This document shows, piece by piece, positions 1 through 64,000 of a stretch of DNA of 64,000 nucleotides. Every line of letters begins with the position of its first letter. Positions within the stretch are counted from its first letter, which is position 1. The stretch covers positions 23,126,001 through 23,190,000 of the forward strand of contig OZ249441.1 in the NCBI GenBank assembly GCA_965235115.1, written 5' to 3'. Position numbers and translations under genes: made by a program. The notes beneath the pieces were generated by a model. It was not told where the DNA came from, searched no databases, and worked only from the letters and a program-made list of their open reading frames with translations. This DNA is from Laetmonice hystrix. Its lineage: Eukaryota.

Positions 1-605
1 ATGATGTCACGACCCGAAGCTTTCCAAACATTCCTTGTGTCCTAGATGGACGACTAGGATCAAGGCAAAGCACAGGTGCCTCAGGTGTCACCCAATCAGA
101 ATCTAAGCTCTAATTGTTTGATAAATAACTAGGCCGTTTGACGACTTCTTAAGACATAATTAATACATGCATTAGGACCACAGGAATGTCTTAACGACAC
201 TTTGGCCTGGTATCATTCTTGCCACGGCTTCAGATCAAGAGGGCCCGCGTCAGTGTCTATACGTAAAGTTGCCTCCACTGAGGAGGTTACACTTTGAAAG
301 CTTCAAAGCTTTTCATATCTACCAGCAATGCCACAGCTCCTTCGGAAGTTTTCCTGCTATCACAAATCCCCATTGTTTTAAATCATTTGCATAGATAAAT
401 ATAGAAAAAGATCAAATCAGAGTTGCACGTGATCTTACGTTGAAGTCCTATTTTTGCGATTGTGGATACATAATGGCCATACTGAGGGTGATGCACACCT
501 GTTTACCTCATTCAATACAAACTCTACCTCTTATCAACGCTCTTTGATACTAAAACAAATTCACAAACCACTGAAGCTGTTATCAATGCAACACTACAGG
601 AACTA

Positions 606-863
<258 letters not shown>

Positions 864-1624
864 TCATTTAATATATATGACTAACTTTGCTACTCATAAA
901 ATAGCGAACATTATATACGGTACTTAAAATTGTTAGAACGTGCTCAAAATCCCTCGCTTTTCTCATCATGCATAAAGTAAAGGCGGGCAAACGTATTTCT
1001 CAGAAGGAATTTCCTTATATATATTTTATAATATGGCCTTAAACCTATAACCTCTCAGTTCAAATTCAAGGTCTTTCTTTGAGGTCCCTGACATCAGTCA
1101 TTTTGTAATTGCTATACTTCACATCAACCTTGGATGTAAATTATCACCAACATCATCAATGATGTTTCTGCTACTGAAGTGGCTGGGCTGACATGTCATC
1201 GATCATCATTCCTTACCGGACTGCGGCCCTGTCAAGTCTTATAGTTATAGGTTGTGAGTCCGGGCAACTGATGACTCCCCCCCCCCCCCCTCCCCCAAAC
1301 ACACACCTCCCTAGACTCATGGACTCATCATGACACGTGTATTATCTCTACGGCCTGCCATGTGCGCAGTTCTCCGCTGGCACGCGGTCAAAATATCCTG
1401 AACAAAGAATGGCAGACCGAGGCGGTGTGCCTTTGTCTTGGCGCACCATGGGTCAAAACGCTTGATGAACGTGGCCGATAGCAGGACCGTTTACACCCAA
1501 AACGGCCGCCACCTACATCATGTGGGGCTTGGCGCGAACAGACATGTCAATTAATGGAGTGACCCACTTGGATCGCGGTTAGAAGAAGGGGTGGGATGGG
1601 GGGAGGGTATAAATATTGGGGGTT

Positions 1625-1734
1625 CACCTGGGTCGACATGGCAGGTGTAAGGCCAGGTGTAAGAATGATCTACAGGTGGGGAATGGGATCACCTGCAGGA
1701 TCCTTACCTCATCTACAGGTATGTGCCTTTGATC
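1625..1734. promoter_or_regulatory. Candidate intronic enhancer: five CAGGTG/CACCTG E-boxes plus a TCF/LEF site
   Basis: CACCTG 1625, CAGGTG 1642, 1654, 1673, CACCTG 1690, CAGGTA 1716, CCTTTGATC 1726-1734, all inside Runx intron 1. Function is inferred. Confidence 0.4.
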
Positions 1735-3068
1735 TGCACATTATGTGAAAAATAAACAGGGTGATCTCATCACATTACGAAACATCCTTGAGACAAGGAT
1801 GTTTCAGATCAACCACCTGATATGATTCAATGTATGTAATGATTTTATAATAAAAGAAACTTTACATAACAAAGAGTTCGTTAATACTTTCCGGGCAGGT
1901 ATAAGGAAACATTAATTGCCCAGGGCAGGACAGTGGGTACATGTTTTAGAGGTATAGCACAGGCTCGCACCATATTATAATTAGGTGTGGTAGGTCATTG
2001 TGAGATTGGTATAAGTCTCTCCTCGACTGGCCAGCTGTACCGAGGATCGGATGATGAAGGACCCAGGAATGCTGCACAGTCACCTTTCCTGGCACATTCA
2101 CATGATTTACTGAGGGGAAAACACAGCCAATACCAGGAGATGGGACACTTCCTTTGATGGTGATTAGTAAAAAGGCCCAACATTCTGATCTAAGTTGCAT
2201 TCAGATTTTATTCTACCTTTTTTTTAAATACACTTTCTAAGTGTTTAGCATATAAAGAGGAACAAAGCTTCTTTGCCTGGAGGTGCCAACTTCCATGTGT
2301 CATCGCTGGTTTCCACAAGTACTTCCGGGTGTAGTGAGTGAGTTGGAGGTTAGGAACCGGTATAGTACTGAGTGTGTTTACCCGTTGCCACCCAATTAAC
2401 AGGTGTTAGTTTTCAGCTGGCAGGGCGGGGGCGGGGTATGGGAGGGGGGATCCACCACCAGTCACTATACTGACTGACAATTACCGGATGTCATCCACAT
2501 CCATTTCCTCATTGATGGAGTACCAGGACACTGGGGCACTGAGAGTCGGCCCCGGTAACACCTCACACAACCCCTCACCACCCTGAACCAGTGACAGCGT
2601 GTAGGCCTATATGTATACGGACATGCCACAGTTATGATACACATATGGCTTTCAGGATATGGGGCCTTCTCTCAGACATTCCCCTGCAATGCCACATCAC
2701 AGTCAACCCACCAGGAATGAATGTCACCCAAATAACACTGCTCAGACAGTGTCAGCCGCCCAGTGGCATTTTAATTAAAAAGATGGGGGATAACTTGGAG
2801 GAGTGACCCAACCCACATGATGGTATCATTACCGATGTCATTAATAGCCTAAAATATGAATCATCTTCCACGCTAGTATTTGATGAGGAACCATGTTCCA
2901 ATCAACACATCTATGGGTATAATATATCATTGTGTTATATTATACATACAACTCATATTTTACCATATAAAACTTTAAAACTTCTATCCTGCTAGTAGGC
3001 CTATCGGTTTGTCTAAATTGTACCACCCTCATACAGTGGTATAAATAGTACATGCACGTGTAGAATTA

Positions 3069-3291
3069 CCGTATATGTCCTATTTGCCGCGCATGCGCGT
3101 GTGCAGAAGGGGGGTGCGCGGCAAATGAATTATTTTAACGTTAAGGGGGCATTTTCTTCCCAAATAGGTCCCCAATATGAGTCCCCAATATGAGTTTTCC
3201 CAAATTTCCACCCCTGACAAACACATTGGGTTTAAAAAAATGCTGGGGTGCGCGGCAAATAGGAGGTGCGCGGCAAATAGGACATATACGG
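3069..3291. mobile_element. Tc1/mariner-superfamily MITE (CCGTA ends, Tc2/pogo-like)
   Basis: Perfect 27-bp inverted repeat including the flanking TA: TACCGTATATGTCCTATTTGCCGCGCA (3067-3093) and its reverse complement (3267-3293). Internal repeats of GGTGCGCGGCAAAT; no ORF. Confidence 0.85.
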
Positions 3292-4726
3292 TATGTGCCT
3301 AATAAAGCAGATATTTTTTTTCAAATTCTTCTATATGCTCCTGCTCAAATACGTACAAGGCAAATCTTTCTGAATATAACTCGAGGCAAATATAATCAGA
3401 AACTTGAAAGACCTTTTTAGCGCCTAAATGTGGGCCCATAGTAATCTTTGACATTTGCCGCTTGCACTGGAGGTTGTGGGTGGCCGAGGGAGAGACAGAT
3501 AGATAGATGGCTCACTCAGTTCCCCACTTAAGGAGAGTTCCGCCCACTTTGGGTGGGGGGTTAGTCAGTGGGCGCGTGATGCTGGCCAGGCCTGAGGCTA
3601 TTACTCTCTTGGATCAACAGGCTGCCTGTGTGCCCATCAGCTGTGTGGTGTTGGGGGTGGGGAGGTGGGTGGCAGCTCTCTTCAGTCCTGCCAGCAGTAG
3701 GCTCAGTCCCAGATCCTTATATTACCTGGGCTTAACCACATCTTTCAAGTCAAACTGACACTCCCCACACACTGCCATCAGCAACTACCCACACTATCAC
3801 CTGTTGTAGAAATCCAGGCATGCAGTCAAGGCTGAAAAATCGGTTATTCAGCGTGGGGAGAAGTTGTTAAAAATGAAATCTCTTAAATAGATACAGCTTG
3901 CAACCTTGGCATAACTGAGAAGGATTATCCTGGGAAACGTAATTAACTTTAATTTGGTGATACCTCCTGGACACTAAAATCAAGATTCAGAAAACCTCTA
4001 CAAACTTCCTGTTGGGTTACAGTAGGAGTGATTTTTTTAAAAGCCAAAGGGGCATAATTTTATCAATTTCAAGATGCAATATTGTCAAATCTTGTTGAGG
4101 TGTAACTTATCACTAAAATGTTTTAATAAAGTTTTTGTCAAATTAAGTAAACTATTGACAGGTATAGATATTTATAAAAGTATACAAAAGTATGCAAAAA
4201 GGCAGGCAAATAAAAAGCCCGGGGATTTTATCAATTCATTCATAACAGCTTTTCCACTGGCAGAGCTAATGGTTGTGCAGTCTAATATCTTACCCCTCGC
4301 ATGGATGGTTGAATTGTAGGCCTACAAAGAAAACACCCTGGTGACACACTGCCTGGAGGAGTATGACATTTCAACAATCCATCAACTCCTCAACAGGTTG
4401 TCATGTTTTATGCACGTCAATCTGTCAAGAGCTAAACCGAGTCAGTCAAATCCCTCTCAGTATTTATAGGAGCTGTTTACAACATTTCAATCCATCACTA
4501 GAGTTGGCACCGTTACAAGTGTATACTCAGCTATCAGGAATGAAAACATAGGGACGCCCTATCCCGTTACGATAACAACACCCCGAGAGAACTGCTGACA
4601 CAACCAACTCACCTTACCAGTGTCATATGAAGCCACAACAACGAGGCGGAACTAGCGCGCCCTGCCTATCTCTGACACATCATACTATGATAACTATCAT
4701 ACTATAGCAACAATCTGCAAACTTCA

Positions 4727-5230
<504 letters not shown>

Positions 5231-6295
5231 TCATCATCGCGGCCGACCTACACATGTATACGTCCGCCGCCGTGCGTGTATTTTGAATTTCTTAAACAGC
5301 TAGCACAATGCACATAATTTAGAATTACTGCAGTCCCAGATAGTCTAATTCTATACGTCATATTTATATTGATTGTCATTATAAAGAAAGAGCAAAATTT
5401 GCTTCTTGGTAGGGAACTACTTTTTCTAGGCGGAGTGCTGTGCGCAAATTGGTTGTCAATCACACAGAGGAATGTCATTCACTGGTCCGCGTGTGGCCGA
5501 TCAAACAGTGAATCAGTTGGTGCGCGTAGAATCAACATGAGAGTGTACACTTGTAGGAGTCGTCTACCGACCGGTCTTCGAAACATCAACACAGCTTCAA
5601 ACACACACTAATGCCTTCGAGGAAATCATATTTCCTAAATATGCACACTAAGTCCACTAAACCTTCCTACACATTGACAATCTGCTGTCACTGGCCGAGA
5701 TTTATAGGGCTTGGTTGCCAACTACAAAATGCACTCCTTCACTGAGGAGTCCTGGCGAGAGTAGGCCGAGACATGAACTATCGTACTCAAATTCTAGCGA
5801 AACTAGGTGTCGGTGTCATTCATGCATGCACCAACGTACGCCCTCACTAAGTGAAGTGCGCAAAAAGAAACTTGACCGTGTTGTCCTTGGCTAGGGCTGC
5901 GTATTCTTCCAACTTAAACCCGAAATTAACACTGGGATAATCGTAACAACTTAACAACTCTATGTAGGCCTAGGCTAAGCCTAGACTAAGGGATGGGCGA
6001 AGGCCTATACTTAGCTACTATGAAGATCGTAGATCCCTGACCTCGTACTAACCTGGGTCATCACATTATGCTGCGCTAAAAGCACCTTTCAAAAGGACTG
6101 AAACCAACGAAATGGCATGCTCATTACTATCCTACCTTAGCACACACATTTCCATTGCATTCCTGTTGAGTGGGCGTTGCGATTTCAGAACGATCGACGA
6201 GGCTAAAGACTAAAGTACTATTTACGTTGTCCGCGAGTGATGCTCCACGCGTTCATGGGACGCAGTCAAGCCCGGTGTTTATTTATTAATCAAAC

Positions 6296-6336
6296 TGAGC
6301 ATGCGCACTTCAGAGCGCACTTTCCAAAATGGCTGC
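6296..6336 (+). promoter_or_regulatory. Housekeeping-type promoter of the plus-strand gene (NRF1-like and YY1 motifs)
   Basis: TGAGCATGCGCA 6296-6307 (one mismatch to the NRF1 palindrome) and CAAAATGGCTGC 6325-6336 (YY1), just upstream of a Kozak ATG exon; no TATA box seen. Confidence 0.5.
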
Positions 6337-6394
6337 GATCTGCTGGGACTTCCCGAGGTGCTAAATTTACACAAACAAATTACACTGTTGCGCC

Positions 6395-6475
6395 ATGAAC
6401 AAGAGTAAACAGAAATCGAAGAAGTCTGATAAAGGGCAGAGTCAGAAAGATGAGAATCGTGCTACAGAAACGAAG
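6395..6475 (+). CDS. Supt3h: Putative first coding exon of Supt3h (MNKSKQKSKKSDKGQSQKDENRATETK)
   Basis: GCCATG Kozak start, 27 open codons and a strong phase-0 donor AAG|GTAAGG. It splices in frame to the acceptor at 9760. No homology evidence for this peptide itself. Confidence 0.6.
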
Positions 6476-9400
6476 GTAAGGGGCTAGGGAGGCGCGGCAG
6501 CAGTGCGAGACAATGGGAGTCGGGTATTATCGCCCACGTAGTGACGTACAACACACGTACGACAGACGCTGATGTCTCGGTCGTGATGGTTTGACATTCG
6601 GCGTTAGAAACGAGAGACCGAGCGATACTGCGGGTCATACTGCGTGGGTGTTTAGCTTGACCTTGTTCTTGACACCTTGAACGAGGGTGTTAGCACATGC
6701 TGCCTTTAGTACTGTCACTGGTGGATCCAGGGTTGGGGGTGGGGAACCCCCTGGAAGACAGCCATCGAGTCCGATTGGCGACTAGTCTAGTCGAGGCCGA
6801 GGGTCGGACCGGGGCCGTACGGTTGCCCCCCCCCCCCCCGCCCCCCCCGCAACCTTCCCCCCGCCCCCCCCCCCCCCTAAAATGTTCCTGAGTCCGCCCA
6901 TGAGAAGACACGTGCTCAGCTGTGATGGGCTTATGTGTCGTTGGGGTTACACTTAGGTGGGATGGCGTAATTCTAATCCTTCCCAGTCCATATACTGAGT
7001 GAGCAGCATTAGTACCGCTAACATAGTTGTTTAATGACGGAGCAGTGATGTCCTTGATCAATGACAATGAACAGAGTACCCCAGACCCAGTAGTCCCCCT
7101 TTGTCTTGAACATAAAACAAATCAATAAAGTGAATGTTAAACACATCTTAAATTGCATGGGGCGTAAAAGCCCAACTAGCATAGATGTAGACATGCTGAT
7201 GGATGTTACAATATAGTTATAATGTATAAAAGTGTTTTATTACAAACTTGTGCCAGCCCAATGCCTTGCTGCAGTTAAGCTGTTTGTATTTAGTTGTATA
7301 TTTTTCATCCTTTAACTTTGGAATCTAGCAAACATGTTGTATAATGTGAAGATTTATAAATAAGCAAAGGTCTGAAAATTGCATTTATCCTCAGCTATGT
7401 GTTGACTGTTGTGCCATTGGCACCCACACCCACAACTGATCATTACGTTACCGTTACACTATTCATTCAAGAAAGTGCCTTAATAATATTGATGTAGGCT
7501 GATTCTAAGGACAGTTTGACCATTCCAACTTTATCTTACCAACTGAATGTCACTTAATGTGAAACTGTAGTGTATAGGTTCGACCTCCCTCCTTATAATC
7601 CTATAAGTCAAGACCCAGCTATATCTAATGGTTGAGATGAGCTGATATCAATACAGATTTAGGCATAACATATAGTAAGATGAAGGATCACTCACTGTGA
7701 CAAGGTTGTTGTGGCGACCACATGGCTGGAGCAAGCACCATGGCTGACCGGCTTATGGCAAGAACTCCACCTACTCCCCAGACTTGTGGCCTGTACTGGT
7801 GTCAGTTGGGTGCAGCCGCACCTGATATGAACCTCATTGGGCCACGTGGTCAAACCATGTGACACTGAATCATACACGGACTTCCCTCCGGTACCAGTAA
7901 ATAACATTTCCCGGGGCAGCCTATGTGTACTAAACCCTGTTGTCTGTCGAGGGTGTTACAAGTACTGTACCCTGGATCGACCATGGTTACCTCTGTCATA
8001 TTTTGTGGTGTGATATCTTTGACAGTGCGACAACTATTTTGGCATCAGATTCATTCTGTGTTTACATAGATTATTCGTACTCGGTAAAAGATGTTTATAA
8101 ATATCTGAATGTAACATTGTATCTATAAGTTTGCTTCTAGCAGAAAGAAACAAAGATTGTTATTATTTCAAGTGTTGGCTGTTTTATCTTATCTTAGAAT
8201 GTCTCATCATGAAGTTGATCTAAGTATATTGTTATGGAGTACTTTCTCCTGATGAGAGTGTGAAAAAGAAAAGTTTCCTTAACATCTTTCAGCTTTTATA
8301 AATCGGTGGCATTAAGTATTGGCATACATATTCGTGTAGAATTAAGTGATTTCTTTAAAGATATCTAGATAACGCCCTGGAGATATTAAAGACAATCTAC
8401 AAGTATATGTAACTTCCAAAATTAGACAGCCACCACATCTTGATTTCTTTTCCTGCCTTTTTCTTTCTTTCAGGATTTGATTTTTGAGTTGTCTATCGCC
8501 AACTCTTGAAGTGCTTTGGTTTAGTGATTGAAGGTATTGTGGTGCATTTTGTTTGTATTTATTTTGAATGTCGTGACACAGGTGCACCTGTATGACCCAA
8601 GCTTTACATGTGATATATATACATGCCCCCCCCCTCCCCACCCGTTGCCTCAGTAGACTAAAGTATATTTAGTTTAAAGCAAGAGGAACTTATAGTGCTC
8701 AGCACTTTTTCACAATGAGATATGCTTACCTCGCAGTCCCATTGAAACAAATGTATATAGAGTACATGTGTACACGTGTCATTTAAGAAGTTTGGTCACA
8801 TGATCACAGTGGTTGAAGTGTGTGGCTTCCTCGGTTTTCTTGACTCAATGCATTATGTCATTGTGTTCAGCAAGCCTTCGTCATTATCTTGAGAAATCAA
8901 TTTGAAAATCATATCCTCACAGTAATGATATTATTGTCATTCCCGCCTCACAAACCTCCTTTACTGCCCCACTAATGTTTTACTGTGTAATGCTTGAACG
9001 ATTTTGACCTGATTGGTGTAGTACAAGGTAAATTTGTTTAACAGTGTGTAACGCCTCATGTACACCTGGTGCGTGCACATCAAGGTTACCATCCGTAGTA
9101 GATATGTGATTTGTAATGTCTTCCATGACGTCACACACTTTAGTACTGACTGACTGTGACATGTGTATGTCCGGCCCCTGTCCACCTGCCGAGTGCTTGG
9201 TGCTTTACTCTAGTGCGGCCACTGCCGGCTGCAGGGAGAACGACTATTAGTTCCCGGGCTAGCCGCGAGGTGGCGTCCTTGTATTGCAGTCCGTGTGGTT
9301 GCTGGCGCTCCTTCCCCAAGAGAGAGTGATAGGGGTTCGTCAATGCATGGGTTAGGTAGGGGTGGTTAGGTTCCAGACACGGTTGTGGTTATTTTGGGGA

Positions 9401-9760
9401 AGAATCTTCCGATTATAGACATTCCGATTAAAGAGTATGCCTAGTAAATATAAATTTGTTAAGCTAATGCAATGATAATTTCTCTCATTTTGAATACAAA
9501 TTGGTGCCTTATTTTGGCAATATATTTGTGGACTGTAATGTTAAGAATATATACTGCATGAGGTTTTTATTACTAACCTTAAATCTGGAACTTTAGTTAT
9601 GTCAAACTCTTGCCTATTTAGTAAATTGCACGGGGATCCTATTGTAGGATTCCATTTAGCGTTAGACCTATTGTTTTTCACAAGAGACCGTTGTCTGCTA
9701 TGATGTTTACATGCCGTTTTGAGGAGGTCACTTACGGCTGTGTTGTGCTGTGTTGTTTAG

Positions 9761-9939
9761 ATGAACTCGGCGGTGGCCACCGAAAGCCCCACGGTGACCG
9801 GCACGACTCAGGCCCCCGCCCCAGTCCCCGCCCCGACTCCCGGCGGACCCCCGCCGCCGTCCACCCTGGGAGCTTCACCGCCCACCGCCTCCAGACCCTC
9901 GCCGGCCGCCTGGTTCACCACCGAGATCCAGCAGATGAT
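9761..9939 (+). CDS. Supt3h: Supt3h (Spt3, SAGA histone-fold subunit) N-terminal coding exon
   Basis: Acceptor TGTTGTTTAG|ATG. The peptide ends WFTTEIQQM-M, matching human SUPT3H SFATELQSMM, with a phase-2 donor ATG AT|GTGAGT at the position I recall for human. It lies opposite Runx, consistent with the known Runx-Supt3h linkage. Confidence 0.8.
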
Positions 9940-11891
9940 GTGAGTGTCTTTACTCCTATAGCTGGTAATTGGTTAATATAGAAATTAAAAACTTATTTTT
10001 AAGCAGCTCCGCGCTGTGCAGTGTAGACCAGTGAAAGCCTACAGATGACAACAGCTAACCCGTGATCATGTATGCACTATATTGAAAACAACTGTCTGAA
10101 TGAATTGCCAAACGGTCAACTTTTTACTTAGTAGCATGAACAGGTTATGCGGCCCAGTCAGTATTTTGACGGATCTCAGAAAGAGCTTGCCTTATTTTTA
10201 TTGGCAAGGGGCGAGGTCCCTGGGACAATATTCCTGTTCCCGATATCTTGATCTACAAAACACAGGATCAGAACACGTGAAATTTAATTTCCTATCAGTT
10301 TTTTTTCCAACGAAGGAGACTGACTGGTTTGATTTGATTTTGTTGTTAGGAGACTCAAAACGAACGCAGGTCAATATGTAGATGAACTGTGTTTACTCGG
10401 TGACAAATGTTCATCTATAGTTTGTGGGAAAAATCTCATTTTTGTGTTTAAAATAAAGAGTAATTTGTTTATTACAGCCAGGTGTAGAATTAATTCTGAT
10501 GTAGATGTTTTAAATATAAATCTCTGTGAAAGGTTTTAGCTGCACGTTTTCATGTTGTACATGTTGGGTTTGCTTTACAGACATTTCTTCATATCTTGCT
10601 TGCTTTTCTTTATACTTGACCCACAATTTGTATTTATACTGTGACAAAAGTTTATTTCAGATACATGTATGTTAATTACTTCGCCGAACATTTTTATCCC
10701 GCAGTTTTTATCATTTTGTTATTATAATATGGTTACGTATACATGGATCAAACATTTCCCTCTTTGCCTTGTCTAATAATGAATATCAGGTGTCAGCTGA
10801 TCGATTTAAATTAGAATTTAGAAGCGAAGTAAAACTCCACCTTGTTTTTCTGCCTGCGTGATGACTGTCCCATCCAACAAAGAACGTTTATTAAAGGTTT
10901 TATGAACGTTATAGTGTCTGACTAAGACGTTTTGATGACGTTATCTGTGAGCCGTGGCGCGGCAGGAACAGTTGGTTGTAACCGTTACCTCTGGTATTTG
11001 GCCTCAGTATGCGGGGTTACGGCTTGAAATTCTCCATCTCTCATTCACATCACTAGTCAACCTGCTCATCAATTAGCCAGGCAGGCTTTTATGAATACAT
11101 AACTGGCCCTTGCATGTTGATTCAGTTGTTGACACCCTGGCCCCTGCTCCCGGGGTGAAACAGCAAACAACAGCCGCTGTGATTATCCATTTGATGATGG
11201 CGACCTCTCGCGTGTCGATTACGGCTCGTGACGGCCGGCCCAGCGTGACAGGCGCAATATGGACTCATTATCAACAGATTTTGATGAATTCATGAGGGGA
11301 AACTGCAGAGGTGCTCGTCGGTTGTAAGGGAGCAGGGAGGGAGCGGGGGGGGATCCGTTATGGCGCAGGAAGTTGAGAAATGGCTACGGAACTAAGTCAT
11401 GTTGCTAGCCATTGTCCATTGTCTCCGCACATGAAACGGGAAACCATTTACTGATTTTTATATCTCATTCACCAGTGCAAATGGGTTCTTGGTAATCTCT
11501 TCTGAACACTTCCAGGCTATTTAATTCATCAATGAAAACCTTGAAAAAGAGTTGTTTGATTCATTATGAAAAAAGAAGTTGCGAGATGTTCAGCTTTCTA
11601 TAGTTATCATTGAAGAGTAAGAGTGGGAAAAAGTGGAGGGTTGAGGGTTGTATGACACAAAAGATGAAAGTGCTCTATGGAGGGGGCTCATTATGACGGG
11701 GCTGGGAAAACTTCAAGATGTGCTGCATGGGCTGGCACTGTCACGGTCCGAGCAATTAAAAGGGGTGCTAATAGGAAGAGGGTAAAAACTGAAGTGGCCT
11801 ACCTGAGAGGCCTGGCGGGGGGGGGGGGGGGGTAGCTGGTGGGTGGGGTGGGGGTTGGGGTGATGCAGGGGTAACTGTAAGGTCGGGGGCG

Positions 11892-12878
11892 ATGCCCTTT
11901 GTCTTGCCCAGAGTCCTACGCCCACGCACTCTCGAATTATTGTTGAACCAGCAGAAGGAGCGGGGCACACTTTTTTGGAACGAGATGTCCAGCCAGAGAC
12001 CAAATAAGCGTGGAGTTGACCAACTGAAAACTGGTCTCTCTCCACCATTGCAACGTACCCGAAGCGAAGGCTCGTTGGCACCGGTTAGCTCTGAAGGGGA
12101 TCCAGAGGTGACTATTACTGATTTAGACACCTTATCGGTCGCAGCCTATGGCCCTCCCCCACCTACCACAGTTCGGTGTGTAGCCCAGCCGGCTACCAGC
12201 GCCGAGGTTGCGGCACTTCGGGAACTAATGGTCGAGATGAACAGAAATATGGAGAGGCGCCTTTCTCATTTGGAAAAAGGGATGAAGACTTATGTTAATG
12301 AAATCCTGGACGAAAAGCTGGAGGATATAAGAAGGTACGTAGATACGGAGGTTGGATTAGTGCATGAGAAGATCGACGAACTGGAACGGCGGGTCACCCA
12401 GGTGCAGTCACTACATGAGTTCGATCAAGAGGTCACGGTCGTGGCCATCGGCGTGGCAGCGGATCGCAATGAAACCCCACGACAAGTCGCACAGGATCTA
12501 GTGAGTAATGACCTAGGTTTGTCCCAAACCCAAGTTGTTCGTGCCCTCCGAATGAAGACAAGGGACCCCACGAAACCTGGCCTGTTGAAGATAGAGCTGA
12601 AGTCAAGGGAGGACAAAATTAAGGTGCTTCGTGCCAAGGTAAATTTGAAGAATAGACGCCCAACAGTGTTTCTCCGGTCATCCCAAACATATGCAGAGAG
12701 GTTGCTGAGATCGAATCTGGAGACTGTCCTTAAAGAGTTGCCAAACGGAGACAAATATACGGTGTTAGGAAGCGGAAAGATCGTGGTTAGGGAAGAGCGG
12801 AGATCAGAACGTCGAATAGCGCCGAACATCTCAACAAGTCCAAGGCAAGCGGGTACCTCCAGAACTGATCATGCTTGA
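11892..12878 (+). CDS. LINE ORF1 protein (coiled coil plus L1/Tnp22-type RRM-like region)
   Basis: Heptad-rich segment (LRELMVEMNRNMERRL...IDELERRVTQV) followed by VVAIGV...VRALRM...KPGLLKIELKSREDKIKVLRAK...QTYAER. The true start may be the ATG at 11892 or 11985. Confidence 0.85.
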   Translation: MPFVLPRVLRPRTLELLLNQQKERGTLFWNEMSSQRPNKRGVDQLKTGLSPPLQRTRSEGSLAPVSSEGDPEVTITDLDTLSVAAYGPPPPTTVRCVAQPATSAEVAALRELMVEMNRNMERRLSHLEKGMKTYVNEILDEKLEDIRRYVDTEVGLVHEKIDELERRVTQVQSLHEFDQEVTVVAIGVAADRNETPRQVAQDLVSNDLGLSQTQVVRALRMKTRDPTKPGLLKIELKSREDKIKVLRAKVNLKNRRPTVFLRSSQTYAERLLRSNLETVLKELPNGDKYTVLGSGKIVVREERRSERRIAPNISTSPRQAGTSRTDHA

Positions 12879-12938
12879 AATGGAACGGACGCTATTAATC
12901 GTAGCAATCCAGGGTATCTGAAGGAAAAACTATCCCTA

Positions 12939-15900
12939 TTGGCTGTTAATGTCTGTGGCCTTAGGTGTAAACTGGACAACCATATTTTTTCACAGTACGT
13001 GCGTGATTTCGACATCTTGTCCCTGACCGAAACTAAGACAAATAACTACACAACGTCTGATATACCGGGATATACCCCAAAGTTCCAGTCCTGTGCAAAT
13101 AATTACCCCCTGAAAGGTGTGCATGGAATGGTTACATATGTAGTGGATTCTATTGCAGCAAGCGTTAAAGTTATTGAGGGGACGGTCTCTGATCTGGTCC
13201 TTTGGTTGAGCTTTGAGAAGAGTATTCTTGGATATGAATTAATCCTGGGCACGATATATCTCCCACACGAAGGGTCGAGATACTATAGTGATTCTGTATA
13301 TGATGAAATAGCTGATGATGTAATATATATAAATGCCCGTTTTGTTGACCCGCGTGTAATTATTATCGGTGACTATAATGCCCGAACTGGGTGTCTCTGT
13401 GATTTTGTTGATCTGACTGATATCTTAGATGAGCGTACAGGTTTGGATATTAATGACGAAATGTTATTTATGTCGCACTATTCTATGGCAGACAAAGGTT
13501 TTGAAACCAGACGCTTCAATGAAGATAAGGTGGTAAACAACAACGGTAAACGACTCTTGGAATTCTGTAAGAGTATCGATGTACATATTGTTAACGGGAG
13601 GGTGGGCAAAGACCGGGGCATAGGAAAGCTAACCTGTAAAAATGTAAGCACGATAGATTATGCTGTTGCGTCACCAAATTGTTTTGAGGTTATAGAGGAC
13701 CTTGAAGTCGATGTGTTTGACAGATTTCTCTCTGATGTGCATAGCCCTTTGTGTGTGAAGCTCACCCAGTTAGTAACCGCTGATGATGATAATGATGTCT
13801 GTGATTCGGCTAGACCGCCAGTACAAGTTACAGACGAGACTAGCTTAATAAGATGGGACCAGACCGTGGCGGTGGCCTTCGTTCAGGCATTTGATCACGA
13901 CAAGATAACTCGCTTGGGTAACAATATCCTCAGTAGCTCAAATGAGTCGGTCACTCAGTCTGATATAGACACCTATGCGCAGCAGTTGCGGGACATTCTA
14001 ATCCAACCCGCCAAAGTATGTGGGCTGGAAAAAACAATTGTAAGAAAAGGCGCTTCCAAAAAGACACGACTGGTTAAGCCATGGTTTGACAAAGCATGTG
14101 GAAAGGCCCGCTCTGAATATTTTAGGATAAAAAGAAGGCTGAAATGTAAGAGGTCAACCGAACTAGAAGTGGAGTTACGTATAAAATCGAAGGGCTATAA
14201 AAAATTAATTCGTAAGACGGCAAAGAAGTATTACAAAACACTTAACAAAGAATTAAAAAACCTACGTTCTAAGAACCCAAAGAAATTCTGGGATATCCTT
14301 AAAAAAGAAAGTAGTGATGTTAATCCAGTAAATAATGTCCCGCTGGAAGCCTTCTTTGAGCACTTCAAAGTGGCGAACAGTGCTGAAAGTGTTGAACATG
14401 GTGCGGATCAGGAATCTGGCCGCCTACCAGCGGGAGATATGGAAAATGATGACATAAATACGTTGTTTACCACAGCTGAGGTTGTGGACCAGGTGAAAAA
14501 GGCTAAGAAAGGGAAATCTCCAGGATGTGATCAAATCCTAAATGAACTGTTGAAATATGCTCCTCCGTCTCTGATTACTGTAATTACTGCCCTCTTTAAC
14601 ATTATTCTACAGACCGGTAAGGTACCGTCCTCCTGGTGTGACGGAATATTAATACCGATTTATAAAAAGAAAGGAAGTCCGGAGAACCCTGAAAACTTTA
14701 GGGGCATAACCCTCCTTAGCTGCTTGGGAAAGATATTCACTGCTTGTATAAATAATCGGTTGTACAGATACCTAGACTCTGCCGGGATCATTGGCGAAGA
14801 ACAGGTTGGTTTTCGGCCAGGTTATGCGACAGTCGACCACATTTTTGCACTGAATACGCTTATCAACATGTACCTGAGTCGTGGGAAAAGGTTATATTGT
14901 TGCTTCATCGATTACAAATGTGCTTTTGACTCAATCCAGCGCATCTCATTATGGTTAAAGCTACTTAATCAGGGTGTGAATGGGAGGATACTACGGGTGA
15001 TTATGAATATTTATGAACAAGCCAAATCTTGTGTTAGGAAGAATGGGGAACTATCCGATTACTTCCCTTGCAAAAGGGGGGTAAGGCAGGGAGAGAATCT
15101 GTCGCCATTGTTGTTTGCGATGTACCTAAATGATCTTGAATCATATGTTAGTCAATATTATAAGGGTATCAAGGTTAGCGCTGGGGATGGTGTGCGTAAT
15201 TCCTATACTGATGATCGTGAATTATTCTTGAAACTTTTCGTACTGTTATACGCAGATGATACGATTATTATGGCGGAATCCGCAGATGAATTACAAAAGG
15301 CAATTAATGCTGTTGCAGAGTACTGTGATACCTGGAATTTGTCAGTTAACACCAATAAGACAAAAATTGTAATTTTCTCTAGAGGTAAGGTAAGAGTCTA
15401 TCCGGAATTTCGCCTAAAAGACGTTAGCATTGATGTCGTAAGTAGCTATAATTACTTGGGTGTATTATTCAATTATAATGGCCGTTTTCTTAGGGCTATA
15501 TCAAAACAGGTATCGCAGGCGCAACGCGCTCTATTTTACTTACTGACCAAGGCTGTTAACTTACGCTTGTCGATTGATACCGTCATCCATTTGTTTGACA
15601 CTTTGGTTAAACCAATACTATTATATGGCTGTGAAGTGTGGGGTGCTGAAAAATACGAACAGGTAGAGGTCTTCTACCGCCGATTTTGTAAGAAATTATT
15701 GAAACTTAATAAGTCCACCCCGAACTGTATGGTGTACGGGGAATTGGGAATGCCCAATATGGCAGTTACTATCAAACAGAGAATGGCATTGTTCTGGGGG
15801 AAAATTATTCATGGTAAACAGACTAAAATTACATGGCTCCTCTATAAGATTACCAGGGGTATGTCCGACACGGGTGCTATCAGGTCGAACTGGCTCGATG

Positions 15901-16427
15901 CTATTGAAGCTATTTTAAATGAGTGTGGGCTCCCGAATGTCTGGCGTGCTGAAACATTCCCGAATTATGAGTGGTTGAAGCTAACGTTATCCCTCAGGTT
16001 GAACGATATTTTTAAGCAAAAATGGCATGAGGAAGTTACCGAAAGCGGTTCCTGTACCAGTTACAGAATCTTTAAACAAAGCCTAAATATGGAACCTTAC
16101 CTAACGCTGCTGGATCCCGGCCCGAGAACCTACCTCACTAAGTTTAGGTGTGGAAACGTTAAGCTCCCGGTTATAACCGGTAGATATGAAGGCATACTGA
16201 GGCATCAGCGAGTGTGTAATTTATGTACAGCCAATGTAGTTGGGGATGAATTCCATTACCTATTTGAGTGTACGTATTTTAATGATACCAGGAAGTCCCA
16301 AATTAAACCCTATTACCTTAGACGCCCGAATGTATTGAAAATGGAGCAGTTATTTACAATGAGCAGCAGAAAATGGTTGTTACATCTGGCTGAGTTCGTA
16401 AAAAGAATTATGACTATGTTCAACTAA
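12939..16427 (+). CDS. LINE ORF2: AP endonuclease, reverse transcriptase and C-terminal CCHC motif
   Basis: EN motifs AVNVCGL, LTETK, GDYNAR, TIDYAV, SDVHSPL. RT motifs FRGITLLSCLGKIF, QVGFRPG, FIDYKCAFD, GVRQGENLSPLLF, LYADD, YLG. C-terminal CNLC..GDEFHYLFEC. 1162 codons without a stop. Confidence 0.97.
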   Translation: MAVNVCGLRCKLDNHIFSQYVRDFDILSLTETKTNNYTTSDIPGYTPKFQSCANNYPLKGVHGMVTYVVDSIAASVKVIEGTVSDLVLWLSFEKSILGYELILGTIYLPHEGSRYYSDSVYDEIADDVIYINARFVDPRVIIIGDYNARTGCLCDFVDLTDILDERTGLDINDEMLFMSHYSMADKGFETRRFNEDKVVNNNGKRLLEFCKSIDVHIVNGRVGKDRGIGKLTCKNVSTIDYAVASPNCFEVIEDLEVDVFDRFLSDVHSPLCVKLTQLVTADDDNDVCDSARPPVQVTDETSLIRWDQTVAVAFVQAFDHDKITRLGNNILSSSNESVTQSDIDTYAQQLRDILIQPAKVCGLEKTIVRKGASKKTRLVKPWFDKACGKARSEYFRIKRRLKCKRSTELEVELRIKSKGYKKLIRKTAKKYYKTLNKELKNLRSKNPKKFWDILKKESSDVNPVNNVPLEAFFEHFKVANSAESVEHGADQESGRLPAGDMENDDINTLFTTAEVVDQVKKAKKGKSPGCDQILNELLKYAPPSLITVITALFNIILQTGKVPSSWCDGILIPIYKKKGSPENPENFRGITLLSCLGKIFTACINNRLYRYLDSAGIIGEEQVGFRPGYATVDHIFALNTLINMYLSRGKRLYCCFIDYKCAFDSIQRISLWLKLLNQGVNGRILRVIMNIYEQAKSCVRKNGELSDYFPCKRGVRQGENLSPLLFAMYLNDLESYVSQYYKGIKVSAGDGVRNSYTDDRELFLKLFVLLYADDTIIMAESADELQKAINAVAEYCDTWNLSVNTNKTKIVIFSRGKVRVYPEFRLKDVSIDVVSSYNYLGVLFNYNGRFLRAISKQVSQAQRALFYLLTKAVNLRLSIDTVIHLFDTLVKPILLYGCEVWGAEKYEQVEVFYRRFCKKLLKLNKSTPNCMVYGELGMPNMAVTIKQRMALFWGKIIHGKQTKITWLLYKITRGMSDTGAIRSNWLDAIEAILNECGLPNVWRAETFPNYEWLKLTLSLRLNDIFKQKWHEEVTESGSCTSYRIFKQSLNMEPYLTLLDPGPRTYLTKFRCGNVKLPVITGRYEGILRHQRVCNLCTANVVGDEFHYLFECTYFNDTRKSQIKPYYLRRPNVLKMEQLFTMSSRKWLLHLAEFVKRIMTMFN

Positions 16428-16514
16428 GACTAGCGTCCTATTCCTACTGCTATTGTTCTCGAGTCCTACACACTGACACACTCTTATTTACATTGATTGT
16501 ATAGTTTCTCTCAT

Positions 16515-16566
16515 ACCCCGAAAGGGGTTTGTTATGGGAAATAAACCAAACTTCAAACTTCAAACT
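16515..16566 (+). other. LINE 3' end: GAAA-tetraloop hairpin, AATAAA and heptamer tail
   Basis: ACCCC-GAAA-GGGGT 16515-16528; AATAAA 16540-16545; CAAACTT CAAACTT CAAACT 16547-16566. Confidence 0.7.
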
Positions 16567-17236
16567 CGGTATGCCGTTTCGGTCTATTGTTTCGGAGCGG
16601 GTGTTTTGTCAGGCCTTGTCATGCATGTGTCGGCTGCCAACGGATCTCCTCACGTCACCCACAGCTCGTTTGGCGCCGCCGAAAACTTAATCTGAGAACA
16701 AGGTACGGCCGTGACAAACGCTATTATGGAAGGCACCCAGAGCCTATTATTATGGCGGTATGGCGAATTAAATTTCACGTACCGGGTACAGTTAGGATTT
16801 ATCAGATGAGTTGGCCTTTTCTTTTTATAAAAATATAATAGAGGGGTTGTTCATAATAGAAATCTGCAACAGAGGGAGATAGACCCCTATCAAACCGTTA
16901 ACACATGTATTATAGAAGGTCAAGCGGGCAAGGTTTAATTAACCCCCCATTCCGAAAAGCTCCCCCCCCCCATATACCCACAACAGATTCTTGTAGCAGT
17001 AAACATGTAATAAGGATCCAGAGTGGAAAAAATGGAGGCTATGTGGCCTGTGTATGAGATTCTTGGAGTTGGAGCTCAGTAATCGGTCTGACGGTTGTCC
17101 ACAATTACAGCTGTGTACAGAAAGCAGAAGGTCACTGAGGCTGGTACCGATGACAAACTGCTCTAGGATTAGATGAAGGAGCGACCGCCTTCTGGGACCA
17201 ACAGGCTGTAAATGACGGACCTACTGATGACGACAA

Positions 17237-17328
17237 ATACCTGCTTGCCCTCACTGCCGACTCCCTGCTCCCACTCTAAGTGATACCTGCTTGCCCTCAC
17301 TGCCGACTCCTTGCTCCCCCTCTAAGTG
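17237..17328. repeat. 46-bp tandem duplication
   Basis: ATACCTGCTTGCCCTCACTGCCGACTCCYTGCTCCCMCTCTAAGTG x2 with two mismatches. Confidence 0.9.
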
Positions 17329-17811
17329 GCGGTGGTGTTGTTATTCCAGTCTCACTGCGAGCATGTTCACGCATAATTACTCTAAATGGTAGCCGGATAA
17401 ATGGACCATGGAAGTGTCAATAACGCCGCTAGAGTCGGTGTTCAATGAGGTGCAGCAGCTTGCAGCCGCCAGGGTGCTGTTTGCTGCCGGAGCTGGTGGC
17501 AGGTCGGCCGGGGCGGAGAGCGAACAGGGCCGGTGTTTACGCTCGTCGTGTCTGCCGTCACGCTCAGAAAGGTGCGGGTATTGTCACAGGCTGCGCTCAA
17601 CAAGACCCAGTCACGTGCAACACTAACAGACACTCGCCACCGTTGCTTGCTACTACTACCCCCCCCTTCCTCTACCCTACTACACCCCGCCCATCCGGCA
17701 AACACCAACCCCCGCACAACCCTTGTAACTGTTGACGCTTGTCGTGTTGTCCCCGGACATATGATCAGTGATACAAACGTTAATCTCATTTGCATATTTC
17801 AATAATAACCT

Positions 17812-17858
17812 ATTGGATAACAGTGGAGCAGTCATTGGATAACAGTGGAGCAGTCATT
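17812..17858. repeat. 22-bp tandem duplication
   Basis: ATTGGATAACAGTGGAGCAGTC x2, exact. Confidence 0.9.
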
Positions 17859-20800
17859 ACAACTCAGTGCTGACGACCTGGAGGAGCGGCGATGTGGCAT
17901 GGATCGGGCAGGGATGGGACCGGGTAGGGACCGTCTGATAGGGGTGGGGGTGGGGGTTGGGGGTGGGGTTGGGGGTGGGGTTGGGGTGCATGCGGGTCGA
18001 TGTAGAGACATTGTTGATCCGATGCGCCCGGGACAAACTGACAAACATTTACCGTTTCACTTTCAACGTGGTGTTTTGTTTCGTTGTTTTGTTGCCATTG
18101 CTGCATGAGTATTTGAGTTTGTTCAGAATTTGACAATGATAGTGACCCGCAGTTAGAAAGTCATGTGCTCAGATTTCCATGACTTGGACAAACAAGCATG
18201 CAGGCAGAGGACGTGCCAGGCGCGTGCCTTTGTTTGCCGAGCCGCGAGCAACGATCGCTCTCACTGACAGTCACTTAGAAAGAGAAATCCGGACAGAGGA
18301 CATAAGTTTTATGATTTATTTGACTCAGCTGGGAAATTAATCACTGCCTGACAGTTGTCATATTGGTGGCGTTATTTTTCTCCGACTAAATCAATAACCA
18401 TACACGGCAGTCGTTAGAACTCTACTTAGCAATGGTAAAGTTGCAGGTTCTACTTAATTGACTTATTAAGGCTGTATTGAGCCTGTATGTATCACTAAAA
18501 GCATCTCTTTCCGAGCTTCTCGGCTGGTTTTGATCTTCACTTAATGACACATTAAGATTCACATTATAGATGTTTCACAACATATGTGCTCTTTTTTTTA
18601 CTTTGCAAATTTGCTGTTGTTTTTTTGGTGCCTTTAGCGAGCATGCAAAGATACAGTTGTGAGCAGAAGTCTGGGGGTAAAAATGATTGATAGATCAACT
18701 CGGTCGGACGATATGGCGGGTATGATTTCAGATTAGGCTCCCATGATGCCGCATGACGATCCACAAATAATACGTCTCGACACACTGAAACACAGCGCCA
18801 CCTCGTAGAGTTCAAAGGAAGCGCATCTTTATTCGAACGTCACGTCTTGCCTATACAGCCGGGTTGGGCACATGCTTGTGGTGTCATCGCATACAACCAT
18901 TGTATTTAGATGCCGCCATTATGACACTCCGACTTAGAACTTAACAGAAAAAAACAACCCTTCCGTGCCATTGATCTCTCTCTCAAATTTATATTTCTAT
19001 TTTCATCACGTCTCTTTTTTGTCCCTTGCCACCCAAACAAAACGTCACTGAATCCGACACATCAGTACCACTTTGAACCATAGAAAAAAGAGGCGAAAAC
19101 TGGAAAACTCTGTGGAGAATACATCAAACCGGGACAGATTGGTTTTTGCAGGAGGCAGCTTTCAATGGCCAAATCTTGCTGGTTCAAACATTTATATCCT
19201 TCGTAGAAAACAGATCATAAGAAGGGTTCAAACCATGTCTATTAAACCTAGCCATTAGATAGTTTGCAGCGCTGCCACACTTTGAAGTAGCTGAAAAGCA
19301 CAATTACGCCTGATGCTTCGAGGTCGCGTTATCAATTATCAAATGTATAGGGGCCAAAAAAAGCTGTGTTAAAGCAGTGAATAGGAACCTTAGTAGTTTG
19401 ATCCAGGCACTGCGCAGCTTTTTGCTGGGCTGCACTATTTACACATCACATTTACCGAAGTTAAGCCCAGTCAGTGTTGGAAACTGTCTGTTAGTGTTTT
19501 ATGAGGACAATTTTAGAACCTGTCAGATGTCGCCGTAGTAAATCTAGGCCTGAAGATTCCAAGCTGTAACTTTTAAGTTTAGCATCAATGGGATTTAATT
19601 TGTCTGGAGTTCTGTCAGCTGACGGCAATTGCGTAGGCTTGGAGCGAAGAAACGTGATACAGGGTCGTGTTCAAATAGGGTGGGTGAAATGATAAGGTCT
19701 GGCGATGCTGATCAGACAGATGATGATAATCTGATTGTTGGGAGATTATTGAAGCTCTCTTGATTACTCGGTAGACAAATGGCCGCGTGGCGGGGCGGGC
19801 GCGTGTAGCACCGTACGGGGTCTATTCGAGCGGTATTATATCCGCATGGCCACGTCATGGCGGAAGGTGTGCTGTTTCAAAGTCGCCCTCCGAGTCAATG
19901 AGTGTCAACGAATGAAACAGATAAGTTCATCCTCAGGGCCCCCCCCCCCCCCCGCCCTCCCCTCGGAGGTGAGCCCCGGACACCGCTTTGATTTGCATGT
20001 TTCGGGCCCCGCGTCAGTGACTGTGAAATTAGCCGCGGTGTTGGTGATGTGCGCGCAGACGGAAGGGGTCAAATCGCAACAAACGAAAAATGTGGCAGTT
20101 GCCACTCAGGGCGAGCTTTACATTTCACCCCTAACCCTTGCAGGTGTTTCCCGACGAACAAGCACCGTTTATTTTTACGAAATGTCAAGCAAACCCCGAC
20201 AGCGTCAATGCTGATCCCTTGCACAATCCGCGCGATTGCTTAATGCCTGAGGGGGTGGGATGTCAAGCGTGTGGGTCAAATTAAACAGATGCGCCCTAAA
20301 CATACGCACGCCGACAGTTTGTTAAATTAATACCATTGTCAGGGCCATTGGAAGGCAATGGCTCATGACAAATGAATTGGCACAGGTGCTTTCAGTCATA
20401 GCTTGACTAGCATAGATTTCATTACAGGCCAAACACAACATGAATAAATAACGCGGCAAATTCCAGTGGAAGTGGCGAGTTGGTGAGGAAGATCTAAATC
20501 AGCCGCGGGTTACACCAGCCGAGGCCGATAGATTGTGACACGGAATAGCAAGTTTTCTGTGTAAACTTGCATGCCCACTGATGTGGCTCCTCTAACAATG
20601 GTCATTATTGGGAGGAATATAAATCAAGGTACACACACGGAAAATGCTTTGGTTGGCAAACACAAAGATGGGACAGACGGAACCAGGTTGTCACCTGCTT
20701 TTCAGTTGCTTTCATTCGAGATTATAGCAGAACAAAGGCGGCTGGTGCCTTGGAAACTTTCCAAGAGTGCCTTTGGATACTACCAGTAGTACTACTCGGC

Positions 20801-21193
20801 AGCAAAGCATTGTTGTGAAACCAGTCCTTCTACTTAACACGAGTGGTATATGGTTGCTACGAATACAGGAAGTAGAAAATGCGGACTTCAAAACGTTTTG
20901 AGTTGTATTCATTGTTTCATCTATACAACCTGGATTTATACCGATTTTTGTTGTTTTCAAATGTCTAAATTTTCGAACTGTAGATCTGTGGATTTATTTT
21001 TAAACGAAAAGAGGGATCGAACGCTTTCTTGGAATCTTCTATAATCACCAGTCGTGTAGTTCTATTCTAGTCACGTGTAGACATGATTTACAGTTCAGAG
21101 AAAAATGTTCAACGCATTGCATGCCATGGCAAATGAGACAGGAAAACAAAAGAAGGACACACTGTGGGCAGCACAACTATCTCAGGAGACGCT

Positions 21194-21400
21194 CTTACGA
21201 TTCACCAGACGATATTTACAATGTGGTGACAGGAGTTTCAGACAGCTTCAGAAATTGGTATGTGCAACGAAAAAAAGGAGACAACTTGCATTTTGATGCG
21301 ACGCCTTGTCTTCCCAACGCCCGCCAAAGAAATGGTTCTTGACGAGATCCGCCGACTGTAAGAAATTCAGGTTTCCAAATATAAATATTGTACCACGACA
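21194..21400 (+). pseudogene. Decayed PIF/Harbinger-like transposase N-terminal fragment
   Basis: Across frameshifts it reads LRF..DDIY...ETTCILMRRLVFPT, resembling the Harbinger motif FRF.K.DIY...EALCILLRRLAYP. Multiple stops and shifts; the DDE core was not seen. Recognised from memory only. Confidence 0.4.
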
Positions 21401-21508
21401 GGAATGGTCAATGAGCATTGGGAGTACAGAATCGAAATCATTGGGAGTGAGCCAGCCTGTTTTGTATCTCATCCCTTTCAGGGTTAACACTGATTCTTTT
21501 ATATATTA

Positions 21509-21724
21509 TGCGGTTTATTATTCCTTGATGTAAAGGTTCTAGCGGTGATTTTTGCTACAAAATAGTATACACCTGACCACATAGAATTTGGCGACGCTGC
21601 CGACTCATTCAGTGCCGTATTCCGGAGTCTGTGGTTCTGTAAATGACGTTTTCACATACAGCTGCGGTAAGTAACGCAGGAAAATTGGCACCGACCGCAT
21701 TGTTTAAGGTGCTGCTTTGTGGTT
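21509..21724. promoter_or_regulatory. Homotypic cluster of six Runx sites (candidate autoregulatory enhancer)
   Basis: TGCGGTT 21509, GACCACA 21575, TGTGGTT 21630, TGCGGT 21663, GACCGCA 21693, TGTGGTT 21718. Confidence 0.55.
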
Positions 21725-24700
21725 GGCAGAGGCTAGTGGATTACAATGAGGGGCAACCGCCTTACACTGGCACGGTCATAGACACAGATACATCGCCCCG
21801 ATTTAATGGAAACTCTCCCCGCCTTGTGACCGTCATAAAGGAAGTATTTTCAAATTGTCTTTTCATCACGGCAAGACAATGTCGAATCACATGCAGCTGA
21901 GCTGGAATTATTCTGCAGACTTCTTTTTCAGATCTGGTCGTCTAAAGGTAACGACAAAGGCGAATTGTTTTGTTGCATGACCTGGGTTATCTTGGCGACC
22001 GGTCGCCTGCTCCCCGCTCTATGTGTGATGGCGATGGAGCATTGTGACCCAGCACTCATCGCGGAGACGGTGGCGAAAATGTACGTGACGAGTCATCACA
22101 CCAACGGTGAATGACCGTGAACAACGTCGGCAAATAGCAAGTTCAGCGCACGTCAGCCATCCGGGCTAAGCCGAATAGATTTATAGCGGATGATTTTTAC
22201 AGCTACTCTAGGTAATTTATCAGGAGGAATTATTTGAACTGGAAACAGAAGGAATGTGATCAGAGGGCAGCAGGGCAGTCGGGGTATATAGAGGGTGCGC
22301 CCCCGCCTGGGCGCCCACTCTCCGGGTGCATGACGTGTTGGATCATCGGTCGTATATAGTCCTCACACAGGCTGAGCGTGTCTGCCTGCCCTGCACCCAC
22401 CAACATAATCAATCAAAGTCTTGGATCCAGGGTTAAACTTTATATTCATTGGAAACGCTGCCTTCTCATCAACAACCAGCTCCGTTAAGTGGACCAAGTT
22501 TTTTTTTTGGTTCTCATTGGAATTCATGCTGGCCACGAACAAGTACGTACCGCCGGGGTGCCATGCCGCCGGTATAAGAGACGTGCGTGATAAACTGATG
22601 CCAAGAGAAGAGATTCCCATTGGATCACATAATCGAATAAACTCCGTGTATGTCCCCCGGTGCGGCGATGACCACCGACAAAGCAAAGCCAGTTTACTTA
22701 CCAAGCAGTGGGTGATGCCGCATTGCCCCGTCTTAGAAGTGGTTTGCGTTTTTCGTTGGTGGAGTCTGCGGCCACGTTTGAGGCAATGTCTTATCAAATA
22801 TCTTCCCTGCTCGGTTAGTACGTACGCCGCTCAGCAGTGCTTGTGGCCAGATTTTGTCAGGGCGCGGTTTTTGAGGGTTTCTGGTTGCCTAGGTAGCGGG
22901 GTCTGCGGACGCACATTAGGAGGCTCTGTGGTCCAGCCCCCCGTCTGTCTGACGGTCGGGAGGGGGGAGGGTACCGATTTTTTTTGCCCATCGGTTGTGC
23001 AGGGCAGGATGCAAGACAAAAGGGGGTGGGGGGGGGGGAGGCGCCCAGTCTTGGAGGTTTCTGGATTGCGGGGGCTGAGATTCGAAACTGGCATTGACTC
23101 GACCACGTGGAGCGGGGGGCGGGCGCCATAAATGGGAAGCCCATTGTGCCTGGCCCAGCCCATTTCCCTGCGTATTGTTTTGGGAGTCAGTGAAATTGCT
23201 GTGTGATTTTTCGTTTATTCTTGCAAGCATATGCGTCGGGCCTAATATTCATGAGTACGTGGGCGGAGGGGGAGGGGTCCAGGCGGGCGGCCAGCGCGAG
23301 GGGGTGGATCCCCGCCCGTGCTCGCCACGCCTAAAACAATAGCATACCATCTGCTAGCATTTGATCGGACTTGACAGGAGTCCAAGCCCTAATGGTGGAC
23401 GTTTGCTCGAGCCATGCCTGAGCCCCGCCCACCCCAGCATGCAGCAGTGCGCAGTGCCCCCCCCCCCCGGGAGGAGCAAGGCCCGGAGCGCGCATGCCCC
23501 ACCGATCGATGGGAGCAGGCAGGCAGCGTGCCCAACGGGGCATGGTAATTATGTTTGTGTACAGGCATCAGATAATTAGCGAGTCGTCAGCACCTGCAGT
23601 GGGACAGCAGGTAAACAATGGCGGGGAGTAGTAGTAGGCAGAGGCGCTGCTGCTGCTGCTGCTTCTGCTTCTGCTACAGGCGCCAGTCGCCCGTTCTGTG
23701 CGAGACCCAGCCCCTCACTTCAGCTGGCCTCCAGAGTTGCCCTGATACAAGGGGTTCCAACTTTTGCTCCACCAAGACCCCCGGGCCGCATGCTTGTTCC
23801 CCCACTCGCCCACTCGCATGTCGATTGCACAATGGCGCGAAGCTCGGGCACGTGTCGTGAAATTAGAGCCATGGCGACTTTGGCATCTCAGTGGCACTTG
23901 TTCGCATTGCAGAGGCCAAATTAGTCCCGACACACGAGGCCACTTGCAGTAGTGTGCCACCATTGTCAGCCCGATCACGAAAACCAATAGATTTTTATGG
24001 GCTAGCACTCGGGCTGGTTTCATTGCCACTTGCAGCAGCAGAACCGTGGGCCTGATGCCATCCCAGGACAAAAAATAGTAATCGTACATCGAATAACCCG
24101 CAGCATCCAGGTAGCACGTCGGCCGTTCGGCCTTAAGCTCGCAATTCATGGTCCTTTACCCTATAATACCCTTACAAATGTCGCAAATCCTGTTGTCAGT
24201 GAGCGTGTCAATTGGACTTCTATAGGTAGGGCGGTGTAAGTGGTCGGCGGGAGCCGGTTAGGTAGTGTCCTCCTACTTCTCACCCCGCGGGGCGGGCCTG
24301 TCACAAACCCTGGGCGGGCGACCGTTTGATGTCCATTCACCCCCCCCCCCGATCATCACCGAAATGATCATTATGGCGTGGATGGCCAAGCATGTGTCCT
24401 GTTACGTATGTAACACTGACCTGGCGCTCGGTCAGCCCTCCTTGACCGGCCCTGTTGTGAACCCCCAGCTTTGATCGCTCCACCCCACCGTTGTGCTCGC
24501 AATCAGGGCTCCCCGTTCACAGGGCTTACCGTCCCTCACACAGTCCCTCCTGTCCCTCACACAGTCCCGCAGCATGGAGGACACAACAAACACCTCACAG
24601 CCCGGTCTGACGATATCAAAGCGCCGACCTGTGGGCTGAGTTCGCTCAGGTGTACCGTGTTTCCTCAGGTGAACCCCCAAAGAGCACCTGGCTGGCATGA

Positions 24701-26945
24701 CGTGTGGCTGGGGGCGTTGTCCGTCTGTCCAACCCTCAATCTCCCACTCCTTGATGTCCATAATCATAGGGTAGAACGGCTCAGCATCATCCCTGTATAC
24801 AGACCACCCTAATATCTCGTGATCACCCACCCGTGACCGGCCCCACACCATACAGCTCCGAAACGAACCCCCGTTCTTCCACTGCGGCGAGGCAATTGAG
24901 GGCTGTTGACCACTCAATCGCTTACTACCTGGCGTGGTGGTCAGTCTCAAGTGTCCGTAAGTGGTCATCAGATGTGATTCAGCATATATAGTACCGCCCC
25001 AACGCGGGCACAGTTAAACGTTGTGGACAATGTTGACCTGAAGCAGTACTAAATGAATCTGTGTTCACAGATTAGACCCTCGTTATGGACCATCTCCCAC
25101 GCCTCTTTACAAACTCAGTGTTCACTGTGCTGAACATGCTGAACATATGGATTATGTAGATAACCAACATCTTGCATGCATCAAGTATCACTGCAAGCTT
25201 CTCTAAAACGTACAAATAATTTCGTAGATCTGTTTCCATTAAAACAGCCCAGGCCACTTAAAAGATTACAACCTGCTTTGAGTTAAAGATTCTTGAATAA
25301 TGTTGTCACAAATGATCGGCGATGGCGGACTTTAATGGCTCAATCTAGACGAGAAAGTTGTGTTTGAAAGACAAATACGTGAAGATTGTTAAAGAAAGCT
25401 TGCGTCGCGTTTTTATCATTGACGTTGGCCCGCTGACCTACGGCTGATAATTTTAGCATTTGTTGAGGTGTGCGGTGCCTACTTGAGGCCGGTCGTCGCC
25501 GTGACAACACGGTGGGCAGCAGATGGACGGCATTATTTGGCCCCCGTGTCGGATACCGTCGACGTTATTTGTACCAGAGATCGTAATGCAAACTGACAGG
25601 CACCAGAATGCATCGGCCGGTAATTACGTGGACCGTGAAGAGGCGGAGTACTTGATACTTTGAACGTTCGCATGCATCATTGTATTGTTATATGAGCCGG
25701 GGCCTCGTTTTGGATCAGCGACCTTCACCTTGAACCCCGCCCCCGCACCCTGGGCCTTGAGTTAAATCAGCCTCCGTACCATTGACGCCACAATGTCCTC
25801 TCTCAATGCAGCCGTCACTCCTGCTCAGACAGATTCATATTCAAATGAGGTCGGCTAATTTCTCGTAAGATTAATTGATACTGATTGAGAGAGCACGGCT
25901 TTGAACTTCGTGACAAATTGCATGGGAAGGAAGTGAAAATTATTCCATCATAGATTGCAATTTGCCGCAGCGTTTAAGCAGTTCATTTAGATTCGACATT
26001 TCATTCACGTCTTTTTCATTTTAGCTCAACAGCCGCATGTTAGATATTGCTAGATTAGAGTGTGGGGCTTTTAGGAACTTTCAGGTACATTATGGCAGTA
26101 ATAAGGCCTTTGTTTGTAGTGATTCTTCTCTGGTATGTGGCAAATTACAAGGTAAGGATTTATTTTAAAATAATTCCACCTCATTAAAATTTAGAGTGCA
26201 CTTTTCTGAAGCATATAGAGGGATGCCGTACGAAGGCAATTTCATGTGAGAATTTGTATTTATGACCGTGAGTTGAGAGCCTGTAGTATTTTTGCCGGAA
26301 AAGCGTGATTATATGTTGGAAAGCACAATCAGAAAAAGCACATTTATGTGGAAGCTGCATTGGAAGATACACCAAAAACATTTTAAAACCAGAGGCTAAA
26401 TTGTGGTCCTAATTAGAAATCAGGTTTTGTTCCCCAGTCACAATGAATGGAAATTTCTTTAGCTGATGGTATGTGGCAGTGTAATGGCGTACATTAAATG
26501 CACTTAGGGCAGTCGTGGCATGGTATGAGCACCTGGGGACGTTGCATGGTAGAAAAAAGTGGCCTTAGTGCCACAGGACATTTAAACACCCAAAGAAATG
26601 TGGCGTCTAAATAAAATTTAGGTGTATCAGTGAATAGGAATATGTCCTTTCCTACTATGGTAAAAATGTAGTGACTGGAATCTTCGATTCTTTTTTTAAT
26701 TGTTTGGTTTCATAATTTTGAAGATAAATTGTTTGGCATGTTCTAAGACTGCTGACGAAGGATATTAGCAAGAGAATCAGCTATTTAAATTGAATATTTT
26801 ATGTTGGATAGCAGGCAGACTTAATTTTGTAAGAGGCATCGCATTGCAGTATATTTTTATTCATTTCTTTTTTTGTTCCTTTTTTTCTATTTTGTCATTT
26901 TTATTTTTAATTTTTCTCAACCAACCAAAATTTGATAGAGACCTA

Positions 26946-27655
26946 GAGGTCTGTTTGCACACGTTAAACTGTTGTGTAAGTAGTTAAGAGGTCTGTTTGT
27001 GCGAAGATAGACTGGCGCGTAAGTAGTTAAGAGGTCTGTTTGCACAAAGTTAAACTGCTGTAAGTAGTAAAGATTTAGAGGTCTGCTTGCACAAAGTTAA
27101 ACCGCTGTGTAAGTAGTTAAGACTTAGAGGTCTGTTTGCACAAGTTAAACTGTTGTGTAAGTAGTTGAAAGGTCTGTTTGCACAAAGTTAAACTGCTGTA
27201 TAAGTAGTTAGGGGGTCTGTTTGCACAAAGCTAAACTGCAGTGTAAGTAGTCAGGTATATTTGCACAAAGTTAAACTCCTGTGTAAGTAGTTAAGAGGTC
27301 TGTTTGCACAAAGTTAAACTGCTGTATAAGTAATTGATATTTAGAGGTCTGTTTGCACAAAGTTAAACTGCTGTGTAAGTAGTCAGGAGGTCAGTTTGCA
27401 CAAAGTTTAACTGCTGTGTAAGTAGTTAAGAGGTCTGTTTGCACAAAGTTAAACTGCTGTATAAGTACGTTTAATTGATATTTAGAGGTCTGTTTGCACA
27501 AAGTTAAACCGCTGTGTAAGTAGTCAGGAGGTCTGTTTGCACAAAGTTTAACTGCTGTGTAAGTAGTTAAGAGGTCTGTTTGCACAAATTTAATTGCTGT
27601 GTAAGTAGTTAGGATGTCTGTTTGTGCAGAGCTAAACTGTAAAGTAGTTACAGGG
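26946..27655. repeat. Minisatellite with a unit of about 43 bp, 16 copies
   Basis: Consensus GAGGTCTGTTTGCACAAAGTTAAACTGCTGTGTAAGTAGTTAA with indels; an orphan fragment lies near 27725-27742. Confidence 0.95.
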
Positions 27656-30088
27656 TTAAGCTGCACAACACAATTCATCGAAAACTAATATTGCCGTCAA
27701 ACAAAACAGCCGTAATTATTGTTGTGTAGTAGTTAAGAGGTCTACCTGCAATTGGTTCACCTTCATATGAACAACAACCTAAATATAACCATAATAATTC
27801 CAAAATTACTCACAGTGTTGCATATATATGCAATGTTTGAAATGTCATATTTATTAGAACTCTCGTATCAACAAGTAGGTTCAGTTATTTATTTTTGAAC
27901 TTCACTGTTGTTTATTTAAAGGTTATCTTCCATAAGATCTAGATTAAATCTGTGGCATGCATTTGACTCTTTGCAAGGAAATGTAAAATTTAAGAGATGT
28001 GCCGTTTTATGGGCCTAATGCAAACAAAATCGTTGACATGATGTGAGTTGACTGAAGGGTCAAACAAGATAAGCCCTGCTCCTCACGCCAACCCGGAGGG
28101 GTTGTAAGGTGGGTTGTGGGGAAGGGGGGGGCGGAAGGGAGGTTAGGGGGAAGGGAGTAGGGAGTCACATAGCCAGCACGTGACCATCCCTGACCTCTTC
28201 AGGTTGGTGACACCAGAGCAGACATCGCTGCACGTGTCAGCTACATCATCAATTAACCGCCGCGGAAGCTAGTGTTGGCCGAACGCGCCCGATCCGTGGC
28301 AATCGGCCAGCGAGTGACAGTGGAGCAGACGACATTTTTGTTGGCGGCGTCAACGCCAGACAAAGACGTCGTCCGGCTGGCAGCGTCCGGCGACGCGCGC
28401 CTTGGACGCTGGCCCGTCAATGGACGTCCACGCGCACCCTCCCGACATTAATGGGATCAGGAAAAATCAAGTGTTAATCGGATGGTGCTTGACCCGCCCT
28501 CAATAGGTTACAGCCCTGGCAAAGTCGTCATCACACTTGCTTGTCAATACGACCAGCACACTGCCTCCACACGCGCACACATCGAGCTGCCAGTTTTCAA
28601 GACACGAAACCTCATTCAGAGTCAGATAAAGACAGGCACCTCGCTGCTATGATTCGCAGGGCCCCTTCCAAACAAAAATGGGAAATTAGAGGACTTGTGA
28701 ATGCAAACCTGTGATAAACGTGTAGTCGTCTAGTGCACGAAAGTGTGCAGCATGCAATAATTACTGCTCTCTCTAAGCTTTACAGAGAAATAGAAAGAGT
28801 GTCTGCGAGAGCTCAGAGAGAAGGGGAGAGAGATAATAAGTACGAGATAATTCCTGAGTTGAGATTTCTGATAAAAGTCTGCGTGTAAATAAGGGAATCT
28901 CGCTTTAGTGCAATCTTTGAAGATAGTGATGATAATGATAAGTTGGTATTTTTTTCACAACAAATATAAGCCCATATTACCGAGGAATGATTATTATAAT
29001 TATACATATTGTAGAAAGTTGTTTTACACGTCTTGTGCCCTATTGTTTTGAAACGCAGCACTTTTAAGTTGATGAACTGGAAGCTACAGAGCAACGACTT
29101 TTCTTTTCCGTCACCGAGCCGGTTGCAATGGGAGGGTAGGCACACGGTGATGTTCCGACTCTCACTTACTCCTTCTAATCACCACCTGTTCCCGCCGACT
29201 TGGAGCAGATTTATAATTAGTAAATGTTATTAATGACTCAAGGCAGGAATCTCTCGCTGCTACGAGTAATTTTTTCAAATGAAGGAGACGCATGCTTGAT
29301 TTCCTCCGGTGTGCGTTGAGTTGCACCGTTATTAGAGGGCGCTCCCGGCGCGCGCCTGGGGTACACGAGAATGGATCGCTGCGGCCAATTTGGCGTGAGG
29401 ATTTGTTTACGGCGCGGTATCCACCAAACGCCGCGGCTTAGTTCGCCACCTTGGGTCCCACAACCACCTGCCTGCCTGTCACCGCCAACACCATACCCCC
29501 GCCCCCACACCCCGTCCGATTGTTAGAACACTCCTTGTCAGGTGCATATTTTCTCGGCTCGGATTTGCATCTCCCTGACCCGACCGGTAGGGGGCGCTAA
29601 TTTCACATGTCATTCGGTGACCTCTACGTCTTGTCCTAATATGGAGATTTGGCGGCCATGGCGTTGGCAGATCGAGCGCCATGTTGTTGTGTCGTTTATT
29701 TACGCCGCTCTTGATTAACCCATCGGACCGGCATTAATTTTTACTGCATTGTTGGGTTTCTCTGGGTGAAACTGAGCCCACCGTTGCGCTGATGACATGG
29801 GAAGATATTAATTACCCTCTTTGGCTGGGGTATAAGAGGGCGCTCCTTGTACCCCTGCAGCCTTCTCTCCTCCCCAAGCCAGGTTTCGGATTCTAGTAAA
29901 AATTTGACTTTTTCCGGACTGTTTTTAGATGTGTGATAAAATGTAGCGTTTAGTGGTCTGCCGCTGGTAGGGTCACACCTCAGAATCTACAGCTCCCCAG
30001 TACGCAGAGAAAGGGCATAGTTTCCCTCGGATAGGACGAACTTATAATCTAAGTGCATCTATGGGTTAACTACGCTCAGCATTTACCA

Positions 30089-30280
30089 GGTTTATGCCAC
30101 AGCATCAACTATGGTCATGTCGGGGCGGTCAGTTTGACTGGTGGAGAACACCGGAAGCTTAGGGAAAACATCGATCTTGCAGCAAGTCTATCTCTAATGG
30201 GTAAACTTTCTCGCAGAACGCAAGAGATAGAGTCCAGAGGCCTGGAGTCATTGGCTTACAGCAATGAGCTACTGCGCCCC
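30089..30280 (-). mobile_element. Degenerate tRNA-derived SINE with a V-domain-like core
   Basis: The minus strand starts GGGGCGCAGTAGCTCATTG (tRNA A-box-like). It continues GACTTGCTGCAAGATCGATGTTTTCCCTAAGCTTCCGGTGTTCTCCACCAGTCAAACTGACCGCC..GGCATAAACC, resembling the widespread invertebrate SINE core GGTTTTCTCCGGGTACTCCGGTTTCCTCCACCAATAAAACTGACCGCC. Family not verified. Confidence 0.55.
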
Positions 30281-33200
30281 TCTAATGAATTATACTGTGC
30301 AGACAACGTTTAAACTGCACCTGCTATAAGATCCAGGATATACGATATAGAGTACTAATAACTAAATCCATACAGATTACGTATATCGAGTAAAACCCAT
30401 AGATTACTCATTGTGTGATGGGTGGGAAACAGTTGGAGGTAAACCACATGAGGATCAAAACTTCAGTCCTACAACTAACGATAACTTATAGTTGAACGCT
30501 CCCAGAGTTCTGGTAAAAGTGTAAGATCTTGGCGTAAGCTCTACTATAGGGTTTGTGATCGGCTATTGGGGTGTTACGAATCAGTTGGAGTGCCCAAGGT
30601 CCTTACCTTCCTAACCATTTACCCCCCCCCCCCCACACCTATAGAAGCTGTGTCTGGGATCATCCCGCCTGTGGTGTGAAGCAGCCTATGTTGATATATG
30701 ATAGTGTGATTAATCTCCCCACCCGGCCCGTTAAACTGACGCCTGTTTACGTCCGATCCAATCCCCCGCTATTGATCCCAGCGGTGGCCCGACTCATGGC
30801 ATCGTGAGGCAAGGATCCGGCAACACGGGATTATAACACTGGTAGAAATATGTTCACAGTGCCAACCACCCCCGCCCAGACAGGGGACTGATCAACCGAA
30901 TCAGGGGGGCCTGCTCGAGGTTTGGGGAGCGCGGGGCGCGGGGGGGGGGGGGCAATACGGCAGGGGGGGGGCAATACGGCAGCTGGAAATGGCCGACAGG
31001 GCCGCGTGTCTCGGCTATTAGCGCAGCCTTGAATTCATCGGCCTAATCACGTCGTGTTCACCGGGAGGGAGGGCCGGGAGGGCCGATCCGCCGCTGCCGC
31101 CCTGCGAACCGTCCCCGGCCGACATGGAGCCTCAGGCTGCATGGGCACATTTGATCAGAGCTCGTGTCTGAATGGCAGGCCATTCATGTAAGTACACCTG
31201 TGGCTGCTAACATTGTCTTGTGACCCCCTGCCTAGCCTCCTCATTGTCCCGCGCAATATGTGCCCCTGCTCGCGCTGTGTGCCCCAGCCCTCCGATCACA
31301 TGGTATTGGAGGGGCACATAAAGACCAAGTGATTGTCTTGCTTTCAGTAGAGAAGTTTGTGCGAACATCTGCAGGTTGACCAGTCCTACAGGGGGCGCAC
31401 GTCGCGCTATTGTGTCCCGTGCCAATTTTCTACTTGCGTTGCGTTTGTTACTGGAGTTTCATCTTTCAGGCGGGGCGTGGCTGCAAACCTCGGTGGGGGC
31501 CATCCCACTCACTTTGAGCATTAGGGGTCCCCCTTGTATGCTGATCAAAGTTGTTCGGTGGCAGGTGCAGCTCGCAGTGCGGGGGTTTAAAACACGAGGC
31601 TGGTTGTTGGAGCCAGCAGCCACGCAGGTCGGCAACTCTAAACGGGGAGTGCCTTTTTGGGTGATCTTATTGTTGTTTCCGTCTTTAACCCGTGCCAGCC
31701 CGTCGTCACGGCAGTGAGTGGGCGAGGGCGGTGCTTTTGTCGGGTCTTTTGACATCAATGATTACTCTTTGTCTCTGCTGATAGCGATTGCCATTGAACA
31801 CTCCAAACAAGCATGAAATGGATCGGGTTCTCGTTTGTCGATGATTTAGTCCCTAATTAGTCAATTACTAATTCAGATTCGGAATGTTTCCTGGCGCCCT
31901 TTGTGTGCGTAGCGCCGGTGCGCGTGAATTTGCGCCCCGGTTGAGTGAGGCCGTATCCCAGGCGCGCAAGGTGAGCAATAATCGATGCGTGAAGAGGTTT
32001 AAGTGTTCTTCAAACCCGGAGACACCTGAATGCAGGAGGCACGCGCTGAACTGATACCCTCGATGGGCGGGAAATAAAAGAGGGTAAAAACTTTGGAGCC
32101 GGGAGCAATTCCAGGAGAAGCAGAAGGGTGGAGGGGTGGAGGTTTGCCCCCCGCTTTTGCCCCCAGGCCCCCATCTTGCTAGAAGCGGCTGCCGACACGA
32201 ACATCCTCACAACTATGCCTGACGGGATTTGCTGTGTCTATACCACATAGCTCTCATCACGCCTCGGCTCCTCTTTCATATATTGAATTAATCTTTACGG
32301 CTCGGGCTGGGCGTGCACGGGCCGCTGCTGGCCTGGTGCTGGCTGCTGGTCCATGTGTTGATGTTTACCCGTCATTGTCCCCAGTGGCAGGAGTCAGATG
32401 GAGCCCCATGTCACGTCATTGTTGTCATAGGTCGAGCCCTCCTCAGCGCTCCACGCTTACAGACATATCCAGTTGCACCCTACTGATCCCCAATTTAAAA
32501 GTCTAATGTAGAGCTTCTCTTAATGGAGAGCCAGTGACCCAAGTTGTTGTTGATTGTGTGGGGGTGGGGGTGGCATGGGGGAGAAATGCGGGGGTGGGGG
32601 TAGGGTTGGGGTTCAAGTTGTTTGACATGGGCAACAGTTCTGCACGCTACCATTCGCCCCCATAATCAATGCGTGTCAGTCCGCGCGATCTTCGTAATAC
32701 AAGATGTGATTTAAACTCCTGGCAAACACTAGGACGCTCTGTTGATTTAAGAAATGTAATTTAGGAAATTGGATGTGTCTCTATACTGCCGAGTACTTTG
32801 AAAGGTCATGACATGTTTGCAACTCTTTTTTTTATTTCAATATAGCTGTATCTTTTTGAGTGAGAATCAGCAGGTCTGACGAGACAGGTGCACATGCATG
32901 TGTGTCTCCTCTGCTAAATCTTTTGAGGATCTGAGCAAAAGCTTCCACTTAAATGTTTCATTCCACACAAGTTTCCCTTTAAACGTCATGAGGATATCAG
33001 GTGATGAAAAATCCATTTCCCTTATCTCATCTGAACCCCCATATCTATGACACATACAGCACGAGAAAGAATGATCTAGACGGACGTCCATCATTGGCTT
33101 GCTTCTTCTTCTGAACATCATAAACTAAGAACCGACACCGTACTAGCAATTCATGTTGCTCGTAATTAAATTGAACAAAAATCTTGTTATCGCCAGGAAT

Positions 33201-33717
33201 GGGTAGCCGAAACTTTTCAGGTATCTTTTAAAGAAAGAAGCCAAGCGGAGTTGCTTGGTATGAAATATGGATGGAATACGGGCGTGTTGGCTGGGATGAA
33301 TGGACGGCTGAATGAATGGATGGAGGGAGAGATGGAGGGTTGGTTTGGTGGTGAGAGTCGGGATGCGGCGTGGTAGGCCGAGCAAGCCTCAGCAAGCCTC
33401 AGCCGCGGCAACCCGCACCCGCCTTGGCGCACCACAAAGCCTCAGCGTCGCCCCCTGCCAAAGCTCACCATTACAACTTTCGCAACCCACACCCAGGCTT
33501 AACGAAAAATGGCACTGATGTTACAACTGTAGACCGTTTAATGTCGTAACATTCTGGTGTTCATCTTTTCTACCGTTGGATCGTATTGGGATCCGCAATA
33601 ATTATGTCGACCGTACTTGTGGAATTCTCTGTGGTGATATCAGATTTTTTTTAGTAATCGTAAAAGGTTCCACAATTGAAAGATTTCGTATAATGTGATA
33701 CCTTGGCCTTGGGTAAA

Positions 33718-35781
33718 TCGTCTGAAGTCACACAACCTGTCGTAGTATCGGATAGTATACAACCGTCGTCTGAAGTCACACAACCTGTCGTAGTATCGGA
33801 CAGTATACAACCGTCGACTGAAGTCAAACAACCTGTCGTAGTATCGGACAGTATACAACCGTCGACTGAAGTCACACAAACTGTCGTAGTATCGGATAGT
33901 ATACAACCGTCGTCTGAAGTCACACAACCTGTCGTAGTATCGGACAGTATACAACCATCGTCTGAAGTCACACAACCTGTCGTAGTATCGGACAGTATAC
34001 AACCATCGTCTGAAGTCACACAACCTGTCGTAGTATCGGACAGTATACAACCGTCGACTGAAGTCACACAACCTGTCGTAGTATCGGATAGTATACAACC
34101 GTCGACTGAAGTCACACAACCTGTCGTAGTATCGGACAGTATACAACCGTCGTCTGAAGTCAAACAACCTGTCGTAGTATCGGACAGTATACAACCGTCG
34201 ACTGAAGTCACACAACCTGTCGTAGTATCGGACAGTATACAACCGTCGACTGAAGTCACACAACCTGTCGTAGTATCGGACAGTATACAACCGTCGTCTG
34301 AAGTCAAACAACCTGTCGTAGTATCGGACAGTATACAACCATCGTCTGAAGTCACACAACCTGTCGTAGTATCGGATAGTATACAACCGTCGACTGAAGT
34401 CACACAACCTGTCGTAGTATCGGACAGTATACAACCGTCGACTGAAGTCACACAACCTGTCGTAGTATCGGACAGTATACAACCGTCGACTGAAGTCAAA
34501 CAACCTGTCGTAGTATCGGACAGTATACAACCGTCGACTGAAGTCACACAAACTGTCGTAGTATCGGACAGTATACAACCGTCGACTGAAGTCACACAAC
34601 CTGTCGTAGTATCGGACAGTATACAACCGTCGACTGAAGTCACACAACCTGTCGTAGTATCGGACAGTATACAACCGTCGACTGAAGTCACACAACCTGT
34701 CGTAGTATCGGACAGTATACAACCGTCGACTGAAGTCACACAACCTGTCGTAGTATCGGATAGTATACAACCGTCGACTGAAGTCACACAACCTGTCGTA
34801 GTATCGGACAGTATACAACCGTCGTCTGAAGTCACACAACCTGTCGTAGTATCGGACAGTATACAACCATCGTCTGAAGTCACACAACCTGTCGTAGTAT
34901 CGGACAGTATACAACCATCGTCTGAAGTCACACAACCTGTCGTAGTATCGGACAGTATACAACCGTCGTCTGAAGTCAAACAACCTGTCGTAGTATCGGA
35001 CAGTATACAACCGTCGACTGAAGTCACACAACCTGTCGTAGTATCGGACAGTATACAACCGTCGACTGAAGTCAAACAACCTGTCGTAGTATCGGACAGT
35101 ATACAACCATCGTCTGAAGTCACACAACCTGTCGTAGTATCGGATAGTATACAACCGTCGACTGAAGTCAAACAACCTGTCGTAGTATCGGACAGTATAC
35201 AACCATCGTCTGAAGTCACACAACCTGTCGTAGTATCGGACAGTATACAACCATCGTCTGAAGTCACACAACCTGTCGTAGTATCGGATAGTATACAACC
35301 GTCGACTGAAGTCACACAACCTGTCGTAGTATCGGACAGTATACAACCGTCGTCTGAAGTCAAACAACCTGTCGTAGTATCGGACAGTATACAACCGTCG
35401 ACTGAAGTCACACAACCTGTCGTAGTATCGGACAGTATACAACCGTCGACTGAAGTCAAACAACCTGTCGTAGTATCGGACAGTATACAACCATCGTCTG
35501 AAGTCACACAACCTGTCGTAGTATCGGATAGTATACAACCGTCGACTGAAGTCAAACAACCTGTCGTAGTATCGGACAGTATACAACCATCGTCTGAAGT
35601 CACACAACCTGTCGTAGTATCGGATAGTATACAACCGTCGACTGAAGTCACACAACCTGTCGTAGTATCAGACAGTATACAACCGTCGACTGAAGTCACA
35701 CAACCTGTCGTAGTATCGGACAGTATACAACCGTCGTCTGAAGTCACACAACCTGTCGTAGTATCGGACAGTATACAACCA
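33718..35781. repeat. 48-bp VNTR, 43 near-identical copies
   Basis: Unit TCG(A/T)CTGAAGTCA(C/A)ACAACCTGTCGTAGTATCGGA(C/T)AGTATACAACC(G/A), no indels; three of the six frames stay open. Confidence 0.98.
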
Positions 35782-35841
35782 TCCTATTTCCAAGGCTTTT
35801 CCGATCACAAACACATTCTTCGCAGTGTCCTCTAGCTCTAA

Positions 35842-36030
35842 AGGGCCTGATCCACTAAGGCGATTTCCCTTGCGACGGCCATGCGATTTTTGATGTAATG
35901 GTGGAATTTCGCTCTGAAATCTTTCCTGGCTGGCCTATCCTGTTTCAGAAAATGGGTTCCTTCCTTTAATGTCAAAATCACAGTAAAACAAAATCGCATG
36001 GACGTCGCAAGGAATATCGGATCAGGCCCT
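35842..36030. mobile_element. PIF/Harbinger-type MITE
   Basis: Ends AGGGCCTGATCC...GGATCAGGCCCT flanked by TAA on both sides (35839-41, 36031-33). Subterminal inverted match CCTTGCGACGGCCATGCGATTTT / AAAATCGCATGGACGTCGCAAGG. Confidence 0.85.
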
Positions 36031-38753
36031 TAATCCAAATAGTACTAACTACAGCGTCGGTCTTGTATGATTATGTATTAGAAACTTCTGATTGAAAAGT
36101 AAAGTGTCTGTAGCCCATGGCGTGTCATGTATCTTTGAAAGGAATCCATACCTCCGTATTACAGCTCCGCTGGGGTATGGATGAGTAAAAAAGGATGCAA
36201 GGCATAAAAGGTGCACCGTTGTTGTGTTCTCGGCTCATAATGATTTTTAGTTTCAGTGACATTTCAGCTTGCCCACAACACAATTATAGGCTGGGCGAAC
36301 TCCAAAGACGTGAGTTAACACCAGCGTGGCAGAGAATACCTGTCCCGTTTTTTTCCGGTCACACTGGCTCGTAGTCTGTGCCTGCACCTGCCCACTATCG
36401 GGACACCTATCAATGTATTGTCATAAGAACAATACCCGCTGATGGTGACCTGATCTTAACGGTTGAACCTTGCCATAAAAGGCCAAACTGTGATTGGTAT
36501 GCTAATTAATTGCTGTGTCAGGGACAGCACCCATGGCCATATTTTGTCTCCTTGCCAGAGTTTTATGGGTTGTGACAGCCAAAAAGAGCGTCGTTGATGG
36601 TCGTAACATTGAAACGGGCGATATCGTGTTATTCCATGACTTGACGTTATAAAACTGCACATCGAATTGTGCTATGGTAGTGCATTAAACATGCGGCAGT
36701 TGCTCCCTACGGTGGTGGTGATTGGGGTGGAGGGAGTCGTCACTCCTCGGATCGCTCCTGCGGCCGGCGGCCAAACCCCACCCGGCCGTGGGCGGACGGA
36801 CGTACAGCCGGCCCGGCCAGGCCCCGCCCGGCCCACAGCGGCCACCGCCCCGTCATGAAGACAAATGCCCGCCTTCAGATGGCACCACCCGCAGGCACGG
36901 CTCAGTAGGCATCGCCGCCCCGGTGTCATTTACCTGATCATATTACCTGACAGAAATTGCACGCCTAAAATAGTGTTTACCTGTAATGACAATATAAAGT
37001 GTGCGCCTTTAGATGGAGTTATCTATCTGTTCTCGGTGTAACTGCCACCGACGCTGGGCGTTTTTAAACCCAGCAGAGATGGCTGTGGAATTGCGGGAGG
37101 GGTTAGGAAGGCAATCTGTCTCCATTCTACAAGTAAACGTCCCATGAAATATGAGGTTTGGTATTGTGGTGATATAAATCCCACCAATAGCTATGGTATA
37201 TTGGGGGAGAAAATATCAAAATTTAGATGGAAAACCCGGTGTGGAATAAAGGATAAATTCATGAAAAGAAGAATGACAAATGGGTCTCGACGCCTCGAAT
37301 ATATTGGATGAAATATTGCGGTTACATCCCATTTGTGGAGTTTTTGCACGAATCTAGTAACTTCTTGCCGAATTCTGGCTTGATATTTGAACTGGCTGCA
37401 CGAATCCAAGCGTTGGAGTTTTCCATTATTAGATGACACCGAAACTATAAGATGAAACGCTGCCTAATGTTAAGGTGGAAAAATAGAAAAGACGCCTTTT
37501 AACGTTAAAAAGGTGAGCGGGTATTATGTAACACAGTGCAGGAACCTGCTTGTCGGACAGGTTATCAGGTGTCGCCCAGGTAACGAACGCAGCGTTCTGC
37601 TGAGTCGGCATCATGCTGGCCTCGGCCTCAGGTAAAATCTAACGGGTTCGGTGGAAGATCGAGTTGAGGGAAAGGGGCCTCACCTCCACTTACCCCATTT
37701 TTGACCCCCGCCCCCAGTCCCCGGCCTTTTTCCGACGACGACGACCCGGCCTTGATGCCTGAAGACAATAGGTGGCCACCCCCTGACCTCGAGCAGACAA
37801 CGAACAAAGAAACATGACATGCACTTTGTCAGGCCGAGTTCACCCGGCAACTTTCTATAGAGGATTACGTAAACACTGTGAACCGTGGGGTAACTTGTTG
37901 TGAACGGTCTGACCGGGGACGTATACATCAGCGAGTGAGGGAGAATTGGTGACAGACTGCTGTGGATCAAAGACAAAGCAGATTGTGGATCCCACAGAAA
38001 TAGTATTTTACACTTTGTGGGTCTTTGTGGCGGCAGCGGGCTGGGAGAGGATGCTATATTTTGTTTATTTGAGTCGAGTCGGATTTTACACTCAGCATCA
38101 GAAGTGCACAAGTTGACATTTAGTCAGAGAGGAGGTGACACCTGTCGTATGAAGTTCATAGGTGTCAGGAGGGGAGCGAGATTACGCAGTATTCTCATCG
38201 ACGGCTTTGAAAATATGTTGGCGGGTGAAAATATCCGTGGATCCAGCGAGATTGAAGCGTGAGGCCAGGTTGTGCCTGCATGACTCAGGCTCGTGTGGTC
38301 AATGTGGTTTTCTTTGTTTCCACGAGGGCTCCTCCGCGCAACGCCAGACTCTCTTCTTCTCTCAGTCCCCCCCCCCCCCTCCAACCACGACCGCCCCCCG
38401 CCCCAACACACACACCAACCAACATCACGTCGAAAAACCCCATCAGCAAACGCCACAAAGGCCTTTGTTCTGGATCTCAGTCTCGTACAACCTTCATCCC
38501 GTTAGCACCTTCTCCAGGTCAGAGCAGGAGGATGACCTGACACTGAACACCTTCACCGCCCCCCCCCCCCCCGATACCACTGTTCACTGAACGTATTAAA
38601 AGTTCACGTCACGGTGATGGCTACCCCACCCCCCGCTCGGGGGGAGGGGAGTGAATCCCCGGACTCCCCCCCCCCCACACACACACACACACTCCCGGTC
38701 AGGAGGGGTCAACGGAGATACCCCTTCTTACATTCTAAGGCACGGGGGTTAGT

Positions 38754-38773
38754 AGGATTACGATCGTAATCCT
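38754..38773. other. Perfect 20-bp palindrome
   Basis: AGGATTACGATCGTAATCCT equals its own reverse complement. Confidence 0.9.
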
Positions 38774-41700
38774 GAATTATCGCAGTGAATTAATGGACGA
38801 TGAGTAGGGAAAGTCTGAATTTTACGGATTTAATCACCCCCCCCCCCTCACACACACACAAAAGAAAATTGCTAGCAGGTGACCCTTACAAATTGAAATG
38901 CTGCAACCTTCCATGTTTTGCATAGGTTGTATCATGTTTTCGCCGTGAAGATGGCTTTAGATACCGACACGGCGCAAAACACCACTGCTCACTCACTCTC
39001 TGACCATATCATAGGGATCGTGCCCATAATGTAACACAAAGTTTAGATTATGATTAGTTGCTTATAGCTCACGGTCAGCAGGGTACAAAAGTATATACAG
39101 GGTGTTACCGGTAGATGATCCCTCGTATGGTTGATTCTAATCGTGGTGGTCAGGGACCATTTCTGTTGGACTCGTACAGTACATGGAGGTCCAAGTCCGC
39201 TCAATGTTTGTGTGGGTGGGGTAGCTCACATGTAAACTAACTCTGCCTATGTTAATTGTTCCGTGAAGTGAATGGTATTTGGTAGAAGTTTAGATGCCCT
39301 GTTAGACAATGATTACTATACTTCTGTAAGAGTTACGCGGTTTCCTTTGGTTCTAGCCTGGGGATGAGAGTCGCAAGTCATTGATAAACCACCATTTGTG
39401 GTCAGCTGGGTATGGTAGGAATCCACCGTACAACCATAGCTTGGCTCTGCCACCTGGTTAGTGAAAGAACAACATACTAATAGTACAGGCAACCGTGGTG
39501 GGACGTGGATCCTTTCCCACCCTCAAGTGACATGCCTCTCGTTCACTGAGGTCTGTTTGAACACACCGACATTGTGTATATGTAATTTCATGCCAAGAAT
39601 ATTACCGCATGCTCAAATTGTTGGAAACATCTCCTATTAACGAATGCCGAACTTTGTGTATGGGGCGGAGAAATTACATTGTAGCATTCATGAGTACTTT
39701 CATAGATTCATAGATAATTTCTCATATGAAATTAAACTATTCCTGTTTACTTTACGAAGGACTGAAGATATCAGGGCGCAGTAAGATGGACAGAATGGTA
39801 GACACAGAGTTTCTAAGCGACCCTGACGCTACAACATTTAGCGGTCAGTGTCTTGTGTTTTTAGGCGTTCGAGTTTATGTCCGACATTTTGTGAGACAGG
39901 AAAATAACGTCAGTAATCAATGTATTCTTCTTTTAAATTCCATGTATATTGATGTCACACCATAGATAAGTCAGTCTCTCTAAAAGGGAGCAGTTCAGTC
40001 TTTCCTTCGGTGCATCCTCTTCACGGAGTTCTTCTTCCTCCGTTGCTCGCTAAATTCTTGTTTCTCCTTAGTTCTCCTACTTCTCCTTAGTTTCTGAATG
40101 GTATATATATCTGTTTAATAATATACATTGTACTCTAAATTCTGTTGAGTTTTAAAACAAAGGGAAATCGTTTATCTGTCGATATTTTCTGTGAATTCTG
40201 GTGTCTGATTTACTTCTGTTTTATCGCTCCAATTACGACATTAATGTCTTCAAAATATTTCAGAAAATTGCCATGTGGTTCACGTAAATAACATTTTTCG
40301 GAGAATGATGAAAATTGGTTCACAGTACTAATGGATGTCATTCCTAGTTGGATCCTTGGAAAACCCAGATGGAATCGGTGTATTTGCGTACGCTGTTAGA
40401 GTACAATATTGTTTTCTAGGGAAGAGTTGTTTTTTGGATGCACAATATTGTTTTCTGGCATTATTGAGAAGAATGACTCCGGTTAAACGACAGCCACTCT
40501 CTTAATGCAATTGAATAGTTGGCGTAGGTTGGTGGTTGACTGTTGTAACTAGGCGGCCATCTTGAAACCACAAATAGGACATACTGTAGGTGCGGGAAGG
40601 ATGCCCCCCCCCCCCCCCCCCAAACACGCACACACAACTGGGAGAGGTCGCTCGTCCCTGTGAGTAAAGTGGTCCACTTGGCAGGCCAAACCTGAATGCA
40701 TGGTATTGGGCAGTTTATTATGTAGTTTATCAACCCTTTTATCTTAAACATTTCATAAATCTCTTTGTAGTACATTTCCGATTCAATACTGTGAATGGCA
40801 TCGCCACCTTCTCACTGTAAGTTTGCTACCGTAACATTTAGAATAATTTTTTTCCACCTACATATTTGAGCAGGACTACTGTTGACTCATGACCGGGAGT
40901 TATGTGAGAAACCATGATGTAGAGGACTGTACACGTTCAGTTAATAAACCCGAGATTGCCGAGTTCCTGTTAATGTGCAGGGCGGCCGTATGTAGGTCAG
41001 ATTTGTTCCAGGAGCTTGTTTACTATACAATTTGTACACACAAATTACAGTTTCTAAGAAGGAACAGTGTTATATGGAGCCTACAGAGTGGAGCCTACCT
41101 TCAGATCGAGTCTACCAAATTCTTGACGACGTTAACTCCCTGAACGAGTGGGCACCCGTCCGTCATGTTCAACTGTCCGAGGTTTGCCGGGGAGCAGGAG
41201 GGTACTGCCTCCGAAATGATATGTAAACCTTGGCCGGAAGATGCTACCAGACTATGTCCTTGGTATGTCCTCATTTTAACATCACACACGTCCGATTACC
41301 ACTCCCAGAAACCACTCTTATGTAATCATATTTTAAACCAGCCAATCCCGTTCCTTGTTGCTCTCATGCCACACCAGGGTCGGTGGCAGCGATTGGCCAG
41401 TTTTTTGCGTGGATTGTTTGGGTTCCACGGAATTCCCACGTTTCAAGACTATGTCCTGAGTATGACATAGTTTTTAAAGCCACAAACATAAAACATGTGG
41501 TCAGTTTAGTATTTGTTCAGATTTGACCCAGATTTCAATGAATCAGAAGCTTTGAAAGAGGGCCTCATAAACTTGCACCAAGACGAACTACGTACCGGCT
41601 GACCTAGTCAGAAGAGGTCACTAGCCTCTATTTTTTTCCAGTAGAAATCTGGAAAGAGGGGATGAAAAAAGTGACCTGGATTTTTGTCATGAAATATTGT

Positions 41701-44407
41701 TCCTCCTTCATGGACCCTACCGTCTCTGGCCCAGAAAGAAACGTCCAGCTTGTTTCATGGATGTCTTGTCAGAATGGTTGCATGACTTCAGAAAAACATG
41801 CTAAGTAAAGAATTGGTAGTAAAATTCCGTGAGTGCGACCACAAGATGGCCACCTCGGGTGTGTTGGTGACAGGTCAAGCAAGGTGTAGGGTCGGCTAAG
41901 GTTGGCTGTGGCTGCGGTGGCTTGCGGTTGGCGCGGTCGCCTCCAGAAACATCAGTATCCAGTCGGTTGAGTAGCCTGGCATAGTGACACTCTGGCCAGA
42001 TATCGGTAGCCTGTTGACCTGTTGAGGTTCTTCAGTGAAGGCTCTCTGCAAAACCTGCGCTGAAGACCTGCAAGGGTCCCGCGAGGACAAGGCCCCAATC
42101 GATCCCGGCAGGCGAGGAAGGAGGCGGAGGTCCTTTGGACTGAATGGGAACCCCCCGCTCCGAGTACCAAGAAAAGACCGACTTTTTTGGCCGATACGTG
42201 TGTCTGATACGGAGGCCTCACATGTGTCGTATGACGTTTGCATTAACAGTCCCGGCGGCATCTTGCTGACATCATCCCAGTCAACCCGACTCGGCTCAAC
42301 ATGCACGCCGCCAACCGTTGTTGAACCAGTAACCTAACAACAATCTGGGATTTCGGTCAGCAGGGCCATCGATGGGCCATTATAGGGCGGCCCACAGGGT
42401 TGGCCCCCATCACGACAGGAGCCGGGCCCGCCCTGCCCTTGGATAGTTTGTGGCTTGGCAACATCTATGCACTTAGCTCAGTTCCATTCGGAGTCAGGCT
42501 TTTTCCATGAAACCATGGTGTATATATATATTTAAGTTGAACCCACTTTGGCCATTGTCCGCCCGACCTGTGGCGCACCAAAGGCAGAAGGAACAAACAT
42601 GATCGTGAACATGACGCTGCTTTCAAAGTGAGCCTTGCACTGTTCAAAGAAGCTCCCAAGTTTTCATGACCTACTAAGAATATTTGACCTTATTCTCAAA
42701 GAAATAACCGACTTATGATGTTTGATTTTTGTGGGAGACGTCGGTCAACGTTTTAAATGACAGCCATCGAAGTAGGAATGTTGATGCCTAATCGCTGCAT
42801 GTCGACCTTTGATGAGGAGTTTGGCCTCTGGTGACGGTGGCATTGAAGACCACCATTTTTATTGATCTAATTTCACCAGGACTGTCATCATGGACTGCAC
42901 TATATTAGCGGCATGCTGACATTTATCTCATTTATTATTGCCAGAGCTCCCCCAATGGATATAAATAAATTAAACCTCCCTAGACCGTAAAAAAGACGAT
43001 TCAGCGACAGCACTGGATAAGGTGACAAGAAAACCAACTGCCTTAAATTGAACATTTTGTCTACGAGTCGTGTGCGGCTTACCAGTCACAGACACATGCC
43101 TGTCACATACAAGACCCTGCGGGTTTTGATCAGGATTTGGTTTCTTTTGATGGTTTTGCATGTGGGCGCAGTGCGGTGATGGGGAGGGCCGCCGCCTCGG
43201 ATGGAGAGCCTTGTTTGCTGGGGGTTGGTTAGCGGCGGGCGGGTGGGTGGCCGGGTGATGCCCTGGCCGGGCGAGGTGAGCCCCGGACCCAGGTAAGGGC
43301 TCCCTGTCTCCCCCCTCCCTCCCACCGCTCCCCCCGTCCTCCTCCTCCTCCTGCTGCCACGACCCGCCAATCCTGCGTGCTCCCACCGCCTTATATGGCG
43401 CAACGCATGACACTGCATTCTCCTCGACACGAGCTGATTGGCTCAGCGTCTTGACGATTTTTTCACCCCCGCGGATGCTAATATTGGCGGAGGAGATGTC
43501 TTTTCAACCCGGCTCCATCCTCTGGTCTCGGGGTTGGTCGGACCCCGGCTGTTGCTGCAGGCCCCGTTGACCTTCAGCCGTCGGGATGACCCTGTCCCAC
43601 ACCGGACGCGGCCAGACCGGGTATTACACACATCATGGCCACTGATTTACAACAAACATAATTAACATTCCCAATACAAAAATAAATGGGCTGTGGTTTG
43701 GTTTAACATTAAATTTAAACCCGGGCCGTTCAACTGCGAGGTATTTTCCCTGCTGTCAACTAAAGGGGACCTATTTAAAGTTTAAGTGTACTTATTTAGT
43801 CAGAAAAGAAAGTTTCTACAAAAATTATGCTCGGAGTTCTTGTTGGTGTCACCATGCTTTTTGCAAGAAGAATCAAAATAGTCTATTAAATGTTAAACTC
43901 TTCCGACTTGCTAAGATGCCACATGCATGAATTCCCATAGTGTTACAGTTTTGATGGCATGTGAATGGCGGTGGTTAGCATGTTTCCCCAGTAACTAAGA
44001 ATTAGGATTTGATGAGACTATAAGTTTGAAAAAGTAATTAAATAATGATTCAAAAGTATATCCTTGCCGCGGCAGGCTTTCTTACGTCAATGTATGTCTG
44101 TATAAATGTTCAAAGCAGAACTACAAAATGTGGAAGACTTAAAACAGCTTTAAGGAGAATGTAAATGACCTGTCTAAAAGCAAATCATTGTAATGATAAC
44201 TAACGCCATAAACACTGAATACAATATTTCTCTAATAAAGTGCTTGTCAGTATTATTTGTAGAAATACAGACAATAGGATTCGTGCCCTCATGGCTATGC
44301 AGTGTGATGATTAATTAAATCAGCTCATTTTGTTTACCATCTTTGATAAAAACTAGGCATTGCTTTTGTAGACTACGGGCAATGAGATGTATTTCAGTGT
44401 ATCTGGC

Positions 44408-44440
44408 AACTTCCATTTGTATCTAATACAAATGGAAGTT
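44408..44440. other. Perfect hairpin, 15-bp stem and 3-nt loop
   Basis: AACTTCCATTTGTAT-CTA-ATACAAATGGAAGTT. Confidence 0.9.
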
Positions 44441-47400
44441 TAGATTTTTAGATGCGCTGGAAGTGTCCATTACAGGGTGAATGAAGATGATAGGAACTAA
44501 AAATGACTTTGTCCACAGTGAAATTTTATTACCAGTGAACTTTCAAATGTCAAATATGTTAGTATGTAGGTGGTTTGGTACAGTGCATTTATAACAGCGG
44601 AACATTTATAACAAAGCACGCAAATTTGCACCCTATAATCTACTACTAGGTCGGGAAATGGTCATTTCAGATGTTGGCCTAGACGTAGTTTCACAGATTT
44701 ATATTTATTATACCAGATATGACTAGCGTTAGAGTTATGAACATACCGGGGCTCTGAAGACGGGCTGCCAGAGTACCATCGAGACAGCTGCAGTGAGCCA
44801 AGGCAAAGAGGAGTCCGTGGTTCTAGGAGCTATGGAAGGTCAAAGAGGTGCCTGGATTGATTCATTAGTACAACTTCCGCGTGGTACAAGGGTTGTATGG
44901 TAAGATCCATACTTTAATTAGGATGATGTGAATTAGCAATATAAACTTTTTGTCTGCTCACGGTGAGTTTATAAGTACGCTTTCAAGACATGCATGGGGA
45001 AACAAGTCATTGTGAATGAAGCTAACGGTCGCCGTCAGCGACATGATGCTGCAGCGCATGTAACCTTGCGGCGACGTCCATGTTGTAAGATTGCATCAGT
45101 GGTGGTTATGTAATGTGACCTGAACCTCCTCGGCAGGATACGGACAGCGGGACAGAGGCGTCTCGGGGGACATGGCGGCCGAGGTAACGGTATATTCGTA
45201 CGTTATGGGAACTAAGTTGTGGCCGATGTCAGGTTTACAACCCTTGGAGGGTCGAGACAACAAGCCAGGTTCTTGTATCAAAATGGCTCCCAGCCAGTGC
45301 TGGCCACGATAGCCGTGATTATATAACCATGATCTTACACCCCGTGTGTCAGCCGAACTGGGAGGGATGGATACGTACGATGGTTGACGGGCGCTCTTGC
45401 TGGTTATATGTTACGTATGTATGTGAGAAGGGATGTATGGGGTGGGATCGGCTGACAGTGGGCGGCTGTCGTGTAAGAGGAGGAGGTGAGGGCGGATCAA
45501 CAAGGTTACGGAGGCTGAGGTTGGGGGAGATGATGAGGATGACTCACCTCTTGCCATCCAATAATCGAGGAATCCGCCAACGATGCAGTGGAGAGCTGGC
45601 CTGGGTGATGTGATGGTGGAGGTGACGGCACAAGGTTGGAGGGTCATCCACCCTGCCGACGGGCTTGGCCAGCCCAGGGCCTTCTGGTCGTCAACGGTAG
45701 CCACCACTGGCGCTTTGGGTCGAGCCCCCAACAACTAACTTCACAGTCCCACACACACGCACCGCACAAAACACCTCTCCCAGCCTGTCTTCAACAGCCA
45801 AGAACCGGACCTGTTTAAACCGTTCCCTTGCTCTTGGAGAATAACAAGAAATCGACCGCAAAGTCCATTTAAAAAAGAGTGTAGATGATATTTAGGCAAA
45901 AGGGAGAAAAGGTGTAAATGTGGTGGTGTCTGGGTGTGCTACTGCTGCTGCTGCTGCTGTTGTTGTTTTGTGGCGCAGCTATTGCTTAGTTGTGGAGCGA
46001 AAGCCGCCTGGTTGATGTTTTCACGGAGACGGTTATTGGTGGATCCTGTGGGCGTGCGGTTCTTGCGGTGGCCTTGTGTGGCAGCGGTGGCTTCTGCAAC
46101 AGCAGTGTCGCCACGCCAGAGACAGCAGAGGGGGCAGGCCTTGTAGATGGCAAAGCCATGCAAGACAAATGGTGGCAAGAGCAGTTGACTCGGGGGAGCA
46201 GTTCCCTCACCTAGAATGGCCAGGTCGGCCTCTTACTTGTCTTATCATTTCTCCCTTGTCACCCTGCTCACGGCCTTCGTTAATTTGAATTTCCTTCTGA
46301 CTAATCAGACTCTTGCCGCGAGGACAGCCGATTGTCGGCTAGATTAGGTGGTGAATGGTAGGCTAGGGCCAGGTAAACTACATACAGGCCTGCCTGAGTA
46401 AAGACTTTATTGTAATCCAGCTATGACAAAATGCATGAAATTTTTGCGGTTACCATAGAGGCGGTCGTCAACTATGTCCCCGTCGCTCGGAAGGCGAGCA
46501 CGTGGCCTGCACCCAGTTCATGTTTAGTCTCCTTATTCAAAGTGACCAATCACATTGCCCAGACCTACATTCGGGTGTAGTAATACATTGGCATGACCGG
46601 AGGTGATGTGGTCAGTGCGAGTATCCACTGAATGGACACGATGGATATAGGGACTTCATGCTTGATTATACCAACAGGCGTCAACTCAGCGTGGGGCGGC
46701 CAAGGCTGAGATACCCGACCAAAAGTGTCTGCCAAAAGCAACAATACAAGCAATACCCTCAAAGAAGGGGACCAGGGAAGAGTAAAAGAACTACCTGTGG
46801 CCCCCCTCGCTTGCTGAAAGTAGCAATACAAATATTTGTGTGTTGTTTAGTATGCACTTCGTTCGTGTTTTGCGGCTCGCTGGGCTGATGGAATGCGACA
46901 GGCTGGGCACGAATATTGAACACTGACCGCAGATAGGCCATTCACCCTCACAACCCGGCACCTGAAGTACATAATTGATAAAGTAATCAGGACTTAGACT
47001 GATAATTCTTGAGGAGAGATTGTCAAAATATGTGCGAGACTCAGCTCACTGACTTACGCATCTTAGCGGAAGAGAAACTCAATAACAGCAGGAAGGAAGA
47101 CTCGCCAATTATATTACTAGAAAGGTTTCTTAGAATAATAATAGGTATTCTTCAAATCGTGCGAGCCTCATGAGCCATCCTCAGACTATTCTAATGAGGT
47201 TATTTGAAGTCAGGAGGCAGGTTTTTTCAGCTATTCCAGCGCAACGTTTTCTCTGAGTGGACTGATTTGGATCAAAAGCTCAAGTTGTAGCTTTCAGTAT
47301 ACCCTTATATCATCTACACTAAAGATATAATCTTTTCCTGAACTCATCCTTTAAGAAATCAGTATCCTCATTCAACATGTCATTGGACAACCAAGGCCAA

Positions 47401-47595
47401 ATATGTCTCCATCCTTCCTAAATAACAGGCAGACGTCATCATTTTCTTGTCTCTCTTTCTGACGTACCTTCCTCTATATCCTACAAAACGAGATACATGT
47501 AACTTTGGACTACAGCGAAAGATATCTTGGATTTCGTGGCGTTTCTTTCCTTAATTAGTCATGGAAGGAAAGAAATATTGACATAGCAGAATATA

Positions 47596-48447
47596 TCGGG
47601 TGGATAAAAAAAAACGCCCCGAACTTTAAACTTTAATATATCAAAAACTATCCATCATAATTCAATAAAATTTCTCTTAATATAACTTCCTGATATTATC
47701 TCTTGTATGTTAAAGTTTCAGCTCAATAGCTTTGATATTAATCCCGTGGCGCTAAAAACAAAAATCAGTGTCTAAAAACACAATGCCGGAATTAGGTCAA
47801 ATATCATGCAGCTGCCAGGTTTTCAATTTGACACTTATTTGATGCACCGCATTGTACCTTGGGTAAAAAAAATTCAATATTTAGTTTTTGCATGGTTTAC
47901 AATATGTATAATGTTGTGAACCACTAGATATAATAAATTATGTGCTATTCCCAGTACTTCTAGAGAAACCCAGATGTTTAATTTGCCAAACCCTACAGAG
48001 AAACTGCAACATTAGGACGATATGACTGTAACCAGAAGTTTAAGGGAAATCGTATCATTATCACGTTTAGCAACACGTTCAGAACGCTGCTTATTTCCCA
48101 ATAATGGGAAGATAATTCCTATCAGAGATCAGGAAGTGCATTGGCGCATGGAAAAAGAGACTGAGAGCAGTATGAAGTGAACACGGGGGACCGATTGACC
48201 ACCTACTCTAGTGTGAGGCCAGGGACTCTGGTGCGACTACCACTCGCTTTAGCCCGGCATTGCGCTTTTGTACAATGATTTTTGTTTTTAGCGCTACGGA
48301 AATACTATCCAAGCTATTGAGTTGTAACATTAACAACAAAGAGACAACATCATGAAGTGATAGTAAGAAAATTTTCATTGAATTACAATCAATACTTTTT
48401 GAAATATTGGAGTTTAAAGTTCGGGGCGTTTTTTTTTATCCACCCGA
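47596..48447. mobile_element. Tc1/mariner-type non-autonomous element (852 bp) with long TIRs
   Basis: TA|TCGGGTGGATAAAAAAAAACGCCCCGAACTTTAAACT...AGTTTAAAGTTCGGGGCGTTTTTTTTTATCCACCCGA|TA. The inverted similarity continues imperfectly for about 170 bp; no transposase ORF. Confidence 0.9.
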
Positions 48448-51400
48448 TACAATAACATTCTTGAAAGATCCCTCCTCATGTATCTTGTCTTCACCCCCAA
48501 CATCCTTTTGTTTCTACCCTGTGTTTTTAGCTTTTACTGTTGTATAAAAGAACATAGGCCTCGTCGACAACCCCCACTTCCGTCTCAGCGTACACTTAAT
48601 AGATTTGTGAAAATATTTACAGTTCACGCCCCACATCTTATAATCCTCTATGGTAAAGGAAGGGCGTAGGCTGTTTTATTGATGATGTTAGGTATTATCA
48701 GTATAGAGGGAGGAATTTCAATGATATTTGTGTTAGGTTGCCCCAGTGACCCATATCTACTCCAAGTTGTGGGAGTACACTGGTATGTGATGGAGTATAC
48801 CGTAGTGGCACATGTTGCCGCAGTGATTAAGAGGGCAAATATCTGGGATCCAAAGTAGGCACCTGACTGTCTATATATATTATGTGATGGACCGCAGAGC
48901 CCCCTCCCCCCCCCCCCTTCGCTTGAACGGCACCGTGTCAAGGCCACGGCTCGGGCAGCGCAAGGATACAGGCCGGGATGATAAAGGCCAGCTGCGGTGG
49001 TAGTAGTGGGCACCCTTGGGGGACGCCCGTTCTCTGGCGGGGCCTCTGACCACATCCGGTGACGGTCGACGCCAGGGGATTCCCCCCGCCGGCGTCTCAT
49101 GTCCATCAGTCTCTAACATGTGGGACGCTGCCATGATTATGTGGAGTTGTATTTTGGGAAGCTGCAGGATGAGGCTGTTGGGCAGCATGTTTGTCAGACA
49201 TGCACACCTGGGGATGGTCTGAGGCTGCGGTGGTGGGGGGCAATGGCAAGGTAGTAGGGGGCAGGTGTCAACTACGTCAGGTATCGCCACACTAAATCAT
49301 AGCGGAATCGTCTGAAAAGAAAGATGTACCAGTACCCTCAGGCAAATAAGGATTTAGGTATGAAGGTGAGGGAGGGTGGTGGAGGGTTAGTGACCGTGAT
49401 CTTGGCTTCCCGAGTGTCTCGCATTGATGACGATGCGGATTAGGATGTAAAGTGTGATCCAGGGATGCTCAAGTGACAGTTCCTGAGATTCTCGTTTACC
49501 AGGAACAGCACAAAATTGTCCCTAAGGCAGAATACAGAATAGGTTATGAATAGCATGGAAACTCTGGTCCTTCGTTTGTTTGAACAGGGATGCTTGGCCC
49601 CTCCTGGTTATATATACTCTTCAAACAATGCAGCATTGCCTCTAAAAAGAAAGAAAAAAAACGAACCCCCCTATTTGCTGTGGTATTCTTGGGTGATAAT
49701 GGCATCCACATTGGTAACGCCATCAAAGGTTAAGGGAAACAATTATCTCTTTGTTATGGAGAAGATTGGAGTGTAAGTATGGAGGTTGTCGGGGGGGGGG
49801 GGAGAGGTGAGGGTCCTGACGTTCGGCCGTGCCGGTGGCCCCGAGCGGGCTGACTCAACCACGACCTCCCGTCACCTCCAGTAACCACAAGCCCCTCCGG
49901 GCAGGCGGCCACACGGCCCGCTCCTCCAGCTTGGGCCGCCATCTGCCGCCTCCCCATCCCTCCAGCTCTGACCGACGGGTCACAGAGTCAAAATGTTGTG
50001 AAGTCAGAGTGCATCACCAAGGAAGACAGTTTATGGACAAGATGTTAAGTCATAACAAGGTTTTGAAGTACACAAAACAAGTTTTGGAGTATAACTATAG
50101 ATTCTACCCGTAAGAACCTGGCCAAGATAGGAATCGCCAGTGTAACATCTGAAGGGTTTTAATGTTTTGCTCTTGCTGCAAACAACAAACATTATTAATC
50201 CCAGTGAATATGTATAGATGGGCCAGCACGTGTATATATTTCCCCGGGCTTGAATAGACAACTACCGCCCACCTCGAGCCGTCAGTTGTCACGCGGCTTC
50301 CGTGGGGCTCTGTGACTGACACCTGTGACCTAAGTTCAACGATAAGGCTTACTCTAATGTAAACATTAATTTGACCTTGTCTCCTGCCAAACTCCGATCA
50401 CGCCCCCCCCTCCGCGACCACTGGGTATCCCCTCCTCCCCCCCCCCCCCCCCGCCCAAATTATTTGCCGTACCCCATTGGTATAGGGTTTAAAAGTTGCA
50501 GATCTGGTGGAGTTGGTGCACTAGGAAATGGGGGAAGCGGGAAGATACTCCTCACTGTACTAGCCTTGGCCTTGTTCTCAACACTCGAAGTAACCCCTGA
50601 ATATGTGTGGGAGTGGTAGGGATGGAGTTGGCACCGGCAATAGTTGAGTGTGTACCGGTACTCGGTAATATCCGGCCAACAGTCCATTCACCCTCAGGGA
50701 AACAGGGCCAAGGTTGTAACGTGACACCTTCCTCTCTACAAGATGGGTAAACAAGAAAAGGGTGATGAATTTGTTAAAACTATAAAAAATGAAATATAAC
50801 ATTGACTTTTGCTCTGCTAATTAGTACCCGGTGAAAATGAACAGATGAGAATGGGATTATTTATGATGATCCCTGATTGCCAACTTTGGGCTCGAGGTTT
50901 TCATTTACTAGTATTCACCTTGTGTTAAATATGACCGTCATTCATAAAACATCTTTGAGCTTTTTACCAACATTTCTTGACCTTTGTGGCTGTCGTTCCT
51001 GAGGTGTTGTGCCCCTGATTTCCCGATCGTCCCGGTTCTGTGTGTGGCGGTGGTGGTATTGGTGGTGGTGGTGGTGGTGGGGGGGGGGGGTTGAGAGAGG
51101 GGTGAAGATGTTCTGGGTCAGGCGATCAGAGAGGCGCGTGCTGTGGTCGCCCTACCACCGTGAATGGATGGGTAGGATTCTCCCGTGTACACGTGTCTGC
51201 GGGTGTGGCTACCATCTCTCGTATAGTAGTAACCCACTTTATCTAACCCACCCCACCCACACACCTACGGCGCTGAATGGGGCGCGGGGAGTAGAGAAAC
51301 ACGCGGAAAACTGATAGTCCGTGGCTTCACTGGGCTTTGGATCATAGACAGAAGACATGAGTTAAATTCCTGTACATCGTGCACTGATTGCAAGAGTTTG

Positions 51401-52881
51401 TACTCAAGTTTTTCCTTGTTATCAAGCCAGTATTGGGAATTTTTAACAAGCCAGAATTAGGAATTTATCTTTAATATGGACACACCCAACTATAAAAAAA
51501 CAGTACAAGTTCTTGAACGGGGAATTCCGGGCTTCTAGCTATTTGTAGGCCGGGACTTCCCTCAATATCTATCGGTATGTACTGGGTGTTGGCCCACCTG
51601 TGGGGTGTGTGTGTGTTGGGGAGGGGGGGGGGGGTTCCCCCTCCAGCATCTGAAGTGGGGGAAACTCTCCAACCTGTTATCTTCTGTATAGTGGCCTCCC
51701 TAAAATGCCCCATGTCGTGGGTGGATGCCGAAACGGGGTACACACGTGCATTTTGACGGCCCCAAACTTGGACATATTAGAGGATGGATGCCAAGACTTG
51801 CTGACAGGCGGAAACATATTCGTTGGAATGCAAGCAGAAAAACATCTACTTACTGAGAGGTAAGGTTTCTGACACACTGTGCTGTGTCATGGGTTTTCTA
51901 TTGAAGAATATGTCAGAGAAAGATTTTCAAGAAGATGAGCTGAGGATCTTGAAGACCCCCGCCCAAATCATCATCAACATATTCTTAGCTGACGTAGCGT
52001 CAGGTGTTGTTGTCACCAGCCTGTCAACCATTCCCACCATGTCCCGGTTTTATTGCGTTCCGTCACGTGTTATCAGGGAACGCTACATGCCGCCACTCGG
52101 GTTACCTATTCACAAGTGGGCCGTTTCTCAGGTTTATACCATCGTGAGATCCGCCCAACATTGTCGATCTTCTAGTAGATCTACTATGACGTTAAAGGTT
52201 CTCACTCCAAAAAGCCATCACGGATGAAACGCCGTGCTATGCTGCGGTTCTGTGAATGCCAGCCGTCGGCAGTCTTTGTTTCAGGGAATATTTCACAATA
52301 ATAAGTGGCTTCCATTACAGAATTAGGAGACTCAATCATGTTGTGTTCCGAGTGTTGTCTTTTGTCCTGTATCATGGAAATTAAACCGACACACTAGGAG
52401 ATAGTCACTGGATTGTTTCGGTTACTTCATTCTCGTTGAAAGCATTTTTTCCTTTTGCTAAATTACATGAAACAGTTTACAATATTGAGGGAAAATAATG
52501 CGTAAATCACGTTGCTCTTATTGGAAAACAAGATGGCCTATTATTCGATGACTGTATGCAAACATAGTTTGGCGTCGTAATCCTAGATTCAGTTTAATTG
52601 CCCTGGTATTTGCGAGGCAATATAACAGCTTGTCATTACAGATGACGTCACAGGTTGTGGTTGTCGTCTGCCTTTTTGATGACATCACGCCCTGGCGGCA
52701 CGTATAACAGGATAAACTATATTTATTCCAATATCGAATGGAAAATTAAGTGTAAGTATAGGATAAGGCTGCCAGGGAGTACCACCATCAAATCTCTTAA
52801 TTGCACAGGTCATGTATGGCCTAAAGTAAATTTAGATCTTACTTCAGTTATCTTGCGAGTGAAAACCCTAAAACATTGGCT

Positions 52882-52967
52882 AGTCATCAGAATGAATATC
52901 AATGGGAATTTATGAGTCGAAGTCAGTCATCAGAATGAATATCAATGGGAGTTTATGAGTCGAAGTC
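52882..52967. repeat. 43-bp tandem duplication
   Basis: AGTCATCAGAATGAATATCAATGGGARTTTATGAGTCGAAGTC x2 with one mismatch. Confidence 0.9.
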
Positions 52968-55900
52968 AGTTTTTTTCTTCCTTAGAGTGCTATAACTTCG
53001 TGTGCATCATTAATTACCATAAAGCCCAGATGCCAGAGGCCACGTCATGCCTGTGCCTGTGGGGGTTTCCCTCGCGACGCAAGGGGTTACCTGCGGCGAC
53101 CTGGCCCAGCCAACATGTACCTGTACATCTTTAGTCTTCCGGTTTATTTAATTAATTTGGACGTATGGTGGCTAGAAACAGCACCAATGGTCCCAGCCTC
53201 GGGTGTCGGTCTCGTGTAGGTGACAAAACGTAAATTAACCGGTGAATAATCTGCCTTTGTAGTCCCATCTTTCTACACAATGATGTAACATGTGTGGCAG
53301 TGACATATCGCCAGGGGGGACACATGGGGACATGTGGCGACCGAAGGTTTCATGAGGAGGCATCACTGGTGTTATAATTGCACTGGATAAATTCTTTTTA
53401 AATCATCGAGAGCAGATTTATTGCAGGACATGTTGCATTTTAGACCACCCGTGTGAAAATTATCGACACATATGCCTTGAGCAAAATACCATGAAGTCAT
53501 GTCAGTCGTATAAATGATGAGAAAGTTTTTTTTCACCTCCATATCTTGTCTGGAAATAAACATGATCACAAAGTGTCCTTTGTAAATAACCAACACGAGG
53601 GAAATGTTGCCGAAGTGTTTTGAGAAGTTCAAGTTGAGAGGCAGTTGTGCCCTGAAGAACACACTCAGCGATAACCTCTGACCTAGAAGTAATTTGTGCG
53701 ACTTCAACACCGGAAACCTGTAGCCAACCTGATGAAGGGGTACACTCCCCGGTCATAAGTCACCAGGCACTCAAAGCCATGATAAACCCCCCATGTACCC
53801 GGTCACGGTTCATGGGAAATCATGGGGTGCATGGGCGCGGAGGGAGGGAGGAGGAGGCCGGGCGCTGATCACTACTTCCGCCGTCACAGTGACAGAATAA
53901 CGAATGGTCGTTATTCTGTCGCTAATAACGAACAGCGGTGGTTTCGTCCGAAAAATACGAAGTATACGCGATATTCAGTCGTTATAAAAGAAATGTCATC
54001 GTTCACTCGTTAATAACTAATGATGCATAGATAGGGCCTATCGGGGCCTTTGGTACAAATTGATGTCATTCATATCAGTTTTAGAGTGCAAGAATATTAC
54101 ATTGCTATACCCCCCCCCCCCCATACACACACTTATATGTAAGAAAGCATATGCCTACAATTTAGTAAACTCAATTGATGACCTCCGTGATCTAGACGGA
54201 AACGTGCCATGTGTGGTATGGACACTGGTGTACACTACTAGACTTTATTGATGTTGGGCCCGGGCGTGCAGTGGGGGTGTAAGGAGGTTATCTTATTTGA
54301 AATATGATTGACGATACTGAGGTCTACTCTCAACATCCACAATACCGCAGTTCAAGTAATATTCTTAGACTGAGTATTTAGAAATGTTTACTTCGTTGTC
54401 ATTGGTTTTTAGAGTCTCAAATATGATGTACCATTTCCACAGTAACGTTGTTTATAGGACAACGTAACTGAAGTTAAACCCGACGACCTCCATTTTTCAA
54501 AATCCATATCTCACTTTAACTAGGACAAGAAGGTAGATCCTTGTTGTGGCTGGAGACGAAACGTACCCTACCATTATATACGTCACTGCGCAATATTATA
54601 CACAGGTCATTACATATTATGTATACACAGTGTCGTGGGAGTGTATGAGTGGGGGGTAGCAGTGGGGGTTAGAGGTGGCTTGGCCAATCCGGTTCATCCC
54701 GTCCAACCCGCTGGTTCACTACTACACGTAACGGCCTCCAGACAGACCGGTTATATAGCGCTCAGTCTTGAGCTGCCTTGAGCCGAACGGCCAGCAGATC
54801 AACTGGCAGATGACGTCATCGTGCATATTCAAATAATAATATTGTGTTTTTGGTAGACGGAAAAATCTAACAGCCTTTCACTGAGCGGTTGGGAACTTAC
54901 CTGCGTCTAATATACGGATGTGGCGACAGTTGGTCAACACTAGGGTACCTGCTGCTTGAAGCTAAACCACGCCATCCTCGTACATATAGAAACCTGGTCC
55001 GCCTGCCCGCAGAATTCGGGGGCTCCAGGAGTATGAACAGCCGGTTCAGATAGGCGACAGTTTCAAACGCGGGCCAACATGTACAAACCTCATCCAGTGA
55101 GGGGGGCTACAGGGAACTACTTTCTCTCTGGGCCCAATAATTTTGCTCACTCGGCCCAGTCCTTTTTTTTAACTCCAAACTGCAGACTGCCCTTAACAAC
55201 CTCTACGACGTCTCCTATAGGAGCCGGTCGGCGGGCTCATTTTTTCTGGCTCTGTGGTTTCTGGCGCTCTGGTCCTACTAGTGTAGCGCTGGTGAGTAAG
55301 GACGTGTTTCGGAACGTGAAACTTTTTTTGCAAGTGTCTGTCATTCGAATGCAATTGCAGCAAGTCATTCTCGCACTTGTAGCAAGTGTTGCCTCATGAG
55401 GGTAAAAGTTCACGGCCTTTATGCTTGTCTGAGGCGTTTTACTCGAAGGTAGACTAATGCTGGTCTTGTTCTTTTTGCATAGGATATGGTTTGATGGGGG
55501 GGGGGGGGGGGGCAGGGGGGGGGCAGGGGGGCGGGCCCGTGCAGCGTCACCAACGGAGCATTATGTCCTGATCATCTCTCGGACCCATGCGGTTAGTTCA
55601 CGTTCGACAAATCCTTGGAATTCTCCATGGCCGTTTGTATGTATAGAGGGCACTTCCTTTGACGTTATCCCTGAAGCATTTGCGTTGTTGGGAAGGACGG
55701 AAGGGTTTTAATGCCGGTATGGCATACAATGGGATTCATCCGACCAGTAACATAGCTCCAGCCCAGGTAACAAAGAAAAGTCACAAAACGTGGTATTCAC
55801 ACCAAGTATTTCCCAGAAATATTTATTAAAACGTACGTTAATCTCCCGGTTCAAATATTTTATGCAACTATAAAGTTTCCAACTTTTCTACGAATGGATA

Positions 55901-58567
55901 ATTGGAGGACATAGTTATTAGGACGTTTCAGGTCCGATTTTTGATCACAGGTCTACGTGCTCGGTCTACATGATGACCTGCCTATTTAACGACTACAGAA
56001 GGTTGCATGCAGGTATACGGTAACTAAATAATATTGTCTGAGAGAACCCATCATAGTTATTCTGATAGAGATGGCTTGTCTTACAAGTCATTTCTGCAAC
56101 ATGCGTTCACATGCCCATATTCACATAACAAAGCAGGCGTGTTTTTTGATGTACTAGAGACTGGCGAGTGTCCAAGGAAGGAGTGAGCCACTCTCGGCTG
56201 GTGAATCATGACCTTTTGGTGTTCAGGTCCGGGTAGTTTCCTCCCGCTCTATGGCCCCTATATAGTCCTTTCTGACCCCAGAGATTTTTGTGGCTGAAGA
56301 TTGAAACTGAATCCGCTGCGGCCCACACGTATAATCTTTATTAGGGTATTACTTTTGTAGCTTATAGGGGGAAACATTCTGGACAAGGCATGGCAGTCAT
56401 ATGGCCTATTTGGCTTTTACACAACAATTTGTGACGTATAGTTAGCAGTTATTCGAGAACAAATTTATAATTATAGTTCATATCGTATTTGCCGTACAGT
56501 TTGTTATGTATGTTTGAAGTTTGGAACTTTAACCGTGGACGAATTAATTCAAGAAATACCTACGATTCGTGCAAGGGTTATCTTGGTTTCAGCAAGGAGT
56601 TAAATCCTATACTTGCTGGGTGTTAGAGTCATGGACATTGCAGGAATGTAGCATTGCATGTCTCAGTGACAATACACTAGACCCTTATTTAATTTCTAGT
56701 AAACATAGCGGAGGCGTGGGTGGGCTGTGTGATTGCAGGCTGGGTCAGTTTGCCAAGTGATGATAACAGACTAAGGTCAGTTTGCTCAGTGAAGCTCACG
56801 GCCAATAACCCACAAACAGATGGATGAGCGAGTGTCCGCGAAAACGGCGCCGTATGGCCCGCTCCGCTCTGTCAACACGGACCATATTGGAAGTCAACCC
56901 CCGCGGGGGCCGGGGGGTTACCCCCTGTACCCCGTTTTGTTCCCGGACCTGCGCCCCTTAATCCCCCCGACACCCCCTCTGCGTTTCCTCCACTCACGCG
57001 TGATCATCTGATTTGCATGATTTTTCAAAACATATGGCTGCATGAAGATTGAGGGAGTGCGGGGAGAAATCGGTAACAATGGAGCGGACGGGCGGGGGAC
57101 CATTCATCTGCTATTAGCTTCCCCTATCTGAGCTTAATTGGGTGGCAAACAGACAGGGGTCCGTGGGGCGGTCATCGTGACGACGACCCCCCCCCCCCCC
57201 AAACCATCAGTCACTCTCTCCCTGGCCCGTCAGGCGGACAATCGCTGGAACCGTCACACTCGCTTGTTCGACTGAGTGGAGTTTTTGTCCAAGCAGTTTC
57301 GTGAAATGAAAATGTTATGAAAGGAATGTGTAAAAATATTTACTTGTCAGAATAGGTCAGGTTAAAGGAGTCGGAGATAAAGCACTTAGATTTCAATTGT
57401 GATTATGCGTTGTTTTTTTAAATGCGTGATAAAGAACATTGTCATTGTGCCATCATGGAGTACCGGGAGCCACCCTGCCTGATGGCAGAGGCTCTCATCA
57501 AGAACTTCTAGTTGATCAATATGATAATAATTGCAAAGGTGGGGGAAATATTATGGTCATAATATCGTGGACAGTCAGTCGACTATTGAACTTGCTTGTA
57601 TGTTTGCCTCTGTTTAGATTCGTACGATATTTTGCAAAAGCTCGAAGTTTCCTGGCAGGATTCGGATTTCAATGACACAAAACAGTTGGAAAACTTTTAC
57701 GCCAACATCTACATAAATCAAAAAGACCTAAGAAAGCACTATGATCATCAGGATATCCTGATGCAAAGTTTTAAAACGATAAAATCTGAATTCGCTTTCG
57801 GATTTGCGCTTTTACTAAACTTGTTCTAAAATGTTCTAACAATATGGAAAACATGACTGATGGTGAAAACCGTGATGCACATCCACGGAAAAGCTTGTCA
57901 TTAAAGCAAACAGGAGGTAAAAGAAGGTCCCGAATCCCAAGTGTCAAGTGTTTTCCCCAGGACTTAGCACATGATTTCTTCAGTGGTATTGCTTGAACAA
58001 ATGTCTTGCGAAAAAATCTGCACAGCTAGAAGATGTGCTGTTTTTTTTCTTATTGGTAGTGTTGTGACCGATCCCTTGGTGGAGATAGCTGACACTCGGG
58101 CGCCGTCAGCCTCAGCTCGCTGTACATAAGCTGATTGTTAGCAAACCCAGAACGGATCCGCTGAGACCTACAGCGACAGCCACGCTTGTGAAACTTAGCA
58201 AAAAGGCGTCTTTTTCACGAGTACGGGTAATGTATTCACTGTGAAATTCTCCCAACTGCAATGAGAAAAAGGTCTGGAGGTGGCGCAGGTTTTGTGGTAT
58301 GTGCACCGGAGAATTCCCCAGAGGATTAAGCTGAAAATCCCGAGTAAAAGGTTAGCCAAGTCAAAATGAATTATCAATGGGAGGAAACCCGTGTAATATT
58401 TTTAAGGCCGCGGGTATTTGTATGTGATAAGGACTCTCTACGTGATATTTTAGCAACCCCATCGTGACATGTCAGCAACGTCAGTATGGCATGTCAGTAA
58501 CCGCAGTATGATACGTCAGTGACGTCAGCATGACGTATCAGTAATCCCAGCACGAAACCTGTCGTCA

Positions 58568-59254
58568 CCCCACCATGACATGTCAGTCACCCCACCATGA
58601 CATGTCAGTTACCCCACCATGACATGTCAGTTACCCCACCATGACATGTCAGTCACCCCACCTTGACATGTCAGTTACCCCACCATGACATGGCAGTTAC
58701 CCCACCATGACATGTCAGTTACCCCACCATGACATGTCAGTTACCCCACCATGACATGTCAGTCACCCCACCATGACATGTCAGTTACCCCACCATGACA
58801 TGTCAGTTACCCCACCATGACATGTCAGTCACCCCACCATGACATGGCAGTTACCCCACCATGACATGTCAGTCACCCCACCATGACATGGCAGTTACCC
58901 CACCATGACATGTCAGTCACCCCACCATGACATGGCAGTTACCCCACCATGACATGGCAGTTACCCCACCATGACATGGCAGTTACCCCACCATGACATG
59001 TCAGTCACCCCACCATGACATGTCAGTTACCCCACCATGACATGTCAGTCACCCCACCATGACATGGCAGTTACCCCACCATGACATGGCAGTTACCCCA
59101 CCATGACATGGCAGTTACCCCACCATGACATGTCAGTCACCCCACCATGACATGTCAGTTACCCCACCATGACATGTCAGTCACCCCACCTTGACATGTC
59201 AGTTACCCCACCATGACATGTCAGTTACCCCACCATGACATCTCAGTCACCCCA
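58568..59254. repeat. 22-bp minisatellite, about 31 copies, within degenerate related flanks (about 58465-59720)
   Basis: Unit CCCCACCATGACATG(T/G)CAGT(T/C)A; the flanks carry diverged CAGCATGACATGTCAGT units. Confidence 0.97.
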
Positions 59255-62200
59255 ACATCACATTTCAGTAACCGCAGCATGATATGTCAGTATCCTCAGC
59301 ATGACATGTCAGTAAGTAAACCTAGCATGACATGTCAGCAACCTAAACATGACATGTCAGTAAACCCAGTAGAACATGTCAGTCACCCCAGCAAGACATG
59401 CATGTAACCCCAGCATTGCATATAGTAACTGCAGCATGACATGTCGGCAATCTAAGCATGACATGTCAGTAAACCGGGCATGACATATCAGTCACCCCAG
59501 CATGACATGTCAGTCACCCCAGCAGGACATGTCAGTCACCCCAGCATGACATGTCAGTCACCCCAGCAGGACATGCAGTTAACCCCAGCATTGCATACAG
59601 TAACTGCAGCATGACATGTCCAGTGTTAACCATACCCTGACACGGTACCTCCGGCAGAACATGAAATGCCGGAAACAGGGGTAAGACATGTTGCTAACCT
59701 CAGCATGACATGCAATATCAGGGAACAGGTAGGGGGACATCCTAACGACCTACAGGGGCGATCGAGATCAGCGTATCGCCATGGCAACTGAATACAATGG
59801 TAATGCAGAGTGCATTGTGGATGAAGCCCCTTTTTTTTGCTGCTGGCTTAGTGTTGTTTTGTGTCGGTGCCGTAATCTCTGAGTGACAAGGGTCGCCCGC
59901 AGACAGCCCGTAAGACGGATGTGGCAAATGGCCGCCTCAATGGGGACCTGGTGATGATGATGAGTACGCCAACGCCGACTCCAGCAGTGTGGGCGCTGCT
60001 CCAGTCAGACAGGCCCTGGAGGAGCAAGCACGGCCTGGAGCAGGGCTGTATCCACGGCACCGCTCCGGCTGATGGACGGCAATAGAATACTTCAGGTTTC
60101 AGGAAAGGCCAAGAAAAAAGGGACTCGACATGGACTGACACTTTTGAAATTAATGGAAACGTAGAAGTAATATTTATTGATGAGAGAGTGACATTCGGCT
60201 TAGTTCTGTGTAGGGTCCTTGAAATACTGATCAATCCGACTTTACCATGCCCACATTCCACCAGTTATTGAACCAATATAAGCTTCTCCACATCTTTGCT
60301 GTTTTTCGAAACGTTTCAATATTGCAATTGCTGTTTTGAGTAAGGACCTTTCCAAGATTTTGGCTGTGCAACACAACGCAATGCACCATGGGGGAGGACA
60401 GGCAGAACGACATACTAATCACATTGCCACTAACCTAAGCGAATTACTGTTAGAGTTCTGTCACATGTAGGCCTATCTAGAACTCGATTGTTTTCACACG
60501 AGGGGATAGAATGCGGGTTTTTTTCAGAGCAGAAATGAATCGAAGCGGAGAGCAATTGATGACCTGTTGGGAACGGCTTATGTGCCCTCGAGAAAAACAT
60601 CCAGACAAGCGTTTGGGTCAGTTCTCACGTCATCACCTCCAAAGTTAGTTTAACTCAGGCCTATATATTAGTTAAGAAGCCGTAACTTTGCCTAGGCCTA
60701 AAAGTTCCTACATTTTGTGCTCAAATACTTATGTCGTTATATTCCTAAGGGTTATATAAAGGGTTTTACTGGAATATTAGGTATGGTTTTATTTCTCGAA
60801 CACCAGGGATCCATCACAGACACGTATTGACGGGTAGTTAGGCCGAAGATCCCGTGGCCGGGTGTGAAATCGCGTCACACGCCCAAGAAGCGCTCGCTGT
60901 CCGCAGAAAAATGGACAGGATTCCGTTGGGAATGTTTCATAATAAGCGATCATCAAATGTGAGTTTTTCTGGATCAGGTCCGGGGATAAGAGAGCGGGGT
61001 GAGGGTTGGTCGTGTCTGGTCCAGCGAACAGAGATGTCCGTTTTGATGGATGGCAGCCGGGGGCGGTCCGCCGAGACGTCTCATCCCTGGGTGTTATGAT
61101 CAATATAGATACGGTACGGCGGACATTACACAAGGGGACGCCCAAACAGGACATCTATCAACTCAAGATGACGCCCCGGCGGACGTCGCGAATTCCGCCA
61201 GTAATTGCTGGAATTATAATCGCCGTGGCGATACCGGGAGGCGTTGACAGTCGCGATCCGCGGGGCCCCCGGCATGCCACGGGGCAGTTGTCCACTTGGG
61301 TTGGCCCGTCGCTAAGTTTGAGCAGACCAATCAAATGATGAGAGCCGCTGATGTAATGTGGTGACGATCTGGGGGAGGGGGGAGGTAGAGCCGCCATGGC
61401 CGGGGGAAGATGTCAGCTGGGAGGCTCAGCTGTGGTCATAACTGAGTATTAATGTGTCGTTGTGTCAGACAGCGTCGCCCCTGACAACCGCGCACGGTTC
61501 GCGCCTTGGCAACCCGCGCCGGCCCGGCTCATCAGGCCGGTTGTGATAGGGTTGTGGCAGGCGCATTGCCGACATGGCCATAAATCTGCTAGCCTGAAAT
61601 CCCTCCGGTTCAATATTCATGGATATGAAGCTGTGCAGAATGAAAAAATGCTGCAAGTGAAACCACAGAATATTCAAGTAAGACCCTTGCCAGTGGTGCC
61701 TTGATTGCTCTGCATGGCTTTCTTATCAAGAGCTGCTTGCTACAAACTCCACATTTGACCCACTAAGACAACGGTGAACTCCTACATGATGGGAATGAAT
61801 GACAGAGGCGATTAAAAGGGAGCTTTAAGGAAATAAAGGAAATAATTGGTATGCATTCAAAATGACAAAATCGGTTCAGAATATTAATATCCCAGCGTAG
61901 ACCTATGACCTATAATGTTAGGCTAAGTTGTTCAGACTCCATAGGCCGATGACCAAGGTGGCAGGTCTAGGCCTACAGCAAAACATATGCGTTTGCTAAT
62001 AATATTGTTTCCAAAGAATCAGTATTGCAAATATTGGAGGAAAAAATCCATGGTTGTAATTGACTGATTGCCTCCTGGCGGGAGGAGCGGGTCGCATGCA
62101 GCATGTAGAGTTGGCCTGGGTGCCATGTGTCGGGCGCCCCGGCGTTGACAGTATGGCACCATTGAAGGCGAACTCGTCGACTCCACCCCCCAACAAAACC

Positions 62201-64000
62201 CCTCGTGCGTGCAAGCAAGCCTTTGGACGGCGGACACGTCTGCGTTGAATCGATCTGCCCGTCCCGTGACATGCCACCTACGATAAGCCGGGCATTTTCT
62301 GCCTGCGCAGCTCCGAGTATGCGTGGATTTCATGCTTGCCTGCACCAGCGGGGTGCTGCATTGATGGAGGTCAGTGCCCAAGTGAAAGGTCGCGCGTTGC
62401 ACAAGCTCAGATTGGCTTCCAAATTGAGCACTCTCCATGGTAGGGTTCGACGACCGGCGGGACCTGCAGCCCGCCTAGATTTATAATGATTGATTTCAGC
62501 GCGTTAACAATTAACTCCGCCATCGCCTTTGTTCCTGCCGCCCATTTATCATACACGCACCTGCTCAATTAATATTCATGAGAGGGCAACGCCTGTGGAT
62601 TTTTGTCCCTTTTTTTTAGGAGGAAGTCGTTTTGTTTCTTGAAATGAAACGCAGTAACAACGAGCAAAGGTCATCGTGAAGGTCATTGAGAAGCTGTGGA
62701 CTGAGGGCGTGCCGATCGGAAACTATAGGGGGCGCTAAATGCGTTAATATATTCACTGCAGCCATATTTCATTTTGTCCAGTGAACCGTCTTGGTCGAGT
62801 GATAAATTGCACTTGTCATCGGGACACGAGTGTTGACATGTGAGCTGCCATCTAACATGTGGGGCCTGTTTACCGAGAGTCGAACTGGACAATCGGGCAA
62901 GCTTGTCAACTCCGCATTAGGTGGGATGTACAAATAACCACCTACAAGGTGCTGCCATCCTCGACACCGGTGACAAATGACGCCATCATTGTCCAACCTG
63001 TTTATTGTCATGGATGAAATTGTTTGCCCCCAAATGGCCATGAGTAAAATCATTTCATGAGGAGCATGTTGAGTAGAAGTATTTGTTCTACGTATCATAT
63101 GGGAATAAAAAAACTCGTGCACCTAACCCATCCGGGTAAATGTTCACTAATAGTAATTTGTCTTTTCCCTAGAGAGTCCTGCAGTTAACATCTTTACCGT
63201 CGAGTGCGTAAAAATAAGTATTCCAGCACCGAAAGACAAAAAAGTAACTAATGAAAGTTGCTTCGTTTTATAGATCTCTCGGATATCTATCGATTCCACT
63301 TTGATTTTTTTAAGAACAAGGTTCAGATTTCATGATAAATGCATTGTACGTATAGATTTCTTATTTCTTGTTCTATGACGTTTCAGGTAAGTATATTGCT
63401 GGAAACCTGAGCAGCCCATATTATTCCACGGTGGTACGTATAGGACTTTATAACATATTGCACATATACCTGAGTCATGTGTGCAATTCAGTTTCGTCAG
63501 CTTCTTCCGTTTCGGAGAAATTAAACTTGTGGGTTGATAAACAGTGGAATGTCGCGATATATTTAGCCTTATTGGTTGTCAAAGAAGGCTTTACCATGCA
63601 TGTAGCTCATAGTGTACTTGGTGACATTTCTATTATTTAGAGGACGATTTGTAGGTGGCTCGTACAGAGCTAATGATTGTCTGGTATTGGTGTGCTCCGT
63701 TGCGAGGAACTACTGTCGTGTTCTGTACCTGAATGTCAGTGACAAGTCATTGTTAAATGTTGCCAGAAAACAACCTGGAATAGGAAATTCATGGCTTTTA
63801 ACCTTTAGGTGGATTTTAAGCTCAAAACAGTATGCTCGCACTGAGAAATCATTGTGAAAGACAGGACGGGGAGATCGCAGGGTCCCAACTACCCAAACGT
63901 TTAAAAAGAGGAATTTGTCCTCGAATAGCCATCAGTATAAACCAGTTCACAAGCAACAGAAGTAGATTGGTTCTGAAAGTCAGCAAATCTGCACAGATAT

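Follow-up and report, generated by a model that had tools for sequence, protein, structure and literature searches.

The Runx gene, its proximal promoter and its internal acceptor

The window, by which we mean the whole stretch of 64,000 nucleotides that was analysed, carries on its minus strand the sole Runx gene of the genome. The nearest protein matches were the Runx proteins of annelids, molluscs and nemerteans, the best of them being contigs from ENA and Logan (93-94% identity) and Capitella teleta (91%). The promoter-proximal part of the gene comprises the following features:

4732-5079, minus strand: Runt-domain exon, common to both transcript types (Pfam Runt, E 1.5e-48)
849-734, minus strand: next Runt exon, to which the transcript of a relative (L002) jumps correctly
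5093-5216, minus strand: proximal (P2-type) promoter and leader, with a TATA box GGTATAAAAG, three sense-oriented Runx cores and an ATG at 5095
5080-5081, minus strand: internal AG acceptor; the exon common to both transcript types begins at 5079

The GGTATAAAAG box of P2 is located at 5216-5207, and the last of the three sense-oriented cores in the leader overlaps the ATG at 5095. This start-codon-overlapping core, AACCACATG, is kept at four annelid loci (L004, L005, L008 and L009), which together with the near form CACCACATG of Haliotis makes five of the six relatives. The exception is Capitella, which has CCCTCCATG, its ATG being without an overlapping Runx site.

The internal acceptor was located with L002, a spliced transcript of a relative found in Logan, which matches the window exon from 5080 downwards and upstream of that point consists of unrelated sequence encoding MPALVGI in place of MHLTP. 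The point at which the 5' ends are swapped is exactly the internal AG at 5081/5080. Comparison of positions 5079-5095 with six loci (L003, L004, L005, L008, L009 and L034) revealed that the acceptor is kept as YAG/AT in six other species, Haliotis and those of five more annelid loci. The final base of the codon preceding the shared Asp is invariably A, while the residue encoded is Pro, Leu, Ser or Thr depending on the species; the constancy of YAG/AT despite a varying residue suggests that it is the splice signal, and not the amino acid, that is under selection. Additionally, the automatic annotation of Haliotis contains Runx isoforms beginning at an internal Met, which implies alternative non-coding 5' exons in a mollusc. 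The Haliotis gene range begins only 842 nt upstream of the start codon, too short a distance for such an exon to be placed.

A conserved, probable distal first exon

Upstream of the proximal promoter, a probable distal first exon of the P1 type could be placed at single-nucleotide resolution, together with a conserved block preceding it:

22702-22723, minus strand: coding end of the predicted P1-type first exon, consisting of an ATG, six further codons (MRHHPLL) and one G
22701-22696, minus strand: P1 donor GTAAGT, directly after the single G, giving a phase-1 intron
22761-22916, minus strand: conserved block upstream of the P1 ATG, 80% identical over 160 nt to L007 17961-18120 (E 8e-34)
22927-22932, plus strand: Runx core at the 5' edge of this block, GGACCACA in the Runx sense, conserved in the relative

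The minus strand from 22723 to 22696 reads ATG CGG CAT CAC CCA CTG CTT G, followed by GTAAGT, with an in-frame TAA four codons upstream of the ATG. The closest relative (the L004/L007 contig, with a Runt exon 94% identical and a chain of conserved blocks syntenic with the window) encodes the same MRHHPLL and uses the same donor GTAAGT, and the two nucleotide differences between the exons are both third-position and synonymous. Three minus-strand candidates of the form ATG...G/GTRAGT with phase 1 are present in the window upstream of P2, and only the one at 22702-22723 is conserved. The single G before its donor is the phase required by the acceptor at 5081/5080; when the two are joined in silico, across an intron 1 of 17.6 kb, the G and the AT of the acceptor side restore the Asp that opens the shared protein sequence DLNG. 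Splicing of the P1 exon to this acceptor would thus rebuild a conserved Asp codon. The initial annotation had predicted a P1-like promoter from the acceptor without locating this exon, and had expected any exon within 21496-21724 to be non-coding.

Altogether, the phase, the donor and the conservation in the relative make it highly probable that 22702-22723 is a P1-type first exon, as predicted from the sequence, and we infer that it is used in this animal. Its position is a more solid product of the analysis than the function of the Runx-site cluster described below. The 160-nt block upstream of the ATG is single-copy and better conserved than the coding exon, and is probably the P1 leader or core promoter. 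No Rfam family matched this block or the interval from 19 to 25 kb, and the CpG observed/expected ratio was flat (0.65-1.0), with no informative CpG island. A tandem pair of Runx sites was not found in 22702-22932, where there is one conserved core only. As a separate observation, the block contains a GATA-type word, TGATAAG, at 22793-22799 on the minus strand, identical in the relative.

The search for the P1 region in a third species gave no match. Two pattern scans of metagenome contigs, with the conserved block and with the P1 coding exon, returned nothing, the 10 kb of flank on the Capitella scaffold L003 contained no match to P1, and the 5' leader of L002 bore no likeness to the P1 block of either the window or L007. 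L009 and L010 shared nothing upstream with the window, and L008 shared only the element at 9.9 kb. L002 also matched Capitella weakly over 21 nt (3381-3401); this match was rejected, being a short repeat with no donor.

A cluster of six Runx sites

The initial annotation had drawn attention to six TGYGGT cores in both orientations, and a motif scan of the window confirmed all six within 215 bp, at 21509-21723. The TATA-like word and the word CAGAACCACAG that it had reported alongside them were both found at their given places on the minus strand, the latter at 21639-21629. The components are as follows:

21509-21514, plus strand: Runx core 1, TGCGGT followed by T
21576-21581, minus strand: Runx core 2, TGTGGT followed by C
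21630-21635, plus strand: Runx core 3, TGTGGT followed by T; part of CAGAACCACAG when read on the minus strand
21663-21668, plus strand: Runx core 4, TGCGGT followed by A
21694-21699, minus strand: Runx core 5, TGCGGT followed by C
21718-21723, plus strand: Runx core 6, TGTGGT followed by T
21496-21506, minus strand: TATA-like word ATATATAAAAG, read from the sequence and probably incidental

The extended Runx consensus has been given as PyGPyGGTPy (PMC7057835). Five of the six cores match TGYGGTY, core 4 being the sole one without a 3' pyrimidine.

Over the whole window there were 74 TGYGGT sites against 76.9 expected from dinucleotide shuffles, and thus no overall excess. Simulating the window 1500 times with an order-2 Markov model never produced six sites in 220 bp, and a Poisson scan gave an analytic P of ~5e-4 per window. 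Since real DNA is lumpier than a Markov chain, a stricter test was run on the real window with tandem repeats masked by TRF, in which the Runx motif, written as ACCRCA, was compared with control motifs of five fixed bases and one two-fold position and of similar abundance (n = 2399). Thirteen of these (0.54%), ACCRCA among them, reached six in 220 bp, so that a fair P for the Runx cluster is ~0.005 and not 5e-4. Several others of the 13 mark one E-box cluster in a Runx intron. A 180-kb sample from other parts of the genome had 0.72 Runx cores per kb, and its sole cluster with at least four cores was a 55-bp tandem repeat; together with the control motifs in the window, this sample only approximates the genome-wide false-positive rate of such clusters. 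The motif-cluster statistic proposed in the initial annotation came out in two parts, with a rare local density (P ~0.005 in the masked window, and no non-repeat cluster of at least four in 180 kb) and a total count at expectation. There is a local excess of sites for the factor encoded at the locus, which is what characterizes a homotypic cluster.

The cluster is real, unique and non-repetitive. No internal repeat unit common to the six sites was found, TRF leaves them unmasked, and a search of the 627-Mb genome with 21350-21850 returned no other copy, the stretch matching itself alone. ORFs overlapping the cluster gave no Pfam match. The contigs of three DNA runs, all from one sample, cover the region without a break (they are genomic and contain no joints of interest), and the six cores are identical in all three. 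The only difference among the runs there is at 21622-21623, outside all six cores. At this position one of the three runs has GT in place of CC, 7 bp from core 3.

Setting and conservation of the cluster

The cluster is situated 16.4 kb upstream of the proximal TATA promoter, and the distance of 16 kb from the Runx promoter given in the initial annotation is correct for this promoter at ~5.2 kb. The conserved in-phase first exon at 22702-22723 places the cluster inside P1 intron 1, 979-1193 bp downstream of the P1 donor in the Runx sense, and not at the P1 promoter or exon. Of the P1-like promoter that had been proposed for the cluster, the existence of a conserved in-phase first exon thus stands and its location does not, since it lies ~1 kb farther upstream; the only conserved in-phase exon is at 22702-22723, and none was found inside 21496-21724, where a distal first exon or start had been suggested. 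Two small elements shared with the relative flank the cluster:

21274-21361, unstranded: small conserved non-coding element on the Runx-proximal side, 69% identical to L007 15167-15254, in syntenic order
21834-21881, unstranded: small conserved non-coding element on the P1 side, 79% identical to L007 16416-16463, holding a palindrome and an Ets-like ACTTCCT

Being bracketed by these two elements, the cluster has a neighbourhood that looks regulatory. The element at 21361-21274 was also considered as an exon and was not called, because it begins with an acceptor-like YTTRCAG but has no donor.

Conservation, which had been proposed as a check on the cluster, was not observed in L007, the one relative that reaches the region, for either the sites or their density: the 1162 bp that separate the two flanking elements in the relative contain one TGYGGT, and no part of them aligns. 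Instead, a CA-rich tract immediately preceding the P1 block of the relative carries three Runx cores, which may reflect turnover of sites, or noise. As one relative reaches the region, turnover and absence of function are not told apart by this comparison. The 650 bp from 21250 to 21900 contain no GATA motif, one or two Ets-like motifs (one of the two sitting in a flanking conserved element) and one Myb motif, numbers that are at or below expectation, so neither the cluster nor its surroundings are co-enriched in GATA, Ets or Myb motifs. With 94 occurrences of TATAWAW in the window, and with DNA of the relative that fails to align at 21496-21506, the TATA-like word at that place is unremarkable.

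Possible roles and origins of the cluster

The reading that we prefer, and hold to be about evenly balanced between right and wrong, is that the cluster is a putative lineage-specific, homotypic Runx/CBF-beta binding module near P1 that feeds back on Runx. The six motifs in P1 intron 1, between the two conserved elements, would constitute a candidate module belonging to the P1-proximal regulatory region, to which the Runx protein would bind and through which it would feed back on its own gene. Both the binding of Runx to the six sites and an action of the module on transcription are what we infer from the motifs and their setting. The presence of other conserved Runx sites at the locus, one overlapping the P2 ATG and one at the edge of the P1 block, counts in favor of the module. 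Against it count the unconserved sites, the lack of co-enriched GATA, Ets and Myb motifs, the low information of the motif and a realistic P of only ~0.005. The distal autoregulatory enhancer suggested in the initial annotation is accordingly plausible as a putative element in respect of its unusual clustering, its single copy and the conserved elements that flank it, and finds no backing in the conservation of its sites.

In our estimate, a substantial minority of the probability belongs to the alternative that a short degenerate hexamer has piled up by chance in intronic DNA, with no regulatory role. It agrees with the window's total site count, which equals expectation, with the ~0.5% of comparable control motifs that also reach six in 220 bp of the same window, with the lack of the sites in the relative's syntenic interval and with the lack of enrichment of partner motifs. 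However, the motif that occurs at this rare density is the very one bound by the protein encoded at the locus, the cluster lies between two conserved elements and 1 kb from a conserved first exon, and the only cluster of at least four sites in the 180-kb background was a tandem repeat.

That the cluster itself is a promoter, in which the TATA-like word at 21506-21496 drives a non-coding first exon spliced to the 5080 acceptor, is improbable given that a conserved coding first exon of the right phase is already available 1 kb upstream. The arrangement is suggestive in that, in the Runx sense, all six sites precede the TATA-like word by 3-220 bp, that the proximal promoter likewise uses a TATAAAAG box, and that the internal-Met isoforms of Haliotis imply non-coding alternative 5' exons in a mollusc. 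Nevertheless, the frequency of TATAWAW in the window and the unaligned DNA of the relative weigh against this promoter, and no conserved donor was evident downstream of the TATA-like word when the sequence was read by eye. The window is rich in tandem repeats and a LINE lies 5 kb away in the same intron, which speaks for the Runx-like words being incidental to a mobile-element or dispersed-repeat fragment. The initial annotation had named a dispersed repeat of equal site density as the finding that would speak against an enhancer; the region is instead single-copy in the 627-Mb genome. With this single copy, and with neither internal repeat structure nor masking by TRF, the repeat-derived reading is already close to refuted and receives the smallest probability of all. 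Readings other than these four are given very little weight.

Comparison with known Runx systems

Autoregulation through Runx sites at P1 is established for vertebrate Runx genes, in which tandem sites at the distal promoters serve auto- and cross-regulation, and the combination of two promoters with such self-regulation has been treated as a vertebrate hallmark (PMC3974841, PMC4236176). The P1 promoters of lamprey have dispersed single Runx sites only (PMC4236176), and lamprey already blurs this picture. In a limited literature search, we found no description of a P1/P2 arrangement in any invertebrate Runx gene.

The locus resembles the P1 of vertebrate Runx1, Runx2 and Runx3 in having Runx consensus sites in the distal regulatory region of the gene itself, in the order of a distal first exon, a large intron and then a proximal promoter, and in the predicted joining of the distal exon, at an Asp codon, to an internal acceptor a few codons past the proximal start. 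In vertebrates, two adjacent sites lie inside the 5' UTR and are conserved from shark to human, whereas the six sites here are dispersed, occur in both orientations, are intronic at ~1 kb past the P1 donor and are unconserved in the relative. The N-terminal peptide of vertebrate P1 products begins MAS(D/N)S. The predicted MRHHPLL has no likeness to it, and the transcript of the second relative encodes MPALVGI.

The Runx1 enhancer eR1 (+23/+24) is likewise compact (270 bp, against ~215 bp here), contains Runx motifs and lies between the distal and proximal promoters (PMC7057835). However, eR1 is deeply conserved, combines Gata, Ets, Myb and Runx motifs and is located mid-intron (PMC7057835), whereas the cluster is Runx-only, unconserved in the relative and close to P1. 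Within the gene itself, the Runx sites of the P2 leader share with the cluster the motif, the locus and presumably the logic of self-regulation; their start-codon site is conserved in annelid loci except Capitella, whereas the cluster is unconserved even in the nearest relative.

For a lophotrochozoan that has one Runx gene, the locus provides exact coordinates at which a vertebrate-type layout can be tested: the conserved distal exon at 22702-22723, its conserved leader block, an acceptor kept across annelids and an abalone, and a dense, lineage-specific cluster 1 kb away. It is tempting, and in our estimate rather doubtful, to see here a single Runx gene with the full vertebrate-style layout, having Runx sites at both promoters and the cluster as a P1-proximal self-regulating switch. 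Should the layout be homologous to that of vertebrates rather than convergent, a dual-promoter, self-regulated Runx architecture would be older than the protostome-deuterostome split. Binding of Runx to the cluster would make it a case of regulatory-site turnover around a conserved promoter; without such binding, it would serve as a warning that even a P of ~0.005 for a locus's own motif can arise by chance.

Other features in and near the window

Apart from the features discussed above, several other observations were made in and near the window. At 1625-1814, in the Runx intron that separates the exon at 4732 from the one at 849, there are five to seven CAGGTG-type E-boxes in ~190 bp, a cluster as extreme as the Runx cluster in the control-motif test and without the look of a tandem repeat when inspected by eye. 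Runx cores are also grouped farther upstream, with five in 309 bp at 45761-46069 and four in 341 bp at 48891-49231, these being 23-26 kb upstream of the P1 exon; the part of the window from 36 to 56 kb has ~1.9 Runx sites per kb, against the 0.72 per kb of the 180-kb sample. In another annelid relative, whose Runt exon is 87% identical, L009 5181-5538 (and L010 5109-5377) has a 358-bp stretch with five Runx cores ~4.5 kb ahead of the Runx exon, at a position that is not homologous and with marginal significance (about 0.05).

Large tandem arrays occupy 33718-35780 (43 copies of a 48-bp unit), 58456-59620 (53 copies of a 22-bp unit) and 26963-27639 (a 43/141-bp array). Such arrays generate extended spurious ORFs in every frame, and naive statistics of motif clusters are dominated by them. 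Non-coding blocks syntenic with L007, at 67-87% identity, were found at 19062-19412, 9891-9945, 6299-6538, 23544-23626 and 23960-23989, and the block at 9891-9945 is also common to L005 and L008. A LINE with an endonuclease and reverse-transcriptase ORF2 lies at 11892-16427 on the plus strand, antisense inside the P1 intron, where it accounts for much of the extra spacing between conserved blocks compared with the relative. Outside the window, at ~95 kb on its scale (G000:C6:23221356-23221454, plus strand), there is a weak TFIID-18kDa match (25.5 bits, E 0.006) in head-to-head orientation with Runx. This match could be an exon of Supt3h, a gene whose linkage with Runx has been described as ancestral (PMC4236176).
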